From: Candidatus Omnitrophota bacterium | GTDB lineage: Bacteria > Omnitrophota > Gorgyraeia > Zapsychrales > JAKLDJ01 | Reading direction: 5' to 3' | NCBI GenBank assembly: GCA_022703585.1 | Contig: JAKLDJ010000001.1 | Span: forward strand, 118,891 to 182,890 | Length of the DNA: 64,000 bases | Part shown: positions 1-64,000 of the stretch, in pieces | Position numbering within the stretch: position 1 is the stretch's first letter | Layout of the letters: each line of letters starts with the position of its first letter | Position numbers and translations under genes: made by a program | The notes under the pieces: generated by a model | Seen by the model: only the letters and a program-made list of their open reading frames with translations | Told to the model about the DNA's origin: nothing | Databases searched by the model: none

Positions 1-1
1 C

Positions 2-514
2 TTATCCTGCTTTAGGATGTACCGTAATCTTATCCCCGGTAATCTTGGCATTAGGAACAATGACGCGCTTTTTATCCTTGGTGATGATAATGGTACTAAA
101 TATCTGTATTTCGTGGACAATCCCTTCGGCCCCGCCTGCTTCGATATAATCGTCGACGCGGAAAGGCTGAAAAAGAACCATCATAACCCCGGCGGCAAAA
201 TTCGATAACGAACCTTGTAATGCCAAACCAACGGCCAAGCCCGCGGCACCGATAATCGCCAGAAAAGAATTGGTCTCAACACCCAATTTATTAAGCGCGG
301 CAATCGCCACAAAGGCCAGGATGCCGAAGTAAATAATATTCTTGGCAAAAGTGGCGAGGGTTTTCTCGACTTTAGACTTAACCAAGGCCTTTTCGCATAA
401 CTGAGAAACAAGACGAGCTACCCATTTACCGATAATAAAGATAAATATAGCCGCAATAATATTCAACCCGTACTGGACTAAATAAACATACGCCTTATCA
501 ATTGCCTCCTGCAT
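2..514 (-). CDS. small-conductance mechanosensitive channel, MscS family
   Basis: 170-aa ORF with N-terminal TM helices followed by the conserved MscS pore/beta-domain (GAAGLAVGLALQGSLSNFAAGVMMVLFQPFRVDDYIE). The stop TAA lies at 2-4, so the gene is complete. Confidence 0.8.
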   Translation of the reverse strand: MQEAIDKAYVYLVQYGLNIIAAIFIFIIGKWVARLVSQLCEKALVKSKVEKTLATFAKNIIYFGILAFVAIAALNKLGVETNSFLAIIGAAGLAVGLALQGSLSNFAAGVMMVLFQPFRVDDYIEAGGAEGIVHEIQIFSTIIITKDKKRVIVPNAKITGDKITVHPKAG

Positions 515-547
515 TGCGCCCTCCCTTTTGGTTGATGTTGCTGCGTT

Positions 548-1531
548 TTATTTTATTCTCTCGGACACGCGATAAAGAATTCCGCCTGCCACCTCGGGCT
601 TAGGCAGCATAAACTGCCTGGCCGCGACCTTAACATTCGTCAAACCCCTATCGTCTTTCTTAAATGCAATTGTCAGGTCACAACCTTCGGCCTTGGCTTT
701 TATCTCCCCCTTGGCCTTATCTTCGCTTTTAACCTCGCCAATCTTTTTTACAACTTCCCCGACGGCCTTGAAAACCGCGTCAACACTTGCATGATAAGCG
801 ATTTCGGCAGAATCTTTACTCACCATGGCCCCCACCACTGCCGCAGGGAAAAATCCCACGCCTAAAATAGTCGCAGCGGCATAGGTTGCCGCACTTTTAA
901 TAGCTGCCGGTTTCATGCCTTCCAAGGTAATGACAGCCGCCAGCTGCTGGGCGCTTGTTAAATTTTCAAATGTCCTGTCTTTAAGACCCAGTTCATAGAC
1001 TAGGATGGAAGGGTTTTCCGGCTTCGTATAATCTTTTACGATAACGCGGCCTAAATTAAGCATAAATTTATCAATCTGCATCGGCATCTCTTGGGCCGAT
1101 TTCTTCTGATCTCCCTTTTTGGCTTCAGAGGCAGCGGCTTGTTCCTGGGCAAACTTGAGCTCATCGAAATTAAGTTTGCCGTCTTTGTTTTTGACGATCA
1201 TCATTTCCCTTAAATCAAAAACCAAAAGCGACAAATGAATCTTTCCCTTGAAAATCGAAAGGGGATTATAGTGAACGCTTATTCGGGGAATATTCACCAT
1301 CTCCCCGCCGGGGAAACCTTTGGGATTATACATCTTAAAATCTTTGATATGCACTGCCGGGCGGATAACGCCTAAGGAAAAACCTCCGATATGAATCGGG
1401 GCGCCGGTAATGCTGGAGGCAACCGTGGTCACGATGGATTTAACCGCCAAATCCTTGACTTGGCCCGCGGCAAATAAGACAACGGCAACAATAAGCGCGA
1501 TATTTAAGATTTTATTCTTTTTGACGTCCAT
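548..1531 (-). CDS. membrane-anchored protein of unknown function; paralog of 15096..15854
   Basis: 327 aa with an N-terminal TM helix. It has clear collinear similarity to the 252-aa ORF at 15096..15854 (IHIGGFSLGVIRP vs IEIGHFRLGVLSK; VIVKDYTKPENPSILVYEL vs IVFKDYSKTPTVIREYNL). No family recognised with confidence. Confidence 0.6.
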   Translation of the reverse strand: MDVKKNKILNIALIVAVVLFAAGQVKDLAVKSIVTTVASSITGAPIHIGGFSLGVIRPAVHIKDFKMYNPKGFPGGEMVNIPRISVHYNPLSIFKGKIHLSLLVFDLREMMIVKNKDGKLNFDELKFAQEQAAASEAKKGDQKKSAQEMPMQIDKFMLNLGRVIVKDYTKPENPSILVYELGLKDRTFENLTSAQQLAAVITLEGMKPAAIKSAATYAAATILGVGFFPAAVVGAMVSKDSAEIAYHASVDAVFKAVGEVVKKIGEVKSEDKAKGEIKAKAEGCDLTIAFKKDDRGLTNVKVAARQFMLPKPEVAGGILYRVSERIK

Positions 1532-1597
1532 ATTCCCTCCCTTCCTCGCCGACTCCCTTATTATTCAAACATTTGTTAAAACCGTCTTGCATCCTTT

Positions 1598-1625
1598 TAT
1601 ATAACGTTTTACCCGGCGATGTCAA
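1598..1625 (-). promoter_or_regulatory. sigma70-like promoter (TTGACA-16-TATATA) upstream of 548..1531
   Basis: The minus strand reads TTGACAtcgccgggtaaaacgtTATATA, about 70 nt upstream of the ATG at 1531. Confidence 0.4.
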
Positions 1626-1670
1626 TCCCTATTATCGCCCGCCAAGAAACGGCAGGCAGAAACAGCCGGG

Positions 1671-1868
1671 TTATCTTTTGGAAATTCTAATAAAGTGCCC
1701 GACCGACCGGTCATAGGTCCGCTCGGCGCTATCCGAGAAATAACATGCCGGAAGTTCTCCCTGAGAACGGTGATACTCCAGACATTCACAGCAGATACCT
1801 TTCCTGGAACAACCGGCGTAGCTACAATTGCAATTTTTGAGATTTCTGGCTTTATTGGTACACTCCAT
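1671..1868 (-). CDS. small cysteine-rich protein (DUF6485-like)
   Basis: 65 aa with the pattern C-x6-C-x-C...C-x6-CC-x-C typical of small Cys-rich proteins of anaerobes. It is preferred over the overlapping plus-strand ORF 1695..1925 because of this conserved Cys spacing. Confidence 0.45.
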
Positions 1869-1879
1869 ACGCCTCTCCT

Positions 1880-3508
1880 CTATTCCGACAATCTGACGAT
1901 AACGCCTTTCTGGCGCGCCTTGTAAAAAGCAAACTTTAGCATTCTAAGCCCAAGAAACAGGTACACGCCAATCAATCCAAAACCCTTAAGTAGGCTGTGG
2001 CTTAAAAGCGGCTCAAAACCAAAACTGGCCCGGAAATATTCAAGAAAATAGGTTATGGGAATAAATTGCGCGATGACAAACAAGAATTTCGGCAAGGTAT
2101 CGACCGGATAATAGATCCCGCAGATAAGCATAAACAGATAAGCAAACATCCAGGCGGTAATCTCTGCCTTCTGCCCGAAAATAAGAATTAAAAAACTCAC
2201 CAGAAGCCCGAGTAAAAGCGCGCAGCCAAAAATCCCCAGCAAAAATACGCTTACCACGAATATCGACGGGAATTTAAAACCGAAAAGGACAATCGCTGAA
2301 ACTCCCAAAATAAAGAAAATCGCTATCCCCCGGACAATACCGATAATCCATGAGCCGAATAAATGCTCCGACTCTCCCACCGGAGCCAGAAAGGTGTGTT
2401 TCATGCTTTTTGACCACACCTCGTAAAGGAGACTGTAGGCGACATCCAACTGGCTGACCTGTAAAATTCCCGAAGCAATAGCGCCGGTCATTACAAACGC
2501 CAGCGCTTTTTCCTGAAGCTCTAGATAACTTCCCAAAAGCCCGATAGAAATAAGCCCCACAATCGGCCAAAACACTAATTCCACAAACGCAAAGAAATTC
2601 CTGACGGCAAATTTGTAATTCCGGTAAGTAAAGGCTGCCGACCTTTGAAGCCACAGGGCTATCCTTTTAAGAAATCCTATCTTCGGAATTTGAAGCGGTG
2701 CCTGGGCAAGATCGACATTCGATACTTCGCTTTTAGACACCGGAATCGTGTCCGTCTTTATGTGCGCTAATTCAACAAAGACCCCTTCTAAATCCTTTTT
2801 GCCCTGTGCCTGTTTTAATTCCTGCGGACTGGCCAATCTTAAGACATGCCCGTGCCGGATAAACGCTATCCTCCGGCACATCGATTCGGCCTCGTGCATG
2901 TTGTGGGTGGTTAAAAGAATGGTGACTTTGGTTTTCTTAAAAATATCCAGGATGATTTCGCGGGTCTTGATAGCCACATCCGGGTCAAGCCCGACCGTAG
3001 GCTCGTCGAGAAAGATGATTTTAGGTTCATTTAAAAGGGCCTTGGCGAGGGATAATTTTTGTTTTGTGCCGCTGGAGAGCTCGTCAAATCTCTGACGGAA
3101 AACTTCTTCCAGGCTAAACATTTCGATCAGCCTATCGATACGATTTCTTAAAGTCTTTCTGTCCAGCCCATACAACATGCCATAAAATTTTAAGTTCTCT
3201 TCAACCGTCAGGCTCCAGGGAAAGTTAGGATGCCCGGAGGACATGTTTAAAATAGTGCGCAAATAATCAAAGTTCTTGGGGATGAGTTTTATTCCGAAAA
3301 TCTCAACCGTCCCTGTATCCGGCAAAAGGAGCGTAGAAAGAATATTAAGAAAAGTCGTCTTACCGGCGCCGTTAGGCCCTAAGATACCCAGAATCTCTCC
3401 GGAATATATTTCCAGGTTAATATCATCAAGCGCCCGGATCTTTTCAAGCCCTCGAGACTGAGAAACGAAACTTTTTCTTAGATGCTCAACTTTTATGGCA
3501 GTTTGCAT
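1880..3508 (-). CDS. fused ABC transporter: ATP-binding domain plus ABC-2 type permease
   Basis: The N-terminal 240 aa carry Walker A (GPNGAGKTT), the ABC signature ([15 protein letters not shown]), Walker B ([12 protein letters not shown]) and the H-loop. The C-terminal ~270 aa form a six-TM ABC-2 permease. Confidence 0.85.
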
Positions 3509-3545
3509 AGGTGTTTCAGTCTTTAGCCCGGATCCGGATTCGATA

Positions 3546-4028
3546 CTATCCTTTTATTGCTTTTCGTTTCAACAGAGTGACGACAACGAGATAGCCTACA
3601 AACGCAGCCGCAAGACCAACAATAACATAGCCGACAATCAGGGGCATGAGGATTTTTAATATTGAGACATCCCACAAATCTTTCCAGTGAAAATCTTTAA
3701 CGAGAAGCTCGCACTGGTCATAAACATTGCGCCAATCACAACCGGTTAAAAAAGATCCGGCTTTAACCGCGAGCAAAAACGTCACAAAACTAAGCCAGGT
3801 ATTGGTCAGGACACTGCCCAAAAGCGCTGCGGCCTTGTTAACCCTGAAAACGGCCGCCAAAACCAAAGACGCCACTGGCCCTGCCCCGGGAAATATCCCC
3901 AAGAACACGCCTAACCCAAACCCCAGGGCCGTCCTGTGCGGAGAATCGTTGATCTTGACGAGTTTTTCGTAGAGGACTTTTAAGAAATATTTCAGGCGGT
4001 CAATGATGTTTCTTTTTGAACTTTCCAT
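3546..4028 (-). CDS. DUF2062 family membrane protein
   Basis: 160 aa with the characteristic DUF2062 motif (HRTALGFGLGVFLGIFPGAG) and three TM segments. Confidence 0.7.
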   Translation of the reverse strand: MESSKRNIIDRLKYFLKVLYEKLVKINDSPHRTALGFGLGVFLGIFPGAGPVASLVLAAVFRVNKAAALLGSVLTNTWLSFVTFLLAVKAGSFLTGCDWRNVYDQCELLVKDFHWKDLWDVSILKILMPLIVGYVIVGLAAAFVGYLVVVTLLKRKAIKG

Positions 4029-4046
4029 GCACAGCTCCGCTTAATA

Positions 4047-5024
4047 TCATGATTTTACCCTGACCACATCCCCTGCGGTTTTTTTAACCACGACACCCGA
4101 ATCCTTACGGATTAAAAGCCCGCCGTCTTTGTCAATGTCAACGGCGACACCCTCGATCATTCCGCCGGGATCGGTAATCTTGATGCGTTTATTTAAAGTG
4201 ACCGAAAGCCCCTTCCAGCACTGGGCAATGGCCGCAAACCCGTGTTTGTTTAATTCGCCGTAACGCCTCTCGACCTGCCGCAAGATTTCCTTGGTTAATT
4301 CGACCCGGGAAACCGGCCCCTGCAAAATTCCGCGCAGGGACGTTGCCCCCTCGGGCAGAGCATCGGGCCTCGTATTGACATTGATTCCGATGCCGATAAC
4401 AACAAACTTAACACGGTCCACCTCGGCATTTAATTCCGTCAAAATACCGGCAATCTTCTTATCGTCAACCAATAAATCATTAGGCCATTTAATCAGGGCC
4501 GAAACACCCGTCACCTGCTTTATGGCTTCGCTGACGGCGACCGCCGTCAAAAGCGTAAGGCGGGATACTTCCGACGGGGAAGACAAAGGCCGCAGGATAA
4601 TCGACAGATAAATTCCCTTACCCTTAGGTGACGACCAGTTTCTCCCGAGCCTGCCGCGGCCCCTGGACTGCCCCTCAGCCAAAACAACCGTGCCTTCGGG
4701 AGCATTGTGCATCCCCAGATCAAAAGCAATGTCCATGGTAGAATCCAGCGAGTCATAGGCGACAATCTTCTTGCCAACAACCTTGGTAGAGAGGCCAAAT
4801 TGAATTTCATGGGGAAATAACTTGTCCGGGGACGATTCCAGCCGATAGCCTAGATGAGGAACAGCGACGATCTCGTAGCCTTCTTTTTTAAGCTCCTGGA
4901 TATATTTCCAGATAGCGGCACGGCTGATATTAAGCGCGCCGCTAATATCCTCCCCGGAAATAAATCCATCAGCTTTCTTTAGAAAATCGATAATTTTTTC
5001 TTGCATAGTCTGAGAATAGCTCAA
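4047..5024 (-). CDS. birA: bifunctional biotin--[acetyl-CoA-carboxylase] ligase and biotin operon repressor BirA
   Basis: N-terminal HTH (ISGEDISGALNISRAAIWKYIQELKKEG), the ligase core with the GRGRLGRNW biotin-binding loop, and the C-terminal SH3-like domain. The ORF-track start at 5024 is a TTG; an in-frame ATG at 5006 (MQEKII...) is the more likely start. Confidence 0.9.
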   Translation of the reverse strand: MSYSQTMQEKIIDFLKKADGFISGEDISGALNISRAAIWKYIQELKKEGYEIVAVPHLGYRLESSPDKLFPHEIQFGLSTKVVGKKIVAYDSLDSTMDIAFDLGMHNAPEGTVVLAEGQSRGRGRLGRNWSSPKGKGIYLSIILRPLSSPSEVSRLTLLTAVAVSEAIKQVTGVSALIKWPNDLLVDDKKIAGILTELNAEVDRVKFVVIGIGINVNTRPDALPEGATSLRGILQGPVSRVELTKEILRQVERRYGELNKHGFAAIAQCWKGLSVTLNKRIKITDPGGMIEGVAVDIDKDGGLLIRKDSGVVVKKTAGDVVRVKS

Positions 5025-5036
5025 AAAATATCATCT

Positions 5037-5066
5037 ATTATCGCATTTTAATTTTGGGATTGTCAA
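5037..5066 (-). promoter_or_regulatory. sigma70-like promoter (TTGACA-18-GATAAT) for birA
   Basis: The minus strand reads TTGACAatcccaaaattaaaatgcGATAAT, about 30 nt upstream of the birA ATG. It diverges from the promoter of the 5169 gene. Confidence 0.4.
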
Positions 5067-5094
5067 CTTCTATAGATTTTCTCGCCCAAGCTAA

Positions 5095-5123
5095 TTGACC
5101 TTTGAAAACAGGTATACTATAAT
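5095..5123 (+). promoter_or_regulatory. sigma70-like promoter (TTGACC-17-TATAAT) for the 5169..6935 gene
   Basis: The plus strand reads TTGACCtttgaaaacaggtatacTATAAT, about 45 nt upstream of the ATG at 5169. Confidence 0.5.
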
Positions 5124-5168
5124 TGAATATCAAACAACGCAATAAGCAGGCCAACAAAAACCTATCCC

Positions 5169-6935
5169 ATGCACCGAGAACAAAAACATAAAATCCCCGC
5201 CGCAAAAGACCGAATCGAATTTAAAGACGTCATCCCTCTGATCAAAGACGGGTTAGATAAAAAAGGGACTCTCGATTTTGAAGTTACCGGCCAAAGCATG
5301 ATGCCAGTGTTTATTCCCGGCGATAAAATTCACGGACAACGCGTCGCTTTTGAGCAACTACGCTGCGGCGATATTGTTATTTTTGAGACACAAAACCAGC
5401 TCACCGTCCACCGGATCATCTCCCTGGGAAACCCGTTTTGCGTTATCCTCAAAGGGGACAATGTCGAGAAACCCGATATCCCGATTGCCCGGGATAATAT
5501 AATCGCCAGAATTTCCCGCTTCGAGAGCGGTTCCTTATATATTGACCTGGAAATCCCCCGTTGGCAGAAAACGAACGGCCTGCTGGCTAAGGCCTCCTCC
5601 TGGGAACTTAAAAGGCCTCATTTTCTGACGCGGATAATCTCCGGCACCTTGCGGTTCTTTGCTGCCCTAACCAACCCTGACCTGGCCGATCTCGTTCGTC
5701 GGTGCAACAACAAAGAAACCCTGCAAAAGCTGGAAAAAGAAATAATCCTTAAGTTGTGCGACAAGGAAATAACCGAAACGGATAAGAAATATATCGGTCA
5801 AACCTTACGCCGATACTTAGACTGGGAAGAATTCTTTTCTTTGATTGTTTACAACAACGTCGGGCCGATCGTTTTTCGCAACCTCTCAAAAGTCAATACC
5901 GAAGATATCCCCGCTTGGGTGATTGAAAATCTTAAACAAAGCTACGTGCATAGCTTCTTAAAAACCGCCCCGCTTTTTTATGACCTTTCGCAATTTCTAA
6001 AAGAGATTAAGAAAAATAAAATTCCCGTTATTATCCTTAAAGGCGCTGCCATTTCCGAGAAGATTTACGGCGACACCTCCCTGCGGCCGATGGAGGATAT
6101 CGATATCCTGGTTAAAAAAGAGGATTGGCCGTCTATCCGGGAAACCTTAATCAAGCTCGGCTACATCAATAAGGAGAATCTCGACCTTCTGGATCTTGAA
6201 AATCTCTCTGCCGTTGCGATGGAACGGCACATCTCTTACGAAAACAAGAACGGGACAAAACTTGAGATTAAATTCTATTTATTCTCCCTGGATTTTCCCG
6301 ACTTTGCGCACCCGGAAGAATACTGGAAAGAAGCCGTCCCGCAGAAAATTGCCCAGGTAGAAGTTCTCACCCTTTGCCCCGAAGACCAGTTCCTGTATCT
6401 GGCCAGCCGCCTGATCAACGTCGGGTTCCGGCACCTTTTGTGGTTCTGCGACCTGAAGGAATTTCTGCTCTATTATCCAAAAATTGATTGGGACAGGATT
6501 GAAGAGAAAGCGATAAAACGAAAAGTAACAACCGCGCTGTATTACACGCTGGCCATATTAAAAGAAGAATTTCACGTCAATACCATCCCCGCGGGAACCC
6601 TGGAGAGAATCCGGCCTGCGTATCTTCGAAGGAAACTCTTTGAATGGTTTTTTAATTATAAAAACACCGGTTTTCGACAACCGGCCAAGACCCATCTTTA
6701 CCCCAACCCGCTGATCGCGAATTGTCTTCTTTTGGGGAAATTTTCGCTTAATATCAAAGACATCTTTAAGATGTTACGCTATACGTTAAGGGTGATTTTC
6801 CCGTCCCAAAAGTATATCGCCTACCGTTATAAAAACCGAATTCCAGTGCCTTTTCTGGGGGGATACGGGGCAAGAATTAGGCTGCTTTTTTTAAATCTTT
6901 GGAATATGTTGCGGGCACCCTTCACAAATCCTTAG
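5169..6935 (+). CDS. fusion of an S24/S26-family peptidase domain and an uncharacterised nucleotidyltransferase (NTP_transf_5-like); RiPP-cluster component
   Basis: The N-terminal ~120 aa carry the Ser/Lys dyad motifs of LexA/signal-peptidase-like proteases (TGQSMMPVFIPGDKI ... VILKGDNVEKPD). The C-terminal ~400 aa resemble the 'uncharacterised nucleotidyltransferase' family found in lasso-peptide/HprK-kinase clusters (ILKGAAISEKIYGDTSLRPMEDIDILV). The gene converges on the ABC permease, with a 4-nt end overlap. Confidence 0.75.
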   Translation: MHREQKHKIPAAKDRIEFKDVIPLIKDGLDKKGTLDFEVTGQSMMPVFIPGDKIHGQRVAFEQLRCGDIVIFETQNQLTVHRIISLGNPFCVILKGDNVEKPDIPIARDNIIARISRFESGSLYIDLEIPRWQKTNGLLAKASSWELKRPHFLTRIISGTLRFFAALTNPDLADLVRRCNNKETLQKLEKEIILKLCDKEITETDKKYIGQTLRRYLDWEEFFSLIVYNNVGPIVFRNLSKVNTEDIPAWVIENLKQSYVHSFLKTAPLFYDLSQFLKEIKKNKIPVIILKGAAISEKIYGDTSLRPMEDIDILVKKEDWPSIRETLIKLGYINKENLDLLDLENLSAVAMERHISYENKNGTKLEIKFYLFSLDFPDFAHPEEYWKEAVPQKIAQVEVLTLCPEDQFLYLASRLINVGFRHLLWFCDLKEFLLYYPKIDWDRIEEKAIKRKVTTALYYTLAILKEEFHVNTIPAGTLERIRPAYLRRKLFEWFFNYKNTGFRQPAKTHLYPNPLIANCLLLGKFSLNIKDIFKMLRYTLRVIFPSQKYIAYRYKNRIPVPFLGGYGARIRLLFLNLWNMLRAPFTNP

Positions 6936-7732
6936 GCAAAAACAATTGTCCCTCTTTTTTTAGTATACCGGATAGCCTTCTTTAGCACAAAGAGGCTCAA
7001 GGGAAATAATAAAACTGCGAATCCTGCCAGCACAACCAGAATATCCTGAAGCATCCCGATAGAATATCCCTTTAAGAATGCCAGCCTCAAACCCTCAAAG
7101 ACGTAGGTCGACGGAAGAAACATGGCTAGCTTTTGTAACGGCTGGGGAAAAACCGTTACGGGAAAATAGGCGCCGCCTAAAAGCCACATAAGATTAGTCA
7201 GCGTTCCGGCAAGGGGGTCACCTTTTTTCAGTATAATAATGCACGCGGCGGCACCGATACCCACCGATAAAAACGAGACCGTCGCTAGCAAACCGATCAC
7301 TAAAACCGACAATAAATTAGCCGAACTAAAATCGGCCCCGAAAATGGCCCCTAAGAACAGGAAGAATCCTGCCGCCAGAAAACCCATCATCAGATTATAG
7401 GCACCGAGAGAAAATATAATTCCCATAGTTTTCATCGGTACTGCCAAAAGCGGCTCGAGAGTTCCCGACCAGTGTTCGCGCGATACCGAATTAATCAGCC
7501 CGTTAACCGCAGAATCAAGATAGGATGCCGCTACCAATCCGATCAGGACAAAAGAGAAATAGTTTCCTCCGTATTTTAAAAGATATCCTTCCCCCTTGCC
7601 GCCGATAAGGCCGGAAAGATAATAGAACATGAAGACCGATATGGCGATGCCTACCCAACGGATACAAAAAGAAATTGTATAGCTGGTATCGATTAAGAAA
7701 TCGCGTTTAATGAAAGAAAATATCTTCCGCAT
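6932..7732 (-). CDS. ABC-2 type transporter permease (exporter of the RiPP-like cluster)
   Basis: 266 aa with six predicted TM helices and ABC-2 topology; directly downstream of the ATPase gene. Confidence 0.75.
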   Translation of the reverse strand: MRKIFSFIKRDFLIDTSYTISFCIRWVGIAISVFMFYYLSGLIGGKGEGYLLKYGGNYFSFVLIGLVAASYLDSAVNGLINSVSREHWSGTLEPLLAVPMKTMGIIFSLGAYNLMMGFLAAGFFLFLGAIFGADFSSANLLSVLVIGLLATVSFLSVGIGAAACIIILKKGDPLAGTLTNLMWLLGGAYFPVTVFPQPLQKLAMFLPSTYVFEGLRLAFLKGYSIGMLQDILVVLAGFAVLLFPLSLFVLKKAIRYTKKRGTIVFA

Positions 7733-7755
7733 TTAATAAAATCACTCCCTTTATT

Positions 7756-8583
7756 TCATGTTGCGATAAAAAAATCGTAAATTTCCTTTAAATCCGCGCT
7801 GGGGTCTCCCGCCTGCCTTCTTAACGACTCAAGGGTTCCCTGAGCCTTCAGACGGCCGCGGTCAAGAATCGCTATCTCGTCGGAGATATCAGAAACTTCC
7901 TCTAGAAAATGGCTGGCCATGAGAACTGTTTTATTTCTCTTTTTGACCAGTTCTTCTCTTATAAAGGTTCGCACGCGTTGCGCCATCTGGGGGTCCAAGT
8001 TTTTGGTAGGTTCATCCAAAAGCAAAACCGGGGCGTCATTTAATAAACCCCGCGCCAATGCAAACCTTTGCCTGACGCCTTGTGAATTCTCCTGGAACAT
8101 ATTGTCCAGATATTCCGAGAGTTCAAATACATTCGCCAGATATTTAATTTTCTCTTTCATCTGAGCCTTTGAAAGATTATATAGCGCGGCGTAAAATTCG
8201 AGATTTTGCCTTCCCGTCAGCCGAATATAGAAATTCTTATTTTCTCCCGTCACCAAGCCGATATGGCGCCTTGCCTCTAAACCCTTTTTAACCACATCGA
8301 ATCCATTGATGCTGGCGCTTCCACTATCAGGCAGAATAATCGTCGCCAGGATTCTGATAAGCGTTGTCTTTCCCGAACCGTTGGGGCCGACAAGCCCCAA
8401 GAGTTTTCCCTGCCTTATTGTTAGGTTGATACCATCACAAGCCGTAATGATCTTCTTAAGAGGAAGAGAAAAAATTGCGGACAAACACCAGGGTGGTTTT
8501 GAATAGAAATTCTTATTAAGATGAGAAATCTGAATCGGATATTCCATCAACTCTTTTCCAATAGGTCCCTGACCATTCCGCAT
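7756..8583 (-). CDS. ABC transporter ATP-binding protein
   Basis: Walker A (LVGPNGSGKTT), a Q-loop, the signature motif (NSQGVRQRFALARGL) and Walker B (LLLDEPTKNLD). Confidence 0.85.
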   Translation of the reverse strand: MRNGQGPIGKELMEYPIQISHLNKNFYSKPPWCLSAIFSLPLKKIITACDGINLTIRQGKLLGLVGPNGSGKTTLIRILATIILPDSGSASINGFDVVKKGLEARRHIGLVTGENKNFYIRLTGRQNLEFYAALYNLSKAQMKEKIKYLANVFELSEYLDNMFQENSQGVRQRFALARGLLNDAPVLLLDEPTKNLDPQMAQRVRTFIREELVKKRNKTVLMASHFLEEVSDISDEIAILDRGRLKAQGTLESLRRQAGDPSADLKEIYDFFIAT

Positions 8584-9551
8584 GCCTTATCCAGATTCTG
8601 GTCATTGTAATACAGGCGATAGGCCTTGACTTGATGAAGCAGGCCGCTTAAAACCTTAAAATATTCTCCCGAAACGTGACGGGAACCGGGTTTGATATAC
8701 AAAAATTCCTCCCGGATAAGGCGACTTAAAACAATGTGCTTATTAAGGGTTTGCATCCGAACCTTGGAAGATTTTGCATAGCGGGGAAAGATCAATAAAA
8801 GAGGTTTTGCCTTGCGCCTCATTGCTTTAGGAAAGGCACGGCCGGCATCGATGATGGCCTTGTCGTTTTTCCCTGAAGATTTTAAAATGGCCTTTTTGAA
8901 TTCAGGAAAAAGATAAAGCGAACTTTTCCTGATCTTTGGAAAAGAAGAAAAAGGGGCGCACTGGATACCCGATCCGGACTCACGCAGAATCACTTCGTCA
9001 TCGGCAAGATAATCAAAGCCCATTTTTGATAACGCCATCGCCAAAATACTCTTGCCGCTGCCTGATTTGCCGGTAAAGAGCACTCCCTTATCTCCCAGGG
9101 AAACAAATGAAGAATGAAAAAGGTAAAAGCCATGCAACTGCAACAAACATTTTAACGGTTGGAAGAAAATAAGGTCAAACAAGAGATCTTTTTCAATATC
9201 CGGTGGAGTCGCGACAAAGGAGGTGATGGTATCATGTTGCGGATCCACTGTCGTCCTGATGGTCCGCGGGCCGGCATCGAGATGAAGCTGCCGGTTTTCC
9301 CTAAACTGATTGTAAAATAACGTAAAACCGTGAAAACAGTCGCACCGGGAATGCGGGAGAAGCGAATATCTTGTCCGATGATACGCCCCATGAATAGTTA
9401 GTGCCGCCCTGCTTGCATTCGGGGCAACCGCCGAGGAAGGAAAATGGCGAATAATGAGATCGAATATACCCCGGTCGTTAGAGGTGATATTCAGTTTGAA
9501 ATCCGGAAAATAAAGGGAGGTTTTGAGTTTTGTGGCCATGAATGATATCAA
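8547..9551 (-). CDS. HPr kinase/phosphorylase-related kinase (HprK C-terminal-domain-like; 'HprK-related kinase A/B' type)
   Basis: 334 aa. The P-loop block (FTGKSGSGKSILAMALSKMGFDYLADDEVIL) matches the HprK catalytic-domain consensus GxSGxGKS...L..G..L.ADD. There is no HPr-binding N-terminal domain. The ORF-track start is a TTG; an in-frame ATG lies 4 codons downstream. Confidence 0.75.
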   Translation of the reverse strand: MISFMATKLKTSLYFPDFKLNITSNDRGIFDLIIRHFPSSAVAPNASRAALTIHGAYHRTRYSLLPHSRCDCFHGFTLFYNQFRENRQLHLDAGPRTIRTTVDPQHDTITSFVATPPDIEKDLLFDLIFFQPLKCLLQLHGFYLFHSSFVSLGDKGVLFTGKSGSGKSILAMALSKMGFDYLADDEVILRESGSGIQCAPFSSFPKIRKSSLYLFPEFKKAILKSSGKNDKAIIDAGRAFPKAMRRKAKPLLLIFPRYAKSSKVRMQTLNKHIVLSRLIREEFLYIKPGSRHVSGEYFKVLSGLLHQVKAYRLYYNDQNLDKACGMVRDLLEKS

Positions 9552-9645
9552 AAATCATTGCCCATCCTTGATCAAGAATCTGGCAATCAATCCTGTCAAT
9601 AACCTTTCGCGCGGCACCTGTTGATTTCCAACACAGCAAAACCGT

Positions 9646-9789
9646 CTACGTAAGCAAAGCAGAAGTAGTCGCTGCTGCCATCGCATTCTTTATTTTTAGA
9701 TATTTCACCAGGCACGGTTTTTCATACTCTTTGCTGCTGCGTTTTCGGGACTGCTTTTCGGTCTTTTTATCCTTGCCTTGCTCTTGCAT
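9646..9789 (-). CDS. unannotated 47-aa small ORF between the rSAM and kinase genes; candidate precursor peptide
   Basis: ATG at 9789, preceded by a strong AAGGAG Shine-Dalgarno at 7-nt spacing. The ORF overlaps the last 23 nt of the rSAM gene and encodes MQEQGKDKKTEKQSRKRSSKEYEKPCLVKYLKIKNAMAAATTSALLT (a Lys-rich N-terminus, one Cys, and an Ala/Thr/Ser-rich C-terminus). It is below the ORF-track size cutoff. Confidence 0.25.
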   Translation of the reverse strand: MQEQGKDKKTEKQSRKRSSKEYEKPCLVKYLKIKNAMAAATTSALLT

Positions 9790-10816
9790 AAGCCTGCTCC
9801 TTTTCTCGATGATAATCACTGTATATCTTGTTAATACGGCAGATCTCCAGGGGTTTTGCCTTCAAGTCGCCGTGTTCTAAGAATGCAAGGTCCGGCCTCC
9901 GGCATAGGCAGACGGTTTTATCCCTGCAATCATAGCAGCCGAAATCTTTCTCGGCAAGGCTGTGCAGCCAGTTTAATTTCGGAGAATTGCGCCAAATCTC
10001 GCGCAAATTCTGCTGCCGCAAATCCCCTACTTCTATACGTAATGTCACGGAAACATACACCTTGCCGTTCGAAGAAATATGGATAGAACTCCTGCCCCCG
10101 TCAAGGGTACGACCGCTGCGATACTTTTTATTTCGATTATTAAGGCCCCACGTCAGCAAACGCCGCTTAAAAGCTGATTTTAATTGTTCTTCCGTCGATC
10201 GTAAGCGAAGCGGGCCACGCTCTCCGGAAACCCCCGGCATAATAATAAAATCGGCAATAAAGTCGCATCCTTCTTCTTTTGCCATCTTCTTTATCGAGGT
10301 TAATTCGTGGAAATTATTATTAAACACTATGGTCGCAATAAGAACAGACATACCGTTGTCCCGGCAAAGCCGAATAGCCCTCATTGTCCTTTCAAAAGAA
10401 CCGGGAACCCGGGTAATCGACTCGTGGACTTGGGGACTTGCCCCATAAACACTAAAATGGACACTCAAGGGCTGAATCGCCTTTAACCGTTTGATGTTGT
10501 TTCTGCTAATCATCAGCCCGTTGGTTTTAATATCAAACCCAAACCCCATCTTTCTGGCAAACCTTAAGATATCCCATATGTCTTCACGCAAGAATACTTC
10601 CCCTCCGCTTAAAATGAGTCGTATGCACCCCTCCTCTTTTAGCTGGATAAGGATACCCTTGATTTCTTCAAGGGAGAGCTCATGAGCGCAATCGGTATTC
10701 CTAAGACAATGGATGCAATCTTCATTGCATCGGTTCGTCAGGTCTATCTGGGCATTCCAAAGAATACGCCTGTGCTGCATCCTTAGCCCCAGCTCCCGGA
10801 CATCTCGTAAACGCAT
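9767..10816 (-). CDS. radical SAM/SPASM domain peptide-modifying enzyme (PqqE-like maturase)
   Basis: CxxxCxxC radical-SAM cluster motif (CNEDCIHC) about 25 aa from the N-terminus. The C-terminal Cys-rich SPASM region reads GCYDCRDKTVCLCRRP. Confidence 0.85.
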   Translation of the reverse strand: MRLRDVRELGLRMQHRRILWNAQIDLTNRCNEDCIHCLRNTDCAHELSLEEIKGILIQLKEEGCIRLILSGGEVFLREDIWDILRFARKMGFGFDIKTNGLMISRNNIKRLKAIQPLSVHFSVYGASPQVHESITRVPGSFERTMRAIRLCRDNGMSVLIATIVFNNNFHELTSIKKMAKEEGCDFIADFIIMPGVSGERGPLRLRSTEEQLKSAFKRRLLTWGLNNRNKKYRSGRTLDGGRSSIHISSNGKVYVSVTLRIEVGDLRQQNLREIWRNSPKLNWLHSLAEKDFGCYDCRDKTVCLCRRPDLAFLEHGDLKAKPLEICRINKIYSDYHREKEQAYARARQG

Positions 10817-10818
10817 CT

Positions 10819-12078
10819 TTACGCCGACACCTTTCTTAAGATTCCTGCCCCCTCCAACATAAACATAAAATCATCAACATCTCTCGACACCGTATCGCTG
10901 GAGATATCATACAAGGAAGAAACCTCCGCCTTGGCCTTCTCTAAATCTTGCGTTTCAAGCAGGGCTTGCCAGATTCTTGTCCCTGTGCTGTTGAGGACAA
11001 CGGTGCGAAAATCCTCGCCGACAATCACCTTGATCCGATCTCTGTTTAGAAACCAGGTTACCGGAGAATTGGTAAGCCAATACGACCCGTTATGCCGGAT
11101 AGAGGCTTGTCTTCCGGCAAATTTATTTGACGGAACCCTGCAGGCTTTGTTATTTTTTGTGCCGTAAAAAAATCCTCTTAGCCTCGTCCATGCCCAGCCC
11201 GAAGAATACGCTACCGCTTTTAGAAAGTCTACCAAGGAGAAGATCGCCTCCGCTTTCCTCATCCCCCTTAATACACTGCGGACATTCCAGAGCACAATCG
11301 ATGAGATCTGTCCGACAATGACAGCAAAACTGTCCCTGGAGGTATTCCCTTTAAGGGCATCAAAAAATCCCCAATATTTCCGATAAAGCGTGCAATCCGC
11401 TTTTCCGAATTCAAAATGGTGTTTGATAAATTCAGCCAAGGTCCCGATGTGTTGATGATAGACAACGGCTTTCGGCACAAATCTGATTTCATACCCGGCT
11501 AAAGAAACGCGCCACCCCATTTCCGTATCTTCGCTGGTCACCAAGTCCTCGTCGAAATAACCGATTTCATCCAATATGCTTTTGCGGCAAATGGCATTGG
11601 CCGTAATCACGCGCGGCAAATCTTCCTCGCAGAGACCCTCAATGCTGATTTGCTGAGAAAGAAGCGCCTTGGTTTGCGCATACCGCTCAAAAATAGTCTC
11701 CGGCCTGTGGTCCAGAATGTTTCCTCCGCAAAAAGCGATGCCGTCATCCGATAGAATTTCTTCGTATAGAATCGTAAGCCAATCAGCGGTGACGATACAA
11801 TCGGAATCAGTAAAAGCAATAAAAACGGCTTTTGCGTTCTTTATCCCGCAATTTCTCGCCCAAGCCCTTCCTCGATTGGGCTCAAAAAGATAGGTGACCG
11901 GATATCTTAAGATGATTTCTTTAGTGCGGTCAGTGGAATGATTATCGACAACGATAATTTCCCTATCCTGCTCCGGAAAATCCAATCGCATCAAGGAATC
12001 CAGGCACGCCGGAAGCTTTTCCTCGCCGTTATAGACCACCACAACAATAGAAACTTTTGGCTTGCTATCTGATGCCAT
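10819..12078 (-). CDS. family-2 glycosyltransferase fused to a C-terminal PqqD-like (RRE) domain
   Basis: The N-terminus is a GT2 fold (VSIVVVVYNGEEKLPACLDSLMRLDF ... IIVVDNHSTDRT ... FTDSDC). The C-terminal ~90 aa (WFLNRDRIKVIVGEDFRTVVLNSTGTRIWQALLETQDLEKAKAEVSSLYDISSDTVSRDVDDFMFMLEGAGILRK) has the PqqD/RiPP-recognition-element signature. Confidence 0.8.
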   Translation of the reverse strand: MASDSKPKVSIVVVVYNGEEKLPACLDSLMRLDFPEQDREIIVVDNHSTDRTKEIILRYPVTYLFEPNRGRAWARNCGIKNAKAVFIAFTDSDCIVTADWLTILYEEILSDDGIAFCGGNILDHRPETIFERYAQTKALLSQQISIEGLCEEDLPRVITANAICRKSILDEIGYFDEDLVTSEDTEMGWRVSLAGYEIRFVPKAVVYHQHIGTLAEFIKHHFEFGKADCTLYRKYWGFFDALKGNTSRDSFAVIVGQISSIVLWNVRSVLRGMRKAEAIFSLVDFLKAVAYSSGWAWTRLRGFFYGTKNNKACRVPSNKFAGRQASIRHNGSYWLTNSPVTWFLNRDRIKVIVGEDFRTVVLNSTGTRIWQALLETQDLEKAKAEVSSLYDISSDTVSRDVDDFMFMLEGAGILRKVSA

Positions 12079-12139
12079 CTCTCGACCCTTGCTTTAAAAA
12101 TACCTTTAAAACCGGTATTGATTGCAATCAGTAGTTCTT

Positions 12140-12424
12140 TTAAGCCTTTGAAACAATAAGGCCTTCCGTTTCCAGGTCTTTTATAAGGCTACGAATATCC
12201 TGGCTGGCTTTTTTGTAGTCAAGGCCATACTCCTCGCGGATCTTCTCAATAATTTGCTCACCGGTCTTGTTTTCATTTAAAAGCGACCAAGCGAAGGACC
12301 CTGTTTTGTTAAGGCTATAATACCGTCCGGAATCGAGATCGAGTATCACGACCTCTCCGTCGATAGTACGCCAGACTATTTTTTCAGTGTCGATACGGTA
12401 ACGCTTTGATTGTTTTTTATTCAT
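12140..12424 (-). CDS. PqqD family peptide-modification chaperone (RiPP recognition element)
   Basis: 94 aa (WRTIDGEVVILDLDSGRYYSLNKTGSFAWSLLNENKTGEQIIEKIREEYGLDYKKASQDIRSLIKDLETEGLI) is a typical stand-alone PqqD. It has no Shine-Dalgarno of its own; its ATG overlaps the stop of a 25-aa upstream ORF. Confidence 0.75.
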   Translation of the reverse strand: MNKKQSKRYRIDTEKIVWRTIDGEVVILDLDSGRYYSLNKTGSFAWSLLNENKTGEQIIEKIREEYGLDYKKASQDIRSLIKDLETEGLIVSKA

Positions 12425-12494
12425 GGGATGGAAAACGATATACGGCCGGTATTTGGGATCGCACGATAATATAGCCTCCGCGAAACAAATTCAT
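12417..12494 (-). CDS. 25-aa upstream ORF translationally coupled to pqqD-like gene; possible leader/precursor peptide
   Basis: The ORF is ATG(12494)...TAA(12417) and encodes MNLFRGGYIIVRSQIPAVYRFPSHE. Its stop overlaps the PqqD start in a CATGAATAA arrangement, which is classic translational coupling. Its own SD is weak, and a TTGACA box lies 21 nt upstream. Confidence 0.15.
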   Translation of the reverse strand: MNLFRGGYIIVRSQIPAVYRFPSHE

Positions 12495-12639
12495 TTTATC
12501 ATACCCTACTTTCATGTCAACAGACTAAAGCGCCCAAGAATAGAAAAAACTCGCCTCACAGCAGCGCATTCCGCCCGCCCATAAAAAAAGGGATTATATT
12601 TTCATATAATCCCCTTCAAGCAGATTGAGACAACTGCAG

Positions 12640-13122
12640 TTACTTAAGAGCCAGTTCCGGTTCCTTTTTGGTAATCGTCACTTCCGGATGTTTGGCAAGA
12701 TTGGTCTTCTTGACCGTCACCGTATGATAGTTGGTGTCATTCTTGTAATAATCAAGCCCGCGCTCGATATACTGTTCATCAATTTTCTTGGGCGCAAAGA
12801 ATTTTCTGCACATATCTCTGGCTGTCTGCGGGTCAAACGCCTTACAGCAGTAGACATCGACCGAAATATAATCCTTAGGCGTCAGCGTATGAATAACAAT
12901 CGAGCTTTCGATCAACGGTGCCCAGCCCGAGAGACCGGCTTTGTCCGGAAAACGTTTCTCGTCGCTGCGAAATATATTCGGCGGTGCCTGCTTTTCCATC
13001 CCCAGCTTATCAACCATCTCATCTAAGAACTGGTAACATAAGGTCAAGTCATCGCATGCACCGGTTTTGCAGCCGTAGAGATCCAACAAAAGCTGATAAC
13101 CAAATACTTCATTCTTCATCAT
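12640..13122 (-). CDS. speH: S-adenosylmethionine decarboxylase proenzyme, small pyruvoyl-dependent type
   Basis: Conserved motifs LDLYGC and the processing/active-site block SGWAPLIESSIVIHTLTPKDY (Glu-Ser-Ser self-cleavage site). The protein is 160 aa, with a C-terminal extension of about 30 aa relative to typical 125-aa SpeH. It is preferred over the antisense ORF 12625..13026. Confidence 0.7.
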   Translation of the reverse strand: MMKNEVFGYQLLLDLYGCKTGACDDLTLCYQFLDEMVDKLGMEKQAPPNIFRSDEKRFPDKAGLSGWAPLIESSIVIHTLTPKDYISVDVYCCKAFDPQTARDMCRKFFAPKKIDEQYIERGLDYYKNDTNYHTVTVKKTNLAKHPEVTITKKEPELALK

Positions 13123-13296
13123 AGTCGCGCTAATCGGAGTCCTCCTTGTTAATGATTAACTTAATTATTTTTATACTATATCTACAGAAGAATGCAAGGA
13201 AAAAATATATTTTTTATAATATTTTTTTAATTTATTTCCGGAGATTTTGAGTACACCGATGCCTTACCGGAAGAAAATAGAGCATTTTTGATGGAA

Positions 13297-13494
13297 TTAG
13301 CGAATGGATACGAGCAAAAAAACTAAAACAACAATAAATACAATAAAAAACCATACCACTTTCCGGTTTGCGTACCGAATCCGGCTTAAAAATCCGTTCC
13401 CGGCCCTCTCCAAGCTCTCTCCGCAGAAATGGCAAAGCAGGGCATCGTCATCGCTGATATAATTTCCGCAGGCAGGGCACTTGTATTCAGCCAT
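13297..13494 (-). CDS. small zinc-ribbon membrane protein
   Basis: 65 aa with CPACG...CHFCG (C4 zinc ribbon) followed by a C-terminal TM helix. There is a strong SD (AAGGAG) 6 nt upstream of the ATG. Confidence 0.5.
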   Translation of the reverse strand: MAEYKCPACGNYISDDDALLCHFCGESLERAGNGFLSRIRYANRKVVWFFIVFIVVLVFLLVSIR

Positions 13495-13685
13495 AAAACT
13501 CCTTATGATTTAAAATAAATGGTTTTCTTGTCGTTATTATTACATCTGCCATCGTATCCGTCAAAAATATTATTATTTTTTCGCTCTCTCTTGTTCCATA
13601 TTTCTATTTGCATTTTAAAAGAGAGTGATTTAATATGACTAGGCATCGGTAATAATTTCCTGGCACAAAATCGGAGAATGCACTC

Positions 13686-14471
13686 ATGGATACATATTCT
13701 ATTTTAAAGAAAGTACGAGCTCAAAAACCCCTCATCCATCATTTAACCAACTGGGTGACGATTTATGACTGCGCCAACATCGTTAAGGTTTTCGGCGCTT
13801 CCCCGGTAATGGCCCATGCCCCCGAAGAAGCCGCCGAAATGACACAGATGGCATCGTCGCTGGTACTGAATATCGGCACCTTAACCGTTGATTTTGTCGA
13901 AGCGATGAAATTATCGGTCAAGGCGGCCAATAAAAAAGGAATTCCGGTTATCCTGGATGTCTGCGGCGCCGGGGCAACACAATTACGAGATAAAAAATGT
14001 TTTGAACTGGTTGACAATTTCCGCATCGACATTATCAAAGGCAACACCTCGGAAATCGCGCGTATCGCCGGAGAAAAGATTCAGACCAAAGGCGTTGATT
14101 CCGCTGATGTTAAAAATAACTTGGCCGATCTGGCAAGAGGCCTTTCCCTTAAATATAAAAATACAGTCGTTATCACCGGCGAGAAGGACATTATTGCGGA
14201 TGGCAAAGGGCATTGTACCGTTAAAAACGGCCACGCCATGATGGGCCAAATTGTCGGGACAGGATGCATGGCCGCATCGGTTATCGGCACCTTCGCGGCG
14301 GTTGAAGACAATTTAAAGAAGGCAGCAATGGCAGCCCTGTGTTGTTTCGGTATTGCCGGAGAATTGGCCGCGAGAGAGGCAACCGGGCCCGGATCATTTA
14401 AAGAGCGGCTATTTGACGAAGTTTACAATTTAAACAAAGAGAAGATCCAAAAAATGCAGAAGGTTAGATGA
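13686..14471 (+). CDS. thiM: hydroxyethylthiazole kinase
   Basis: 261 aa with ThiM family motifs (LIHHLTNWVTIYDCANIVKVFGASPVMAHAPEE; VDIIKGNTSEIARIAG). Confidence 0.9.
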   Translation: MDTYSILKKVRAQKPLIHHLTNWVTIYDCANIVKVFGASPVMAHAPEEAAEMTQMASSLVLNIGTLTVDFVEAMKLSVKAANKKGIPVILDVCGAGATQLRDKKCFELVDNFRIDIIKGNTSEIARIAGEKIQTKGVDSADVKNNLADLARGLSLKYKNTVVITGEKDIIADGKGHCTVKNGHAMMGQIVGTGCMAASVIGTFAAVEDNLKKAAMAALCCFGIAGELAAREATGPGSFKERLFDEVYNLNKEKIQKMQKVR

Positions 14472-15073
14472 TACGCGGTTACTACTTTATTACCGACGAA
14501 AGGCTGAGCAAAAACGGCGTTACCAACGATGTCCGTAGCGCCGTCGCTGCCGGTGTTAAAATAATTCAATACCGCAATAAAATCGCCGATACCGCTACGA
14601 TGCTCAAAGAAGCATTCCTGCTTAAGAAAATTTGCAGAAATTCCGCTTTTATCGTTAACGACAGAATCGATATTGCCCTTGCCGTTAATGCCGATGGTGT
14701 CCACATCGGCATGGAAGATATGCCCTATACGGCCGCGCGAAAACTTCTTGGCAAGAACAAAATAATCGGCGTTACCGTCCACACCCTTACGGAGGCGATT
14801 ACGGCAGCAAAAAAAGGCGCTGACTATTTGGGAGTCAGCCCAATCTTTGCCACTGCCACAAAGAAAAACGCGGGGCCCCCCAGCGGAACAGCACTGATCA
14901 AATCCATAAAAAAGAATTGCGATATTTCGATTGTGGCTATAGGCGGGATTAATTTACAGAATGCACCGCAGGTTGTTGAAGCCGGAGCAGATGCCTTGTG
15001 TGCAATTTCAGCGGTTGTCACCAAAGGCAACGTTAAAAAAGAAATCAGGAAATTCCAGGAACTTTTTCGCTAA
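14468..15073 (+). CDS. thiE: thiamine-phosphate synthase
   Basis: 201 aa, TMP-synthase TIM barrel (GYYFITDERL...; IIQYRNK; YLGVSPIFATATK). A 4-nt ATGA overlap with thiM indicates an operon. Confidence 0.9.
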   Translation: MIRGYYFITDERLSKNGVTNDVRSAVAAGVKIIQYRNKIADTATMLKEAFLLKKICRNSAFIVNDRIDIALAVNADGVHIGMEDMPYTAARKLLGKNKIIGVTVHTLTEAITAAKKGADYLGVSPIFATATKKNAGPPSGTALIKSIKKNCDISIVAIGGINLQNAPQVVEAGADALCAISAVVTKGNVKKEIRKFQELFR

Positions 15074-15095
15074 CACCTAAGTTTACCGCAAAAAT

Positions 15096-15854
15096 TTATT
15101 TGGGTTCAGCCGCCTTCCCTCTCCCAAAGATCGCATGAAACGTTTCTCTTAAGATACCTCCCGTGCCTTTAATGACAGCAGCCGTATTCTTGGTTGTCTC
15201 ATCGAAAATCTTTGTACCGCCGGACAAAGCCGACGCCACCGGCTTCTGGATCGAATCGAGGTTAAATTTTATAAGATTCTTGATCGCCGTACCGGTAACC
15301 GCCTTCACGATAACGATACGTACGACAGAATGAATTCCGTCGAGATTACGAAATTCCTCATTCAGGTTAAGGTTGTACTCACGAATCACCGTGGGGGTTT
15401 TCGAATAATCCTTAAAAACGATCTTTGAGATCTTCAGCCGCAGGCGAGCGATAGCAAAGTGACGGGATGATTTTGATTCCGAAATTTTAAAGGCCTTCAA
15501 ATTCAAAACACCCTGTTTATTTCTGGCAATTAAGAATTCTTTTAACTCCACGCGCATATCCCGAATCTGAATTCTATCGCTTAAGACTGAACTCAAATTA
15601 TAATCGGCATAAACCGCCGGCGCATCAGCCAAAACAGAATCCTCAAATTCATCGGGATTAAATATTCTTAACCCCTTGATATCGATAAACTGTTTTGATA
15701 AAACGCCCAGGCGAAAATGCCCTATCTCGATATCAAGGCCGGTCGCTGTCTTAACCGCTTTTTCGACAAGGAATTTATAGATAAGATCTTGCGCAAAATC
15801 AACGGCAAGGAAAATACCTGCGAGAAAAATAATAATGGTAATTTTCTTAATCAC
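15096..15854 (-). CDS. membrane-anchored protein of unknown function; paralog of 548..1531
   Basis: 252 aa with an N-terminal TM helix; collinear similarity to 548..1531 along the whole length. Confidence 0.6.
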   Translation of the reverse strand: MIKKITIIIFLAGIFLAVDFAQDLIYKFLVEKAVKTATGLDIEIGHFRLGVLSKQFIDIKGLRIFNPDEFEDSVLADAPAVYADYNLSSVLSDRIQIRDMRVELKEFLIARNKQGVLNLKAFKISESKSSRHFAIARLRLKISKIVFKDYSKTPTVIREYNLNLNEEFRNLDGIHSVVRIVIVKAVTGTAIKNLIKFNLDSIQKPVASALSGGTKIFDETTKNTAAVIKGTGGILRETFHAIFGRGKAAEPK

Positions 15855-15970
15855 AATCTCTGTCTTTCCTAAAACATTTTAGCCTTTGCCAAAACACGGC
15901 TTTAACATAAAACAAGGGCATCTCTTTAGATAATGCCCCTCCTGCTTCATCTTATAATCTTTAAAAAGGT

Positions 15971-16903
15971 CTATCCTCTGTACTCAGCGAACAAATCAGT
16001 GCTGAGATAGCGCTCGCCCGTACTGGCAAGAATAACAACAATCATCTTACCTTTATTTTCGGGCCTTTTGGCCACCTGCAATGCCGCACAAACAGCCGCC
16101 CCCGAGGAGATTCCGGCTAAAATACCCTCCTCACGCATCAGCCTTTTGGCAAAAGTAAAAGACTCTTCATTATCTACTTGGATAATCTCATCGATTATTT
16201 TCGTGTCAAGAATGCCGGGGATAAACCCCGCGCCGATTCCCTGAATTTTGTGAGGACCGGGTTTTCCCCCGGAGAGAACCGGCGAACCTTTGGGCTCAAC
16301 GGCTATTGCCTTAAACGAAGCCTTTCTTTTCTTGAGAACCTCCGCTATCCCTGTAATCGTCCCGCCCGTTCCCACGCCGGCAATCAGAATATCGACTTTG
16401 CCATCGGTATCTTTCCAGATTTCCTCGGCGGTCGTTTTGCGATGAATCTCGGGATTGGCAGGATTCTCAAATTGTTGCAAGATAAGATACCGCTCGTCCT
16501 CTTTCGCCATCTCCGTCGCCCTGTTGACCGCGCCCCGCATCCCTTCTACGCCGGGTGTTAAGATAATCTCCGCACCAAAAGCCCTCAAAAGAGCCCGTCT
16601 TTCTAAGCTCATCGTTTCCGGCATCGTTAAAACCAATTTATACCCTTTAACTGCGCAGACAAAAGCCAAGGCAATACCCGTGTTGCCGGAAGTCGGCTCA
16701 AGCAAAACGGTGCCCTTCTTGATCCTGCCGTCTTTCTCTGCCGCTTCAATCATGCTTAGGCCGATACGGTCCTTGACCGAACCCGCGGGATTAAAGAATT
16801 CCAGCTTTGCCGCGACATCGGCAACGCAACCCTCGGTAAGCTTATTCAATCTTACCAAAGGAGTTTTACCGATCAGTTCGGTAATATTATTCGCAATATT
16901 CAT
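15971..16903 (-). CDS. cysK: cysteine synthase A (O-acetylserine sulfhydrylase)
   Basis: 310 aa with the PLP lysine motif ([10 protein letters not shown]), [10 protein letters not shown], and a [18 protein letters not shown] substrate loop. Confidence 0.92.
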
Positions 16904-16995
16904 TTTTAAAAGGCCTCCATCCTATTAAAATCGTATACGATTAGAAATCTCAAATCGGCGTAATTTTACCCACAGAACATCTAATTAATAGATTG

Positions 16996-17024
16996 ATTAT
17001 AACACCCAGCCAAACTTTGTTCAA
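16996..17024 (-). promoter_or_regulatory. sigma70-like promoter (TTGAAC-17-TATAAT) for cysK
   Basis: The minus strand reads TTGAACaaagtttggctgggtgtTATAAT, about 90 nt upstream of the cysK ATG. A GGAGG Shine-Dalgarno lies 11 nt before the ATG. Confidence 0.5.
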
Positions 17025-17182
17025 CCCAGATTTTGCGCTACGTTTTTATTCTCGACGGGAATCGACAAATGGAAGAATACAACGCAAAATCTGCCTTCGG
17101 CCGCCTTTGGCGGGGCTGTGCAGAATCCGGGTTCAATCGGTAACGGGTGCACACCTTGGGTTTCTGAAGAATCGGATCACCC

Positions 17183-18496
17183 TTAGCTTTTCATTCTCTT
17201 GAATTCAACCATTGAATAAAAGTGCCCCCCGAGCATGATAGAGAAGATATCAAACGGCACCCGGTAACGGGGATCTCCGATAAATACCGCTGCGGTAATA
17301 ATGATAACCAGCAGGGCAAGGTAGGGAAGAACCTGGGGGCTGGTGACGATTCTTTTAAATTGAAAAAACAAAAGGGCAATTGCCGGCAAAATGACAAGGA
17401 CGACAAAAGCAATATTGAAATATTTAACCACCTTTGGCTGTATCCCCTCGAGCGCAGAGGTCGGCCAAATGACGGTGGAATAAAACAAATCGTAGATATT
17501 CTCAAGGGAATAGGCGATCGCCTTGGGGATATCTTTACGCACTTCTTTTAACCCCTCCTTAAAAAAGAATCCGGAGTCGTACGGCCCGGCATTGAAACGC
17601 TCGGTGCCGCTGTAGCCCTTTTGAGCAGCGACGGGGGATCCGTACCCGAAATAAGAATTCCGTTTAGCGTCACGAAATTCCACCATAGCCACGTGCGTTC
17701 TTCCGGTATAAAAGGTTGCGCCTCCGGTGGTGGCAATAATTCCAAATTTACCGGTTAAAGAAAATATTCGAAAGCATAAAAGAACAAACAGGGGAAGAAA
17801 ACCCAGCATACAGAAGAACGGGTTTGAGGCCAACTTATACTTTCTGAAGTTAAACAGCCACCAGATCCCGAATAGGGGAACAAAAAGAAGGATGCATTCT
17901 TTGAAAGAAGCGCTCAAGACAATAAAGAGGCCCGCAAGGAATGAATAAAGCCACTTTTGCTGCTGGCCTTTTGCAACAATACTTTTCAGGATAAAATAAA
18001 ACATGACGCTTAATCCTAAGATAAACGGTGTTTCGGACATCAGGTAGCCGCTGAAATCAATAAACAGGTAATTAGCACTCGAGATAATCAGGGCGATCCG
18101 GGCTGCTTTTTCGGTAAAGAGGATTTTGGTAGAAAGATAAATAAACAGGCAAGAGATAACCCCTGCCAGGATATTGAAGATTTTTATCCAAAAGAATGGT
18201 TGGGGCAGCCGGAAAAATGCCGAATAAAGGTAATGCGTCCCCGGAGGATGGAATGAATCAAAAATCCCTTCTTGAACACCTTTGGACAATTTAACCGCTT
18301 TATAGTGATAATCCCCCATATCACTATAAAGATACTTCTCGGGAGGGTGTATGAAAAAAACAAAAACGGTCCTTAAAATAAAGGCGCATAATAAAATTGC
18401 AAGAATCCCGGCAATCTTTGCCTTCCTATTATCCATTGTCATCAATGCATGTGCCTTCCCGCTGATTCGATATCCTTCTTGATATCTTACGGACAA
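17183..18496 (-). CDS. GT-C fold membrane glycosyltransferase-like protein (ArnT/PMT-like), putative
   Basis: 437 aa with about 11 predicted TM helices. It has an acidic DxxDY-like motif in the first external loop (YSDMGDYHYK) and an aromatic-rich periplasmic loop. The assignment is by topology and general resemblance only. Confidence 0.45.
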   Translation of the reverse strand: MSVRYQEGYRISGKAHALMTMDNRKAKIAGILAILLCAFILRTVFVFFIHPPEKYLYSDMGDYHYKAVKLSKGVQEGIFDSFHPPGTHYLYSAFFRLPQPFFWIKIFNILAGVISCLFIYLSTKILFTEKAARIALIISSANYLFIDFSGYLMSETPFILGLSVMFYFILKSIVAKGQQQKWLYSFLAGLFIVLSASFKECILLFVPLFGIWWLFNFRKYKLASNPFFCMLGFLPLFVLLCFRIFSLTGKFGIIATTGGATFYTGRTHVAMVEFRDAKRNSYFGYGSPVAAQKGYSGTERFNAGPYDSGFFFKEGLKEVRKDIPKAIAYSLENIYDLFYSTVIWPTSALEGIQPKVVKYFNIAFVVLVILPAIALLFFQFKRIVTSPQVLPYLALLVIIITAAVFIGDPRYRVPFDIFSIMLGGHFYSMVEFKRMKS

Positions 18497-18563
18497 AAAT
18501 TAAGATACGGTTATTTGGCGTTAGGGAGTGGCCAGCGGGCCCGCTAAAATCGTCGGATGATTC

Positions 18564-20444
18564 CTATCTTGCTTCTGCCGAAGGAACCTTTTTCCTTAGA
18601 TAAATCATCAGAATAGAAATGGCCGCGGGAGTAACGCCCGAAATCCGATTGGCCTGCCCTAAAGAGAGCGGTGAAAATTTCTTTAGCTTTTGCCGGATTT
18701 CCGTCGACAGCCCCGAAACACGGGAATAATCAAAGTCGGGCGGGATTTTAATATTCTCGATGCTTTTAAAACGTTGCACATCCTTTAATTGCCGCTGGAT
18801 AAACCCTTCGTACTTGATTTCATATTCGACTTGGTCGATAACGGTTGCGGGCAATTTCTTTAGCTTTCCGTCAAAAGGCGCGATCATATCATAGGTCACG
18901 CCGGGCCGTTTGAGAATATCGCTTAAAGTCATGGACCGTTTTAAAGGGCTGCTATTTATCTTTCCCAGCACCGCATCCAATGATTTGCTGGGAGAAACAT
19001 ATGTTTTCTTAAGATGCTCAATCTCTTTCTCGGCAGCGGCATATTTTCGGCATATCTTTGAATAATCACGTTTTTCGATAAGGCCAAATTCATATCCGTA
19101 CCCGGACAAACGTTTGTCGGCGTTGTCTTCCCGCACGATTAAGCGGTATTCAACCCGCGAAGTAAACATCCGGTACGGCTCATCCGTTCCCTTGGTCGTC
19201 AAATCATCGATTAAAACTCCGATATACGATTGATGGCGTTCTAAGATAAACGGGTCCTTGCCTTTGATTTTTAAAGCCGCGTTAATTCCGGCCATGATAC
19301 CTTGCGAGGCAGCCTCTTCATAGCCGGTCGTCCCGTTAATTTGGCCCGCCAAAAAGAGGTTCTGGATTTTCTTTGTCTCTAAGCTGTGGTAAAGTTCGGT
19401 AGGAACTACAACGCCGTGCTCAATAGCATAGCCGGGACGGATAATTCGCGCAGATTCCAGGCCCTTGATCGAGTGAACCAATTGTTCTTGCACATCAAAA
19501 GGGAGGCTCGTCGAGATACCGTTGGGATAGTATTCAAAAGTATCTATTCCTTCCGGCTCTAAGAAAACCTGGTGGCTTTTTTTATCGGAAAATCTAACGA
19601 TCTTATCTTCTATGGAAGGACAATAGCGCACGCCCGTTGACTTAATCACCCCCGAATACATGGCCGAGCGGTTTAAATTCGCCCGGATAATCTCATGTGT
19701 CTTTTCGTTGGTATGGGCAATATGGCAGGGAATCAATTTTTGATTGATTTTCTTTGTCGAGAAGGAAAATGGGACCGGATTTTTGTCCGGAAATTGTGAC
19801 TCGAGCTTCTTAAAATCAATCGTACGTCCGTCTAAGCGGGGCGGCGTTCCGGTCTTAAAACTTAAGGTCTCAAGCCCTAAGTCTTTTAAATTCTGCGCCA
19901 ATCGGTCGCTGGCCGGCTCGCCGATTCTGCCTCCGGCAAAAGTGGTCAGCCCGATATGAAGGCGGCCTTTAAGAAAAGTCCCCGGCGCTAAAATAACGGC
20001 CTGAGAATAAATCTCCGTACCGATTCCTGTCTTAATGCCACGCACCCGGCCATCTTTAACCAGCACCTCCGCTACCTTATCTTGGCGCACATCCAGATTC
20101 TTCTGGTGCTCAACCACACGGCGCATATACAGCTTGTAACCCATCCTGTCCGATTGGCAACGTGAGGAGCGTACCGCCTGGCCTCTGGAGGTATTCAGCT
20201 GCCGGAACTGGATAGCGGTTTTATCTGCGGCTCGGGCCATTTCTCCGCCCAAGGCATCGATTTCTTTGACCAACTGGCCCTTGCCGACTCCACCGATGGC
20301 AGGATTGCAACTCATCTGGCCGATGGTTTCGATATTAATAACCACCATGAGCGTCTTTAAACCCATGCGGCTAGAGGCCAACGCGGCCTCAACACCGGCA
20401 TGCCCACCGCCGACAACAATACAATCATAATGATGGATATTCAT
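18564..20444 (-). CDS. mnmG: tRNA uridine-5-carboxymethylaminomethyl(34) synthesis enzyme MnmG (GidA)
   Basis: 626 aa with an N-terminal FAD-binding GGGHAG motif and MnmG-specific blocks throughout (CNPAIGGVGKGQLVKEIDALGG; GQINGTTGYEEAASQG). Confidence 0.95.
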   Translation of the reverse strand: MNIHHYDCIVVGGGHAGVEAALASSRMGLKTLMVVINIETIGQMSCNPAIGGVGKGQLVKEIDALGGEMARAADKTAIQFRQLNTSRGQAVRSSRCQSDRMGYKLYMRRVVEHQKNLDVRQDKVAEVLVKDGRVRGIKTGIGTEIYSQAVILAPGTFLKGRLHIGLTTFAGGRIGEPASDRLAQNLKDLGLETLSFKTGTPPRLDGRTIDFKKLESQFPDKNPVPFSFSTKKINQKLIPCHIAHTNEKTHEIIRANLNRSAMYSGVIKSTGVRYCPSIEDKIVRFSDKKSHQVFLEPEGIDTFEYYPNGISTSLPFDVQEQLVHSIKGLESARIIRPGYAIEHGVVVPTELYHSLETKKIQNLFLAGQINGTTGYEEAASQGIMAGINAALKIKGKDPFILERHQSYIGVLIDDLTTKGTDEPYRMFTSRVEYRLIVREDNADKRLSGYGYEFGLIEKRDYSKICRKYAAAEKEIEHLKKTYVSPSKSLDAVLGKINSSPLKRSMTLSDILKRPGVTYDMIAPFDGKLKKLPATVIDQVEYEIKYEGFIQRQLKDVQRFKSIENIKIPPDFDYSRVSGLSTEIRQKLKKFSPLSLGQANRISGVTPAAISILMIYLRKKVPSAEAR

Positions 20445-20493
20445 ATCAACAAACCTTTATCCAGACATAAAAAAACGGTTAGAATAAAATCAC

Positions 20494-20664
20494 TTAAATT
20501 TTTTTTCCGATTCTAAAGAGGGTATTAACGAGGGTAAGGAGGAAAAAAACTCCTACGATAATATTCAGGTCAAGATATTGAAAATTGCTGAAAGTGATAA
20601 TAAGGATTCCGGCGAGAGAAACCGCCCACATGACATACATAACAACAGTAAAAAATATATCCAT
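20494..20664 (-). CDS. unannotated small membrane protein (56 aa, two TM helices)
   Basis: The ORF is ATG(20664)...TAA(20494) and encodes MDIFFTVVMYVMWAVSLAGILIITFSNFQYLDLNIIVGVFFLLTLVNTLFRIGKKI, with a GAAGGG SD-like sequence about 10 nt upstream. It lies in the mnmG-lacI intergenic region. Confidence 0.3.
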   Translation of the reverse strand: MDIFFTVVMYVMWAVSLAGILIITFSNFQYLDLNIIVGVFFLLTLVNTLFRIGKKI

Positions 20665-20797
20665 ATCTTTTTTCCCTTCAAGCCCAAACGGTAATTGTTT
20701 ATACCATACCGTTTTACGAAAGTTTTGTCAACATTTTCGTAAGAAAGAACGGTGATTTTTGAGTGATTGAGGGTAAAAACGGAAGTGCGTTTTAAAC

Positions 20798-21802
20798 TTA
20801 ATGTTTAGGGCCACTGCAGGATTCGCGCGTGACTAAGTCGGGAGACAAGATGATCTTTGCGGGCGTGGTCTTTTTACCGGCCACAATAGCATTAAGGTAC
20901 CTGACGGCTTCTTCGGCCATCTTAAAAAGAGGCTGACGGATTGTGGTTAAACCAATCGGCCCATACAAGGCAGAAGGATTATCGTCAAAACCGATAATCG
21001 AAATATCCTGTGGCACTTTAAGCCTTTTTTCCATAACCACTTCAATGGCCTCCAGCGCCATGTCATCGCTGGCGGCAAATATGGCCGTGGGAGGGTTTTT
21101 AAGCGACAGGAATTCTTCGACAGCGCTACGGGCACAGCGGCGGGAATAGTCCCCCTTATAAATATATTCGTCCCGCAGGGTGATTCCTTTCTTTTCAAGA
21201 GTTTCCTTAAATCCGTCCAGGCGGTGAGCCCCGGCCTGGGTGTTGACATTTCCGGTTATAGTGGCAATGCGTTTATGCCCAAGGCCGACTAAATATTCCG
21301 TCGCGATCTTAGCGCCCTTGATGTTATCAACGGCAATATAATTGACATCTAAATCCTCAACGATATTGTTGATAACAATGCAGGGGACACCTTCCTCAAG
21401 GACTTCCTGGACCTGTTTCTTATTCTCGATAATGTCGGCGAAAATAACCCCGCCCATGGCATTGGTATTAACCGGGCTATTGCCGTCGCTGATATGAAAA
21501 ACTAAATCCAGGTGCAGGGTCTCACAGGCATGGCCGACACCGCGGATAAGCTCGATGGCGTAAAAGGAATGGAACAAGCCCGGATAGCCGGGCATCACTA
21601 AGCCTACGGAATTGTTAAGGCCGCTGGCCAGCCGCTGGGCAGCAAGATTGGGTTTAAATTTTAGATGAGCAACAGCCTCTTCGACCTTAATGCGGTTTTG
21701 CTTGCTAACGGTAGGAACGTTATTGATAACGCGGGATACAGTGGTAATCGAAACCCCGGCTCGGCGGGCAACGTCTTCGATGCTGATTCTTTTTTTAACC
21801 AC
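20798..21802 (-). CDS. LacI-family transcriptional regulator
   Basis: N-terminal HTH (SIEDVARRAGVSITTVSRVINN) and a periplasmic-binding-protein-like sugar-binding core. Confidence 0.9.
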   Translation of the reverse strand: MVKKRISIEDVARRAGVSITTVSRVINNVPTVSKQNRIKVEEAVAHLKFKPNLAAQRLASGLNNSVGLVMPGYPGLFHSFYAIELIRGVGHACETLHLDLVFHISDGNSPVNTNAMGGVIFADIIENKKQVQEVLEEGVPCIVINNIVEDLDVNYIAVDNIKGAKIATEYLVGLGHKRIATITGNVNTQAGAHRLDGFKETLEKKGITLRDEYIYKGDYSRRCARSAVEEFLSLKNPPTAIFAASDDMALEAIEVVMEKRLKVPQDISIIGFDDNPSALYGPIGLTTIRQPLFKMAEEAVRYLNAIVAGKKTTPAKIILSPDLVTRESCSGPKH

Positions 21803-21814
21803 AGTCTTACAACC

Positions 21815-23077
21815 TTACTTTACGATATCACCGGCTTTAATCTTGGCGCCTTTTTGCTTGATATCGGCCGCGCAAATATCTTTTCTGACCTGGATGACTT
21901 CGACACTGGCAATAAATTTCGTTCCCCGATAAACACTCAGCTTATCGCCGATACGCACCCCGGCATTTTCTCCTCGGTCAATAACAATAAAATTATTTTC
22001 CGTATTTATACTCACGACACGCCCCTCAATACCAACGGCGCTGGCTGAGGGTTGAGAAACCGCGGCAGCAGGATTAGGCGCGCTAACGATAATGGGGGGA
22101 AGCTCGACCTCCTTGGAGGAGGAAGCCGATGTCTTTATCCGTTGGTCTAAGTTCTTTTTGATATCAAGGACTTCGTCGATTCTATTCTGGATAATGCTTT
22201 CGGTCTCGGAAAGTTTTCGCTCGACGGTATCCCGCTCTTCGCCCAGTTTCGTGATATTCTTCTCTAAGGCAATTTTAGCGGCCGATAATTCTTTGACCTG
22301 GGCGCGCAGATTTAAGTTTTCTTCCTTGAACTTATCCAAACGGTCCGCGATATAACGTTTGTCATTCTTCTCTTTGGCGAGTTCAATCGAGAGGCTGTTG
22401 GCTAAGTCCTCGCTATACTTGATCTTCCGCTCGATTTCTTCTTTGTCGTTCTTTAGCTGTCCCAACTCTAATTCCAAGTCGGAACTCTTTTTCTTAAGCT
22501 CCTCGACCTCGGTGGAGCCGCTCGACAGCTTGCCCTGCAGCTCTTCGATTTTTAATTCCAGCGAAGCTTTTTCCTTTAAGACATTCGCCCAGTATTTTTC
22601 ATTGCTTAAACTTTCCGGAAGCGCGATTGTCTCGGCCTGCTGTTCGCCAGCGGCTTGCTCCTTGGGCTGCTCCGGGACCTCCTTTGAAACCGCCGCTTGC
22701 TGCTGTAGCTGCGCCAACTCCTGGAGTTTCTCCTGGAGCTTGCTCATCAAATCATCGCGTTCTTTTCTAAGCTGATCAACCTGCCCCTTCCAGTCATCAC
22801 GTTCACCTGTTAACGTGACCACCTGGGTGTTGATATCGTCGAGTTGTTTTTTAATCTTGGCTTGGATGGATTGAGCTTCTTGGAGTTGCGTATCTAATTT
22901 TTTATTATCTTCGGTGAGCTTTTTTTCGCTTGCCTGGTAGGTTTCGATTGTTTTATTCTTATCGCTGACAGTCCGCTCGAGTTTTGTCTTATCATTAAGG
23001 AGGGAGACGCACAAAAATACGCTTGCAACAATAAGCACAAACAGTATGACGATAATCAGCTTGCCGGTTTTCGACAT
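21815..23077 (-). CDS. membrane-anchored coiled-coil protein with a C-terminal beta-rich domain
   Basis: 420 aa with an N-terminal TM helix, about 280 aa of heptad-rich coiled coil (K/E/L-rich), and a conserved-looking ~75-aa C-terminal domain (GRVVSINTENNFIVIDRGENAGVRIGDKLSVYRG...). It lies 12 nt upstream of lacI, so is probably co-transcribed. Confidence 0.6.
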   Translation of the reverse strand: MSKTGKLIIVILFVLIVASVFLCVSLLNDKTKLERTVSDKNKTIETYQASEKKLTEDNKKLDTQLQEAQSIQAKIKKQLDDINTQVVTLTGERDDWKGQVDQLRKERDDLMSKLQEKLQELAQLQQQAAVSKEVPEQPKEQAAGEQQAETIALPESLSNEKYWANVLKEKASLELKIEELQGKLSSGSTEVEELKKKSSDLELELGQLKNDKEEIERKIKYSEDLANSLSIELAKEKNDKRYIADRLDKFKEENLNLRAQVKELSAAKIALEKNITKLGEERDTVERKLSETESIIQNRIDEVLDIKKNLDQRIKTSASSSKEVELPPIIVSAPNPAAAVSQPSASAVGIEGRVVSINTENNFIVIDRGENAGVRIGDKLSVYRGTKFIASVEVIQVRKDICAADIKQKGAKIKAGDIVK

Positions 23078-23259
23078 CCCTTTTTCTCCTTTTGAGAATG
23101 ACGCAAAATAACTATATCAAACTATTTACGGCAAAACAAGAAAAATTAGATATTTTTTGACTCTTTTATTTAATATTACTATATTTTGGAAAAAATATAA
23201 GAGTTATTTATGATATTTGTAAATCCAACTGCGCAGGAGAATTGGGAGAGAATGGAACA

Positions 23260-23299
23260 GGGCAGCCCCGCACCCGGTTCACCGGGTGCGGGGCTGCCC
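23260..23299 (-). terminator. perfect 18-bp GC-rich inverted repeat (GGGCAGCCCCGCACCCGG ttca CCGGGTGCGGGGCTGCCC) downstream of the lipoprotein gene
   Basis: An exact palindrome 42 nt after the stop of 23342..24028. A U-rich tail is not obvious on the minus transcript; on the plus strand an A-tract follows. It is a likely transcription terminator or protein-binding palindrome. Confidence 0.45.
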
Positions 23300-23341
23300 T
23301 TAATCAAAAAAATCAATTACGGCAAATATTACGCCGCGTCT

Positions 23342-24028
23342 TTATTCGTACCTTAAATCATCAAGATAAAACGTACAACCCTCGGGATTGACATCCACGT
23401 TGGTCGACCAGGCAAAACCACCGCTGACATAAGAGAGGTCTTTGCCCCGCAGGTCGATTGAATACTCCCTCCACTGGGGCGTTAAAATAACCGGGCCCAC
23501 CATCGCGGAATCGGAGTCGGGATAGTCACCGCTGACTCCACCCATTTTAAACTCCTCGATACGTTCTCCGCCTTTCTCGCCCTTAGCCCAAAACGTAAGT
23601 TTCGTGGCTCCGGTTAAATCAAAACCGCCTTTACGGGATCCCCAATTATTCGCCGGATTCTGCCAATACATCCCCGCCCACTTTGCTCCCTGCTTGGAAC
23701 AAACAGTATCATAAACGATTTTGATACAGTTCTTTCCTGAATGGCAATTTTGCGACCAGATATCATCGATATTCAGGCATTTGCCGTCCGGCATAAAACC
23801 CGATGGAATAAAATGGTTATCGGGTGACCCCTTATCGGCAAAAATCGAGAACGGACGAAAGTCTCCCGTCCCCGCGTCTTTCTTTGTTGCCAACTTCTGC
23901 TCCTGAGCACCGGAGACAGACTGTTCCGCCGCCTTGGCAGAAACTGCCTGCTGTTGGCTTGATGCCTTACCGCATCCCACCGCAAAAATAAAGCATCCGG
24001 CCACCGCATAGAGAATTATACGTTTCAT
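23342..24028 (-). CDS. lipoprotein with a putative carbohydrate-binding beta-sandwich domain
   Basis: Signal peptide with a lipobox (FAVGC), followed by a Ser/Gln-rich linker and then a ~170-aa domain with aromatic-rich beta-strand character. Confidence 0.6.
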   Translation of the reverse strand: MKRIILYAVAGCFIFAVGCGKASSQQQAVSAKAAEQSVSGAQEQKLATKKDAGTGDFRPFSIFADKGSPDNHFIPSGFMPDGKCLNIDDIWSQNCHSGKNCIKIVYDTVCSKQGAKWAGMYWQNPANNWGSRKGGFDLTGATKLTFWAKGEKGGERIEEFKMGGVSGDYPDSDSAMVGPVILTPQWREYSIDLRGKDLSYVSGGFAWSTNVDVNPEGCTFYLDDLRYE

Positions 24029-24226
24029 TTTTTTAAAATCACCTTTCCTTGGGCCTTTACACCACTAAGAAAATAGTGCGGATTCTAAATCCGGAGAACA
24101 AAGGCCAATACCGCGCAACTTCAGTTGCGCAGTACTGGGCCACTACCCGGTATTAACCGCCTCTATTGCAATTCATTTTACAAAAGTCAATAAAATCGTA
24201 TTTACCTTGATGCCGTTAAGCTTATC

Positions 24227-25114
24227 TTACTCTGCTGTTTTTAATTCTGCTATTTGCCTTTGAGCAGCATCCACCGGTTTCCAGAACCAACCCTGAGGAT
24301 CCCAGCATTGGGCAAACGAAAAATCGTTAACCACTTTTTCATAAGCCTCTTTGGCCTCTGCGTTCTTGCCGGCCTTCTTTAATGCCTCGCCCTTGATGAA
24401 GAGGCATGTTCCCACGTCATTGAGGGCCCAGAACCCGAATACCTTGTCTTTCTCGACCGGATATTCATTGGCCGCTTTCAAAGTCGCCTGCATTTCTTTG
24501 GCCTTGGCTTCATAAAGCTCAAGACATTTGCCGGTATAGGCTAAGACAGCGTCGAGGTCATTGTTGGTTAAAGCAGCCCACGCCTTGGTGGCCAGCGTCG
24601 ATGAGGTATAATCACCGAAATCCAGCGTTGAGCCTGATGCGATCGCCGCCAGTTTTTCTTTTGCAGCCTCGGCAGGTTTCCAAAACCAGCCCTTAACGTC
24701 CCAGCATTGGCCGAAAGAATATTCGTTAATCAGTTTGTTGAAAACTTCCTTGGCCTCATCATTCATCTTGGCCTTGCGATAGGCCTCGCCCTGAATAAAA
24801 AGGCAGGTGGCCACATCGTTAAGAGCCCAGTAGCTGAAAATCTTATCGTTAGCACCCGAGGCATACTCGCTAAGGCCTGCCTGCATTTTCTTCGCCTGTT
24901 CACCGTAAAGATCCATACATTTGTTGGTGTAGGCTAAGACCGCCTCAATGTCCCCTTTTTCTAACGCCGCCCATGCCTTACCGGTCAAGGTCACGGAACG
25001 AAAATCCCCGAAATCATAAACCGCCGCAGAGGCCGGCTGCGCCAACGTGACTGCCGGACACAGACCAATGGTTACCGCCGCCAGCAAAACCATAAACATC
25101 GTCCTTCTCATCAC
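24227..25114 (-). CDS. secreted protein made of two tandem copies of a novel ~125-aa domain
   Basis: Signal peptide, then two collinear repeats (…KAWAALEKGDIEAVLAYTNKCMDLYGEQAKKMQ…WALNDVATCLFIQGEAYRK…QCWDVKGWFWKP and …KAWAALTNNDLDAVLAYTGKCLELYEAKAKEMQ…WALNDVGTCLFIKGEALKK…QCWDPQGWFWKP). Confidence 0.65.
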   Translation of the reverse strand: MMRRTMFMVLLAAVTIGLCPAVTLAQPASAAVYDFGDFRSVTLTGKAWAALEKGDIEAVLAYTNKCMDLYGEQAKKMQAGLSEYASGANDKIFSYWALNDVATCLFIQGEAYRKAKMNDEAKEVFNKLINEYSFGQCWDVKGWFWKPAEAAKEKLAAIASGSTLDFGDYTSSTLATKAWAALTNNDLDAVLAYTGKCLELYEAKAKEMQATLKAANEYPVEKDKVFGFWALNDVGTCLFIKGEALKKAGKNAEAKEAYEKVVNDFSFAQCWDPQGWFWKPVDAAQRQIAELKTAE

Positions 25115-25189
25115 TTCCTCCTTTTGATTGTTTTATTGCTGTGGTTTGCTTTTGTTTTTACCCGTTAACTTCGCCTAAACAATTTTCTC

Positions 25190-27553
25190 CTAAGACTGAT
25201 TCCAAAGCCTTTTATATAAATAATAGCTTTGCCTCAATTGCCTTAAGAAGGGACTGCTCTTGCCGTCTCCCTGGCCGCAGAGGCCAAACCATTCCTCATA
25301 CATATAGCCGTCGGGAAACGGGCCTATAGCGCCCGCAGTTCTATCGTGATTGGAGGGCTCGTAATTCTTCCACCACTCGTCAATCCATTCAAAAACAATG
25401 CCTCCGATGGCATTGCCCACGCCCTCCGCACTCTTAGCGGAATTGGACTCGATATCCAGCCAGTTGCCTAAATGATAATCAGCCTGGGCCTTCTCGGCCT
25501 CTTCACGCGTCAAGTTAGTCGCATACCCGGGACAACCGAATTCCGAAATAAAGGCGGGCTTTCCGGTGGCGTCAAACACCTGCTCCCAGAAAGAACCAAA
25601 TCCGTAATCACCCCGGTAGGCATTCGCCGCATAGACATCCACATCGGGACAATATTTGGCAAATATATCCAAGTATAGCATATCGCCGTTACACATGGCA
25701 ACAGGATGATTGGGGTCAATAGATTTGATCATCAAGGCCACTTCATTAACAAATTTATAATAGGCCTCGGGTTTTTTATCCGCGTTACAGGCAACACCGT
25801 AATTATTTTCATTGCCCAAAAGCCACATGAGAACATACGGCTCGTCCTTGTATTCCATAACCATCTTCCTGACCGATTCCATCATGGCAGAGCGATGTTG
25901 CGGATTTTCGTAATCGGTTCCTTCGTACCAGCTTGCGCCCGAACCCAAAGCATACTTTCCCAAGAAGTCCGCCAGGATAACACGGATACCGTATTCCTTA
26001 TACATAGCTCGCAAGAGATTCTTATCAGGTTCAAACGGCTGATGATAAAAACGGATGGTGTTGGCCCCCAATTCCTCGAGCAGCCTGAAGTCACCTACCA
26101 CCAATTCATTCACATCTTGGATGTTATTTAAGTTCCCGTCAACCCAAGAATCGTACGGCCCGTCAGCCTTGCCGTTATGATTGGTATCTTCCGTCATCCA
26201 ATTAACCAACGTTCCCTTGTCCGGGCTCTGCCCTACCTTGGTAGGGGCATAGGTAATACCTTTGATTATATACGGTTTCCCGCCGACAAGCATCTGCCAG
26301 TGGCCATTTTCATATTGAACCAGACGCACTTCGCCTTGCCCTAAGCTTCTTTTGATTTTCCCCAAGTTAACACGCTGCTTATTTAAATTCAATCGTTCCG
26401 CCACGTGATCCATAAAACTTTTCTTCTTGAGGATTCCCGGCGAAGTAATCACAATATCATTGGCGATATCGTTATCAAAACCTTTAATGACCTGGATCTT
26501 GGCTCCCTTAAATTGCAGATTCAACTCCGGATGCAAGCGAACCAGGTGCCGGATCTTGGCGACAGCAGCCTGACCAGGATACCAGGGCGTACGCCAGTAG
26601 GTCCGGCCGGTGGCATTGGGAAAATGCACGATAATTGCCCGATAAGCCTTTAAGGCCTCATAATACATCTTGGCTTTTTCAAAGATTAATCCGATATAAA
26701 AAAGCTTAACTCCCCAGGGTTCGGGAGCCGTCGCCCATTTATAAAAAGCCGCCTCCAAATCCGCGCTGTGCACAAAATCCCAGTGGCTGCCCTCCAGCCT
26801 TCCTTCTTTTCTGACCCGATTATAACCGGGGTCTTTTAAAACCGAACCCGTATTCGGATAAATCCCTTCGCCGATCGCCTCGGATAATCCTTTGGGATCA
26901 GTAGCCTCATAATGATACTCTTTAGTGCCCGCCCCGATAAATCTCCCGTACTTCGCGTAATCGACAACGTCTTCTTTTCCCTTAAAATGAAGCTGGGGCA
27001 AGGTCTTTTTTTCTTCCTTGGTAACGACAACAGGTTTTTCCTCCGCTTTCTTACCGTTCAGCATGTCAATACTCGCCTGGCTTTTCTCCGCCACCGACCA
27101 AAACCAGCCGCGCGGATCCCAAGCCTGCGACCATTTATATTCATCAATGATTTTTTGGAAAATCTGTTTGGCCTCTTCGCTGCGGCCGTTTTGCATCAGG
27201 GCTTCGGCTTTAATAAATAAGCACGTGGCCACATTGTTTAACGATTGATAATCGTCTTCCTGGCCGGGCATGGGAAAAGTCCCTAAGCTTGCCTGTTGGT
27301 TCTTGGCCTCATTGTCGTAGGTATCAACACATTTTTGGGTAATCGATAGAACCTTTTCCAAATCGTTTTTCCCTGAGGCTTCCCAGGCTTGACGGACGAA
27401 TTCTTTGGAAGGAATGTCGGAAGGAACATCTTGGGCAAGGGCATAGGAGTTGGGGTTTAGGGCATAGAAGAAAAAGGCCAGGGCCAACATTTTCATTGTT
27501 AAGCCCCAGCCCCTAGACCCTAATCCCTGAACCATAGACCCTAAACTTCTCAT
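25190..27553 (-). CDS. secreted glycoside hydrolase, clan GH-A TIM barrel (GH2/GH5-like), with an N-terminal copy of the novel domain found in 24227..25114
   Basis: 787 aa with a signal peptide. The N-terminal ~130 aa match the repeat of the upstream gene (CLFIKAEALMQNG…QAWDPRGWFWS). The catalytic core carries an NE acid/base motif (LLGNENNYG) and a nucleophile motif (FISEFGCPGY), as in GH2/GH5 families. Confidence 0.7.
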   Translation of the reverse strand: MRSLGSMVQGLGSRGWGLTMKMLALAFFFYALNPNSYALAQDVPSDIPSKEFVRQAWEASGKNDLEKVLSITQKCVDTYDNEAKNQQASLGTFPMPGQEDDYQSLNNVATCLFIKAEALMQNGRSEEAKQIFQKIIDEYKWSQAWDPRGWFWSVAEKSQASIDMLNGKKAEEKPVVVTKEEKKTLPQLHFKGKEDVVDYAKYGRFIGAGTKEYHYEATDPKGLSEAIGEGIYPNTGSVLKDPGYNRVRKEGRLEGSHWDFVHSADLEAAFYKWATAPEPWGVKLFYIGLIFEKAKMYYEALKAYRAIIVHFPNATGRTYWRTPWYPGQAAVAKIRHLVRLHPELNLQFKGAKIQVIKGFDNDIANDIVITSPGILKKKSFMDHVAERLNLNKQRVNLGKIKRSLGQGEVRLVQYENGHWQMLVGGKPYIIKGITYAPTKVGQSPDKGTLVNWMTEDTNHNGKADGPYDSWVDGNLNNIQDVNELVVGDFRLLEELGANTIRFYHQPFEPDKNLLRAMYKEYGIRVILADFLGKYALGSGASWYEGTDYENPQHRSAMMESVRKMVMEYKDEPYVLMWLLGNENNYGVACNADKKPEAYYKFVNEVALMIKSIDPNHPVAMCNGDMLYLDIFAKYCPDVDVYAANAYRGDYGFGSFWEQVFDATGKPAFISEFGCPGYATNLTREEAEKAQADYHLGNWLDIESNSAKSAEGVGNAIGGIVFEWIDEWWKNYEPSNHDRTAGAIGPFPDGYMYEEWFGLCGQGDGKSSPFLRQLRQSYYLYKRLWNQS

Positions 27554-27747
27554 CCCGCAAATCGCTCCTTAAGGAAAGACTTTTATGATGTATTTTCGAA
27601 TGCTCAAGTATACACCAATAATGGGGCAGAGGCAACATTTAGACTATCATTCATGCCGGGCGTTCAACCCGCCAAAATTCCCCGTCCGAAAGGACAGGAT
27701 TTGCTTAAAGTTGCTAAATTACCCCCATCTTCATTAGATAAATAATA

Positions 27748-27776
27748 TTGTACCCACCGGGTTTGTTTGTTATAAT
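27748..27776 (+). promoter_or_regulatory. sigma70-like promoter (TTGTAC-17-TATAAT) for the MFS transporter gene
   Basis: The plus strand reads TTGTACccaccgggtttgtttgtTATAAT, about 50 nt upstream of the ATG at 27828, which is preceded by a GGAGGG SD. Confidence 0.45.
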
Positions 27777-27827
27777 ACGAAACTCATAATCATTCAAGTA
27801 AAATATTATTTACCAGGGAGGGAATGA

Positions 27828-29408
27828 ATGGAACAAGCAGCGAATCAGCCAACCCACCATGTAACAGCCCGTGCCGATCGTATTTCTTTCTTTCAAAAAT
27901 TCGTCTACGGGATGGGGTCGTTCGTTAACCAATTTGCCGGCGCTGCGATGGGGAGCTTAATTCTTGTTTTAAACCTTGGGCTCGGTGTCAATCCCGCCTT
28001 AGTCGGAACGATAGGAGCTATCCCTCGTTTTCTCGATGCCTTTTCCGATCCCTTAATCGGCTACAGCTCGGACAATACCCGAACCCGCTGGGGCCGCCGT
28101 AAGCCCTGGATATTGTTTGGGGCCCTTTCTTCGGGAATTTTATTAGCCATGATGTTCCAGCTCCATCCGGGAAAAAGCGAAATGTTCTATTTCTGGTGGG
28201 TCTTGGGAATCCAATGCCTCTTTGTTATTGCCTTCGCCTGCTATTCAATCCCCTGGCTTGCTCTTGGATATGAAATGACGCCGGATTATCATGAACGGAC
28301 ACGGTTGCAGGCAGTCGCCAGTTTTTTTGGCCAACCCGTCTGGATTATTGCAGCCTGGATTCCGATGGTCATGACTTCAAAAGAAATTCCTATCAAAATA
28401 TGGAATTGGACTTTAACCGTTATCAATAGTCCGTTTAAAGATATCGTCGAAGCATCACGGGGCCTTGCGATCTTTGTCGGGATCTTTATTACCGTCTTCG
28501 GGGTCCTTCCGGCTCTTTTCAATAAAGAACTTTACGGGAATTTACCCCGGCCGGAAAAAGCAAAAGGTTATAAAAATGTTATTAAAGACATCTTGCACAA
28601 TTGTGCCACTTCTTTCAAATGCGGCCCGTTTGTCAAGCTGGTCACGGTAACATTCCTGATCTTCAACGGATTCATGCTGGCCTCCGCCTTCACCGCTTAT
28701 GTTGTTTTCTTCTATGTCTTTGGCAATCAACCCACCATGGACCTGATGTACCAAAACGGCGGGGCCTTGCTGGGTGTCTTTGGGTCACTCAGTGCCATTT
28801 GTACTGCCTTCGTCGCCATTCCCTTAACAACATGGATTTCGACAAAACTCGGCAAGCGCAAGACCTTTTTAATCACCATGTCGCTGGCAATCTTTGGTTA
28901 CGTCTTAAAATGGGTCGGATATAACCAGCAATATCCTTATTTACTGATCGTCGCGGCGCCATTCTTGGCGTTCCACCTGGGGTCGCTGTTTACAATCGTC
29001 TGCTCCATGGTCGCCGATGTATGTGATCTTGATGAGCTTCAGACCGGCACCCGCCGGGAGGGGATGTTCAGCGGTATTTTCTGGTGGGTCCAAAAGCTGG
29101 GCATGGCCGGGGCATCGCTCCTCGCCGGAATCCTCCTCAATGCAACCGGTTTCAAACAGGCGCTAGGCCTCAACCAGACAGCGGACGCTTTGTTTTACAT
29201 GAGAGTTTGCGACGTCGGAATTCCGATTGTGACCTCTTTGATCGCTATTTACATTATCATGACCTTTGATATCACAGAAGCTAAAGCCTACGATATCCGC
29301 CAGCAGGTCGAACGGCGAAGAGAAGACAGGCGAAAAGAAGAACGGCGTGCAGAAGAAAGACGCGCAGAAAAAAGACGGGAAGAAGAAAGACGAGGAAGGC
29401 AGTTATAG
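27828..29408 (+). CDS. MFS transporter, glycoside-pentoside-hexuronide (GPH):cation symporter family
   Basis: 12 TM helices and the GPH signature (DAFSDPLIGYSSDNTRTRWGRRKPW). It has an atypical 35-aa Arg/Glu-rich C-terminal tail (RREDRRKEERRAEERRAEKRREEERRGRQL). Confidence 0.85.
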   Translation: MEQAANQPTHHVTARADRISFFQKFVYGMGSFVNQFAGAAMGSLILVLNLGLGVNPALVGTIGAIPRFLDAFSDPLIGYSSDNTRTRWGRRKPWILFGALSSGILLAMMFQLHPGKSEMFYFWWVLGIQCLFVIAFACYSIPWLALGYEMTPDYHERTRLQAVASFFGQPVWIIAAWIPMVMTSKEIPIKIWNWTLTVINSPFKDIVEASRGLAIFVGIFITVFGVLPALFNKELYGNLPRPEKAKGYKNVIKDILHNCATSFKCGPFVKLVTVTFLIFNGFMLASAFTAYVVFFYVFGNQPTMDLMYQNGGALLGVFGSLSAICTAFVAIPLTTWISTKLGKRKTFLITMSLAIFGYVLKWVGYNQQYPYLLIVAAPFLAFHLGSLFTIVCSMVADVCDLDELQTGTRREGMFSGIFWWVQKLGMAGASLLAGILLNATGFKQALGLNQTADALFYMRVCDVGIPIVTSLIAIYIIMTFDITEAKAYDIRQQVERRREDRRKEERRAEERRAEKRREEERRGRQL

Positions 29409-29447
29409 AGGCTTTCGTTCTGTTTATCCCTGGAGCTTAAGGAAAAC

Positions 29448-30389
29448 GTGACAAAACAACCTGACAATAAAAGTATGAACTCAAAACCGGTTATTATTTT
29501 TCCATACCGAGGGTATGAGAATAACGAACAGTGTGAATGGTATTTTTGGTGGACCGTTGACCGATGCAAAGAAATCGATCCCAGGCCGATCGTTGTGTTG
29601 CCCCGGGATACAGTCATAAAGCAGAATGCCGTTTCTTTCATAAAAGATGAGCGATACAAGACCCTCGAGGTTGTGCAAACCTGGTCGGTCGACACATCCC
29701 AGACATGGCTTGCCGGCTGGGGCCATGTGCTTGATAATTATCCTAAAGTAGAAAGAATTGTGCAAATCCCGGGTGACCTGGATTATGTCAAAGAGGATGT
29801 CAAGTTCTATGAAAACTTGAGCAGCTTTATTAAAACAACAGGTTCGGATATTGCCATAGGAGATTTTGGGACCGGGGATAAGTTCAGCGCCAAAAGCTTA
29901 GTCGATACCTACGGCTCGTACCCACTTCTCGCGAACTGGTTTCCGGAGATCTCGCAAAGCATAAGGTCCCTGCCTCTTCACAGATCGAGGTCCGAGTTTC
30001 TTAATATCAAGACATCGGTTTTGCGCGAGCTTATCATAAATAACAGAAATTTTGCTTATGAACAAACCCTGAACTTCTTGATCAAATCCTGGAATTACGA
30101 TGAAGCAAAATGGAAATATAATATATCCGTATCTCCCCTAGGAAGCCTGTCGGACAATAAGTCTTTTAGGGATTACAGAGCCTCTGTTGACCAGATAGAG
30201 AGAATCGAACGGATGCTTTCTTTATTATGGCGGGAAATCAGGGAGCCAAAAAAGAAAGACAGCGTAGACGATAAAGAGTTCGAACAACAGTATACCGTGT
30301 TCAGCAACGAATACGACAAACTCTACACTAAATCAAAAGGCATTATGGAAACCGCCCGAACGACTCTAAGGGCCTTCTTGGGCGTATAG
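29448..30389 (+). CDS. hypothetical protein (no recognisable domain)
   Basis: 313-aa ORF 39 nt downstream of the MFS gene. It is soluble and no motif was recognised. It is followed by a bidirectional terminator hairpin. Confidence 0.5.
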   Translation: MTKQPDNKSMNSKPVIIFPYRGYENNEQCEWYFWWTVDRCKEIDPRPIVVLPRDTVIKQNAVSFIKDERYKTLEVVQTWSVDTSQTWLAGWGHVLDNYPKVERIVQIPGDLDYVKEDVKFYENLSSFIKTTGSDIAIGDFGTGDKFSAKSLVDTYGSYPLLANWFPEISQSIRSLPLHRSRSEFLNIKTSVLRELIINNRNFAYEQTLNFLIKSWNYDEAKWKYNISVSPLGSLSDNKSFRDYRASVDQIERIERMLSLLWREIREPKKKDSVDDKEFEQQYTVFSNEYDKLYTKSKGIMETARTTLRAFLGV

Positions 30390-30417
30390 ATTAAAACAAA
30401 ACGGTTCCTTTAAAAAG

Positions 30418-30450
30418 AAACCCTGTTTCTCGTCGAGAAACAGGGTTTTT
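30418..30450. terminator. bidirectional rho-independent terminator between convergent genes
   Basis: 14-bp perfect stem AAACCCTGTTTCTC/GAGAAACAGGGTTT with a 3-nt loop, flanked by A-run and T-run, so a U-tract follows the hairpin on both strands. Confidence 0.65.
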
Positions 30451-30468
30451 AACAAAGTGCCGTTTTCG

Positions 30469-31314
30469 CTATCCCCCCGTTGCCCCGTATGTAAAGCCCC
30501 GCATAATATGTTTTTGCATCAGTAAATATATAAAGATAATAGGAAGCGCGGCAATAGTCAGGCCCGCCATCAAGACCGGATAGTCCACGCTGTGAGCCCC
30601 CTGAAATTTCATAAGCCCTATCTGAAGCGGCATCAGGTCTTTATCGTTTAAAAGCAGTTGCGCTAAAATATACTCGTTCCACACAATTAAAGAATTAAAA
30701 ATAACAACGACCGCAATGGCAGGCCTGGCCCACGGCAAGGCAACATGCCACCAGATACCCAATTTATTGCATCCCTCGATGCGGGCCACATCTTCCAAGT
30801 CAGACGGCAATTTATCAAAGAATGTCTTGAGCAAAAAGATACTCATGGAAAGCCCGACATTGATCATGCAAAGAATATAGCCGATGCGCGTATCGGCCAA
30901 TCCCAATTTATTGACCAAAACAACCAGGGGAACAAAACTCCCCGGCAAGGGGATCATCATCGCGGCGATAAACATATAGAAAAAGAAATTCTTGCCCGGA
31001 AAACTCAAACGAGAAAATGCAAAAGCAGCCAGAGAAGCGACAACGACTATTCCCCCCACAACCGTACCCGTATAAAAGATGCTGTTGAGCAAATATATTC
31101 CAAAACCTCCGTCAACCCAGGCCTTGGCATAGTTTCCAAAATGAAGCGCAGACGGTATTAAAGACTTGTCCGTAAAAATAGTGTCCAGGCTCATCAAAGA
31201 CGATCGAAACATCCAAAAAAGCGGAAACAAGCACGTCACGGCGGTCGCAATTAAGAAAGCATGGGCACCGACACCGCCTAAAACTTTTAATGCCCTGTAA
31301 TACAATAAGTTCAT
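30469..31314 (-). CDS. carbohydrate ABC transporter permease (MalG-like)
   Basis: 281 aa with six TM helices and the binding-protein-dependent EAA motif (EDVARIEGCNKLGIWWHVALPWARP). Confidence 0.85.
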   Translation of the reverse strand: MNLLYYRALKVLGGVGAHAFLIATAVTCLFPLFWMFRSSLMSLDTIFTDKSLIPSALHFGNYAKAWVDGGFGIYLLNSIFYTGTVVGGIVVVASLAAFAFSRLSFPGKNFFFYMFIAAMMIPLPGSFVPLVVLVNKLGLADTRIGYILCMINVGLSMSIFLLKTFFDKLPSDLEDVARIEGCNKLGIWWHVALPWARPAIAVVVIFNSLIVWNEYILAQLLLNDKDLMPLQIGLMKFQGAHSVDYPVLMAGLTIAALPIIFIYLLMQKHIMRGFTYGATGG

Positions 31315-31396
31315 ATGTTTTTAATCCTATGCGATTGACTTTGAGAGTTCTTTGCGTTCGCTGGGTTCGTTGAGTTCGTTGTGTTTCTTACTCAGC

Positions 31397-31445
31397 CAAC
31401 TCTATAACTCTATAAACCCTATAAACCCAATAAACCCAACAAACT
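31397..31445. repeat. short tandem repeat array (~9-nt unit AACYCTATA / AAACCCAAY) in the spacer between the two ABC permease genes
   Basis: aactctat aactctat aaaccctat aaacccaat aaacccaac aaactcact, preceded by gggttcgttgagttcgttg. Confidence 0.5.
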
Positions 31446-31448
31446 CAC

Positions 31449-32456
31449 TCAGGCTTGCTTTAACCTGTCCGAAATAAACTTAAACCCTAAAGAAACAGCA
31501 ATTAAAATGATACCAAAAGCGACACCCTGCGCGCAGGCATAACCAAAATAGTGATCCAGCATCGAATCCAGGATCTCTGTTACCGGAACAGAAGTGTAGT
31601 CCACAAAACCGCTTCTGCCAGTCATCGAAATAATAAGGATAAACGACTGCATGGAACCTAAGATCGTCAGTATAACAACGACGAGGGTGACCGGTATCAT
31701 CGCGGGAAGAGTAACATTCTTTAGTATCTTCCAGCTCCCGGCCCCATCAACTTTCGCCGCTTCATAAAGCTGCCGATCGATTGTCTGCAGTCCGGCCAAG
31801 AACATCAAAAATCCCCATCCAAAACCTTTCCAGGAGTGCACGATGGATATGCACGGCAAGGCCGTCCGGGGGTCGGACAACCAGTTATTGACCAAATGGG
31901 GAAAACCTGTTTTTACCAGTACGTAATTTAAAAGCCCGATAGGTTCACCGCTTTGCATTCCGGCATTTAGAATCCACGTCCACACTAAACCAACCACCAC
32001 TTCCGATAAAACAGGCGGTATAAAAAAAACGACAATATAAAAATTCTTCATTCTTAGCTCGCGGTCACACAAAAGAGCGAGTGTAAAAGCCAGGGCATTC
32101 TGAAAGGTTAATGCCACGAGGGTAATAAATCCTGCGTTCATCAGAGAGCCCCACCATTGCCTATCCTGGAAAAGGTCGATAAAGTTCTGAAAACCTACAA
32201 AATCTTCCTTGAACTTAATAACATCAATCCCATTCCATTCAAGAACGGAAAGTCGAAATATATCGATAAAAGGATATACGTAGAAAGTGCAGAAGATAAC
32301 AACAGCGGGCAAAATAAACAAAAAGCTCGTGAGATGCGCCCCCATGAAGTCCTTCGACTTTGGCTCAGAATGGTGAGCGAAAGTCGAACCATTTTTCTTA
32401 CCCGGGTTCACCCGCCGCAATTCCGTGGGACGAGTCGAAGGGCCTGTCTCTACCAT
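31449..32456 (-). CDS. carbohydrate ABC transporter permease (MalF-like)
   Basis: EAA motif (YEAAKVDGAGSWKILKNVTLP) and six TM helices. The ORF-track start at 32522 overlaps the upstream binding-protein gene by 65 nt; the start was moved to the in-frame ATG at 32456 (MVETGP...) immediately after the SBP stop. A later ATG at 32345 is also possible. Confidence 0.8.
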   Translation of the reverse strand: MVETGPSTRPTELRRVNPGKKNGSTFAHHSEPKSKDFMGAHLTSFLFILPAVVIFCTFYVYPFIDIFRLSVLEWNGIDVIKFKEDFVGFQNFIDLFQDRQWWGSLMNAGFITLVALTFQNALAFTLALLCDRELRMKNFYIVVFFIPPVLSEVVVGLVWTWILNAGMQSGEPIGLLNYVLVKTGFPHLVNNWLSDPRTALPCISIVHSWKGFGWGFLMFLAGLQTIDRQLYEAAKVDGAGSWKILKNVTLPAMIPVTLVVVILTILGSMQSFILIISMTGRSGFVDYTSVPVTEILDSMLDHYFGYACAQGVAFGIILIAVSLGFKFISDRLKQA

Positions 32457-32457
32457 G

Positions 32458-33834
32458 TTAATTCTTTCGCCTGCTTTCTCTTTCCAAAACTTTTTCTTTC
32501 GCGGCTTGAACTTCTTGCGCAACTTCTTGGGGTGTTTTTTCTCCGATAATAATCGACTGAATTCCTTTAGTAAATCTTTCGCTCACCTTAGGATGCTCAT
32601 TGACTCGCCATGCCGTCGGATGAGTCCCGTAGTCTGCGCCTTTGGCAAAGCCTGACAAAATAGGATCAACGGCTGAAAGTGCCTTTTTATTGGCGGGGAG
32701 ATTTTTTGTTTCTGCCGCAAAGACAGCTTGTTGTTCTCGGGCTGTCAGCCATTTTAAAAAATCAATTGATTTTTGCTTATTCATAGATCCGCCATTAACC
32801 ACAAACGACGAACCCGTGTACCAGATGGCCATAGGAAAATTTTTGCTCACGGCCGGGGGCAGCATAACGCCGTATTCGAGATTCGGATTCATATCCTTAT
32901 AAACATTAACACACCAAGAACCGTTAAAGGCAAAGGCGGCGCGCTCTAAGGCAAAATCCTGCTCGGCATATTTGTTGCCTTTGATAACGATGCCCTTAAC
33001 AAACGCGTCGTGATCGGCCAATATTTTAAAAAGATTAAACACTGTTATCCAGTCAGCATCGGTATACTTTACCTTGCCGCGGTAGGTCGCCATGACCTTT
33101 TCTTCGCCCATTACATTAAACGCATAATTCGAGGCAAAGCAATCGATCAGCCATGCCTCGCCCCAGCCGGACACAAAGCCGGCAAGGCCGACGCGCTTTA
33201 AGGCTTCGATGTCTTCGATAAGTTCCTGGAATGTCTCCGGGGGATTGGTAATGCCGGCCTGTTTGAGGAGTTTTTTGTTATAAAGCATCTGGATGGTGGT
33301 CACATCGATAGGGACCCCGTAAATACCGGGCCTGATCTTATAGATGTTGCTTTCTTCAAATTGATTAACCGCCAGGGCCTTGGGGAAAAAGCTCGATTCC
33401 CACTCGGAATTATTAAGCCGAAAATCATTTGTCAGATCCGCGACAAAACCGTTTTCGATAAACGAGGCAAAGACTTTCTTTTCGCCCAATACGCCGAAAA
33501 TATCCGGCAGGACCTTGGCCTGGGCAGCGGCAATAACCTTCTGCGAGTAGGCGTCCGACGGAGCATAGAGTTCAAAATTGACTTTGATGCCCGTTTCCCG
33601 CTCGTATTTTTGGGCGAGCTCAACCAGCGCGTCGTGCCGGTCAGTCATCCAGTGCCAGACGGTAATCGTATCGGTATTTTTGTTTTTTCCGAATGTGCAG
33701 CCCGTAATATTTAAAGCAGAAATAACGGCAAGAATGGATAGAACAAAAACGCAGGAGAAAGGTTTTCTCATCCGCCCTTTTCCTTTGTGCGGTGGGTTTC
33801 CCTTAGAGATTTTGCCCCGCCTCCGGCGGGGCAA
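32458..33834 (-). CDS. extracellular solute-binding protein of a sugar ABC transporter
   Basis: 458 aa with a lipoprotein-type signal (ALNITGCTFG), then a family-1 SBP fold. Confidence 0.8.
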   Translation of the reverse strand: MPRRRRGKISKGNPPHKGKGRMRKPFSCVFVLSILAVISALNITGCTFGKNKNTDTITVWHWMTDRHDALVELAQKYERETGIKVNFELYAPSDAYSQKVIAAAQAKVLPDIFGVLGEKKVFASFIENGFVADLTNDFRLNNSEWESSFFPKALAVNQFEESNIYKIRPGIYGVPIDVTTIQMLYNKKLLKQAGITNPPETFQELIEDIEALKRVGLAGFVSGWGEAWLIDCFASNYAFNVMGEEKVMATYRGKVKYTDADWITVFNLFKILADHDAFVKGIVIKGNKYAEQDFALERAAFAFNGSWCVNVYKDMNPNLEYGVMLPPAVSKNFPMAIWYTGSSFVVNGGSMNKQKSIDFLKWLTAREQQAVFAAETKNLPANKKALSAVDPILSGFAKGADYGTHPTAWRVNEHPKVSERFTKGIQSIIIGEKTPQEVAQEVQAAKEKVLERESRRKN

Positions 33835-33881
33835 AATCTCTAAGGTTCATAGACAAAATATTTGTATCGAATGCTCCTTAC

Positions 33882-36800
33882 TTACCGCTGGCCTCCATCC
33901 GGAACCATCATGATATTGATATTCGGTTTCCGGTTGTGCACAATAACGCCATCGGCTACATAAGTATGATAAGGATTAACCTCGAAATTGTAAATATTAA
34001 CTTTATTATTTACAACTTCGATAGTTTGGATGGCAACGTCTTCGCCTTGAGTGTTCGTCAGGGTATCACCGACTTTTAATTTCCCTATCTCTGTCCAGGC
34101 TCCTTTGCTTAAAACCCGGTGGATAGGTGTCACCTTCATATGACCGTTCACGATCAAGAAAGTGTCCTCTTGGTCATGCTTAAAGACCTCCGTGACCTTG
34201 TCCGGCTTCATCTGCTTTGTCTCTTCGTCGAAGGCCAAGACCACATCACCGACGCTGATATTCTCAATCGGCTTTTGCGTCCCGTCTGCCATCGTGATCG
34301 GCGTCCCGGCCAAGAAACAGCCAGGCGCGCTGGTAATGGTCAGGGTGGCGTCGTCGAAGTAGGCCTGCGCAGGAAGCGGGTAACTTACCGCGTCATAAAA
34401 GAGATTGGCTCTAATTGTCGCAGTGGCAGCTGTACTAGGAATTGTTATATTGCTAACCGATAACAGCGTCCAAGGAGTATTTCCTCCTATCGTGTTAGAA
34501 GAATGGGTGCCGATTTCAGCGCCACTGGAATTCTTAAATATGACCAAAAGCTGGGCGCTGGCTGTTGCCAGCGGGTCAATAATCGTTCTACCGTAAATTG
34601 TAGCGGTTAACTTCCTTCCCGGCGTAACGTTAACCGTTTGTTCGACTGCTCCGTTATGATCCTGAAGAGATACCGGGAATTCAAAGAGCGCGGCATAACT
34701 CCCGCTATGAGAAAGCGTCGTGACTTCAGCCGGTTGAAAAGGCATGTCCCAATCGCTTAACCCATTTTCAAAACCGGAATTAAGCAAAGTTGTTTGCGCC
34801 GGAGGAGAAATATAGTCATAGGAATAAACGAAATTATCGAAGTTGCCTATCCCTCCTACTGCTTGGCTATCTCCCTGAGAAGCGAAAACAAACCCGCTGA
34901 CTCTCACCTTGGTTGCGCCGGCAGGAATAGTCCCGGAAACATAAAGTTGCCGCCAACCATTATCCGCGGTTATTTGATCCGCATCAATGACATACGCGTC
35001 CCCTTGATTATCAATATACTCAAGCTGTATTCCAGCCGCCGCACTTGAAAAAACGCTTATGTCCGATTTAAGATAAGCGGTTAGATAAACATTTTGTGCC
35101 GCAGGAAATGGGCTTCCTTGCGCATTGTAATAGATATCCTGATAAATCGTGCTGTAATAATTTTGGGTAGTAGTTGAACCGATAGTCTTCTTAGCAGAAT
35201 AAGGAGAACTGTGCGGATTAACAGAATCTAATTCGCTGGGCGCTCCGTAAAGGTCAGTCCAACCACCAAGACCGCTACCGTCGTCAAAATTAGGGTTAAC
35301 GAGGCTTGTCCTAAAATTAGGTGGCGGTAATTGATCAAAAGAAGCAAAAACATCGTCGAAATATATATTCCCGCCATAAAGCGATGCGGCATGCGGGCAG
35401 GAAACAAAAGGACTCACCCTGGCCTTAGCCGATGAAGACGGGGCAACTGCCGTTACAAAAAGATACGTCCAGCCTGTTATCCCGCCGATTGTATTTGATT
35501 GCACCGGGCTACCGATAGGCGTACCATCTGCCTCAAAAAATTCCAGCTGCAAGCCAGCCGTTGCGCTGGATCGTGGATCTATAACAGTTTTGGCCCATTC
35601 AGTTGCCCACAATTGCTGTCCGGGAGTCACGGTAAATTCCTGGTAAATCCTCGACCAAAAATCCGCAGATCCGCCTGGAACTTGAATAATTGATTTGGCG
35701 GATTTGGTCCCAGTCCGATGCTCTTCAGTAACTGCCGCCATCGGATACCCGGTTGCATCTTGCGTCCATCCAGCCATGTCACTTTCAAAACTAGGATTGA
35801 GGATTAAATCGCTGGGCGGAGTGTTTGAAAAAGCCATGTCATCAACAAAAACATTGCCATTGATTGTCCCTTGATTCCTTTGCGCCCAAGCATAAGCACT
35901 TATTCTAACCGTGGCTGTGCCCGTTGGTGCTATGTTGTAAACATAAAGTAAAGACCAGTCGGTTTGACCTCCTATATCTGCTTGCTGAGCTGAACCAATC
36001 GGCTGCCCGGAACCATCTAAGAACTGAATCTTCACTCCGCCCCTAGCAATTTTCGAAGGATCAATATTTGTTTTTACCCATCCGGTAACATAAGCAGTAT
36101 TTCCTACGGTAAAGGGGATATCTTGCTGGTAAAGCTCAGTATAATAGTCGTTACTACCAGCCGTATCTCCTATTGTATGGTTTGCAGAATAAATTCCGGA
36201 ATGATGAGTCGTACTGGCTATCCACGGCCGGTAGAGAAAAGTCCAATCATTAACACCATTTTCAAAATCGGCATTAATCAAATCCGACGGAGGAAGTAAC
36301 GGTGGAATAGCCGTGTATGAAACTGCAAAATCATCAATATAGAAGTTACCACCTACTGCTGCCGTATCATTTTGCCCAGCCCAAAGAAATCCGCCAACTC
36401 TTATTTTTGTTGTAGTTGCCGGGGCAATCCCTGAAACATACAGCTGACGCCAATCCGTCATTCCTCCGATCTCCGACTTGATATCATACTGGCTGCCTAA
36501 ATAAGTGTTTCCGTTGTAAAACTGAATAAGCAATCCACCCTTCGCGCTTGCTAATGGATTTATGGCTGTCTTACCCCAAGCTGTGGCATAAATTGCCTGA
36601 CCTGCGCTTAAGGGCACTTCTTGATAAACTTGACCCCAATAATCCGAAGTAACACCATTGACATTATCCCGGGCACTATAAACTCCGGTATGAGCATAAG
36701 TAGTCGAAGCGCTGAATTGAGAATTACCGGCCCAACCGCTTAACTGTGATTCAAAACCAGGATTCGTTATTAAGCCGCCACCGGGGGCTTGAATTCTATC

Positions 36801-37340
36801 AATAAACATATTGTCAACGGCTACTTTGCCTCCAATAGCAGATGAATCGTCTTTGGCGGCATAAGCAAACGCACCTGCTCTCACTTTTGCTGTTCCGGTC
36901 GGAGCAGTGCCGGTTACATAAATTTCAGTCCAATCATTAACCCCGCCGACGGGCGTAGTTATCGTCCCAACGACAACATCTGAAGAATTGAGAAATTCTA
37001 CCATGATACCACCGCGAGCGGATGAACCCTCAGCCATTTGGGTTTTAATCTGCGCGGTCATGTAAATCGGATCGCCGGCCGCGACAGGAGTAATTACTTG
37101 ATAAATCTCGGCAAAATAATCCCTGTCAGCTACGGTGGTTATCGTATTTTCCGCGGCATAATTCGGGCTATGCACTATGGCATAGAAAGGATAGCCGACC
37201 GTTGACCAATTATTCACCCCGTTCTCAAAGCCCGGATCCGTAAAAAGATTCGTCGCCCAAGCTTGTGTGCCTACAGACAAAAACAGCCCTACAATTAGGG
37301 CTCCGATGGTTAATGCTCGTTTCATAACTCTGCCTCCCAT
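33882..37340 (-). CDS. secreted protein with six CBM4/9-like carbohydrate-binding repeats and a C-terminal bacterial intein-like (Hint/BIL) domain
   Basis: 1152 aa with a signal peptide. Six ~150-aa repeats each start with a NPGFE/DFENG...W motif. The C-terminal ~140 aa carry Hint blocks: CFLAGTPITMADG (N-terminal nucleophile Cys) ... VGDVVLAFDEE ... NIYNFEVNPYHTYVADGVIVHN (terminal His-Asn), followed by only 16 residues. Confidence 0.8.
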   Translation of the reverse strand: MGGRVMKRALTIGALIVGLFLSVGTQAWATNLFTDPGFENGVNNWSTVGYPFYAIVHSPNYAAENTITTVADRDYFAEIYQVITPVAAGDPIYMTAQIKTQMAEGSSARGGIMVEFLNSSDVVVGTITTPVGGVNDWTEIYVTGTAPTGTAKVRAGAFAYAAKDDSSAIGGKVAVDNMFIDRIQAPGGGLITNPGFESQLSGWAGNSQFSASTTYAHTGVYSARDNVNGVTSDYWGQVYQEVPLSAGQAIYATAWGKTAINPLASAKGGLLIQFYNGNTYLGSQYDIKSEIGGMTDWRQLYVSGIAPATTTKIRVGGFLWAGQNDTAAVGGNFYIDDFAVSYTAIPPLLPPSDLINADFENGVNDWTFLYRPWIASTTHHSGIYSANHTIGDTAGSNDYYTELYQQDIPFTVGNTAYVTGWVKTNIDPSKIARGGVKIQFLDGSGQPIGSAQQADIGGQTDWSLLYVYNIAPTGTATVRISAYAWAQRNQGTINGNVFVDDMAFSNTPPSDLILNPSFESDMAGWTQDATGYPMAAVTEEHRTGTKSAKSIIQVPGGSADFWSRIYQEFTVTPGQQLWATEWAKTVIDPRSSATAGLQLEFFEADGTPIGSPVQSNTIGGITGWTYLFVTAVAPSSSAKARVSPFVSCPHAASLYGGNIYFDDVFASFDQLPPPNFRTSLVNPNFDDGSGLGGWTDLYGAPSELDSVNPHSSPYSAKKTIGSTTTQNYYSTIYQDIYYNAQGSPFPAAQNVYLTAYLKSDISVFSSAAAGIQLEYIDNQGDAYVIDADQITADNGWRQLYVSGTIPAGATKVRVSGFVFASQGDSQAVGGIGNFDNFVYSYDYISPPAQTTLLNSGFENGLSDWDMPFQPAEVTTLSHSGSYAALFEFPVSLQDHNGAVEQTVNVTPGRKLTATIYGRTIIDPLATASAQLLVIFKNSSGAEIGTHSSNTIGGNTPWTLLSVSNITIPSTAATATIRANLFYDAVSYPLPAQAYFDDATLTITSAPGCFLAGTPITMADGTQKPIENISVGDVVLAFDEETKQMKPDKVTEVFKHDQEDTFLIVNGHMKVTPIHRVLSKGAWTEIGKLKVGDTLTNTQGEDVAIQTIEVVNNKVNIYNFEVNPYHTYVADGVIVHNRKPNINIMMVPDGGQR

Positions 37341-37470
37341 GGCTTTCGTTCCTGCGCCACGACGGTACGTCGGGGCGCGGAAACGCTTTCTTGTTAAATT
37401 TTAAAAAATGGCGTACATTCCAAGCGAAACTCCGGCGTGTACACCATCTTCGCTTCTCTTCTGCGACTAA

Positions 37471-37499
37471 AATATAACATATACTTATAGCATTGTCAA
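37471..37499 (-). promoter_or_regulatory. sigma70-like promoter (TTGACA-17-TATATT) for the CBM/BIL protein gene
   Basis: The minus strand reads TTGACAatgctataagtatatgtTATATT. It gives a ~125-nt leader ending in a GGGAGG SD 8 nt before the ATG at 37340. Confidence 0.5.
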
Positions 37500-37531
37500 A
37501 ATTATTAGCGACGGGTGGCAGGGGTGGTATT

Positions 37532-37563
37532 GCCCGGCGTCCCGCGAAAGCGGGACGCCGGGC
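37532..37563 (-). terminator. perfect 14-bp GC-rich hairpin with GAAA tetraloop immediately downstream of the GH94 gene
   Basis: GCCCGGCGTCCCGC gaaa GCGGGACGCCGGGC, located 11 nt after the GH94 stop. There is no clean U-tract, so it may be a terminator or an RNA-stability element. Confidence 0.5.
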
Positions 37564-37573
37564 AAAGGGGTAT

Positions 37574-40000
37574 TTAGCCCAAAACGGCTTTAATTTTATG
37601 AGTTTTTCCGTCCGCGAAAGGAGTAACGAGGTTGCCTTCTATTTTTTGACCATCAACAAAAAGTTCCTTAACCCCGCGCTCAACACCCTTGGGATTAAGA
37701 ATCTCGATTTCGTAAATATCGTTTCTAAACGGCCTTTTGATAAAACATTTTTTCCACTTTTTAGGGATACACGGATCAATCCGCAAGCCTTCAAAATCGC
37801 GCCGGGCACCCAGGACCCATTCGGTCGCGGCCATAAAGGTCCAACCGGCGGTTCCGGTAATCCAGGTAAAGGCCCCTTCGCCGTAACGGTAAGGATTTTC
37901 GGGCCCGACTAAATATTCGGCATAAACATAAGGCTCGGTCTTGTAAAGGTCCATATCCTTTTGCGCGTTGGGCATGATTTTTCGCATGGCCTCATAGGCC
38001 TTGTCCCCGCGGCCGGCCAGGCAGTAGGCCACCGCCATGAATGTCGCCGCGTGGCAAAAGGCGGCGGCGTTCTCCTTCGTGCCTTCAGAGAACATGCTGA
38101 TACGCCCCAAACGTTTGACCCAGGAAGAATAGGCAGGGTAAAACAAGGTAATGCCGTGCGGGCCGTTTAGATATTTGTCAACGGAATCAAGGACATGGTT
38201 GAGTCTCTCGTCTCGTGCCACTCCTCCTAAAACCGCCCAAGCCTGGGAATTGATATAAATCCGGCGCCCTTCTTTGTCGTTCTTGCTTCCGTAAACCACG
38301 TCGTCATCGTCAAAGCCGCGGACATACCATGACCCGTCCCAGCAAAGCGAATTAACCCGCTCGTCCATGGTCTTGGCCATTTGCAGGTAATTGTTTTTCT
38401 TGTTTTCATCGCCGGTTAAAGCGCACAAGTCCGCCAGCATCTTTAAAGACCGCACCAAAGCCTGCGCCAGCCAGACGCTCTGGCCTTTATGTTTTATCCC
38501 GGCTGAATCAATGGCATCGTTCCAGTCGGCATGGCCGATTTTTGGCAGCCCTTTGTCGCCGACATCATTAAAACAAAAGTTTAAATTTTTCTCCAGGTGT
38601 TCTAACAGCGTCCCTTCGCCATCCACTTGAGCGCTATTTTTCCAGTTAGGATCAATTTCCCAGCCACCCAGCCATTGGTCCTTGAGGTAGGGCACGTATT
38701 CCGAAAGAATGCTTTTATCACCGGTTTCCTTTATATAGGCGCTAACGGTTGAAGTCAGCCAGATCTGGTGGTCTTTGTTGGGCCGGTGCTTGTTGGGCCC
38801 GACTGTGTCCGACCAACCCGGGGCCGAGGTGCCGTCCCTGCGGATGAGCGAAGCAAGCTTTAAAATCTTTTTGCGGGTCAGCTGCGGATTAATCGAAACT
38901 ACCCCTTCCGAGTCCTGACAGGAATCGCGGTAACCGCGCCCGCCCGAGCCCTCATGATAAAAACTTGGGGATCGTGACCAGAAATTACAAATGTACATCT
39001 GGTATTTGACCCAGACATTCATCATGGTGTTAAAATCCTTGTCCGGGGTTTCGACAACAATGTTTTTAACAATGCGTTCCCGCCAGATTTTCTTGGTATT
39101 TTCGAGTTCCTTCTTGGCCGCGGCGACCTTTCGGTACTTGGCAAGAATTTTAGTGATGGCCGGGATGCCGGTGGTTTGGCCCAAGATAACGGTAAATTCT
39201 TTTGTCTGGTGAGGCGCAAGAGTTATATTATTCTTAAAAGCACCGATGGCATCTTCGCCGGAGCAAAGCGGAAAGTTTTTGAATTTCCCTTCAAGGACAG
39301 CCTCGGGATTTTCTTCAGTGTTATAACGGCCTAAGAATGCGTCTTTTTGAGTGCAGCAGCCCGACACAGATAACGATGTCGCAAAGAATCCTAAGGTGTC
39401 AAAGGGCTGAATATTCATCCCCTGCCACTGGGCGGTCTTTTTGGCAAACACAGCCTTGTGGGATTTATCGAACCAGATGCGATTATAAAGATTCATGATG
39501 TTGCGGTAGCGCAACTCCTCATGATAATCGCCCATTAAAAATTCTACATAAGGATAAATTTCAAGCTTGCGGGTTTTGGTCGTTTTATTGGTGAGCTTGA
39601 CCAGCCAGACTTCGCAATCATCGTGCTCGGGGACAAAATAGGTAATTTCGGATTGGATTCCGCTATTAACCGACTCAATAACCGTGTAGCCAAGCCCGTG
39701 GCGGCACGCATAGGATTGCGGTTTCACACGCAAAGGCTGAAAGGTTGCCGACCAAGCTTTATTGGTTTTTGCGTCGCGGATAAGAATGTATTTGCCCGGG
39801 CGGTCAAAATGCCAATTCTCCGGCGACCAGCGGGTAATACGGTTGGTGCGGCAGTCTTTGTAAAAACTGTATCCCCCCGCGGTCTGAGAAACAATCGAGC
39901 AATAGGTTTCGTTGGTTAGATAATTAATCCAAGGGCGAGGAGTCACGGGATTGGTAATGACGTATTCCAATCCGTCGGGAGAAAAGTGGCCGTAATTCAT
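37574..40000 (-). CDS. glycoside hydrolase family 94-like glycan phosphorylase (cellobiose/cellodextrin/chitobiose phosphorylase family)
   Basis: 808 aa. The N-terminus (MNYGHFSPDGLEYVITNPVTPRPWINYLTNE) and the central (alpha/alpha)6 barrel are collinear with GH94 phosphorylases. Confidence 0.8.
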   Translation of the reverse strand: MNYGHFSPDGLEYVITNPVTPRPWINYLTNETYCSIVSQTAGGYSFYKDCRTNRITRWSPENWHFDRPGKYILIRDAKTNKAWSATFQPLRVKPQSYACRHGLGYTVIESVNSGIQSEITYFVPEHDDCEVWLVKLTNKTTKTRKLEIYPYVEFLMGDYHEELRYRNIMNLYNRIWFDKSHKAVFAKKTAQWQGMNIQPFDTLGFFATSLSVSGCCTQKDAFLGRYNTEENPEAVLEGKFKNFPLCSGEDAIGAFKNNITLAPHQTKEFTVILGQTTGIPAITKILAKYRKVAAAKKELENTKKIWRERIVKNIVVETPDKDFNTMMNVWVKYQMYICNFWSRSPSFYHEGSGGRGYRDSCQDSEGVVSINPQLTRKKILKLASLIRRDGTSAPGWSDTVGPNKHRPNKDHQIWLTSTVSAYIKETGDKSILSEYVPYLKDQWLGGWEIDPNWKNSAQVDGEGTLLEHLEKNLNFCFNDVGDKGLPKIGHADWNDAIDSAGIKHKGQSVWLAQALVRSLKMLADLCALTGDENKKNNYLQMAKTMDERVNSLCWDGSWYVRGFDDDDVVYGSKNDKEGRRIYINSQAWAVLGGVARDERLNHVLDSVDKYLNGPHGITLFYPAYSSWVKRLGRISMFSEGTKENAAAFCHAATFMAVAYCLAGRGDKAYEAMRKIMPNAQKDMDLYKTEPYVYAEYLVGPENPYRYGEGAFTWITGTAGWTFMAATEWVLGARRDFEGLRIDPCIPKKWKKCFIKRPFRNDIYEIEILNPKGVERGVKELFVDGQKIEGNLVTPFADGKTHKIKAVLG

Positions 40001-40152
40001 TGAAGGACCTCAAAATTGATCGGGCTGTTATTGTTGAGTTGGTAATTTTTAGAGGCGCGGCAAAACGCGGCTAAAAAATTATAGAAAACTCTACCATGGG
40101 GCAAATTTGCGGTCAAGGAAAAATTACGGGAAATTATAAAGGATAAACGGTT

Positions 40153-40186
40153 GGGGGCTTGGCGGCCATCCGGCCGCCAAGCCCCC
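40153..40186 (-). terminator. perfect 15-bp hairpin (GGGGGCTTGGCGGCC atcc GGCCGCCAAGCCCCC), likely the terminator of the giant-gene/PilZ transcription unit
   Basis: An exact inverted repeat 36 nt after the stop of the second PilZ gene, with A/T-rich flanks on both sides. Translating it is also what creates the two mirror-image 'MGAWRP' ORFs in the track. Confidence 0.6.
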
Positions 40187-40221
40187 ATGAAATTTTCCCA
40201 ACAAAAACAGTTTAACCTAAC

Positions 40222-40551
40222 CTACTGGCAAAACTTAAAAATCCTCTGGGTGTCCATAAAATCAACTTTGTCAAACTTCATGCCCACATCCCATGTTTGC
40301 GGGTTGGCGGGCCGGCTCCAAGCCACACGTCCGCTTAAATTCAGCGGTTCATGACCGTCGGGAAGCTCCACCAGCAAATCAATCTTGTCGTTTAAGAGAA
40401 ATCTCTCCTTAGTGGAGACTTTCGCGCCTGTCGCGGAGACATCTCTTAAGAAAACATTGGTACCGAAATCTGCCCGTTCGTCTTTAAACTTGACCGGGAA
40501 CCTAGCCATGAAACGATCGAAGACACGGCGATCATCAATGCCGATAACCAT
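40222..40551 (-). CDS. PilZ domain protein (c-di-GMP receptor)
   Basis: 109 aa with the RxxxR motif (RRVFDRF) and DxSxxG motif (DVSATGAKV). Confidence 0.75.
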   Translation of the reverse strand: MVIGIDDRRVFDRFMARFPVKFKDERADFGTNVFLRDVSATGAKVSTKERFLLNDKIDLLVELPDGHEPLNLSGRVAWSRPANPQTWDVGMKFDKVDFMDTQRIFKFCQ

Positions 40552-40661
40552 AGGGTTACCCTTTTCTCCGTGGCTGTTCTACTGCCCTTGGGGCAGGTAT
40601 GGCTTTCTCCCGTGGCTTGCTGTCTTCTCTTTACCCTGATAAAAATAAGGGGTAATATTCC

Positions 40662-41036
40662 TTAAAAGGCTTTTTCAATTGCGGAGCACGAACCGCTGGC
40701 GACATCGGCAAACGTCATCCCCACCCGGTAAAAATCCGAACTGGGCAGCTGGCGGACCCATCGCACTTTTCCGACGGCTAAGATCGGCTCGCTGTCGGGT
40801 GTTAACGCCAATTCTATCGGCATCTTGGTATTGACCGGAATAAATTTGGTCGATAAAAATCCCACCCCGCCGCGACTGATGTCTAAAGTCAGACTGCTAT
40901 CGAAAGCGTTACCTTTCTTGCACACAACCGGGACCCGGCAGTCGAACCGGGTCGATTTTCTTTTGTCAGAATCTTGCACTTTGTTCCTCCAATTGAAGTA
41001 TAGCACCATTTTTTCCGAAGAAAGCGTTTTTTTCAA
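40662..41036 (-). CDS. PilZ domain protein (c-di-GMP receptor)
   Basis: 124 aa with RxxxR (KRKSTRF) and DxSxxG (DISRGGVGF). Confidence 0.75.
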   Translation of the reverse strand: MKKTLSSEKMVLYFNWRNKVQDSDKRKSTRFDCRVPVVCKKGNAFDSSLTLDISRGGVGFLSTKFIPVNTKMPIELALTPDSEPILAVGKVRWVRQLPSSDFYRVGMTFADVASGSCSAIEKAF

Positions 41037-41146
41037 CTTTTTTTACAAGGCCTTCTGAAATACGTTCTGAAAACACTTTCTTTTACCCCTTAAACGAGCC
41101 AATTCTGCCAAGAAATAAGTTTCTCTCCGGTATCCGCGGACTCATG

Positions 41147-44100
41147 TTACCCGCATTCCGCCTCTTGCGGAGAAAGTTCCGAATCCGGATTTTCCTTATC
41201 CGGTAATCCCTCCTCTTGAAACAAAACCCCGGCCTTGACCAACGCCCGGCGAAGAGGCTTAAACTTCTCGGTTGAAATAACTTCCTCAAAACGCGCGTTC
41301 AAAACTTGGTCACCCCTGATCATATCCATAACAACCCGCGCTCCGTCGGGAACGATCAAAACACAATCCAATACCACTTTAAGCGCGTCTTCTTGCCGGC
41401 TGCCCTGGCCGCATAACATCGCTCTGGCATGCCGCGGTAAAGCATTCCATTGGCGAATCAATTGATTCAATAGCTGCGACCCTGCGTCAGTATCGCGGAA
41501 ATTGTCGATGGCCTCACCCAGCAAAAGATGATTAAGAAATACCCTCGCGATTGATAAAGTTTTCTCAATAGGCATAAAGGAAATTAATATGACAAGCTCC
41601 TTTAATGCCCTGGGCTTATTGTGCGCAGGCTCTCCTTTTGAATAATAAATCCATAAGTATTGCGCAAATAATATCTGGTATTCGCGGGTCGCCGGCGAAG
41701 AGCTCCTGGCATCAAGAAGCAATGCTTTTCCGGTCCGCTGCTCGATGGCCGTAATTCGTTCCTGCGAATCGGTATGATGGCCAAAACTGCGCCGGGATAT
41801 AGACCTTCCTTCACGCAAACGTTCTTTCAGCCGCTCGACAATAGAATCTTCATCGCTGGATTCATCCTGGCGGGGAAGCAACCGGATTTTTTCTTTTCTT
41901 TCGATATCCATAGCGTGCTTATACAGGGCGTCGTCGGGAAATGGCCCGTTTTGAAGGCCCTGCGGATAATTCGCTTCTCGCCCCAGGGCTTCTTTTCTCA
42001 CGGCCAGCTGATAAATAACCGAATCCCTGTCGGGATAAAGATCAAGGCGGCCGGCCAGAAGCGTAAACCTAAGCTGGCGCCCAAGCGTGTAAATTCTCGC
42101 CGCTAAATTCACTCCCGCCGAACCTTCGTTTTTCATGGCGGCGTTGGTATTGCGCAATCCTTTTTCAAGGCGTTGACGGAGTTCTTCTTTGGTGCGGACT
42201 AACGAACGGCGGCGGCAACCGGGGACAACAAAATCCGACAATCGCTCGATATCCCGCCGCACGTTGTAGAGCCTGCCGTAACCGTCCAGTAATTTGCTTA
42301 AGATAATCCATTCTAAGGGGCCGAGCTTATAGTATTCAACGATTTCATCCAAACAGCATAGCTTCTGACCCACCGGTAAATTCCACCATTCCTTGGTCCT
42401 TAAACGGCAATCCAATCGCGCCAAGGCCTTTTGAATCGGCGCCCGCAGGGCCGTGCCTTCATCCAGCGCTTCATCTATATCGCCGGCGTCTCTTATTCTA
42501 AAGAATGCCATCCTTCGGGAAAATTGCAGGCGCAAGAGTTCGTCTTTGGGATTCTCCTCTACCATTTCGGCCAAGGCGACATCACTGTCGTCAAAGGGAT
42601 CTGCATATAATTTTGTTTCGGGGCCAAATGCCTGGTCCATACCATTCAGGGTTGCCTTGATGGCTACCTCAGTGATGGATATGGCCTGCTTACTGATACC
42701 CCAGAGATTACCGACACGTTCCTGACTCCAGGGTTGCCCGTCTTTTGTGCCTATGCCATGGCGCAGACCAACGATCAATCTCCTCCGAGGATCTTCTAAA
42801 GAGGCGATATGCCGGCGGGCAAGTTTGATTTTTCCGTTGACCTCTTGTTCCCTGTCCAATCTTTCTTCCGCATCCTCAAAGGTACGCTGAGGGATACATT
42901 CTCCTTCTTCCCGGTCATCATTCGAACCGCGCTTAGCGTCTAAAGAAACGACGGCTGTTTCCTTTTCCGCCTTACTTTTTCCGTTGTAATGTATTTTATT
43001 TCGATATTGAGAGATCTCACCTTTCATCCACCATTCCCAATAAGTCAAAAGTCCGTTTTCGAAACTTAAGTCAAATTTGCCTAATGCCCCGAGAAGGGCC
43101 AGGCGCCCGATAGCCTTCATCTCAACCCTGGAGATGCCTGCCCGCAGCAAGTCGGACCCATGCCGATTAAACATCTCCCCCACAAATCCTATATTATTTT
43201 TAACAATATAATCGCATATACGCCCCCGAAGGTTATTGTCTCCCAGCTGAAAAGCCCAAATGAGAATCCGCTCCTCGCTGCGGGAAAGATAGCAGCCCGG
43301 CTTAACCGGCCGGGCCATGATGCGCCTGGCCCTGGCGATGGCCTCGTCTTTGGGGCTTCCCTTGACCATCCCCACCATCACAATCGGCAAAAACATCAGC
43401 GGCCCGGCCTCGACGAAGGCCATGAAAATGGCCGAGGCGGGCCCGAGGGCAGAGGGAACAAAACATCCTAAATTCTGATCCTTCAGCTGGGCTTCCTGAT
43501 CTTTAGGCCGCTGCACCATCATGAAGGAGTACTCTCTCGAAATAAATATTCCCGGCCAGGTGGCGGCTTTTTTCATCTCCCCAAGCTCAAAACCGTTCAT
43601 TGCCAAAACGTTCAATGGAAAATCAATTTCGTCCCCTAAGAGAAAACCTTGCTTCCCAAATGATTGAGCAATCTTATTAGCCATCTTTCCAAAAACGCAA
43701 TCAGGCGCGATAGCAGAAAAAAAGTTCACAGAGTAACCCATGGAAATAATAAATCCTCTAACAATATTTTCGGGTATTTGCGAATCTTCGAACCCGAAGG
43801 GAATTAGTTGAAGATTATCTTTATTTCCGGGGCTCTTGGCTTCAAGGGTCGAAAACGCGGCGTCCATAATTTCTTTGCAGTAATACGACAAGGCTTGGGG
43901 TGAAAAAACCGGGTCAAAGGCGATCACACGCACCCCACGGCTGGCCAGTTCTATCTCGACAAAAAGATTGTCACCAGAACCGATTGACATGACCATATCG
44001 CCCTCCCTGATGGGAAGCTGGTCAACGATAGCCTTCGCGGTCGCAAAAAACGGTCCGTTGAGATCTTTGAGCGCCGCTAAAACCTCTCTCTTTCTTTCCG

Positions 44101-47100
44101 CAATACCTCGCTGCTGGGGCGAATAGGAAAAAATGTCACCTTCGAAGAAAGACCCCCGTCCCCGCATCATCCCCGCCACCGGCAACAACATCAGCGGCCC
44201 GAGGGCGAAGGGCAGCAGGAAGCCGTAGAGATCGTCTTCATCATCGTCATTCGATGAGGCCTCGGAATCAGTTGCCTCTGCCTCTTGCACATCTTCTCCG
44301 TGTTTTTTAACATCATCCCAATAAATTCTCTGCTCCATATTTCCCTTGCGTAACTTAAAATTATGAAACGTCTGCGCATTAATCAATCGGGCCTCTTGGT
44401 AACTGACAGCAATCGCCGAATCAGAACCCTTTTCTTGGATAACCGCGCTGGGGAAAAGCGCGCGCACATAAGAAATAAAATCTTGGTTATCCTGATCCTT
44501 ATTGACGAATACGGCTATTCTTGCCTTCTCAATCTTAAAATCTTTTAATTTCTCAACAACGCCGTCAAAATCCTGCCTTTCCTGGCCCGCCCTGATCCTT
44601 TGGATAACCAGATCTTGCGCATAATCTTCTTCCTCCCACTCGCCGCGCACGGCAACGACGATATCGCTTCCTAAATTCTCCGAAAGGATAATACTGTTAT
44701 CGCGAAAACTTGTACCGATTCTTAATAGAATATTGCTTCCTACATAATAAAGAGTTTTGCCCTTCCATTCTGACGTCCAGCCATCATCGATAGAATACCC
44801 GGCACCTGGAGCGACCACATTAACTCGGGAATATCTTCCTTTCTTCTCCTCAATTTTATGTTTTTTAACCGACTTTGAGCCGCCTTGATTCACAGCCCCA
44901 AAGAAAGCAACAACAAAATCAAGAAAATCTGCCAATCGTAAGGCCCGTATGGCATCGGATTTTCTTTTCTTTAATCCTGACCGTTCTGAAGAATATATCT
45001 GAACGAGTCTTTCTGTTTCTTCAACTGCATGTTTTTGAAACTCCAAGGCACGTACTTCTTCGCGAAGCCTTTCCCTTGTTGATCCGAGCTCTTCCTTTCT
45101 TCTCTCGCGTTCTTCATCGTCGGGATCATTACTGTTTACCCCGTTCCGTAAGCGACGAAACTCCTCATCCGCTTCTTCTATCTGTTGCATTTTTATCGCG
45201 ATCTTTCTTTCATATTCTTTTAATTGCTTTCTAAGAAAAGAGGGGCTGGAAGCAATCCTCAATCTATGCCTGATCGTTTCCATGCGTTTTGCGGTCGCTT
45301 CATGCTCCTTTTCTTTTCCCTTGGGAACATTGTAGCGGTACTTTTCATATTGCTTATCTAATGCAGTATAAAGGTCGCTTAATCTCTTAAGAAGGGTAAC
45401 ATTTCTCGAATCATATTCATCCGCCCACCGGATAACATCTTCGCTCTCAAAATCGGCGATGATACAGAAGTCCGGATCGCCCACGAAACCACTCATTCTC
45501 GTAATCCGCGCATGCATTTTCTTAAAGATGACCGGGATCGCGATCGTAACCGCCCGCTGGAGTTGCGCGCGAGTGAGCCGTCTAAATTCTTTGCGTACCT
45601 CCTGAACTTTTTCCGCGAAACCGTCTCGATCTTCATCACCCCTTAAATGCTGTTCATCCGTTAATAGAACAATGGCCTTCAGCATGTCAGTTTCTTGCTC
45701 AGAAAATTTCATGTTAGGCAATATTTTATTCCCAGAACGCCATCTTATCTGGCCGGAAAGACTGGGGATTATCGAGCAGATCGAAGCGAAGAAAAGCAGA
45801 TACCCGTCTTCTTCCTTAACCCGCCCATGTTTAATATCTTCCGTGAATCTAAAGACCGTTGTCATGGCTAAATCCAACTTTGAGAAAACATTAACGCGCC
45901 GATGAAAAAATGAATCAGACTCTTCTCTGTGCAGGGGGCTGAGTTCGTGAATCACAAAAGACAATAAACCACACCCTTTAAGGATATCGACCGCTTCCAC
46001 CAACCGTATCTTTGAATCCTTTTTCGTCCCACCCTTAACAAGCCGCTTAAAGAATTTGAGAAATTCATCGCTTCGGGCCACCCGGGCTTTTGTTCTGGTG
46101 GATAGACGATGGACGTAGGTCATGGCCTCGATATAATCCTCATCTTCCCTGAATCTTCTTTCAAGCATATTCACCACTTCCGAGGCTTCGCAATCCATGA
46201 CCCTGGCGTGTCTATCGCAGGGAAAATTGAACCGGTAACTGTATTCATTTCTCAATATCTGTAGCGTCCGATTTTCTCTTAATCTTTTTTTGATCTCTTC
46301 TAAACCAAGACTATTGCGCTCATTCACAAAGTCAATAAGCGGGGTATAAACATAATTGTAATAGCCCTCTAATAACCCGGCCGCGCCGGTTTGATAATGC
46401 AAGGTTTGCAGGGCCACTTCGATTTCCAAAATTAACCGGATCATTTCCGGCGTGCCGGCGCTATCCAATGATTCAATCTCGTCCGCAGCCGCCAGAATAG
46501 CACGTTTGGCCTCGTACTCGATTCTTTGAACATACATTAATTCTTTAACGATGGCAGTCACCGTCTTGGTATTTAAGAAAACGCGTCTTTTATAGGCATA
46601 GGAAGGAATCGGCTCTTCAAAGGCAAGCGCAAGAGAAACATGGATATCTTTTTTTGTTGCCGTCGGGGATAATTGATAATCAATCTCTTGAATAACGGTC
46701 CGTCCTTGAGCAACCTGGTTGACACCATTACGGTCCCGGTCAGCCGCTTCGCCGCCCCGCCAGCCATAATGCATAATGGCGGTCGTCACCGCGCGTGTCG
46801 TATAGCGGGCATCGGAATGGTCGTTTTCACGAGTCCCGCGGTATCCGGTATCAAGAACGGAAAAGCGCGGGACAATAAACCCGTTAGAAAGAATGGATAA
46901 ATGGGGGGCGATTATTTCATCCTCGCCGTGAAGGGCTAAATTCATGTCATCCAGTATCGCTTCTAGTTTTTCCTGCGATATTTCCAGATCAAATTCTTCG
47001 AGGTATTCTTTTAATTCACCAACCAAAAGAGGCTCCGTCAATTCTTCCATGTGCAGCCCCTCAAGCTTCTCCGACAAAGGAACAAGCCGGTGCCCGGTGA

Positions 47101-50100
47101 CCCTTTTTTCAAAAAGCTTTACCATATCCGAATAACTGCTTAAGATACGGTTAAAGTGATGGTCGAGAAATGCCCTCGCCAGCGCCTCGGCATTAAGGAT
47201 TAATCTTCCTTCCCCGACCAATTCTTTCATGAACGACCGATCAGTCAACAATACCCTGATAGCCCGCATATCCCCCTGATTGGCTTTACGTATTACAAAA
47301 CCCCTGTATTGCCTTAAATCTTTTATCGCATCGCTAACCTGAGAAGGAATTCTGTAATAGAAATTATCCAGTGCCTTGGAATGCATCTTGAGGGCAACAA
47401 CAAATAATTCTTCCCGCTCTTTTCTGTCCCGCGACTCTTCGGCCAATTCTGCCATCAAATCGCCCAAGACCCGTAACGTTTTCCCGTAACTTTCGTAATC
47501 GATCCAGTCGTCATTGGTCTTAAACCATAACCCCTGCTCATCCGACTCAGGGCTTTCTCCGTGCAAAGAACAAAAAGCAAATAATACATTCTTTAATGCC
47601 TTATCCGTCGTAGCCACTTCTATCATCTTGGCCAGGCGCAGCGCATAGAATCTTCTCACTTCTTTATTTTGGATCCCCGCGAATCTTTCTTTATCGTGTC
47701 CGTTATCCAAACATCCTTCTTCATCCAGGGAAGAAAGCTTCTTGTATAAATCCACATCCACTGTTAGCCATAGATAGGTCGCCATATGCGCCATAGCGGC
47801 TTTTATCAGGTCGTCATCGCGGCCCGGTCTTTCCCCTTCCTTACAATCACCTGCCTCTTTCTTTGCGGCTAAACGCTCAATGTGTGCCGTAAGGGGTGTC
47901 GTAATTCTCCGGCGGATAAATTCGATCAATTCCAGATTGCCCTGCATAATTTCGCGCTTTAAAAGAGCTTCTAAATCATGCTCATATTCTGTCCGAAATA
48001 CGCCGTATTCGGTAATGGGATTGTCCAGTCCCTGGCTTAAAAATGCCAGCGCCTTCTTGCCTCCGATTAAAACCATGATTCCCCTTAAGCCACTTTTATA
48101 ACCATAAACCCCCTCGCCCTCGCCTGGCTTTTCGTCCAGATCTTCGTCTCTATTCTCGTCCAGTTTTTCGTCCAGATCTTCATCCTGCCCTTCGTTTTCT
48201 TCTCCGATTTCGCCTTTCTGCTTTGAAGGATCTGACTTTTTATTTTTTGCTTCTGCCTTTGCGGCCATGCGACGCTGTTTCAAAATTTCTTCGGCATTTT
48301 CATGCAACTCAACCAATCGCTCAAAATCATCTTCTGTTAATAAATGACCCAGCGCGGCTTCTATGTTCTTCGTACTATCCCCGCGATTTATCCAGTTTCT
48401 GGTCAGCTGTTTTGAAAGAAGCATGGAAAAAAGAATATCAATCAATTGCCCCCTGTTTTGCCTGGCCAATACGTCCAGAAGAGTAAAATGCGCTTCTTCA
48501 ATATGATAGAATTTATTCGAATCCAGCATATACTCAAGTACCGTCAAAAGCTCTTCATCAGTCATCGATTGCCCGATTTTAAGGGAGAACTGAAGTAATT
48601 TGTAATTCCATTCTTTCTTTAAATGGCCTGCTTTTTCTTCCGGGTACATACAAGAATGATGCCAATCAAGCCATCTTGAGAAATGATTTAGCACCGCCCG
48701 TTCCGGGAATTCTTTTGCGTAGGCAAAAAGGACGTACATTGCCGGTCGGCTCCAGTAATCCAGCCACAGACTCCGGCTCCATGTTTCGCGCGCGTCAATA
48801 AATTCATTTAAAACTTCAATCAAAATACCGTACGCCTGTTCAATATCGCTCTTTGTCCCCGAGGCCAGGACATAGGCCTTGCGTAATTTCGCCACCCTTT
48901 CCGGGAATTCTTCTTTTACCCTGCTCGAACCGGTTCTGTCCTTGCCGGGATAAAAACCCTTATTAATTCTTTCATCCATCTTGACGGTTATGGGATGCCG
49001 CGCGCCTAAAATTCTTTTTAAGGTAAAATATTTAGGCAAAATGCTTCCGGCGCTATCGCTATCATGAAATGGTATAATCAGATCTTCTACGCTTTCTAAC
49101 TCAAAGGTCCGGCCGTCTTCTTCATAATAACGCCCCGCCATATCAAACAGCTGGTTGGCGATCAATTTGCTCATCAGGCGCAGGGCATCTTTGGGATCAA
49201 ATTCTTTTATCTGAGGCGGGACAATCACCAACCCGTCGCTGCCCCCGGGCATAATGAATAAACCGCTTTCATCCGCCAGGGCAATGACAATACTGCCGCA
49301 TTTCTTTTCTCTTTCCCTAAGCCCCCGGTAAAATACCCCTTGATGATCAATATTCAAACAGTCATTACTTCCGCCTTGAATCGCATACTCGATATCGCTT
49401 TGTTTCATTTTAAAAAATTCAAAAATCCTCTCGTCGACATACACGTATATATTTCCCAGCTCCTTGATAACCTCATGATCATCATCTTTTTTATTGAGCT
49501 TTATTTTCCTCGCCCTTTTTAATGCCTCTTCTTTAATCTTTCTTCTATCCATAATACCGTCGCGCATGACATAGCCGGAGGTTGATTCAATAAGCGGAAC
49601 CGGTTTCTCGCGGTCATCGTCTGAAAGCACCGCGGTAATAAATTGAAGCAGGCCGCTTTGCTCAAACCGTGAAAACGATTCTTCAGTATAAAAATACACA
49701 TAATATCCGTCCCGGCCGATACGCTCAAAGTCATAACCCTGCCCTTGCGCCAAAATCTGATGAATATCCCTCGGCCCCCTTAATTCACAGACCCTGACAG
49801 CTTTCTGGTTATAGTCAAAGGCATCTTTCAACGCATAGGCGAGCTCGTCGGGGTGAGCAAATGATTGATTAAACCGTTTACCTTCCACGTAGATCTTGGC
49901 AGCATGAACAAGCCTGCGCCAACTCCATTCGTTTAAGGTGTCTAAACAGTTGGAACCTTCCAGGTCGCAAATCTTAAATTTTTCTCTCACTTCGCTTAAC
50001 GGCCTGATGCGCCTGCCTGTAGTGTTGTACCCGTAGAAATAAATAAGCGCCATCGCCTTATACAAGCTTCCGGGTGTTTTCACCTGCCAGCCCGATTCGT

Positions 50101-53100
50101 CGAACCCGCCCGATTGAATAATGAGCTGTTCGGCACCAATTCCCCGAAGCCCGCCGTGGACCTTTTTGTAAGAATTCACTATCTTTTGCAGGATATATTT
50201 CATAACGAGAATATCGGATAAAACCTCCTGCAACCCTTTCTCCCCGAAATTTTCCCTTATCTGTGCGATTTGAGCGTTAAACATCTCCGGATAAGTCTTC
50301 ATACTCTCGGACATCGATATTTCAACTCTTGTTACCGGAATTCCTTGACGGTCTTTTAAAAGAAAAGTGAACATTTGCTTTCCGTGGGCGGGAAGATAAC
50401 CTTTGACATGATCGATGAAATAACCCTGCCGGGCTAAGGCTGTATCCAAATAAATCTTTAGCCGGGCGTTTTCTTCGTCCCGGTCAAAATCATCGGCAAA
50501 CTGTACGGTCATATCGATATCAAACCGGCCGGCCATATCCGTTTCCCGCCCGACCGAACCATGATTAATAACCACGGCCCTTTCTTTGAAATAACCGCTT
50601 AGGATACTCATGATCATTTCTACCAGCGCCTCGCGCTGCTGCCGCTCATCCCTCGACGGAATTAACTCAATGCGCGTATCGATAAAATCATCCTGCGATT
50701 GGATTTGGTCAAACAATTCTTCCAAGGCAAGCGCCATAGAAAGATTCTCCTTCAGCGTCAACACCCAGGCTTGCATGTGGGAACCGAGTTTCTTTTCTTT
50801 TCGTTCATGAAATACGATAAGCTCGAGGGCTTCTTTGGCATGGTTCCGGAAAGTTTTAATAAGCCGATCAACAAGCTCTTGGGAGGAAAGATAAATCTTG
50901 ACGGAAGAATAATCATCGCCGGCCCAGATAAAATGTAACGGACCTGCCGTGGGAGATTCTTTTCGTTGATAAAATTGCACACGGGTTTTCTTAGGTGCTC
51001 CAAAAATACTTTGCAATTCAGGGCACGGTTCATAGCCGCTATGAAATTCCTCGTTAACCTCACGCTGAAAATCTTCTTGTGTCATATTGCCCCACAAACC
51101 CCAGCCCCCGGCAAGCAAGCGGTTCAATACTAAATCCATTCGCACACCCCTATTGCCTGGCGGACGGATTGCGTCTCCCTCTTTCACCATCCCCGCCATC
51201 GGAACAGAAGCGAGTAGAAGCCCCAACAGGCTGCTTAAAAACAGGGCTGTTTCAAAAAATCCCGGCAAGGCAAAGGCCCTGAGCCCTTCTTCCAACTGAG
51301 CGCGGCGCTCAAGCAACTGCGCCTGGGCAACAGGGTCATCTCGAAGTGCGCGAATTTTTCCCTGAAATTCAGGGGTTAAAACATCAAAAACCTGATTATT
51401 CTTCTGATAGGCAATGTAAAAATATACAAACGCCTCCTCTTTCTTATCCTGGCTAAAATAGGCCCTGCCGATATCAAAATAAGCCTCCCAAGGCTCAGGG
51501 AGCAGACGAATCGCCTCAAGATAATTCTCTATAGCGCGGTCATATTCTCCTCTTTCCAGATAGAAAAGTCCGAGTTCAAAAAACGCCCCTGCGTTTTCGG
51601 GGTCAACCTCTATCGACGCTGCAAAATACCCGAGCGCCAATTCATCATTCTTAGCAAAGCCATATTCCCGCCCCAAAATGCCATACGCCATTGATTCGAT
51701 TTGTTTTTGCAATGTATTGACACCGGTCGTATCCATAGCGGCGCTCAACGGCCCCTGCAGTTCTAACGGCAATTCATCAATAACCCCGGCATCCCTCTCC
51801 TGCGCCAGGTAAAAATACGCCAGCGCCTCCTCCGGTTTATCCTGGGCAAAAGATATCCTGCCTAAGTGAAAATAGGGATACATCGGATCAGGGTCGATAG
51901 CAATCGCATTCAGAAGATACGGCCGCGCCTCATCATACATCCCTCGCTCAAGATAACAGACACCGGCCCAATTCATCGCCGCCGTATCATCCGGGCGCAA
52001 CTCAAGGACTTTAAGAAAATGGGCACACGCGCCCTCATAGTCGCCGGCGTTCTCGAGCATCAGGCCGAGGTCGTAATGCGGCCTGGCGTATTCGGGATTC
52101 TTGGCTAACGCCGTGCGGAAACATTCTTCTGCTGCCTCAAGCTCGCCCATTCTCAGATACACAATGCCGAGGCCGCTCCAGGCAATTTCATAGTAGGGAT
52201 TGATTTCAAGCGCCCTCGTAAATGTGAGCAGTGCCTGCTCAAGATCCCCGTTTCTAAAATAAGTATCTCCGCGATTGGTATAAATCCAGGAGACAATGCT
52301 TTCGGCATTTCCCTGCCGAATAGTCGTGTAAAAAGAAGGCAACTCATCGGACTGCAATTTAAATATCAGCCCGCCGTCTTTTCCGCCGGGAAAAAGCATC
52401 TCAAGGGAGCCAAGATACCCTTGAGGATTGCGGTACACAGAATGAAAATTAAATCCCGGGCTGATATAAGCGCTCTCCGTAACGCTTAAGTCGACAATAT
52501 ACGATAATAGGCCGATATCCGCCATCGTCGCTGCGTGCTCCATATTGAATTCATTCGATGTAAAAACATAGATAGGATTGATGTGCAACCCGACGGCACG
52601 GCCATAGATATAAAACAACTGGACATACCCCAGACAATTGGACTTTCGCAGCCGAAGTACCTCGCTAAGGTCCCAACCGAGCGAAGAATCTTCGTGCGGG
52701 CTGAAAGAATTCCTGATAGCTGCGACAAGAAGCTCAAGTCTTTCCATTTCATCTTGAGTCTCAAGCAGCCGCGGAATATCCAATGCCGGCGCGAGCGCGA
52801 CAAGTTCATTTGCAATCTGCGGCGAGTATTCAAACGCTTGAGCCAATTCTCTGATTTTCGCATAGGCTGCTTGCTTGGTAGGAATGGAGCGCTGCGTTTG
52901 CTGGCTGGCAGTTTCCTGCGGGGCTGACCATGCGGGGACAACAGAAATAACCGATGACATAAGGACAATAAATATGCCCGCTATAACCCTTCTAAGGAGC
53001 GTCGATACAGTTCCTGGCTTTCTAGAATTGTTTAAAACAGAAGCCGCTGCGGCATGTATCCATACCACCAGTCCGTCCCGTCGAAGACGGGACGAGATCT

Positions 53101-56100
53101 CGTCGGAAGGCGCGAAACGTTTCCCACCAGCCACGGCGAGGTTAAACGTTTCGTCTTGAAAACGCCTTCCGACGGACCCCGTTGAGATACGCGGTACTCG
53201 AGATTGAACTCTGTACCGCAGTAGTTTAAAGGTAGCCAGGGGCGGCGCCCGGCTTACGATAAAATTACGAATTGGGGGCAATACCTTTTTATGCTGACGT
53301 TGCAAGAAAAGATATGCAAGCGCACCCGCGCCGAGAATCGCCAGGGCCCATACCAGAGGCACCACGCTCAAAAGCCTGCCATCCGGCTGGTCATTCTTCG
53401 GGCAGGGATATCGTTTGCCGCTCCTGCGCGACTCTTTATTCTTCCTTTCATCTAAAATTGTCTTTATCGCCGGGCCGTCCGATCTTAAAAGGCAATATGA
53501 CAAGGCGATAAAATGGAATGCAAAGAAGGCAAAGCCGGCGGTAAAAACAACATCGTTCTCTCGATTCTTCGAAGCTATTACCCATCCCGGCACAGCCACC
53601 ATCGCATGAATAAAGGCCGGCACTAAAAGGATAATAATCCGCTGGATGTCCGTTGCGTACTTGATTTTCTTTAGCTTATTCCATCCATTGAAGATAATGG
53701 CCGGAACAATATGTCCGATAAAATGCAACCCGGTAAGGCTCAAAGGAGCGGCTACGGAAATTGTTATCATAAAAACAAGCGGATTGGAAATACACGATTT
53801 CGCATCCGGCAATTCAGTTAAAAAGACTCCAAGGATTATGCCGGCCATAATAAACAAAAGACGCATTTCCTCCTTCATTGCCTTACGGCTTTTCCAATAA
53901 TAATCACTAATGAATCCGTTCTTATGCAATTCTTCTCCGTGCTTATAAATTAAAGGCAGTATTTCTTTGTACCGCCGGGATAAGAAAAGATATACACTCG
54001 CGCCCGCGCCGAGAATCGCCAGGGCCCATACCAGAGGCACCACACTCAAAAGCCCGCCGCCCGGCTGGTCATTCTCCTGGTAAGAGTTCGCGGGGTTGGT
54101 GCCCCCGGAATACATATCCTGCTGCGAAACTCTTTGCCGCAAGAGCGCGAACATTTTAAGCCATAAAGAGGTAACCTGCGATTCGCTGATGGCCTCCTGC
54201 TCCGGCGTGTTGCGTAAATTAAGCAGCGTGCGGCTATACCCGCGTGCCCGGCCGTCAACCATTTCCAGCAGCACGGATGCAGAATGAAGACGCGCGATAA
54301 CTTTACGCATACGTTTCCCGTCGGATTCTTCATTCTTAAGATCGATTTTCTTGATCCGTTGCAAGGCTGCTTTCAGAAAATCGGCCGCAATAGCATTCAA
54401 GTGCTGCCGGTAATTTTCCAGCGGGATAAAATCTCTGCCAAAAGCCGGGATATTACGAACATAGAGAAGAGCCGTAGTTGTTTCCAGGACGTTGGTGTGC
54501 ACCCGTCCCCCTTCTATTTCGGTGCCCTGCCCCTTGCCCTGTTCTATATTTTCAAGCCCAAAGACAACAAAACTGATATCTTTAACCGGAATGTCCAGGC
54601 TGCTAAAATGTTTTTCCAAATATTCCCTGTCGATTGAACGTAACGCATAGGCATCGCCTTCGACGATGATATCGATATCAAGGTCGGAAGGATTATCGTT
54701 ATACGGCCAGCTGCCGTAAACCGAGACGGAAACAATATTCTCGCCGGGATACCGCTGTTGCCAATAACGGACAATGAGCGGCGCAATATGGGTTTGCAAA
54801 TAAACGATTCTTGCGACAACACCTTGAAGTTTCTCCTCATCCATCGATCGGCAATACATATTGCGTTCCCGCAGTATCCCCATGATCTCACCCGGTGTCA
54901 TGTGTTCGCTGACTTGTGTATCCGCCAGCACCTGAATAGGAAACCGGATATCGATTTTTGAGGCCTGCCCAAGCCAGGCAAGATATCGCCTGGCAGCATC
55001 CATGCTTATCTCGTTGGGGACAGACCCCGCCCCATCTTGGGTATGTCCCCCCTTTACACTTTGGTCTGTCCCTGATAATAGAGGGACATGTCTAGGTACA
55101 GCTGGGGGACATACCGGGGTTACAGCGGGGTCTGTCCCCTTACCCCGCTTGTTAAATAGGGGCTTAAAGGAAAGATATTTCATGCCCCAGAAAGCAATAA
55201 TACCGCTGGCCAGCAACACAATAATATTAACGGCCTGGCTTTCCGTGGGCCCTAAAGGAATGGTTGTTTCTATGCGGAGAACACTGGAGAGATATTTCTT
55301 TATTTCAGTAAGACACCAGACGCTGGAGATAAACACAACCAGCCGTTTTCTATCCTGAAACAGTTCCAGGATAAGGTTGTTCATCTTTTTACCGCCCATT
55401 TTATTAAACACATTCCTGGAAGCCATATGAAAAAGATACAGGGCGCTTACAACCGACGGTGTCGCCAGTATTTTAAAATATTGAACGTTGTCGTGATTAA
55501 GCGGTTGGCGCAATAAACACTTTAAGGCCGTATCCTCAAACAGGCATTTCAGGGAGCCATAGGAAGAATGCCGCACAAAACCGACAAATGTCAGGATTCC
55601 GGCTATCAACAGAGACGTAAGCGTGCGACCGCTGATAGGGCGATACCTAAGAAAAGAGAAACGCGAACTGCTTTTCTCGTCATCCTTTTGTGATACGGCG
55701 GAGCTGCCATGATTTACCCCGTTCTTTTTATTCCACCGGAAGATAATCGCGAGCGCAACAGATAAAATCATCGCCGCCACTATTATTTCCAGAAGAATTC
55801 TTACCATTTCCGACGGCTTACAGATTGAGGGCAATGTCTCTTTGTGCCGGCTGCACAAGAAAAGATATACAAGCGCACCCGCGCCGAGAATGGCCCAAAC
55901 CCATGCCGCCGGCGCCACGCTCAAAAGCCTGCCATCCGGTTCGTTACTCTCCGGACGAGGATTCGAAGAGTTCGTGTCTTGGGAATGCCTAAAAACTCTC
56001 TTAACCAATCTAAACACCCTTTTAATCTTTCCCTCCGGCCTTAAAATTGCGCACAAGGCTTTTGAATAGCCGAGCAATGCGGGCGAAGGCAACCAATCCA

Positions 56101-59100
56101 TTTTTTTGCCCCGGTAGGACCCTAAAATATTTTCGATAAGAATCACAGTGCCGTGTTCAACAACCGGTTCGCCGGCTACAGACCCCTCACTCTCAATATC
56201 ATCGATCTTTCTCGCATACGAACCTGCGGTCGTGCCGTCCGGTCCGCGATGAAATTCCGCGATCACACACCGATACGATTCGCGATAAGTCTCCCCTAAA
56301 GCCGCGCCGTTTAATCCTTTTACCCTGTTGGTATGCAATCCCGCGACAGCCTGTCGAATGGCAATCGGATTTCCATACTCATCCCTAAAACCCGTCCCGG
56401 CATCGAAAAGCAAAAACTGAAAGGCATACTTTTCTCCAAAATCTCCAAACCTCTTAACCCGGCGAACTAACAGGGCTCCCCGGCCGCCCCCGTGCTGTTG
56501 AAGATTCTCTAGAGAAGCGCTCATGGCCCGTTTACTTGAGGACATCGCAAAATAATTCGCCTCAGGAAAGACGCTCCGAGAAAACGCCACATTGACAATC
56601 GTCCAGAAGAAGTCTGATAACTCGTGCGCATTACCGGTTTTTCCGGCAAAACCCAGCTCCCAAAGCTGCTGCTGTATGCCAAAAGAAAAATCTTCGCCGG
56701 CTTCTTTTCCCAAAACTTCCTGCCAAACCATTGGCAGAATTTTCTGAACGTCCGGATCTCCGTCAAAAACTGCCCCCATTGATAGGTCTTCCGTTATCAC
56801 CTCCCCGCTTCTGGCCTGGCTTCGCCCAAGGGCTTCGCCGAGGCGAGTGGGCCGAGGCTCGCCCGCCTCGGCTTTTGCCTTCGTCGAGGCCGGGTCTTTC
56901 CGACTATCGCCGGAAAGACGGCCCAGCATAAACAAGACAGGCAGGATAAAAACCGATAAACCGGGAATCAAGGCCCACAACTCCAGCTGTTCCGGCTGAG
57001 CGCCCCGGCCTGGCTCCGGTTGAACGCCCCGGCTTTGTTCCTGCCAATGGCTATTGTCAATCACCATATCAAAGACGGGATAATCGCGCAGCATGCTGCC
57101 GATGGACGGCATCGACAGCTCATCGACAACCTCCGTTATTCTTACACCAGGATTATCGAGGCGGATATTCTCCTGGCGTGTTTTTGGGTCAGCGTACACG
57201 AGCACTTTGACGTCAAAGACAAGCGGAGTATATTCTTCCAAAAACAGCGCGCTCCACCCCTCGACAACAATCATGCGTACGGTGCTGTTTCTTTGCAATT
57301 GCTCAATCTGCCCGGTGATCCTTAACATCGGCTCTTCGAGAGTAACGCTCCGGGAATCGGCATGGAGAACAACAACCCCATCCAACTGCTGCTCCAGAAG
57401 TCCGGCTATGTGCGTCTTACCCGTCGCCGTCTTTCCTGTCAACGCCACATACAGAGGCCGGTTAGCCCGAGACCTTTTGGAAAGATTTTTCATGTGTCTG
57501 AGAGCCACTTCCACTGAAATAGGTTTCCGGGAAAACTTCCGCCACATCGCCATAAGGCCCGCGCGGAATGCCGCAAAATCATCGCCTTTCGTTATCTCCA
57601 AAATCCTGTCAAGTTTAGAGGTCAACAAATACCGTTCATTCACCGGGGTGGCATCGATAAGCTTTCCGATGAGATTCTGCGCAAATCCCGGTTCCTGCTG
57701 GCGCAGGCGGATCAATTCGCGGACAAGAAACCTGACATTAAGCGTTCCTAAATCTTTGTCAAAAGGCGTTAAAGTATTCAGCGCGCAGATAATCACTTTA
57801 TACAAGTAAGGCCCGTACTCCCGGGGCAGCGCGTTAACCGATTCCGCGATAGCGGGAATATCTTTAGGATCCTGGGCATAATAGACACGCTCATAAACTA
57901 ATTCACTGATCGGCAATACCCGATTTCCGGATGTATTGATCATTCCCGACAGCGGCAGAAAGATAAGCCCGGGCAGGAAACAACCGAGCCTTTCTGCGCC
58001 GGGATCTTTGACAATACTCTGGCTATCGCGCCTCATGATGGCGACGGGGACACTGATTGAATCCGACGCCGCATGGATGTAGCGCGAGCCGCTTCGAGTT
58101 GTCGCCTTGACGGCAAATAACCCTCCGTTATCCAAATAATAATAAGGTGTCAGCCGGGCCGGGCCTTCCATGGTACGGTAGGCGCATGATGCCGCGTCAT
58201 AATAAGTCCACGGCATCTTCCGCGGCTTGAGGGCTTCCTGGATAACATATGTTTCCTTATCTCCCAGGGCCTGGCGGATCAACCGCCCTACTTTGTCATG
58301 AGATTCTCCATCCAAAAACCACAAGTTCATGCCCCACGATTGGTTGGTGGGCTTAAGCACAAACTGCCGTTGTCTTCTTTTAAGATTCTTTATCTCTTCC
58401 CACTGCCGAACACCCAGCTCTTTTAATTCCTCGGGTATGTACGCGTTATCCACCACCCACGTTTTGGGTATAAGCCCCATCAAGATCCGGTAATGTTCCC
58501 TACCCAATTTTTGTTCAAACCAGGGATTGTATTCCGGAGAGTGAAACAGCGCCAAGGGGATCTTGCCTTCGCAAAAAGCGCTTAAGCCGGGCACTAAGGT
58601 GATACGCCCTTCCTTCGCGAGGCGGATTATTTCTTCGACAGAGGAATTACTGTGGCGGTCTTTCACATAAAAACAGCGGTAAACGGTTAATCCGGATTCC
58701 TGCCGGAGCAACCGGATGAATCCGTCATCCGTCTGCGGCGGAGCCCTGGTATCGTCGAGTAAAAAGGCTGTCGCGTTAATGCCGACGGACTGCAGCTCTT
58801 GGGTAAAATATTGAATCTGCCCGAGGAATTTTCTTGTCCGTTCATTGGCGGCAAAAATAATCTTTTTATCTTGAAGTGAGCCGCTGTCTCCCGCACTCAA
58901 GACTCTTTGGGCAAAACTCTTAAGAAAATCCTCTCCGGTGAGGCCCAAAACCTCAAAGCCGCTTTCCTGATAGATCTTCTGGAGCAGATACACCAGGCCC
59001 AGGCCGTAAAAAGAAGTTTCAAGCTCAACCATCCCCATGCCGTTTTCGGTCATAACCAAATCCGGCCGGATAAAGATATTCCCCGCCCTATTGGCATCAT

Positions 59101-62100
59101 CCAGCAGGCCCTTGTGATCAAGCCGAACATGGCACTCCGACGACCAAATGTAACGATACCACCGTGAATCAACCGGCAAAAGAGTCCGGTCGTGAACAAG
59201 GTCCAGGCATGCCGCAAAAAATTCCCTCAATGCCTGGCAGGCATGCTCCAGGAGAGCAGCCTCTTGTTGGCTGATATATAACGGCTCCGGACTGACACGA
59301 AACGGCACGTTTTCGACAGAAATAATTTCGCCGCTTCTGGAAGGATAAATCCATCCCTCCGGCCGGTGAGAGGCCTCTTGATCCATCGCGGCCAAAACCG
59401 GATCGTTTTCTTTGATCCCCGCAAGCGAGAATGGAACCGAAAACAGAAACATTAACGACCCGGGCAGAATAAAACAACCCACCGAATGGTCAGTTGACAC
59501 TTCATCCCCGTCGTCTTTCCTGCCGGAATGCCGGCGGCTTAAAACATAATAATCAAATTGACGATACCCGGGCATCACATCTAAAACGCCCATTATGGTC
59601 GCGCGCAATTTCATCATAATCAATTTTAGCGCGGCGCCGTTAGAGAACATTTCTGACATGGCCTGCAGCGGCATCGCCGCGTATCCGACAATCGGCAAGC
59701 CGGACACCACAACCCAATACCAGCGAAAGACCACATCGCGATTGCGCGCCGCTGACAGCAGGGTAACGACAAACCTGAAGATACCGGGAATAAAGCATCC
59801 AAAGATTGCCAGCCTGACCGGCGCGGACCAGTGAAAGCTATGCTCGATAAAAATCATCCGGTACAGGTCACCCGTCGCGTATGCGCTCAACGCCCCCGCG
59901 ATCACATCGCCGGGGAATTTAAAAACGGTGTGCCAGAAAAATACCAGCGAATAGGTCAGCCATTCTTTGGTTTTTGTGGCGGCGTGAAAACGTTCGTATT
60001 CCGCGCGCGGCATCTTGCCGGCATCGTGCATTTTCTCAACGTCTTCCAAAAGCCAGGTATTGATTTTAAGAATTGTTCCCGCTTTAAAATCTCCCCACGA
60101 GCGCGAACGATAGCTGTTTTTAATCAGCGGCCAAAGCAGGCGGCCGACATGCCGCCATGTTTGCGTGTTAAAAATAAGCGCGCGGCTTATCTTGTCGACA
60201 AGCGGAATTCCGTCGAGAGTGGCAAGCAGGACATACAACGGCGTATGCCGTTTCAGACGCTGTGCCGTCGCGGGTGAAATATCTTCACTCGCCAACCAAT
60301 AGCGAATCATCGTATCTTTAATATAAAAGTTTTTAGAGACACGGCCGGTTATCCGCCCCCAGAAATCAAGCCGGCTGGCATCGTAGATGCCGCACAGTTC
60401 TTCATAGAAAGCAAGGCGGGCACCCATCCGTTCTGCCTCTTCGCCGCGCATGTGGTCGCCGATATAGTCCGACAGCGCTGCGGGGTCAAGCCGGTCAAAC
60501 ATCACCCGGTAGTTTCCGGCTCGAAACGCCCTTAAAATCGCCGCCGCGTGATAGGGATAGAAAAAGACCATAATCGGAATTGCCGGCGTGCGGTCGACCC
60601 AGACAAATTCCCCCGAATGCCGCCGCATAATATTCTTATAGGTCTGCGCCGGGCCGTCGAAGCGGTCATCAATCTGATAGAGATGCTCGTTAAACCCGGC
60701 CTTTTCCGCCAGCAGGCGAAAACGCCGAAGGTTTTCTTCGTACATCTTGCGGTTTGCCTGGCCGCTAAAACCATTGCCGCCGTCAATCCATTCCACCACT
60801 TCACCGTAGGCGCGATGGCTGACGCTAAAGAATATCGCCCGCGAACGCGCCACCACCGGCGCGCCGACCTCATGCTCGGCAACATCGGCGAGCATGTCGC
60901 CCACGACCATATTGAGCAGCACCGCTTCCTTAATATAGCGATAGGGAAAACGCGATTGATAGGCTACGGCGTGGGAAAGATTTCTTAAAAATTCTTTGAT
61001 GGCGCCGCTTAGGCCCGACAAGGCATACACCCGTAGCGCCACCGGAGTACCGGTTTTAAGGTCAACCGCCCTGTAGACGCTGGCGCCAAGGCCGCTACCC
61101 GCGAAACTTTCAATCCGGTATCGCCGTTTTTCTTTTCTTAAAATATCGCGAAGGTTAAAGCCTGAGGCATGATGAAACGCGTAAGAAAGCCGCTCCTCAT
61201 CAATGACTTCGGTATCCAGTGCGACGGTTTCCCCGCGGACAAATAAACGCTCATCCGTATCTTGCATGCTGACTTCCGCGTCCACAGACTCTTTGATTGC
61301 TTGACTTCGCCGGCGTTCGGCTAAACCCGCGATTAAACCTTGCAACTCTTTTACGTCAGACGTTACCCCCAGCACCGATTCGTCATTAACCCAATATTCC
61401 ACATCTTCCTGGTGGGTTGTGTAGAATACGACCGGGATATTTATTTTTGCCTTCATCATCTCCTGAAGTAAACAGACACCACAACCATCAGGCATATCAA
61501 AATCAAGAACGACCAGGCCAATTCGCTGTATGCCTTTTTCAATCTTCTGCCATGCCTCTTGACAGCCATTGGCATGAACCACTGTATAGCCTTGGGCCGT
61601 CAATATCCTATCCAAATGTCTGTGCACATCCTCGGAATCATCGACAACCAATATCTGTAAATGATCTTCAAAAGACGCCGTCATCCCCGTCCGGCAAAGC
61701 CTTCTTGAGGCTTTGCCGAGATCTCGGCGTTCCGACCCCTCGTCGGAACGCCGGACCATCCCCACAACAGGTAAGCCCACTAGCGGCAGGAAGATAAGCC
61801 CGGGCAGGAAACAGCCCAACGATTCAGGTTCACATCCAAAGGCACGGTAGTAGTGCTCCATCTCTTTGTCGGACACCTTGGTATCAAGCTTGTAATCGGC
61901 GCGCGCGGCAGCCAAAAGCTCCGCCAGGAATTGTCGTCGTTCTGCTTTGGGAATTTTGGTCACGCGGCTGATGTCACGGTTAGACAGCGCGTAAATCATC
62001 GCAAGCATTCTTTCCCGTTTGTGTTTGGTGAGGGTGCGGATCATGGTGCGCAGGTCTTTAACTTTGATCATCAGAAGAACAGTATCGCAGGCGATAAATG

Positions 62101-64000
62101 CGAGGGAACGTTCGGAGAGAAAAACGGTTTTATAGCAACGGCCATGCCAATAGGTCGGCGCGCCTCTGACAAAATTATTGCGCGCTGCCCAGTCACGGTA
62201 AACCTTATTAAATACCGCCTCATCATTGGCAAAACCTTTTACATTCCCCATATGCGCCTGGTGCGCAAGCCGTGTATAACCAACCATAAAACGGCTTACC
62301 TGCAATGAATCATTAATAATGGCGATGGCGATATCCAGGCTATCCAGGGCTTCCTGCCGTGCCTTCTCATCGCTTTTGGATAACGGGGCGATTCCTAATA
62401 ATAATCCTTTTTTAAGATGCCGGTCCACGATGCGCTGCACCATATCCTGGGCGTTTAAGATGCGGTTTCTGATGCCCATAAAATCCGGCTCGTTTAAAAA
62501 CGGCCAGGTAAATACATGGCGTAATCCCGCCCTGGCTTCGCCGGGACGAGGCTCGCCGTTTTCCCGGCGGCCCGCGCGATTTTCTGTGCCGATGGCCTCC
62601 GTGAACCGGTTCTCAGAAATATCCTTTCGAATCTTTGTCATTCTTGTCAACACCCTCCGGAACCGGGTCTGGGAAATTTCGCGCAGTTGAAAACGCAGAT
62701 GTTCCAAATAGGCAATCTCGCCGGCGATCTGTCCTAAGCGCACCTCGATTGACGGTATGCCCGCCGAGATACAGGCTAAGGCCGGCTTGGCTCTTTGCAC
62801 CCTAATAAAGTTGAGAGCCATTTCAAGTTCTCTGCGGCAATCCTGCTTTTCCTCCACGCGCACCCCTTCTAAGGAAATGAGCAGGGCTGCGATATCGCGC
62901 TCGATACTGCCGGTATCAAGCGGCGCGGCCGCAGCCGCCCGGGCGTGGAATCGTAAATGATTTTCAATATGCCGCAGCGTTACTAAGAATTCCTTCATCG
63001 CCTTGTGGTCGGCGGCCAGAGAGGCAAAAATCTTATCCAGAATTCTGAACCAGCGGTACAGCGTCTGGGTCTGGGGCCGCTGCTCGAGCACGGTTGCACC
63101 GGCCTTCCTGACGTAGCGGCCCATCAATACGGTGATTTTTCCGTCCGGCTCTTGGTTAATTTTTGTTTTTGATTTTCTGCGTTGTAAGCGTTCCTGCAGC
63201 GCTTGCTTTCGCTGGTGTGCCAGTTTTCGGGAAATGCCGTCTAAGATCCAGACCGCGGCCATTTCGTTGCCGGCATCAATAAAGGCAATAATCTCCTCTG
63301 CGCGGGCAATGGCGCTGCTACGAATATTTCTTTTAAGCGCGCCGATTTGCCGCCGGTCCGGCAATGCGCCGGTGTAGCGCTGGTAGGCCAAGCTCAAAAG
63401 GCGGCTGTGCATATCCCGTACCTTGGTGTGCTTTCGCTTAAGGATGGCCTCTTGCGGCAAAATCGTTTGCCGGTACGCCGAGCGGTCCGTGCGCCGCGGT
63501 TTCTTTCCGTCTTCGTCTAACGCTCCCAAAAGCGGCAGAAACATTAAAAACGGCCCGGTCCCGACGAGGCCTAAAAGATTAAAGAGGGCCGAGGCGGACA
63601 GGAACGCGAGCGGCGATAGGAACATAAGGGCCCGAAGCGTTTCAACTTCTTTCCAGTCATCGTCCTCCTTCGCCTCATCCCTCGCCTCATCCCAAGCCTC
63701 CTCCCGGCCCGGAAGAATGCTGCCTCTATAGTCAACATCTTTTTCCGTCGGAAAGATTTTTTCAGGTTGGACAGCGCCTGACCAGCAAGGATCAAAAGGG
63801 TTGGAAAGCGGCCACCATGCTATAGGTAGCTCTTGGCCTTTACTGAAACGCTTCCAGTCATCTGCCACAACAATAAAGATTAAAGGAGTTTTATCGGATT
63901 GCACTGAATCCGGTTGAAAGCCTATCCAGTCGCCTATCATCATGTCAAACCAAGGCTCCCACCAAAGGTGTTTGACGCTGTTTCGCCGCTTGAGAACCTC
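41147..64000 (-). CDS. giant multidomain membrane protein (at least 7,617 aa; N-terminus lies beyond the window)
   Basis: A single stop-free minus-strand frame from 64000 down to the TGA at 41147. The first ATG is at 63943, but the same frame stays open upstream to the window edge (…EVLKRRNSVKHLWWEPWFD MMIGD…). Several catalytic and signalling domains are recognisable and are listed as separate features. Confidence 0.85.
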   Translation of the reverse strand, partial: EVLKRRNSVKHLWWEPWFDMMIGDWIGFQPDSVQSDKTPLIFIVVADDWKRFSKGQELPIAWWPLSNPFDPCWSGAVQPEKIFPTEKDVDYRGSILPGREEAWDEARDEAKEDDDWKEVETLRALMFLSPLAFLSASALFNLLGLVGTGPFLMFLPLLGALDEDGKKPRRTDRSAYRQTILPQEAILKRKHTKVRDMHSRLLSLAYQRYTGALPDRRQIGALKRNIRSSAIARAEEIIAFIDAGNEMAAVWILDGISRKLAHQRKQALQERLQRRKSKTKINQEPDGKITVLMGRYVRKAGATVLEQRPQTQTLYRWFRILDKIFASLAADHKAMKEFLVTLRHIENHLRFHARAAAAAPLDTGSIERDIAALLISLEGVRVEEKQDCRRELEMALNFIRVQRAKPALACISAGIPSIEVRLGQIAGEIAYLEHLRFQLREISQTRFRRVLTRMTKIRKDISENRFTEAIGTENRAGRRENGEPRPGEARAGLRHVFTWPFLNEPDFMGIRNRILNAQDMVQRIVDRHLKKGLLLGIAPLSKSDEKARQEALDSLDIAIAIINDSLQVSRFMVGYTRLAHQAHMGNVKGFANDEAVFNKVYRDWAARNNFVRGAPTYWHGRCYKTVFLSERSLAFIACDTVLLMIKVKDLRTMIRTLTKHKRERMLAMIYALSNRDISRVTKIPKAERRQFLAELLAAARADYKLDTKVSDKEMEHYYRAFGCEPESLGCFLPGLIFLPLVGLPVVGMVRRSDEGSERRDLGKASRRLCRTGMTASFEDHLQILVVDDSEDVHRHLDRILTAQGYTVVHANGCQEAWQKIEKGIQRIGLVVLDFDMPDGCGVCLLQEMMKAKINIPVVFYTTHQEDVEYWVNDESVLGVTSDVKELQGLIAGLAERRRSQAIKESVDAEVSMQDTDERLFVRGETVALDTEVIDEERLSYAFHHASGFNLRDILRKEKRRYRIESFAGSGLGASVYRAVDLKTGTPVALRVYALSGLSGAIKEFLRNLSHAVAYQSRFPYRYIKEAVLLNMVVGDMLADVAEHEVGAPVVARSRAIFFSVSHRAYGEVVEWIDGGNGFSGQANRKMYEENLRRFRLLAEKAGFNEHLYQIDDRFDGPAQTYKNIMRRHSGEFVWVDRTPAIPIMVFFYPYHAAAILRAFRAGNYRVMFDRLDPAALSDYIGDHMRGEEAERMGARLAFYEELCGIYDASRLDFWGRITGRVSKNFYIKDTMIRYWLASEDISPATAQRLKRHTPLYVLLATLDGIPLVDKISRALIFNTQTWRHVGRLLWPLIKNSYRSRSWGDFKAGTILKINTWLLEDVEKMHDAGKMPRAEYERFHAATKTKEWLTYSLVFFWHTVFKFPGDVIAGALSAYATGDLYRMIFIEHSFHWSAPVRLAIFGCFIPGIFRFVVTLLSAARNRDVVFRWYWVVVSGLPIVGYAAMPLQAMSEMFSNGAALKLIMMKLRATIMGVLDVMPGYRQFDYYVLSRRHSGRKDDGDEVSTDHSVGCFILPGSLMFLFSVPFSLAGIKENDPVLAAMDQEASHRPEGWIYPSRSGEIISVENVPFRVSPEPLYISQQEAALLEHACQALREFFAACLDLVHDRTLLPVDSRWYRYIWSSECHVRLDHKGLLDDANRAGNIFIRPDLVMTENGMGMVELETSFYGLGLVYLLQKIYQESGFEVLGLTGEDFLKSFAQRVLSAGDSGSLQDKKIIFAANERTRKFLGQIQYFTQELQSVGINATAFLLDDTRAPPQTDDGFIRLLRQESGLTVYRCFYVKDRHSNSSVEEIIRLAKEGRITLVPGLSAFCEGKIPLALFHSPEYNPWFEQKLGREHYRILMGLIPKTWVVDNAYIPEELKELGVRQWEEIKNLKRRQRQFVLKPTNQSWGMNLWFLDGESHDKVGRLIRQALGDKETYVIQEALKPRKMPWTYYDAASCAYRTMEGPARLTPYYYLDNGGLFAVKATTRSGSRYIHAASDSISVPVAIMRRDSQSIVKDPGAERLGCFLPGLIFLPLSGMINTSGNRVLPISELVYERVYYAQDPKDIPAIAESVNALPREYGPYLYKVIICALNTLTPFDKDLGTLNVRFLVRELIRLRQQEPGFAQNLIGKLIDATPVNERYLLTSKLDRILEITKGDDFAAFRAGLMAMWRKFSRKPISVEVALRHMKNLSKRSRANRPLYVALTGKTATGKTHIAGLLEQQLDGVVVLHADSRSVTLEEPMLRITGQIEQLQRNSTVRMIVVEGWSALFLEEYTPLVFDVKVLVYADPKTRQENIRLDNPGVRITEVVDELSMPSIGSMLRDYPVFDMVIDNSHWQEQSRGVQPEPGRGAQPEQLELWALIPGLSVFILPVLFMLGRLSGDSRKDPASTKAKAEAGEPRPTRLGEALGRSQARSGEVITEDLSMGAVFDGDPDVQKILPMVWQEVLGKEAGEDFSFGIQQQLWELGFAGKTGNAHELSDFFWTIVNVAFSRSVFPEANYFAMSSSKRAMSASLENLQQHGGGRGALLVRRVKRFGDFGEKYAFQFLLFDAGTGFRDEYGNPIAIRQAVAGLHTNRVKGLNGAALGETYRESYRCVIAEFHRGPDGTTAGSYARKIDDIESEGSVAGEPVVEHGTVILIENILGSYRGKKMDWLPSPALLGYSKALCAILRPEGKIKRVFRLVKRVFRHSQDTNSSNPRPESNEPDGRLLSVAPAAWVWAILGAGALVYLFLCSRHKETLPSICKPSEMVRILLEIIVAAMILSVALAIIFRWNKKNGVNHGSSAVSQKDDEKSSSRFSFLRYRPISGRTLTSLLIAGILTFVGFVRHSSYGSLKCLFEDTALKCLLRQPLNHDNVQYFKILATPSVVSALYLFHMASRNVFNKMGGKKMNNLILELFQDRKRLVVFISSVWCLTEIKKYLSSVLRIETTIPLGPTESQAVNIIVLLASGIIAFWGMKYLSFKPLFNKRGKGTDPAVTPVCPPAVPRHVPLLSGTDQSVKGGHTQDGAGSVPNEISMDAARRYLAWLGQASKIDIRFPIQVLADTQVSEHMTPGEIMGILRERNMYCRSMDEEKLQGVVARIVYLQTHIAPLIVRYWQQRYPGENIVSVSVYGSWPYNDNPSDLDIDIIVEGDAYALRSIDREYLEKHFSSLDIPVKDISFVVFGLENIEQGKGQGTEIEGGRVHTNVLETTTALLYVRNIPAFGRDFIPLENYRQHLNAIAADFLKAALQRIKKIDLKNEESDGKRMRKVIARLHSASVLLEMVDGRARGYSRTLLNLRNTPEQEAISESQVTSLWLKMFALLRQRVSQQDMYSGGTNPANSYQENDQPGGGLLSVVPLVWALAILGAGASVYLFLSRRYKEILPLIYKHGEELHKNGFISDYYWKSRKAMKEEMRLLFIMAGIILGVFLTELPDAKSCISNPLVFMITISVAAPLSLTGLHFIGHIVPAIIFNGWNKLKKIKYATDIQRIIILLVPAFIHAMVAVPGWVIASKNRENDVVFTAGFAFFAFHFIALSYCLLRSDGPAIKTILDERKNKESRRSGKRYPCPKNDQPDGRLLSVVPLVWALAILGAGALAYLFLQRQHKKVLPPIRNFIVSRAPPLATFKLLRYRVQSRVPRISTGSVGRRFQDETFNLAVAGGKRFAPSDEISSRLRRDGLVVWIHAAAASVLNNSRKPGTVSTLLRRVIAGIFIVLMSSVISVVPAWSAPQETASQQTQRSIPTKQAAYAKIRELAQAFEYSPQIANELVALAPALDIPRLLETQDEMERLELLVAAIRNSFSPHEDSSLGWDLSEVLRLRKSNCLGYVQLFYIYGRAVGLHINPIYVFTSNEFNMEHAATMADIGLLSYIVDLSVTESAYISPGFNFHSVYRNPQGYLGSLEMLFPGGKDGGLIFKLQSDELPSFYTTIRQGNAESIVSWIYTNRGDTYFRNGDLEQALLTFTRALEINPYYEIAWSGLGIVYLRMGELEAAEECFRTALAKNPEYARPHYDLGLMLENAGDYEGACAHFLKVLELRPDDTAAMNWAGVCYLERGMYDEARPYLLNAIAIDPDPMYPYFHLGRISFAQDKPEEALAYFYLAQERDAGVIDELPLELQGPLSAAMDTTGVNTLQKQIESMAYGILGREYGFAKNDELALGYFAASIEVDPENAGAFFELGLFYLERGEYDRAIENYLEAIRLLPEPWEAYFDIGRAYFSQDKKEEAFVYFYIAYQKNNQVFDVLTPEFQGKIRALRDDPVAQAQLLERRAQLEEGLRAFALPGFFETALFLSSLLGLLLASVPMAGMVKEGDAIRPPGNRGVRMDLVLNRLLAGGWGLWGNMTQEDFQREVNEEFHSGYEPCPELQSIFGAPKKTRVQFYQRKESPTAGPLHFIWAGDDYSSVKIYLSSQELVDRLIKTFRNHAKEALELIVFHERKEKKLGSHMQAWVLTLKENLSMALALEELFDQIQSQDDFIDTRIELIPSRDERQQREALVEMIMSILSGYFKERAVVINHGSVGRETDMAGRFDIDMTVQFADDFDRDEENARLKIYLDTALARQGYFIDHVKGYLPAHGKQMFTFLLKDRQGIPVTRVEISMSESMKTYPEMFNAQIAQIRENFGEKGLQEVLSDILVMKYILQKIVNSYKKVHGGLRGIGAEQLIIQSGGFDESGWQVKTPGSLYKAMALIYFYGYNTTGRRIRPLSEVREKFKICDLEGSNCLDTLNEWSWRRLVHAAKIYVEGKRFNQSFAHPDELAYALKDAFDYNQKAVRVCELRGPRDIHQILAQGQGYDFERIGRDGYYVYFYTEESFSRFEQSGLLQFITAVLSDDDREKPVPLIESTSGYVMRDGIMDRRKIKEEALKRARKIKLNKKDDDHEVIKELGNIYVYVDERIFEFFKMKQSDIEYAIQGGSNDCLNIDHQGVFYRGLREREKKCGSIVIALADESGLFIMPGGSDGLVIVPPQIKEFDPKDALRLMSKLIANQLFDMAGRYYEEDGRTFELESVEDLIIPFHDSDSAGSILPKYFTLKRILGARHPITVKMDERINKGFYPGKDRTGSSRVKEEFPERVAKLRKAYVLASGTKSDIEQAYGILIEVLNEFIDARETWSRSLWLDYWSRPAMYVLFAYAKEFPERAVLNHFSRWLDWHHSCMYPEEKAGHLKKEWNYKLLQFSLKIGQSMTDEELLTVLEYMLDSNKFYHIEEAHFTLLDVLARQNRGQLIDILFSMLLSKQLTRNWINRGDSTKNIEAALGHLLTEDDFERLVELHENAEEILKQRRMAAKAEAKNKKSDPSKQKGEIGEENEGQDEDLDEKLDENRDEDLDEKPGEGEGVYGYKSGLRGIMVLIGGKKALAFLSQGLDNPITEYGVFRTEYEHDLEALLKREIMQGNLELIEFIRRRITTPLTAHIERLAAKKEAGDCKEGERPGRDDDLIKAAMAHMATYLWLTVDVDLYKKLSSLDEEGCLDNGHDKERFAGIQNKEVRRFYALRLAKMIEVATTDKALKNVLFAFCSLHGESPESDEQGLWFKTNDDWIDYESYGKTLRVLGDLMAELAEESRDRKEREELFVVALKMHSKALDNFYYRIPSQVSDAIKDLRQYRGFVIRKANQGDMRAIRVLLTDRSFMKELVGEGRLILNAEALARAFLDHHFNRILSSYSDMVKLFEKRVTGHRLVPLSEKLEGLHMEELTEPLLVGELKEYLEEFDLEISQEKLEAILDDMNLALHGEDEIIAPHLSILSNGFIVPRFSVLDTGYRGTRENDHSDARYTTRAVTTAIMHYGWRGGEAADRDRNGVNQVAQGRTVIQEIDYQLSPTATKKDIHVSLALAFEEPIPSYAYKRRVFLNTKTVTAIVKELMYVQRIEYEAKRAILAAADEIESLDSAGTPEMIRLILEIEVALQTLHYQTGAAGLLEGYYNYVYTPLIDFVNERNSLGLEEIKKRLRENRTLQILRNEYSYRFNFPCDRHARVMDCEASEVVNMLERRFREDEDYIEAMTYVHRLSTRTKARVARSDEFLKFFKRLVKGGTKKDSKIRLVEAVDILKGCGLLSFVIHELSPLHREESDSFFHRRVNVFSKLDLAMTTVFRFTEDIKHGRVKEEDGYLLFFASICSIIPSLSGQIRWRSGNKILPNMKFSEQETDMLKAIVLLTDEQHLRGDEDRDGFAEKVQEVRKEFRRLTRAQLQRAVTIAIPVIFKKMHARITRMSGFVGDPDFCIIADFESEDVIRWADEYDSRNVTLLKRLSDLYTALDKQYEKYRYNVPKGKEKEHEATAKRMETIRHRLRIASSPSFLRKQLKEYERKIAIKMQQIEEADEEFRRLRNGVNSNDPDDEERERRKEELGSTRERLREEVRALEFQKHAVEETERLVQIYSSERSGLKKRKSDAIRALRLADFLDFVVAFFGAVNQGGSKSVKKHKIEEKKGRYSRVNVVAPGAGYSIDDGWTSEWKGKTLYYVGSNILLRIGTSFRDNSIILSENLGSDIVVAVRGEWEEEDYAQDLVIQRIRAGQERQDFDGVVEKLKDFKIEKARIAVFVNKDQDNQDFISYVRALFPSAVIQEKGSDSAIAVSYQEARLINAQTFHNFKLRKGNMEQRIYWDDVKKHGEDVQEAEATDSEASSNDDDEDDLYGFLLPFALGPLMLLPVAGMMRGRGSFFEGDIFSYSPQQRGIAERKREVLAALKDLNGPFFATAKAIVDQLPIREGDMVMSIGSGDNLFVEIELASRGVRVIAFDPVFSPQALSYYCKEIMDAAFSTLEAKSPGNKDNLQLIPFGFEDSQIPENIVRGFIISMGYSVNFFSAIAPDCVFGKMANKIAQSFGKQGFLLGDEIDFPLNVLAMNGFELGEMKKAATWPGIFISREYSFMMVQRPKDQEAQLKDQNLGCFVPSALGPASAIFMAFVEAGPLMFLPIVMVGMVKGSPKDEAIARARRIMARPVKPGCYLSRSEERILIWAFQLGDNNLRGRICDYIVKNNIGFVGEMFNRHGSDLLRAGISRVEMKAIGRLALLGALGKFDLSFENGLLTYWEWWMKGEISQYRNKIHYNGKSKAEKETAVVSLDAKRGSNDDREEGECIPQRTFEDAEERLDREQEVNGKIKLARRHIASLEDPRRRLIVGLRHGIGTKDGQPWSQERVGNLWGISKQAISITEVAIKATLNGMDQAFGPETKLYADPFDDSDVALAEMVEENPKDELLRLQFSRRMAFFRIRDAGDIDEALDEGTALRAPIQKALARLDCRLRTKEWWNLPVGQKLCCLDEIVEYYKLGPLEWIILSKLLDGYGRLYNVRRDIERLSDFVVPGCRRRSLVRTKEELRQRLEKGLRNTNAAMKNEGSAGVNLAARIYTLGRQLRFTLLAGRLDLYPDRDSVIYQLAVRKEALGREANYPQGLQNGPFPDDALYKHAMDIERKEKIRLLPRQDESSDEDSIVERLKERLREGRSISRRSFGHHTDSQERITAIEQRTGKALLLDARSSSPATREYQILFAQYLWIYYSKGEPAHNKPRALKELVILISFMPIEKTLSIARVFLNHLLLGEAIDNFRDTDAGSQLLNQLIRQWNALPRHARAMLCGQGSRQEDALKVVLDCVLIVPDGARVVMDMIRGDQVLNARFEEVISTEKFKPLRRALVKAGVLFQEEGLPDKENPDSELSPQEAECG
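42650..42760 (-). other. sigma70-region-4/LuxR-like helix-turn-helix near the C-terminus of the giant protein
   Basis: PWSQERVGNLWGISKQAISITEVAIKATL resembles the r4 HTH (ER.V..L..G.S...I....I...RV.QI...AL). Confidence 0.3.
50200..50620 (-). other. minimal Pol-beta-superfamily nucleotidyltransferase module 2 in the giant protein
   Basis: VVINHGSVGRETDMAGRFDIDMTVQFADD. Confidence 0.5.
51400..52330 (-). other. tetratricopeptide (TPR) repeat array in the giant protein
   Basis: About 8 consecutive 34-aa repeats with the W-LG-Y…A…F…AL…P consensus (e.g. AWSGLGIVYLRMGELEAAEECFRTALAKNPEYA). Confidence 0.7.
52380..52800 (-). other. transglutaminase-like cysteine-protease core in the giant protein
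   Basis: KSNCLGYVQLFYIYGRAVGLHINPIYV … EHAATMA matches the C-x-G-[FY]-x-x-L-F-x-x-x-x-R-A-x-G-[IL] Cys block followed by the His block of transglutaminase-like peptidases. Confidence 0.5.
53301..53399 (-). repeat. intragenic ~100-bp repeat, copy 3
   Basis: Encodes NDQPDGRLLSVVPLVWALAILGAGALAYLFL. Confidence 0.7.
53981..54077 (-). repeat. intragenic ~100-bp repeat, copy 2
   Basis: About 90% identical to copy 3; encodes NDQPGGGLLSVVPLVWALAILGAGASVYLFL. Confidence 0.7.
54350..54800 (-). other. minimal Pol-beta-superfamily nucleotidyltransferase module 1 in the giant protein
   Basis: hG[GS]...D.D motif: VSVYGSWPYNDNPSDLDIDIIVEGD. Confidence 0.5.
55853..55950 (-). repeat. intragenic ~100-bp repeat, copy 1 (encodes PDGRLLSVAPAAWVWAILGAGALVYLFL TM module)
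   Basis: DNA-level similarity to copies at 53981-54077 and 53301-53399 (shared kaagaaaagatatrcaagcgcacccgcgccgagaat…ctcaaaagcctgcc). Each copy encodes the same hydrophobic module. Confidence 0.7.
57040..57520 (-). other. P-loop nucleoside/nucleotide-kinase-like module in the giant protein
   Basis: Walker A LYVALTGKTATGKTHIAGLL, followed by a Walker-B-like hhhhD (VVVLHAD) and a lid region. Confidence 0.5.
58000..59360 (-). other. circularly permuted ATP-grasp / glutathionylspermidine-synthase-like amidoligase module in the giant protein
   Basis: Blocks PLYISQQEAALLEHACQALREFF … RPDLVMTENGMGMVELETSFYGLGLVYLL … FVLKPTNQSWGMNLWFLDG … YVIQEAL follow the order of the CP-ATP-grasp family. Confidence 0.5.
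61290..61660 (-). other. CheY-like response-regulator receiver domain embedded in the giant protein
   Basis: LQILVVDDSEDVHRHLDRILTAQGYTVVHANGCQEAWQKI…GLVVLDFDMPDGCGVCLL…IPVVFYTTH carries the phospho-acceptor Asp in the conserved position. Confidence 0.7.

Follow-up and report, generated by a model that had tools for sequence, protein, structure and literature searches.

A probable LPP-type RiPP pathway with short, hypervariable cores in Candidatus Omnitrophota

Linear polyphosphorylated peptides (LPPs), lasso-related phosphopeptides represented by lppAKBSDN of Paenibacillus alginolyticus, were first reported in 2026 in Bacillota and stated to be restricted to that phylum (Popov et al., Nat Commun 2026; PMC13381572). 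Their core domains are a TIGR02228-type SpI, PqqD, NTP_transf_5 and ScmC/HprK_rel_A kinases (Supplementary Data 2 of PMC13381572). The kinase LppK polyphosphorylates core Ser3 and does not accept Thr, leader cleavage by LppS needs the RRE and is lost in the S29A, H68A and D93A mutants, and the clusters of Bacilli sit inside capsule loci (PMC13381572).

Parts of the same gene set occur in other systems. Lasso clusters of the paeninodin/pseudomycoidin type share with the locus described here a B1-type RRE, a YxxPxL leader, an HprK-like precursor kinase, an ABC exporter and a PF14907 transferase, which in their case (PsmN) puts a hexose on phospho-Ser. SynChlorMet (ScmC/D/E/F) and the uncharacterised HprK-related kinase A/B systems share an HprK-like P-loop protein, PqqD and a radical SAM/SPASM protein, and mycofactocin (MftB/MftC/MftF) likewise unites a PqqD-type chaperone, a radical SAM/SPASM enzyme and an MftF-like GT2 in one operon. 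We describe a locus in Candidatus Omnitrophota that is probably a self-contained LPP-type RiPP pathway. All LPP core domains listed above are present in it. A first-pass annotation of this DNA knew of no described product class with such a combination, a statement now outdated by the LPPs, which share the core including the exporter and have no cyclase (PMC13381572).

Gene content and conservation of the locus

Gene content, conservation of motifs and active sites, synteny across the family and the precursor family were all observed directly. Domain searches of the window, the whole 64-kb stretch of DNA analysed, found the seven ORFs of the first-pass annotation (7/7) at the coordinates given there and reproduced its domain calls. 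The minus-strand operon comprises a discrete RRE of the PqqD family (12140..12424; 94 aa; Pfam PqqD E=1.7e-18), a GT2 with a C-terminal RRE (10819..12078; 419 aa; Glycos_transf_2 2e-30; PqqD 4.8e-9, at aa 360-414), a radical SAM protein with a SPASM-type C-terminal domain (9767..10816; 349 aa; Radical_SAM 1.4e-22; SPASM 7e-7), a precursor peptide gene, a PEPCK/HprK-superfamily P-loop kinase of the 'ScmC' type (8547..9539; 330 aa; Hpr_kinase_C 1.2e-7), a DrrA-like ABC transporter ATPase (7756..8547; probably 263 aa; ABC_tran 1.6e-27; drrA 217 bits) and an ABC-2 type permease (6932..7732; 266 aa; ABC2_membrane 8e-10; DrrB-family matches; ~6 hydrophobic segments in a hydropathy scan). The description as a RiPP-type operon with two RREs, one discrete and one fused to the GT2, is borne out. 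A SipW/Sec11-type signal-peptidase domain fused to a PF14907 nucleotidyltransferase is encoded convergently on the plus strand (5169..6935; domain matches), and its gene does overlap that of the permease by 4 nt (6932-6935).

Strong promoter-like sites lie upstream of both transcription units, each an 11/12 consensus match and a consensus match only. One, TTGACA-16-TAAAAT with an extended -10 TG, precedes pqqD (12493..12520, minus strand), just downstream of a terminator-like hairpin that follows an AdoMet_dc gene; the other, TTGACC-17-TATAAT, precedes the peptidase-transferase gene (5095..5123, plus strand). For the kinase, ATG 9539 is the probable start rather than 9551 as first annotated, in agreement with the NCBI call and all homologues. 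The ATPase start is probably ATG 8547, chosen from homologues and from a 1-nt overlap with the kinase stop (TGATG).

The neighbourhood is conserved, the same genes standing in the same order at nine further distinct loci; the named records among these are MAGs of Omnitrophota or 'Planctomycetales'. Because the kinases of these loci are only 37-64% identical to that of the window, the arrangement is more than chance. Constant components are PqqD, the GT2-RRE, the kinase and the exporter, with the GT2-RRE fusion found in every related locus that covers the region.

The kinase is no genuine HPr kinase: TIGR00679 gives it 32.5 bits, with a cut-off of 240, and the alignment is confined to 48 P-loop residues. 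Over its whole length, its fold resembles PEPCK. The 'HprK-related kinase' model proposed as a check, TIGR04352 (HprK_rel_A), does match, at 56 bits, which is below its cut-off of 200; kinases of the family match TIGR04352/TIGR04355, and homologues carry PF27840 ScmC and PF07475. Among 13 sequences the P-loop GxSGxGK (G161, S163, G166, K167) and D184 are invariant, and D185 nearly so.

In the fusion protein, a Peptidase_S24/signal peptidase I match at aa 19-119 (SipW/Sec11-type domain, aa ~19-130; TIGR02228 2.9e-12) is joined to NTP_transf_5 at aa 218-466 (7e-50), so that the suggested PF14907 search returned the expected domain, and a C-terminal helical region is conserved. The fused domains are as first described, but the LexA-like label does not fit: judged by alignment, the peptidase is a SipW/Sec11-type signal peptidase with the triad Ser43/His81/Asp103. 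These residues align with the catalytic S29/H68/D93 of LppS (pairwise E=2e-9), and in the family alignment Ser43 of SMxP, His81 of HR and Asp97 of GDN...D are nearly invariant (at least 90%) and Asp103 is invariant. A hydropathy scan detected no hydrophobic or TM segment in the protein, for which the AlphaFold model has a pLDDT of 82. Both D310 and D312 of the nucleotidyltransferase motif RPMxDxD are invariant, and in fold this domain is similar to ANT(2''), which is also the structural relative reported for PsmN. Some fusions in the family have an additional N-terminal methyltransferase.

Precursor peptides and a predicted pathway

The first-pass operon list lacked a conserved precursor gene at 9646-9789 on the minus strand (9646..9789), which is a gene call in the source assembly. 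Its ATG follows an AAGGAG-like site, it overlaps the radical SAM stop by 23 nt, and it encodes 47 aa, with MQEQGKDKKTEKQSRKRSSKEYEKPCLVKYLKIKNAMA as the predicted leader and AATTSALLT as the predicted core. Homologues are present in all related loci, giving a family of 17 distinct precursors of 43-51 aa with a basic leader and an invariant YxxP motif, mostly YEKPxLxKY. Of the 15 members that a profile search with the precursor alignment recovered at E<=4e-10, six were not part of that alignment. The hypervariable cores, of 5-16 aa, are rich in Ser/Thr/Ala/Gly/Val; Ser and Thr make up 31% of their residues, and every core (17/17) holds at least one.

Both the leader motif and the discrete PqqD are of lasso type. 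The latter scores 62.8 bits with NCBIfam lasso_PqqD_Strm (cut-off 70), and its best solved relatives, TbiB1 (2e-12), LppB (9x8z, 5e-7), PbaB1 and TfuB1, are without exception RREs from lasso or LPP systems. Its Asn39/Asp76 align with N33/D70 of LppB, the residues that fix the YxxP motif, and the leader-contacting Asn and Asp are also kept in the RRE fused to the GT2.

[quoted passage not shown] Unlike LPP clusters, this one comes from Omnitrophota rather than Bacillota, has its peptidase fused to the transferase, carries an obligatory GT2-RRE fusion and usually a radical SAM gene in the operon, and encodes precursors of 43-51 aa with cores of 5-16 aa, against 35-200 aa in LPPs (LppA core, 45 aa). 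Several observations count against LPP membership: a split ABC-2 exporter stands in place of an MsbA-like one, the leader matches only YxxPx[L/V] of the LPP consensus and lacks its HQxIxFETxxS part, and the peptidase-transferase gene is missing from one locus (L009). Moreover, the RRE, at 36% identity to LppB, is nearer to lasso TbiB1, and the peptidase domain shares no more than 22% identity with LppS; because of this distance, the architecture may have arisen independently rather than within the same family. New features are the occurrence beyond Bacillota, the joining of peptidase and transferase in one protein, the constant GT2-RRE fusion, radical SAM tailoring that varies between loci (SPASM, B12 or none), export by an ABC-2 system and the ultra-short cores.

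By homology or analogy, the chemical steps, their order and the cut site can be proposed as follows. Two proteins would capture the precursor through YEKPCL in its leader: the lasso-B1-like PqqD and the glycosyltransferase, which carries the second RRE. With the leader still attached, the PEPCK/HprK-like kinase would (poly)phosphorylate a Ser/Thr early in the short core, the RRE-tethered GT2 would add a sugar, and the PF14907 domain would elaborate the phosphate, with PsmN as the precedent; the radical SAM enzyme would provide lineage-specific tailoring of peptide or sugar. The cytoplasmic SipW-type peptidase domain would then cut the leader ~17 residues after Tyr, at a predicted site where position -1 is small and position -3 hydrophobic, and the 9-residue product would leave through the ABC-2 transporter. 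A phosphorylated and/or glycosylated, proteolytically released and exported peptide, as first proposed, is the best prediction. Since LppK has no Thr activity and the core VGTAT of locus L002 contains Thr only, without Ser, the phosphorylation target may differ from Ser and could, for example, be a sugar. A conserved C-terminal Ser is not the target, because the cores end in T, A, L, I, S, E or G, with no conserved C-terminal residue.

Alternative readings of the locus

An unlikely alternative to the LPP-type pathway is a RiPP of the SynChlorMet (SCM)/GeoRSP type, defined by a radical SAM modification such as a crosslink or epimerisation, with kinase, transferase and glycosyltransferase as accessories. 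The enzyme has CX3CX2C (C30/C34/C37) and conserved C64, C294, C297, C303, C305 and C326, and it matches the ScmE, ScmF and GeoRSP models; PqqD matches ScmD, family kinases carry the Pfam 'ScmC' domain, and the precursor gene comes right after the radical SAM gene and overlaps it, the two being duplicated together in L005 and L013. However, the SynChlorMet and GeoRSP matches all fall far short of the curated cut-offs; the radical SAM enzyme reaches no NCBIfam equivalog threshold (best NirJ2, 132 bits against 500; ScmE, 95 against 400), and it is the least conserved component of the family: some loci have the SPASM type, L003 and L007 have an unrelated radical SAM enzyme that binds B12, and L009 has none. 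SynChlorMet also differs in that here a single, dispensable radical SAM enzyme is accompanied by the peptidase-transferase fusion and the GT2-RRE. Donors for the usual thioether or C-C crosslinks are lacking, as Cys and aromatic residues each make up ~1% of the cores, and with so interchangeable an enzyme the earlier term 'rSAM-crosslinked' is doubtful. Among solved structures the enzyme is closest to BlsE (8e-13), which decarboxylates a sugar nucleoside, and domain searches found no RRE of its own in it.

It is improbable that the locus makes no peptide and instead exports a cell-envelope glycoconjugate or polysaccharide (GT2, Wzm/Wzt-like ABC-2 exporter and nucleotidyltransferase), the small ORF being incidental. 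Such loci typically have ABC-2 exporters and GT2 enzymes. KpsM- and EPS-type models are among the exporter matches, L008 has additional GT2 and GT4 genes, and LPP clusters of Bacilli lie in capsule loci. Yet both RRE domains keep the leader-binding residues, every locus conserves the small ORF, always with YxxP, and the predicted catalytic residues of the peptidase domain appear intact.

Still less probable is a mycofactocin- or PQQ-like pathway, in which radical SAM enzyme, PqqD, GT2 and peptidase would turn the C-terminus of the peptide into a small glycosylated cofactor. The very short cores would suit it, the GT2, with DSD (aa 91) and SED (aa 182) motifs, has MftF as its best NCBIfam match (2e-43), and the radical SAM enzyme aligns full-length to MftC (2e-23), but both scores fall below the cut-offs (148.9 bits against 280 and 83 against 265). 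MftD- and MftE-like genes are absent, the hypervariable cores lack the conserved C-terminus of MftA-type cofactor precursors, and mycofactocin has no counterpart for the kinase, transferase, signal-peptidase domain or dedicated exporter.

Least probable is a split lasso pathway with cyclase and B2 encoded elsewhere and precursor, B1, tailoring and export supplied here: the leader motif does have lasso spacing (Y-17, P-14, L-12, often T-2), the best solved relatives of PqqD include lasso B1 proteins and the kinase-PF14907 pair is typical of paeninodin-/pseudomycoidin-type clusters, but no Asn-synthetase-like cyclase (C) or transglutaminase-like B2 cysteine protease occurs in the locus, as first noted, in the related loci or anywhere else in the 64-kb window, the cores, some as short as 5-7 residues and 16/17 without an acidic residue at positions 7-9, are unable to form a lasso ring, and a dedicated serine peptidase appears to fill the leader-peptidase role, as in LPPs.

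Organization of the cluster

Every element in the gene list of the first-pass annotation was reproduced by open reading frame mapping and by Pfam/NCBIfam scans of the window, and the gene calls proved accurate. On the minus strand, a gene for a discrete PqqD protein (12140-12424) is followed by a GT2 glycosyltransferase with a C-terminal PqqD domain (10819-12078; hereafter GT2-RRE, RRE denoting the leader-binding PqqD-type domain) and a radical SAM/SPASM gene (rSAM; 9767-10816). Overlapping the end of the rSAM gene is a 47-amino-acid precursor open reading frame (9646-9789) whose start is preceded by an AAGGAG-like ribosome-binding site and which the source assembly also annotates as a gene. 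Next are a Hpr_kinase_C-like P-loop protein (8547-9551, start most likely ATG 9539), an ABC ATPase (7756-8583, start most likely ATG 8547, which shares a TGATG with the stop codon of the kinase) and an ABC-2 permease (6932-7732). Convergent to this operon, a plus-strand gene (5169-6935) encodes a 588-amino-acid protein in which an N-terminal peptidase, detected as S24/S26, is joined to a PF14907 nucleotidyltransferase; it overlaps the permease gene by 4 nucleotides. Predicted sigma-70-like sites, both strong matches to the consensus, lie upstream of pqqD (12520-12493, minus strand) and of the fusion gene (5095-5123, plus strand). An attenuator in the 95-nucleotide spacer between precursor and kinase was considered and dropped, the RNA fold being no better than that of shuffled sequence (z = -0.58).

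The host of the cluster is a Candidatus Omnitrophota metagenome-assembled genome, and the flanking genes are housekeeping genes by Pfam scan, an AdoMet decarboxylase and birA. Directly upstream of the cluster, the AdoMet decarboxylase (12640-13122, minus strand, in the window) is found in six distinct loci (seven fetched), the window, L002, L003, L007, L010 and L011 among them, and birA lies downstream in most loci; the cluster therefore sits in a fixed chromosomal slot in this Omnitrophota lineage, and elsewhere in the clade of loci L005 and L013. We provisionally rejected the decarboxylase as a cluster member, as it is 78-99% identical across loci against approximately 34-85% for the cluster enzymes (mostly 37-57% apart from the close relative L002), is followed in the window by a terminator-like hairpin and is absent from L013. 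Just upstream of the decarboxylase and cluster in L003/L004 (2073-5951) are an arylsulfotransferase, CysD/CysN-like sulfate-activation genes and a phosphodiesterase, recalling the sulfotransferases of paeninodin-type lasso clusters. A 65-amino-acid open reading frame in the window (13297-13494, minus strand), found at the same position in L002, has two CxxC pairs (zinc-ribbon-like) and a hydrophobic C-terminus, with no Pfam match at E <= 1e-5.

Conservation and variable tailoring genes

A search of 5.8 billion clustered proteins turned up only 13 close relatives of the kinase (E <= 9e-63), along with two more distant matches. In a filter-free HMM census covering 1.84 billion representatives, about 12 clusters, counted at 50% identity and nearly all full-length, scored at least 280 bits, within a kinase superfamily of 25,466 representatives; the next tier of relatives matches NCBIfam HprK_rel_A/B only below threshold. 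Contig scans added just three genome loci and two metagenome loci (one a duplicate), and the family is therefore rare. The first-pass annotation had staked its RiPP-like reading on the neighborhood being kept in related genomes, and it is: fetching the contexts of the kinase relatives and comparing them by BLASTP yielded nine other distinct loci. PqqD, GT2-RRE, kinase, ABC ATPase and ABC-2 permease are constant wherever the contig covers the region, and the peptidase-transferase fusion is present in all but one (L009) of the nine loci, window included, that cover its position. Even two distant kinases (~30% identity) adjoin glycosyltransferases and PF14907 genes, and one of them also an ABC exporter.

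The radical SAM complement is far less regular. The window, L002 and L008 have SPASM-type enzymes, as do L005 and L013, each with two copies; L003, L007 and L008 carry a B12-binding rSAM of unrelated type, and L009 has no rSAM. Among other additions, L008 has a SAM methyltransferase together with GT2/GT4 glycosyltransferases, and the peptidase-transferase of L003 and L007 carries a fused N-terminal methyltransferase domain. The window rSAM has a CX3CX2C site and six more conserved cysteines, a number probably insufficient for a complete two-cluster SPASM domain; it carries no RRE, and among solved structures its best relative is BlsE, a sugar-nucleoside decarboxylase. The rSAM, predicted in the first-pass annotation to crosslink the peptide, is accessory and does not define the class of the cluster. 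This interchangeability, together with cores that have no crosslink donors, weakens the proposal of an rSAM-defined class of the SCM/GeoRSP type; the SynChlorMet equivalogs also score low (ScmE 95 bits versus a cut-off of 400, ScmF 65 versus 400, ScmD 35 versus 100), and only one rSAM is present. In L005 (1958-4963) and L013 (5998-9107), the rSAM/SPASM gene and its downstream precursor are tandemly duplicated, with rSAM copies 84% and 77% identical, respectively; L005 has two identical precursors and L013 three with different cores.

Precursor peptides and leader recognition

Motif scans of the related loci and a profile search identified 17 distinct homologues of the precursor, six of which lie outside the query alignment and were matched by the profile at E = 1e-11 to 4e-10. 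Their leaders are 34-38 amino acids long and very basic (31% Lys/Arg), with the near-invariant motif Y[EQ][KR]Px[LVF]xK[YH]. The cores are hypervariable and only 5-16 amino acids long, rich in Ser/Thr (31%) and Ala/Gly/Val (40%); Lys/Arg, aromatic residues and Cys are nearly absent. No core is without Ser or Thr, and the L002 core, VGTAT, has Thr only. The predicted cut is 17 residues past the Tyr; every one of the 17 peptides then has a small -1 and a hydrophobic -3 residue, and seven have Thr at -2, extending the family motif to Y[EQ][KR]Px[LVF]x[K][YH]...(hydrophobic -3)(small -1). In the window peptide this cut would fall after Ala38 (...NAMA|AATT...), leaving a core of roughly nine residues, AATTSALLT. 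The spacing is that of lasso leaders (Y-17, P-14, L-12, T-2).

A lasso affinity is also seen in the discrete PqqD protein, all of whose best solved relatives bind leaders in pathways for lasso peptides or for linear polyphosphorylated peptides (LPPs): TbiB1 (2e-12), LppB (5e-7), PbaB1 (4e-6) and TfuB1 (2e-4). It is 36% identical to LppB, and its N39 and D76 align with LppB N33 and D70, which fix the YxxP motif through hydrogen bonds to its Tyr and to the kink at its Pro. Both residues are kept in all family RREs examined, and the same Asn and Asp are conserved in the RRE fused to the window GT2.

In spite of these resemblances, a split lasso pathway is very unlikely. As first claimed, the Asn-synthetase-like macrolactam cyclase (C) and the transglutaminase-like B2 protease are absent, from the 64-kb window and from every related locus alike, and the cores are unsuitable: lasso cores begin with Gly, Ala, Ser or Cys and have Asp or Glu at position 7-9, but 16 of the 17 here have no acidic residue at positions 7-9, and several are shorter than eight residues. 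A mycofactocin-like cofactor route is contradicted by the hypervariable cores, the presence of an exporter and sub-threshold scores (MftF 148.9 bits versus 280, MftC 83 versus 265), even though MftF is the nearest named family of the GT2, which keeps its DxD and xED motifs; the precursor also has no conserved C-terminal motif. A pure glycan-export locus is contradicted by two intact RREs and a conserved precursor.

At locus L009 (1721-1804), the precursor homologue reads ...RYEKPCVIKYPKRRKS, ending directly after the leader and with no obvious start codon. This locus has neither rSAM nor peptidase-transferase gene, and its cluster may be a copy in decay. A Mesorhizobium sp. CU2 locus (L016, 9674-10233) carries three adjacent open reading frames of 30-33 amino acids annotated 'putative RiPP precursor', for example MKKTYEKPTLIKKDRLSAVTANGSGSKIPT, which have in common with the Omnitrophota peptides a YEKPxL motif and a short Ser/Gly-rich tail; the profile match (E ~9) is not significant, and the neighborhood has no RRE, kinase or transferase. 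Profile matches at E ~8-10, including Mesorhizobium P0049 and P0048, were rejected as unrelated or too distant, their neighborhoods being without kinase, RRE and transferase.

Relation to linear polyphosphorylated peptides

Popov et al. (Nat Commun 2026, PMC13381572) defined the LPPs, taking as their point of departure an archaeal-type signal peptidase (SpI) of Bacilli; only about one-third of the genes for this peptidase were linked to lasso cyclase/B2 genes. The LPP core comprises an SpI peptidase (TIGR02228), a discrete PqqD RRE, an HprK-like kinase (typed TIGR04249, TIGR04352 or TIGR04355 in their Supplementary Data 2), a 'putative NTP transferase' that is NTP_transf_5, and an MsbA-like exporter (PMC13381572). 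The window cluster matches this core domain for domain, the comparison being directly of sequence for LppB and LppS and of domain type for the kinase and transferase. It can no longer be said, as it was in the first-pass annotation, that no described product class has such a combination. The best-supported reading is that the cluster is an LPP-type variant, whose chemistry we infer from the gene content and residue conservation observed; both its catalytic and its leader-binding residues are conserved.

The peptidase domain matches TIGR02228 (2.9e-12), here as part of a fusion rather than a separate protein, and has the boxes SMxP, GD, HR and GDN...D; among 12 homologues Asp103 never varies, and Ser43, His81 and Asp97 hardly do. 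Compared with LppS (E = 2e-9), S43/H81/D103 fall opposite S29/H68/D93, which are essential by experiment (PMC13381572). No transmembrane segment was found in the domain by hydropathy, which points to a cytoplasmic SipW/Sec11-type serine peptidase. The PF14907 domain is confirmed at 170 bits (cut-off 31), with an invariant DxD motif and the RPMxDxD motif kept. PDB sequence searches with the fusion protein gave no match, leaving fold comparison alone as informative.

The kinase has an invariant P-loop and D184 and a nearly invariant D185. Reassignment to bona fide HPr kinase, which would have undercut the RiPP-like proposal, is not borne out: TIGR00679 scores 32.5 bits against a cut-off of 240 and aligns residues 145-192 alone, and in the kinase model the N-terminal half aligns with PEPCK rather than HprK/P. 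On this profile evidence the enzyme is set apart from the bona fide HPr kinases. Its PDB phmmer match (E = 2e-3) covers the P-loop only. Like the LPP-type HprK-like kinases (TIGR04249/TIGR04352) it is encoded alongside an RRE, with scores sub-threshold for the NCBIfam equivalogs; a Pfam ScmC domain on family kinases was seen through precomputed matches only.

Differences from the LPPs are also marked. LPPs are stated to be restricted to Bacillota (PMC13381572), whereas these clusters are in Omnitrophota, join peptidase and transferase in one polypeptide, always hold a GT2-RRE inside the operon and have interchangeable rSAM tailoring. GT-RRE fusions have been noted only bioinformatically in the literature. 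Instead of the MsbA-like exporter with fused TMD and NBD, the ABC ATPase and ABC-2 permease form a split, DrrAB-like pair, and no Omnitrophota locus has an ABC_membrane-type gene. The precursors are much shorter. LPP precursors have a YxxPxV leader (PMC13381572), and of the longer LPP consensus, YxxPxVLxHQxIxFETxxS, the Omnitrophota leaders share only the YxxPx[L/V] part (YxxPx[L/V/F] across the family) ahead of a variable core, HQxIxFETxxS being absent. LppK places several phosphates on core Ser3 and refuses Thr (PMC13381572), whereas the L002 core offers Thr only, so the kinase target here is uncertain. Sequence relationships are distant throughout, and the closest solved relative of the discrete RRE is the lasso protein TbiB1, not LppB; independent assembly from a lasso-type module is therefore possible.

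In the best-supported mechanism, the RRE would capture the YEKPCL leader and the kinase would (poly)phosphorylate core Ser/Thr, after which the RRE-tethered GT2 may glycosylate the peptide and the PF14907 domain may elaborate the phosphate. The rSAM would add a lineage-specific edit, the fused peptidase domain would remove the leader and the ABC-2 transporter would export the product. Leader removal by LppS requires presentation by LppB, and LppN had no activity in the heterologous host (PMC13381572). The first-pass interpretation was thus right in outline, with changes needed to the product class, the role of the rSAM and the peptidase type, which is SipW-like by TIGR02228 and its Ser/His/Asp triad rather than LexA-like.

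The LPP enzymatic logic is accordingly extended to a largely uncultured phylum, in a compact and apparently self-contained operon that illustrates the re-use of a lasso-type leader/RRE recognition module with unrelated processing enzymes. The authors of the LPP study postulated a partner activity outside their cluster (PMC13381572), for which the ever-present GT2-RRE is a candidate. With the fusion and the in-cluster GT2-RRE, LPP maturation questions become directly testable, and with cores this short, mass spectrometry of the product should be feasible. A bolder proposal, which we hold only tentatively and think rather unlikely, is that the products of the Omnitrophota clusters form a class of their own, distinct from diverged LPPs: ultra-short, Ser/Thr-rich peptides of 5-16 residues with a phosphodiester-linked glycan built by the kinase, RRE-tethered GT2 and PF14907 domain, with optional rSAM editing, independently assembled from a lasso-type leader/RRE module. 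The peptidase-transferase fusion and in-operon GT2-RRE would then reveal the 'missing partner' and the true PF14907 function, unobservable in the LPP model system.

Elsewhere in the window, 41147-63943 (minus strand) is a single giant open reading frame of 7,598 amino acids with Pfam matches to a response-regulator receiver domain (residues 764-847) and a TPR block near residues 3,890-4,170, and no domain recognizable by Pfam in the rest. A 1,152-amino-acid protein (33882-37340, minus strand) combines a carbohydrate-binding CBM_4_9 domain with a C-terminal pretoxin-HINT/Vint domain, a polymorphic-toxin-like architecture, and adjoins a GH94 phosphorylase (37574-40000) and a sugar ABC uptake/LacI block (20798-33834).

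Follow-up and report, generated by a model that had tools for sequence, protein, structure and literature searches.

The short reading frame between the radical SAM and kinase genes of this Candidatus Omnitrophota contig is, as judged from comparative sequence analysis, a real and conserved gene, and it very probably encodes the ribosomal precursor peptide of the biosynthetic operon that surrounds it. The cluster is most likely an Omnitrophota variant of the linear polyphosphorylated peptide (LPP) pathway (LppA/B/K/S/N/D; Popov et al., Nat Commun 2026), to which a glycosyltransferase and a radical SAM enzyme are added. In the window (the whole stretch of 64,000 nucleotides that was analyzed), the operon runs in the order PqqD, GT2-PqqD, radical SAM enzyme, precursor, HprK-like kinase and ABC-2 exporter, with a signal-peptidase/NTP-transferase fusion placed divergently. 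The features are:

5169..6935 (+), fusion of an archaeal/SipW-type signal peptidase I domain and an NTP_transf_5 domain (Peptidase_S24 E=5.7e-6; NTP_transf_5 E=7e-50)
6932..7732 (-), ABC-2 permease (Pfam ABC2_membrane E=8e-10)
7756..8583 (-), ABC transporter ATPase, DrrA-type (TIGR01188 E=4e-64; start at 8583 or 8547)
8547..9539 (-), HprK-like peptide kinase (Pfam Hpr_kinase_C E=1.2e-7; NCBIfam HprK_rel_A, TIGR04352, E=2.4e-15)
9646..9789 (-), probable precursor peptide gene, LppA-like (47 aa plus stop)
9649..9678 (-), predicted core AAATTSALLT (or TTSALLT), the hypervariable region after the conserved K-[IV]-K, with an inferred boundary
9679..9789 (-), predicted leader M1-M37, placed by register with LppA
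9709..9726 (-), leader recognition motif Y22-E-K-P25-C-L27 (YxxPxL), conserved in 23 members
9767..10816 (-), radical SAM enzyme with a reduced SPASM domain (Pfam Radical_SAM E=1.4e-22, SPASM E=7e-7)
9797..9802 (-), Shine-Dalgarno sequence AAGGAG, 7 nt ahead of the small-ORF ATG
10819..12078 (-), GT2 glycosyltransferase fused to a C-terminal PqqD/RRE domain (Glycos_transf_2 E=2e-30; PqqD E=4.8e-9, residues 360-414)
12140..12424 (-), discrete PqqD-type RiPP recognition element (Pfam PqqD E=1.7e-18)
12493..12520 (-), promoter-like site TTGACA-16-TAAAAT upstream of PqqD (11/12 with TG; consensus match only)

The 47 sense codons of the small ORF (ATG at 9789-9787, TAG at 9648-9646) translate to MQEQGKDKKTEKQSRKRSSKEYEKPCLVKYLKIKNAMAAATTSALLT, and the frame overlaps the radical SAM gene, which stops with TAA at 9769-9767, by 23 nt. 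The coordinates, the AAGGAG 7 nt from the ATG and the overlap agree with the preliminary description, in which the frame had been put forward as a candidate precursor. It had also been called unannotated, whereas public databases already list a gene with an identical 47-aa product: the NCBI entry reads 'hypothetical protein PL155_02405, Candidatus Omnitrophota bacterium', without a function, and the same product occurs in JGI, ENA and Logan data (17 contigs).

Taken by itself, a frame of this size is not beyond chance, since four further ORFs of 33-53 aa overlap the spacer between the radical SAM and kinase genes. The small ORF could thus be an accidental frame, with an SD-like sequence that merely belongs to the radical SAM coding region. 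SD-like sequences precede the homologous starts in the related loci L004, L005, L008, L013 and L014 and the first copy in L010, and are missing in the AT-rich lineages L006 and L015. As the AAGGAG lies inside the radical SAM gene and is constrained in L004 anyway, its conservation there is not independent evidence. Consistent with a chance frame, searches with the 47-mer as a single sequence (word-indexed, and exhaustive phmmer over 1.84 billion representatives) found nothing beyond the peptide itself.

It is conservation that takes the frame beyond chance. The family was found only through the genomic neighbors of radical SAM and kinase homologs, and its small ORFs are present in at least 11 independent related loci, comprising nine Omnitrophota-type clusters and two short contigs (L004, L005, L006/7, L008, L010-12, L013, L014, L015/18/20, L017, L021, plus P0104 and P0105). 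They reach loci whose neighboring enzymes share 33-46% identity with those of the window. In all related loci compared the gene lies inside the cluster, and every related cluster sequenced across the relevant region carries 1-5 copies, including tandem ones; the slot varies, from before the kinase to upstream of PqqD in L021 and upstream of GT2-PqqD in L008. All 23 aligned members keep Y22 and P25, and at least 90% of them keep K24 and K29; the consensus is Y-x-K-P-x-L-x-K-[YF]-S-K-[IV]-K, followed by short hypervariable C-termini rich in Ala, Ser, Thr and Gly.

A family HMM built without the window and without its 74%-identity relative matches the frame 9861..9649(-) at E=1.9e-10 (37 bits, 64-kb window), while the next best of the 1879 stop-to-stop segments of the window scores E~1. 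The frame is still found at E=4.7e-8 with an HMM made from distant loci only (radical SAM enzymes at most 46% identical). A 7-member profile found no match among PDB sequences. The three substitutions by which L004 differs from the window within YEKPCLVKY are all synonymous; together with the tandem paralogs, the invariant Tyr and Pro and the HMM result, this leaves an accidental frame with practically no likelihood, and we regard that reading as already refuted by the conservation of the sequences. The proposal of a precursor had been made to hinge on the recurrence of the small ORF in homologous clusters and on precursor genes turning up elsewhere: the small ORF does recur, and no rival precursor was found in the cluster, the window holding a single such ORF according to the family HMM. 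The reservation that its composition may be a coincidence no longer applies, as the family as a whole combines a Lys-rich N-terminus with an Ala/Thr/Ser-rich C-terminus.

Discrete lasso-type RREs (PqqD recognition elements) bind leaders with the motif [Y/W]xxPx[L/V/I/A/F/Y] (PMC13381572), a consensus that Y22-E-K-P25-C-L27 fits. The PqqD of the cluster is of this lasso type on the basis of its best PDB matches, TbiB1 (5v1u, 2e-12), LppB (9x8z_B, 5e-7) and PbaB1 (9x90_B), together with TfuB1; against the NCBIfam model lasso_PqqD_Strm it scores 62.8 bits, under the cut-off of 70. Its residues N39, Y66 and D76 align with N33, Y60 and D70 of LppB, which fix the leader Pro and Tyr (PMC13381572). 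The same Asn/Tyr/Asp pattern can be read from the sequence of the RRE domain of the GT2 enzyme.

Could the product be a conserved small protein of the cluster that is not itself modified, for instance a Lys-rich regulatory, immunity or transporter-accessory peptide? With its strongly basic N-terminus it might attach to nucleic acid or membrane. Against this, the YxxPxL motif pairs with lasso-type RREs that keep the Tyr- and Pro-fixing residues, the genes occur in multiple copies whose N-termini are conserved while the C-termini are hypervariable, and the clusters yielded no other candidate substrate. An RRE-matched leader motif, multiple copies with this pattern of conservation and the lack of another candidate substrate are hallmarks of RiPP precursors, and we consider an unmodified accessory peptide very improbable.

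The enzymes around the probable precursor point to the LPP pathway. Its experimentally defined core set consists of a discrete RRE (PqqD), an HprK-like kinase (TIGR04352/TIGR04249), an SpI peptidase (TIGR02228) and NTP_transf_5 (PMC13381572); TIGR04355 is also among the HprK-like kinase families in the data of that paper, and NTP_transf_5 (PF14907) is found in its Supplementary Data 2 (PMC13381572). All four core families are also present in the window and in the complete related loci, with the qualification that for the kinase, peptidase and RRE every match to curated NCBIfam models stays under its cut-off. The kinase, which has the P-loop GKSGSGKS, also matches TIGR04355 (E=1.2e-8); with all of these scores under the curated cut-offs, its assignment is at superfamily level only. 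Its L004 ortholog matches Pfam ScmC and Hpr_kinase_C. The signal peptidase domain reaches 46.7 bits against sigpep_I_arch (TIGR02228, E=2.9e-12), with a cut-off of 51.85, and its catalytic motifs (S43/H81/D97) align with SEC11C, the Ser, His and Asp being invariant in seven orthologs. With its NTP_transf_5 domain (PF14907, 170 bits), the fusion is a putative leader peptidase and phosphate-decorating enzyme.

Like LPP, the window family combines a YxxPx[V/L] motif in a conserved N-terminal leader with a variable C-terminus; lasso cyclase and B2 protease are missing from both, and the residue after the predicted cleavage site is an Ala, in register with LppA. In an hhalign comparison with LppA the Tyr and Pro fall in register with Y-16 and P-13, at a probability of 1.4% that is not significant (15 columns aligned). 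The full LPP leader consensus, YxxPxVLxHQxIxFETxxS, is not matched by the window family, which has YxKPxLxK[YF]SK[IV]K. There are further differences. LPP was described as restricted to Bacillota (PMC13381572), whereas the window cluster belongs to Omnitrophota. Peptidase and NTP_transf_5 form one fused protein here, to which some relatives add a methyltransferase-like domain, and instead of an MsbA-like exporter there is a two-gene DrrA-type ATPase and ABC-2 permease. The obligatory GT2-RRE fusion and the radical SAM enzyme (SPASM or B12 type) are additional. The cores are ~6-20 aa long, in contrast to a 45-aa core in LppA and LPP precursors of 35-200 aa in total, and the locus is syntenic across the lineage rather than patchy.

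In LppA, the leader Tyr is at -16, cleavage occurs after -1, the core begins with Ala and phosphorylation is on Ser3 (PMC13381572). Transferred to the window peptide, this register gives the leader M1-M37; cleavage after A38-A39-A40 (small-x-small) would be an alternative and would extend the leader to 9670. The core is probably only ~7-10 residues long. Counted in the same way, position +16 is Ala or Gly in most of the family, and in many members +18 is Ser. In the window peptide +18 is Ala instead of Ser, and Thr is not accepted by LppK (PMC13381572), which makes the phospho-acceptor uncertain. A single Cys is indeed present, as had been described, but it does not lie in the C-terminal core: C26 sits inside the leader recognition motif. 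As other loci have S, R, K, N, Q, A or T at this position, C26 is not a conserved target of the radical SAM enzyme. Conserved core Cys residues that could serve as thioether donors, as in sactipeptides and ranthipeptides, were not found in the family alignment, in which most cores are without Cys.

The radical SAM enzyme itself has conserved Cys residues at C30/C34/C37, C64 and C294/C297/C303/C305/C326 and is an accessory enzyme; its putative link to the peptide is one of gene order. The type of enzyme differs by locus: a B12-binding form replaces the SPASM form in L013 and L021, both are found in L014, and overall L013, L017 and L021 lack the SPASM type or have another in its place. This variation, from SPASM through B12-binding and both to none, and the fact that the family alignment reveals no conserved target residue in the core, would fit a peptide that is the substrate of the kinase/signal-peptidase/NTP-transferase module only, with the radical SAM enzyme, and perhaps the GT2, acting elsewhere. 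We find this unlikely. The GT2 has its own RRE domain with the Asn/Tyr/Asp pattern and occurs in each of the nine related clusters compared (a contig end interrupts the gene in L006, L015 and L017), and the 23-nt overlap of the radical SAM and precursor genes fits a single transcript. Variation in tailoring enzymes is normal among RiPP families.

The small ORF could also encode the precursor of a small redox cofactor, made in the manner of mycofactocin or PQQ, instead of an exported peptide. PqqD, the radical SAM/SPASM enzyme and the MftF-like GT2 would then be the core machinery; a PqqD chaperone, a radical SAM/SPASM enzyme, a GT2 and a small precursor are likewise combined in the MftA-F pathway. 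Among NCBIfam models the GT2 best matches the mycofactocin glycosyltransferase MftF (E=2e-43), and the radical SAM enzyme matches MftC and PqqE. In addition, the cluster occupies one chromosomal position in all Omnitrophota loci, adjoining BirA, which suggests vertical inheritance and would suit a cofactor. These scores are far under the respective cut-offs, however (148.9 vs 280 for MftF, TIGR03965; 83 vs 265 for MftC, TIGR03962; 74.8 vs 381 for PqqE), and the window cluster lacks the conserved C-terminal Val-Tyr, MftD and MftE, while its kinase, signal peptidase and exporter are foreign to the MftA-F pathway. Cofactor precursors require invariant residues, whereas the core and C-terminal residues of this family are not conserved (the window peptide ends in LLT) and a locus may carry several divergent paralogs. 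None of the related loci lacks a dedicated ABC exporter, and the SPASM enzyme is dispensed with in the three loci named above. We therefore regard a redox cofactor precursor as a very doubtful alternative to a precursor of an LPP-type product.

Other known systems share parts of the cluster. Paeninodin and pseudomycoidin lasso peptides agree with it in RRE type and leader motif, in an HprK-like kinase that works on the linear precursor and in a phosphate-decorating nucleotidyltransferase of the NTP_transf_5 type, and a nucleotidyltransferase-leader peptidase fusion has been reported for phosphorylated/phosphoglycosylated lasso systems (PMC8498205). Neither an Asn-synthetase-like macrolactam cyclase nor a transglutaminase-type B2 protease was detected in the nine cluster and flank proteins scanned or in the related loci, so the product cannot be a lasso peptide. 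Moreover, the kinase of phosphorylated lasso peptides targets a C-terminal Ser, whereas the window peptide ends in Thr and the family shows no conservation of the last residue. In Haft's HprK cassettes (HprK-related kinase A/B, SynChlorMet ScmC/D/E/F, GeoRSP) an HprK-like protein also adjoins PqqD, and in SynChlorMet it is likewise found beside radical SAM/SPASM enzymes; the window proteins score far below the cut-offs of all of these (HprK_rel_A 56 vs 200, ScmD 35 vs 100, ScmE 95 vs 400, GeoRSP radical SAM 90 vs 400). Searches of the literature for SynChlorMet, HprK-related kinase, or HPr kinase with PqqD, radical SAM and glycosyltransferase returned no paper. Similarly, the GT2 reaches only 30.7 bits against the glycocin model for SunS-family GT2 enzymes (TIGR04195, cut-off 350).

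From these families we infer a pathway in which Y22-x-x-P25-x-L27 of the Lys-rich leader would dock by adding a beta-strand in the cleft of the lasso-type PqqD, and the two recognition elements, one free-standing and one fused to GT2, would present the Ala/Thr/Ser-rich core to the tailoring enzymes. The kinase would phosphorylate a Ser/Thr hydroxyl near the leader-core junction, and sugar-type groups may be added by NTP_transf_5 and/or GT2. The radical SAM enzyme may contribute C-H chemistry of a kind that is so far unpredictable, presumably without involvement of Cys. The SipW-like Ser/His/Asp peptidase would then remove the leader ~16 residues past the Tyr (NAM|AAATTSALLT, or after AAA), and the product, the final structure of which is likewise a matter of prediction, would be exported by the ABC-2 pump.

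The analysis thus provides a likely substrate gene for a multi-enzyme cluster of an uncultured phylum. It would extend the LPP-type pathway, published in 2026 for Bacillota only, to Omnitrophota, and it suggests that the kinase/signal-peptidase/NTP-transferase module can be combined with leader-guided glycosyltransferase and radical SAM enzymes. For LPP, the final structure and the role of NTP_transf_5 were left open, and partner enzymes were suspected outside the core cluster (PMC13381572). A compact operon with its own glycosyltransferase may be better suited to solving both questions, and as all of its parts lie within 7.3 kb (5169-12424), the cluster is testable as it stands.

More tentatively, and as a possibility that we take seriously without favoring it, the cluster may represent a distinct RiPP class on an LPP chassis, in which short Ala/Ser/Thr/Gly-rich cores would be phosphorylated, glycosylated by GT2-RRE, modified by the radical SAM enzyme and released by the fused peptidase. 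The vertical inheritance of the locus at one chromosomal position would then speak for a lineage-wide role of the product, rather than for a sporadically transferred antibiotic. If true, this would imply a physiological role, for example at the cell surface or in host interaction of these ultra-small bacteria.

Some observations concern the sequences next to the small ORF and at the edge of the operon. Of the two possible kinase starts, TTG 9551 and ATG 9539, the closest relative shares only the ATG, and the spacer between the radical SAM and kinase genes is therefore 9540-9766; of the 215 nt (9552-9766) given in the preliminary description the end stands, and the start has to be moved. After the small ORF, 106 nt of spacer are left (9540-9645). 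An RNA element in this spacer was considered and rejected, given a fold z-score of ~0 in both the window and L004; the spacer is 77% identical to that of L004, within the 71-84% range of other intergenic regions. No terminator-like site was detected on the coding strand of 9540-9645, and Rfam and tRNA searches gave no match anywhere in the window. The resemblance between the window and L004 in the frame of 9555..9686 had suggested a second conserved small ORF within the spacer, which was rejected as well: its similarity to L004 equals the intergenic background, an indel breaks the frame, and L005 has only ~30 nt where it would be.

Upstream of the operon, a 65-aa Zn-ribbon gene (~13297-13494) was discarded as a precursor, as it has no motif and no family HMM match. 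The AdoMet decarboxylase was likewise rejected as a cluster member: it is 98% identical to its L004 counterpart, compared to 64-74% for the cluster genes, and it is missing beside the cluster in L010, L014 and L015. The promoter-like site upstream of PqqD separates the two genes and, by its match to the consensus, is likely the start of the operon.

The small ORF lies between the radical SAM/SPASM and HprK-like kinase genes in minus-strand order, within a cluster whose genes were assigned by Pfam and NCBIfam scans.

Cluster features in the window, listed in minus-strand order
just upstream of PqqD: strong promoter-like site TTGACA-16-TAAAAT (sequence match)
12424-12140 (-): discrete PqqD protein
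12078-10819 (-): GT2 glycosyltransferase with a C-terminal PqqD domain
10816-9767 (-): radical SAM/SPASM enzyme
9802-9797 (-): Shine-Dalgarno AAGGAG, 7 nt 5' of the small-ORF ATG
9789-9646 (-): small ORF, 47 sense codons, ATG at 9789, TAG 9648-9646, MQEQGKDKKTEKQSRKRSSKEYEKPCLVKYLKIKNAMAAATTSALLT
9539-8547 (-): HprK-like kinase
8583-7756 (-): DrrA-type ABC ATPase
7732-6932 (-): ABC-2 permease
5169-6935 (+): divergent 588-aa peptidase-NTP_transf_5 fusion (PF14907 NTP_transf_5 part, E=7e-50)

Reading of the minus strand bears out the start, stop, AAGGAG spacing and overlap with the upstream rSAM gene that had been described for the small ORF; the overlap is 23 nt (rSAM stop 9769-9767). The ORF had been taken as unannotated, but an identical 47-aa product is already called 'hypothetical protein' in an NCBI Candidatus Omnitrophota MAG, and JGI, ENA and Logan assemblies carry it as well (17 contigs). 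An ORF of this size is unremarkable on its own, because four further ORFs in the 33-53 aa range overlap this rSAM-kinase spacer.

Single-sequence searches with the window peptide matched only the peptide itself, and related loci were therefore reached through its neighbors, the rSAM and kinase homologs. Small ORFs of the same kind are found in every related locus with sequence across the region, the conservation in homologous clusters that the preliminary description had named as a check.

Probable precursor genes in related loci and short contigs, with rSAM identity to the window where given
L004 (nearest relative), 74%: small ORF MHNQDKDKKVEKQPRKSSNKEYEKPCLVKYSKIKNVTAVGTAT
L005, 56%: small ORF ...EKEYEKPSITKYSKLKRAAATTLST
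L006/L007, 46%: three tandem copies, ...YKKPRLIKYSKIKTIQASAS...
L008, 43%: one copy, upstream of GT2-PqqD
L010-12: up to five copies
L013: one copy
L014: three copies
L015/18/20: five copies
L017: one copy
L021: one copy, upstream of PqqD, not before the kinase
P0104, P0105 (short contigs): two more homologs

Alignment of 23 precursor members gives the consensus Y-x-K-P-x-L-x-K-[YF]-S-K-[IV]-K, in which every member has Y22 and P25, and K24 and K29 reach at least 90% conservation, followed by a hypervariable, Ala/Ser/Thr/Gly-rich stretch in the last 6-20 residues. A family HMM built with the window peptide and L004 left out picks out frame 9861..9649(-) of the window with E=1.9e-10, and an HMM from loci with rSAM at most 46% identical still recovers it at E=4.7e-8. 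The window contains exactly one gene of the family, since the runner-up among 1879 stop-to-stop segments reaches only E~1 with the first HMM. Between the window and L004, all three nucleotide changes in YEKPCLVKY are synonymous, and the codon-level statistics of the small ORF are similar to those of the neighboring genes. SD-like sequences precede the precursor start in more GC-rich lineages, not in AT-rich ones. In L010, motif-bearing ORFs without ATG and short fragments (..RYSKIKRI..) lie between intact copies (9731-9985, 10135-10215 and 10486-10572); these look like decaying or alternatively initiated copies, and like a sign that tandem duplication is still ongoing.

The cluster resembles that of the linear polyphosphorylated peptides (LPPs), described in Bacillota in 2026, in which the precursor LppA (leader consensus YxxPxVLxHQxIxFETxxS) is served by a discrete RiPP recognition element (RRE), LppB; by LppK, an HprK-like kinase that acts on core Ser3 and polyphosphorylates it; by LppS, a SipW-like signal peptidase I with S29/H68/D93 as catalytic residues, whose removal of the leader depends on the RRE; by the NTP_transf_5 protein LppN; and by an MsbA-like exporter (PMC13381572). 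Four of the five LPP enzyme families are present in the window, its kinase, peptidase and NTP transferase belonging to the same domain families, and the models of Supplementary Data 2 of that study (PqqD, TIGR02228, NTP_transf_5, TIGR04352/TIGR04249) also match the window cluster (PMC13381572). The window PqqD matches solved lasso-type RREs (TbiB1, 2e-12; LppB 9x8z, 5e-7; also PbaB1 and TfuB1). In an ungapped alignment its N39, Y66 and D76 fall on LppB N33, Y60 and D70, which in the crystal structure fix the leader Pro kink and hydrogen-bond the leader Tyr (PMC13381572); the same Asn...Tyr-x9-Asp pattern can be read by eye in the GT2-fused PqqD domain. In the peptidase domain, S43 (GQSMMP), H81 (VHR) and D97 (KGDN) are invariant in 7/7 orthologs and line up with the catalytic motifs of SEC11C; the triad is intact. 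Differences from LPP are the taxon (Omnitrophota), the ABC-2 rather than MsbA-like exporter, an extended leader consensus that departs from that of LppA (hhalign places YxxP in register, with a probability of 1.4%), and the addition of an obligatory GT2-RRE fusion, a radical SAM enzyme and a peptidase-NTP-transferase fusion.

Conserved and cluster-linked, the gene carries an RRE-binding motif, and the window RREs retain the residues that read it. This supports the proposed candidate precursor: very probably the small ORF is the precursor gene of a RiPP pathway of predicted chemistry that resembles LPP, is extended by rSAM and GT2 enzymes and is conserved in Omnitrophota. The system would work like an LPP pathway: the leader would dock onto the PqqD domains, the kinase would phosphorylate a core Ser or Thr, and NTP_transf_5 and/or GT2 may add sugar-type groups; in pseudomycoidin, a nucleotidyltransferase puts hexoses on phosphate (PMC8498205). 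The rSAM enzyme would make a non-thioether modification, the signal-peptidase domain would remove the leader, and the product would leave via the ABC-2 pump.

Other systems were considered and rejected. For a lasso cluster, neither cyclase nor B2 protease occurs among the nine proteins scanned in or beside the cluster; for a mycofactocin system, family scores are far below cut-off and the precursors have no conserved C-terminus. The precursor family also lacks the conserved core Cys that would be involved in a sactipeptide or ranthipeptide system. The single Cys of the window peptide, previously assigned to the C-terminal core, sits inside the conserved leader motif, and other members have S, R, K, N, Q, A or T in its place.

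The LppA leader, reconstructed from primers (PMC13381572), reads MEENTKREQKLYARPMVLSQQPVRFET|AQSWNK; with Tyr as position 0, it is cut between +15 and +16, the core begins with Ala and phosphorylation is at +18. In this register +16 is Ala/Gly in most members here and +18 is Ser in many (e.g. ...KRIQ|AAS...), and the predicted cut of the window peptide is ...KIKNAM|AAATTSALLT. Alternatively, a classical small-x-small cut after A38-A39-A40 would leave the core TTSALLT.

When the window proteins were compared with the related loci by tblastn, the gene order common to Omnitrophota MAGs was PqqD, GT2-PqqD, (rSAM), precursor(s), kinase, ABC, ABC-2, divergent peptidase-NTP_transf_5 and BirA. The invariant set consists of RRE, GT2-RRE, kinase, exporter, peptidase-NTP_transf_5 and precursor. 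The SPASM enzyme is not universal and falls outside this set: a B12-binding rSAM replaces it in L013 (5064-6524) and L021 (3274-4698) and joins it in L014 (1631-3976), and L017 has no rSAM between GT2-PqqD and precursor. The radical SAM step thus appears to be a tailoring module that varies within this cluster family. In the SPASM region of the window enzyme, only C294/C297/C303/C305/C326 are conserved, in addition to C64, and no Cys precedes the beta-hairpin; the presence of only five conserved C-terminal Cys suggests a reduced SPASM domain, probably with one auxiliary cluster. In L013 (10643-13400, -) and L021 (8670-11300, -), the signal-peptidase/NTP_transf_5 frame is about 880-908 aa and starts with a SAM-methyltransferase-like domain (LDIGCGTGR), a further difference from LPP; this is an apparent triple fusion, as one gene or two in frame.

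BirA adjoins the cluster in all related loci (window 4047-20444; L004, L010, L013, L014, L015, L021), and in three of these the cluster also has AdoMet decarboxylase and/or GidA nearby. This recurring neighborhood points to vertical inheritance within Omnitrophota, whereas LPP clusters in Bacilli are reported to be patchily distributed. L013 (CAZEUO010000008.1) is labeled 'uncultured Planctomycetales bacterium', with cluster and flanking synteny as in Omnitrophota MAGs (AdoMetDC 80% and BirA 65% identical to the window); its label may reflect a mistake in taxonomy or binning.

The 106 nt from precursor stop to kinase start are ordinary intergenic DNA: their folding is not significant (z about 0), the coding strand carries no terminator-like site, Rfam gives no match, and identity to L004 is 77%, the same as in other intergenic regions. 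The kinase most likely starts at ATG 9539 rather than TTG 9551, because the ATG (MA[TI]KLKTS), not the TTG, is kept in the L004 ortholog (64% identical); no SD-like sequence lies at normal distance upstream of this ATG.

Further upstream, AdoMet decarboxylase looks like a housekeeping neighbor (98% identical to the nearest relative's ortholog, versus 64-74% for cluster genes). Upstream of it, a 65-aa gene (about 13297-13494, -) with a weak Zn_ribbon_3 match and no leader motif in its sequence looks unrelated to the cluster. A PMT_2-family (protein mannosyltransferase-like) membrane glycosyltransferase is encoded ~4.8 kb upstream of the cluster (17183-18496, -), and in L008 a gene of this family (4939-6507, -) directly adjoins the precursor gene; such enzymes may be linked to the pathway.

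Follow-up and report, generated by a model that had tools for sequence, protein, structure and literature searches.

The 64-kb window (the whole stretch of DNA that was analysed) carries two adjacent genes, which we call A and B, whose products together contain three copies of a ~125-130-residue unit, of which A has two and B a single N-terminal one (Table 1). An original prediction had placed three copies in two neighboring proteins; the open reading frames match that description, and BLASTP aligns A copy 2 with the B copy at 39% amino acid identity over 125 residues (E=5e-33). Gene A had been thought to consist wholly of two copies, and the two are indeed in tandem, but a signal-peptide-like leader of ~30 residues precedes them. 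An alternative ATG at 25099 gives a 290-residue protein, and the database protein P0001 is 290 residues long and 100% identical. In gene B, the order is module, linker, middle domain, β-strand region (aa 346-434, N-terminal of the barrel in the AF2 model), and TIM barrel; its true start is probably M20 (27496), and a 100%-identical database protein has 768 residues. B also contains a degenerate extra half-unit, which gives TPR_2/TPR_1 Pfam matches at aa 284-313 and scores too weakly with the module HMM to be significant (domain E 0.38-11). In public records, the only names given to these proteins are "tetratricopeptide repeat protein" and "GH2 TIM barrel protein".

Table 1. Features of the A-B locus, with positions in the window and, for protein segments, residue numbers
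Feature	Residues	Position	Strand	Basis
LacI-family regulator, conserved operon member		20798..21802	-	Pfam, neighbourhood
420-aa coiled-coil protein, N-terminally anchored, conserved operon member		21815..23077	-	ORF, neighbourhood
228-aa lipoprotein, lipobox AVGC		23342..24028	-	Motif pattern like CBM-type β-sandwich
Hairpin, 15-bp stem, in the A-lipoprotein intergenic gap		24105..24138	-	Consensus scan only
Gene A, 295-aa exported protein, signal-like leader and two tandem modules		24227..25114	-	ORF; AF2 pLDDT 87.5
Module copy 2 of A	164-295	24230..24625	-	Alignments, HMM; TPR_2/TPR_8 at aa 237-262
Module copy 1 of A	32-161	24632..25021	-	Alignments; domain HMM E=3e-72; TPR_6 at aa 104-132
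Gene B, 787-aa exported hydrolase		25190..27553	-	ORF; AF2 pLDDT 86.5, pTM 0.84
Clan GH-A (β/α)8 domain of B	~480-787	25193..26116	-	Sequence and Foldseek matches
Putative nucleophile of B	E671	25541..25543	-	S-E671-F-G invariant, 92 homologues
Putative acid/base of B	E582	25808..25810	-	G-N-E582 invariant, 92 homologues
Degenerate extra half-unit in B (TPR, aromatic hairpin TYWRTPWYP, helix)	~280-340	26534..26716	-	AF2 model
Module copy 3, N-terminus of B	41-170	27044..27433	-	Alignments, HMM, BLASTP; TPR_6 at aa 111-139
ABC sugar importer, two permeases and solute-binding protein		30469..33834	-	Pfam, neighbourhood
GH94 phosphorylase, predicted cytoplasmic disaccharide/oligosaccharide phosphorolysis		37574..40000	-	Pfam E=1.9e-109

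The similarity among the three copies far exceeds chance. The two A copies align at 56-57% amino acid identity, and every conserved sequence block listed in the original prediction is found in the copies. The DNA identity of ~70% given there is too high, as we measured 65% between the A copies and ~50% when the B copy is compared with each of them. A six-frame HMM scan found no further full module copies in the window, its giant ORF included. Of two Cys residues described as conserved, both (in K-C and T-C) are common to all three copies, but a third Cys position exists in Q-C-W-D and is Ala in B. In a set of 748 distinct module instances, Cys occupies the three positions in 83%, 55%, and 64% of cases; all combinations are present, and the substitutes are Ala, Ser, Val, or Thr. 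Lone cysteines are among these combinations. An obligate disulfide is therefore unlikely, and on this co-occurrence pattern we reject the suggested disulfide stabilization as a feature of the family.

By profile match and predicted structure, the module is a specialised TPR-derived unit, and its fold is not itself new. Curated models of the Pfam TPR clan match above their gathering scores (TPR_6, PF13174, with 41.3 bits in A and 36.5 bits in B, cutoff 26.3; TPR_2 with 33.8 bits, cutoff 27), marking one canonical repeat per unit. In the AF2 model, each unit forms a stack of two antiparallel TPR helix pairs, a Trp-rich β-hairpin (Q-x-W-D-x-x-G-W-F-W), and a capping helix; these helices are H40-52/H56-79, H96-114/H118-131, and the cap H147-160, at a pLDDT of ~95. 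As modelled, the unit thus opens with a degenerate TPR whose second helix is long and continues with a canonical TPR_6-type repeat, the hairpin, and the cap. When the two-module A model was searched against the PDB with Foldseek, generic TPR proteins alone were returned (probability 0.9-1.0, E at least 3e-3, TM ≤0.35); the weak TM and E values probably reflect a flexible two-domain arrangement in this model (pTM 0.62). NCBI and JGI likewise label homologues "tetratricopeptide repeat protein". A TPR-like placement, which the original prediction could not make, is therefore available.

The module had also been called unrecognised, a description that holds for the unit and fails for the repeat within it. 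In form, the match to an existing Pfam family that was to refute the idea is present, but it covers only ~30 of the ~125 residues, and the whole unit has no covering family or structure in Pfam, NCBIfam, or the PDB. The only longer Pfam match, to DUF2225, is sub-threshold (18.6 vs 21 bits), every NCBIfam match to A and B falls far under its cutoff, and a profile of A finds no solved relative among PDB sequences, with nothing at E<0.3. The CBM models of Pfam and NCBIfam give zero matches to A or to the module region of B, in agreement with the earlier failure to place it in a known CBM family. A description of the module was not found in literature searches.

A profile search in other genomes, as had been proposed, places the module in a family of 1271 clusters (50% identity) at E≤1e-3, or 739 at E≤1e-10, with the invariant motifs S..L...AW, WALNDVGT, and Q.WD..GWFW. 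Over 52 diverse modules, W16, N69, D70, T73, Q106, W108, D109, G112, W113, and W115 are at least 90% conserved. Among the best 150 representatives of the 1271 clusters, there are 1-7 copies per protein, and the majority are module-only proteins with signal peptides. P0300, a distant single-module member, has zero Pfam matches, and as a query it returns matches dominated by two-copy Omnitrophota proteins. The best 80 genome loci all belong to Omnitrophota MAGs, some of them labelled "uncultured Planctomycetales". Outside this phylum ~10 contexts were sampled; because GC spans 27-62%, the sampled loci come from several lineages, and from GC content and neighbor genes (PATR, CHU_C) alone we infer that the module has spread past Omnitrophota.

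Within the Omnitrophota loci found, the order SBP-permeases-B-A-lipoprotein-coiled-coil protein-LacI is near-universal. In 62/69 loci B is the gene immediately before A, in 69/73 the lipoprotein gene comes immediately after A, and in most relatives the ABC importer genes directly precede B. The hairpin after A might partly terminate transcription there or attenuate it. The lipoprotein has a weak match to choice-of-anchor J (E=0.0056), and no relative was found for it among PDB sequences. No SusD/RagB Pfam match was obtained for A or B, and the locus has an ABC importer instead of a TBDT. The operon adjoins gidA. The nearest solved relative of the GH94 enzyme is the cellobiose phosphorylase 3qde (E=5.7e-145); a laminaribiose-specific assignment was rejected because the nearest enzymes are cellobiose and chitobiose phosphorylases, and this leaves the operon's own substrate uncertain.

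The catalytic domain of B, judged by sequence and modelled fold, belongs to clan GH-A and is closest to the GH158 endo-β-1,3-glucanases (BuGH158, 6pal; 9oro/9p25), so that the predicted fusion to a clan GH-A hydrolase is supported. The barrel matches the GH158(Pro) enzyme 9oro_A at E=3.4e-17, over aa 544-696 only, and 6pal at E=2.6e-9; Foldseek returns 9p26 (E=1.4e-13, TM(target) 0.56) and also 6pal. The clan GH-A catalytic pair, Asn-Glu after strand 4 and Glu after strand 7, is present as E582/E671, and these residues align at a consistent offset of 8 with the catalytic GH158(Pro) pair E143/E229 (PMC13195107, PMC7157763). Identity is only ~22-24% over part of the barrel, B has ~450 additional N-terminal residues, and the C-terminal eight-stranded Ig-like domain of GH158 is absent from the B model, in which the barrel ends at aa 787. 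B is closer to the B-type enzyme of locus L094 (E=6.5e-56) than to true GH158 and belongs with a distinct B-type clade.

Fusions elsewhere in the family show the module to be a discrete, mobile accessory, as had been supposed. B and P0323 join it to a GH158-like domain, P0281 to GH128 (Glyco_hydro_cc E=5e-44), P0294 to GT2, and P0267 to CHB_HEX_C. In the GH158-like, GH128, and GT2 fusions, it is a contiguous non-catalytic module inside carbohydrate-active enzymes, as expected of a CBM. GT2 synthases also appear as neighbors of module-family genes. RHS and very large proteins of surface type are further fusion partners, and these would suit a cell-envelope retention module: by binding peptidoglycan or outer-membrane glycan of the cell itself, it would hold exported enzymes at the surface. 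SLH, LysM, and Sel1-like repeats are comparable retention modules, and the export of the proteins, the variable number of tandem units, and contexts without a link to glucan catabolism are consistent with such a role. We consider it improbable, since it leaves the recurrence with β-1,3-glucan enzymes across differing envelopes unexplained and would give module-only proteins no cargo.

Unfused single-module genes repeat this association. In L083, such a gene shares 17 nt with the start of a bona fide GH158 (vs 9oro E=1e-85, full length), and in L092 the GH158 begins 9 nt downstream; in L086, the neighbors are GH158 and a GH149-like phosphorylase, in L090 GH149 (6hq6 E=1.5e-41). In L094, the gene lies directly 3' of GH128+CBM6, with a B-type GH carrying CBM6/35 in the same operon. 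A small gene immediately upstream of a GH158, as in L083 and L092, might encode a dedicated chaperone, inhibitor, or immunity protein that keeps the glucanase inactive or folded until export. This is very improbable: the module proteins come with signal peptides of their own, active-looking enzymes (B, P0281) carry the module covalently fused, and tandem arrays reach 7 copies. The lipoprotein and coiled-coil partners of Omnitrophota are absent from the sampled non-Omnitrophota CAZyme-linked loci, which argues that the common factor is a substrate class and not a single partner.

Taken with the β-1,3-glucan substrate shared among the associated enzymes, this suggested to us, at roughly even odds (about 0.5), that the module is a TPR-fold glycan-binding accessory of extracytoplasmic β-glucan processing. 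It would bind a glucan chain, β-1,3-linked or mixed-linkage, and the near-invariant Trp, Asn, Asp, and Gln cluster would touch the sugar. The single copy on B would target the GH158-like domain to its substrate, and module-only A-type proteins with 2-3 copies would act as multivalent glycan-capture proteins. Oligosaccharides released by B would enter through the adjacent ABC importer for phosphorolysis by GH94, with the whole under LacI control. A conserved W/N/D/Q composition is typical of sugar-binding sites, although these residues might just form the core of a small domain, and variable tandem copy number is typical of CBMs. TPRs classically bind proteins or peptides, and nearly all known CBMs are β-rich, not helical; both points count against glycan binding. 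It is weakened further by the CBM-like lipoprotein already encoded in the operon, by contexts unrelated to glycans (L093, in a Pho regulon, L091, and L089), and by the nearness of the window's GH94 to cellobiose phosphorylase. There is a precedent in PgaA, whose TPR module binds polysaccharide on its concave face (PMC9384988).

The original proposal of either substrate or partner binding agrees with this context (GH158-like, GH158, GH128, and GH149 fused or adjacent), and the TPR fold (Pfam, AF2, Foldseek) is itself a point for the partner. A protein-protein adaptor, the main alternative, could dock onto or activate the glucanase, or it could bring the exported B, A, lipoprotein, and coiled-coil anchor together as one complex at the surface or in the periplasm, with A as a multivalent scaffold. 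The 17-nt overlap, the 9-nt gap, and the fusion in B form a Rosetta-stone pattern that points to physical interaction, the B-A-lipoprotein order is very tightly kept, and the full-length B model, at a pTM of 0.84, gives a hint of several domains packed into one compact body. NlpI, which scaffolds hydrolases, is a comparable case. In PgaA, the TPR also binds PgaB, whose hydrolase activity it increases (PMC9384988). Still, we regard an adaptor as rather unlikely. A single interface is hard to picture for partner enzymes spanning GH158-like, GH158, GH128, GH149, and GT2, the lipoprotein and coiled-coil protein are missing outside Omnitrophota, and the residues are near-invariant though partners differ by lineage. 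A, moreover, consists of modules alone, and a homotypic scaffold would have nothing else to bridge.

We tentatively propose, at somewhat less than even odds, that the unit founds an all-helical TPR-fold CBM family for β-1,3-containing glucans, widespread in Omnitrophota and present in several other lineages. The Trp-rich hairpin on two TPRs would be the sugar platform, and A a new type of soluble protein for multivalent glycan capture, which in a phylum of ultrasmall and host-associated bacteria would do the work of the Bacteroidota SGBPs. Like classical CBMs (CBM6/CBM35, CBM4_9), the module occurs on GHs of several families, in tandem and in stand-alone forms, and it takes the place held by CBM6/35 in the L094 B-type enzyme; it differs in being a helical TPR and not a β-sandwich, in matching no CBM model, and in that its glycan binding is putative. 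SusD binds glycans with a helical fold made up of TPR units. The SusD-like SGBP-A/SGBP-B of Bacteroidota β-1,3-glucan loci are likewise non-catalytic proteins encoded beside GH158 (PMC7157763), but our locus is without a SusC-type transporter, and the module has 125 aa vs ~500 aa, is tandem, and is enzyme-fused.

Among periplasmic TPRs, the second helix pair of the module matches TPR_6 above the gathering score, and a weak NCBIfam match falls on the tol_pal_ybgF TPR region; YbgF(CpoB) shares the helix-turn-helix build, and the module proteins too are exported in a diderm. Unlike these TPRs, the module is a fixed set of 2 repeats with a Trp-rich hairpin and cap helix, behaving as an independent, shufflable domain with its own motifs. 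The TPR module of PgaA and the TPR scaffolds PelB, BcsC, and AlgK, from synthase-dependent exopolysaccharide systems (PMC9384988), resemble it as short periplasmic TPR modules working with a glycoside hydrolase, and the GT2-synthase fusions and neighbors add to the likeness. The sequence kinship is only TPR, however; the module is without an outer-membrane porin and sits in a catabolic context (ABC importer, phosphorylase, LacI), and PgaA is without the aromatic hairpin.

The public labels conceal that these proteins form one large, coherent domain family and that the operon is near-universal in Omnitrophota. Should the module bind β-glucan, a helical fold would join the almost exclusively β-stranded CBM repertoire, a sequence marker would be available for β-1,3-glucan utilisation loci outside Bacteroidota, and it would help explain sugar acquisition by Omnitrophota, for which a predatory or host-dependent life has been proposed. 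If it serves instead as an adaptor for docking or activation, it would parallel, on the catabolic side, the PgaA-PgaB type of TPR-hydrolase partnership. A 2026 preprint describes "GH2" genes as recurrent next to Omnitrophota giant genes (10.64898/2026.06.07.730766).

The two open reading frames named in the original prediction are present as described: gene A, for an exported protein with two tandem modules, and gene B, for an exported hydrolase with one N-terminal module. Both open with signal-peptide-like leaders, as read from the sequence, and the database versions use internal Met starts (290 aa for A, 768 aa for B). All of the sequence blocks quoted for the module are found in the three units, and no further full copy was found in the window. 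The two A copies share 56-57% amino acid identity, and the B copy shares ∼39% with each of them (BLASTP E = 5e-33). The DNA identity had been overstated at ∼70%; it is 65% between the A copies and ∼50% between each A copy and the B copy.

Table. Features of the A/B operon in the window
Feature	Position	Strand	Remark
Gene A	24227..25114	-	295 aa
Gene B	25190..27553	-	787 aa
Module copies	A aa 32-161, A aa 164-295, B aa 41-170		∼130 aa each
Hairpin, 15-bp stem, 8 GC	24105..24138	-	inside the 198-nt A-lipoprotein gap
Lipoprotein, 228 aa	23342..24028	-	almost always follows A
420-aa protein	21815..23077	-	conserved operon member

The module, at first not placed in any known CBM or TPR-like family, does not lie outside known folds. 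Pfam TPR_6 matches one repeat per unit at 41.3 and 36.5 bits (gathering score 26.3), TPR_2, TPR_8, and TPR_1 also match in A/B, homologues are already annotated "tetratricopeptide repeat protein" at NCBI and JGI, and a Foldseek search of the PDB with the AF2 model of A returned generic TPR proteins only (best E = 3e-3, TM ≤0.35). A family profile search found no solved relative of the module, and NCBIfam gave only sub-threshold matches to it, such as YbgF TPR. The module thus belongs to the TPR superfamily, although none of the searched libraries has a family for the 125-aa unit as a whole. In the AF2 model (mean pLDDT 87.5, ∼95 inside the modules), each unit has four helices of 13, 24, 19, and 14 aa (helices 1-4), with a short turn helix between helices 2 and 3. 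After helix 4 come a beta-hairpin, made by Q-C-W-D-x-x-G-W-F-W, and a cap helix of 14 aa. The modeled helices make up two TPR-like pairs, to which the aromatic hairpin and the cap are added. Residues at least 90% conserved in 52 diverse modules are S8, A15, W16, C34, A42, L49, L68, N69, D70, V71, T73, I77, A91, Q106, W108, D109, G112, W113, and W115.

Disulfide stabilization, also raised originally, is not borne out as an obligate feature. In 748 distinct instances of the module, Cys occupies the three positions at rates of 83%, 55%, and 64%; Ala, Ser, Val, or Thr replaces it elsewhere, and every Cys combination is seen, single cysteines included (Cxx 77, xxC 59, xxx 48). These look like small buried sites rather than an obligate disulfide.

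In an exhaustive profile search, 1271 clusters (50% identity) reached E ≤1e-3; of these, 739 have E ≤1e-10 and 137 have E ≤1e-30. The best 150 representatives carry one (80), two (45), three (12), four (9), five (3), or seven (1) copies, and only 17 have at least 140 residues beyond the modules; single-module proteins of 150-190 aa bear signal peptides or lipoboxes. Copy number shifts quickly: in two MAG contigs with 99.9% identical flanks, an exact 393-nt (131-aa) module duplication in tandem separates a three-copy protein (L001:12411-13661) from a two-copy one (L002:12411-13268). The middle of the three copies joins an N-terminal half from copy 2 to a C-terminal half from copy 1, a chimera of the kind expected from unequal crossing-over. 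Either a true polymorphism or a collapsed assembly may account for the difference between these contigs.

The C-terminal domain of B is a clan GH-A barrel. Among proteins of solved structure, its sequence is nearest to GH158(Pro) (9oro_A, E = 3.4e-17) and BuGH158 (6pal, E = 2.6e-9), then to GH2 glucuronidases; Foldseek with the AF2 model of B (pLDDT 86.5, pTM 0.84) puts GH158 at the top (E = 1.4e-13), followed by GH2 and the GH72 beta-1,3-glucanosyltransferases. G-N-E582 and E671-F-G are invariant in 92 homologues of B, and both Glu residues align with the catalytic pair of GH158(Pro) at a constant numbering offset of 8 (PMC13195107); the BuGH158 residues for comparison are N136/E137/E220 (PMC7157763). 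GH158 has a C-terminal Ig-like domain that B lacks, and B is far closer to an enzyme from a 27%-GC contig (L094:2-2038, + strand, E = 6.5e-56), which belongs to what we call the B-type clade, than to true GH158. B is therefore termed GH158-like, with no firm family assignment. In place of the TPR module, the L094 enzyme has Big_7, CBM6/CBM35, and a type IX secretion signal (CHU_C); thus, the B-type clade extends outside Omnitrophota, where it bears conventional CBMs. The middle region of B (aa ∼180-345) ends in a degenerate TPR, hairpin, and helix (TYWRTPWYP), reminiscent of the module's C-terminal half.

The main evidence on function comes from the contexts of module genes elsewhere. At locus L083 (62% GC), a single-module gene (168 aa) shares 17 nt with the start of a bona fide GH158 (full-length matches to 9oro, E = 1e-85, and 6pal, E = 5e-64), a split form of the fusion in B. 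Just upstream of this pair (L083:678-2075, +) is a 465-aa protein with a confident match to the FYVE zinc finger (PF01363, E = 1.9e-15), a typically eukaryotic domain, on a contig of bacterial gene organization (GntR regulator, MadL/MadM). Single-module genes also occur 9 nt upstream of another GH158 (L092, 51% GC) and beside a LacI-type regulator, a GH158, and a 1163-aa GH149-like protein (L086, 56% GC). Downstream of the module gene at L090 is a GH149 beta-1,3-oligoglucan phosphorylase (E = 1.5e-41 to 6hq6, deposited as a beta-1,3-oligosaccharide phosphorylase). The L094 operon runs from the B-type GH through a 299-aa protein and a GH128+CBM6 protein (6uaw, E = 1e-25) to a module protein, and in P0281, a cluster representative, a GH128 catalytic core (E = 5e-44) is fused to two modules. 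Other fusions involve GT2 (P0294), GH-A+He_PIG+DUF4082 (P0323), CHB_HEX_C (P0267), and RHS (P0312), and a GT2 exopolysaccharide cluster lies near one module gene. No glycan link was seen in the gene context at L089, L091, and L093, and the Omnitrophota lipoprotein and coiled-coil profiles match in none of these loci. GH158 and GH128 are clan GH-A endo-beta-1,3-glucanase families (PMC7157763), and the factor shared by the module contexts is a substrate class, not one partner protein.

Like CBMs as normally recognized, the module occurs fused or adjacent to enzymes of several families acting on the same polymer, forms variable tandem arrays, and holds in B the position of CBM6/35 in the related B-type enzyme; the abundance of Trp, Asn, Asp, and Gln among its near-invariant residues is a further CBM-like trait. 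The shared substrate class and these features lead us to favor, with a probability of about 0.5, a putative TPR-fold glycan-binding module, whose copy in B would target the enzyme and whose copies in A would make that protein a multivalent capture device. A classical TPR role in protein docking or activation is the main rival and a less likely one; it fits the coupled-or-fused relation of the module with GH158 and has a precedent in PgaA-PgaB, where the three-repeat TPR module of PgaA binds the polymer and stimulates the hydrolase PgaB (PMC9384988). Glycan binding and docking are not mutually exclusive. Retention in the envelope fits more poorly than either and seems improbable, and a chaperone or inhibitor role, likewise a poorer fit, more improbable still.

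Within Omnitrophota, B homologues with 60-74% full-length identity occur across many MAGs, and the best 80 of 495 module-encoding stretches in a one-genome-per-species collection are all from Omnitrophota-type MAGs. The one-strand order is nearly invariant: SBP, permease, permease, B, A, lipoprotein, coiled-coil protein, LacI, and gidA, with B directly upstream of A in 62 of 69 evaluable loci and the lipoprotein directly downstream of A in 69 of 73. A GH94 phosphorylase sits just upstream; that of the window has cellobiose phosphorylase as its nearest relative (E = 5.7e-145) and stands well apart from the GH94 laminaribiose phosphorylase. The layout is catabolic, comprising an exported endo-glycanase, an oligosaccharide ABC importer, a cytoplasmic phosphorylase, and a LacI regulator. 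Candidate substrates of the operon in the window are beta-1,3, mixed-linkage, or beta-1,4 glucan, and the compartment may be the periplasm or the cell surface. The fold class and generic annotation are already known; in the libraries or literature searched, we found no description of this specific module, of its family-level coherence, or of its systematic link to beta-glucan enzymes and the phylum-wide Omnitrophota operon.

In the window, an opposite-strand insertion of a GPH-family symporter gene and a 313-aa ORF (27828..30389, +) separates the permease genes from B, and a strong hairpin lies 3' of the displaced permease gene. In related loci, the GPH gene follows LacI (L031), lies between A and the lipoprotein gene (L060), or precedes B (L018, L026, L035, and L045); this differing placement suggests a mobile cassette, and the 313-aa ORF is found beside the GPH gene in L031 and L060. 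As a possible internal terminator or attenuator, the hairpin in the A-lipoprotein gap might set the ratio of B/A to the downstream genes. The lipoprotein has no Pfam or PDB match, and its strongly conserved pattern (PSG.MP.G.C, W.G.YW..P..NWG, L.FWA.G, C.F.LD; five cysteine positions conserved in at least 90% of 78 homologues) recalls, at the sequence level, galactose-binding-like CBM beta-sandwiches. The 420-aa protein has a membrane helix at its N terminus, coiled coil over ∼300 aa, and at its C terminus a small beta domain with weak matches to FlgT_C/OB.

Between the SBP gene and GH94, a gene at 33882..37340 (-) encodes a 1152-aa protein with CBM_4_9 at aa 511-600 and, at the C terminus, a pretoxin HINT domain (aa 1018-1136); at this position, L001 and L002 have an unannotated gene of 941-966 aa that runs on the opposite strand. 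A giant 7598-aa ORF (41147..63943, -) lies ∼14 kb from the operon, its only Pfam matches being a response-regulator receiver (aa ∼764-847) and a canonical TPR block near aa ∼3890-4170; Omnitrophota giant genes with "GH2" genes nearby have been discussed (10.1101/2023.11.21.568195; 10.64898/2026.06.07.730766).
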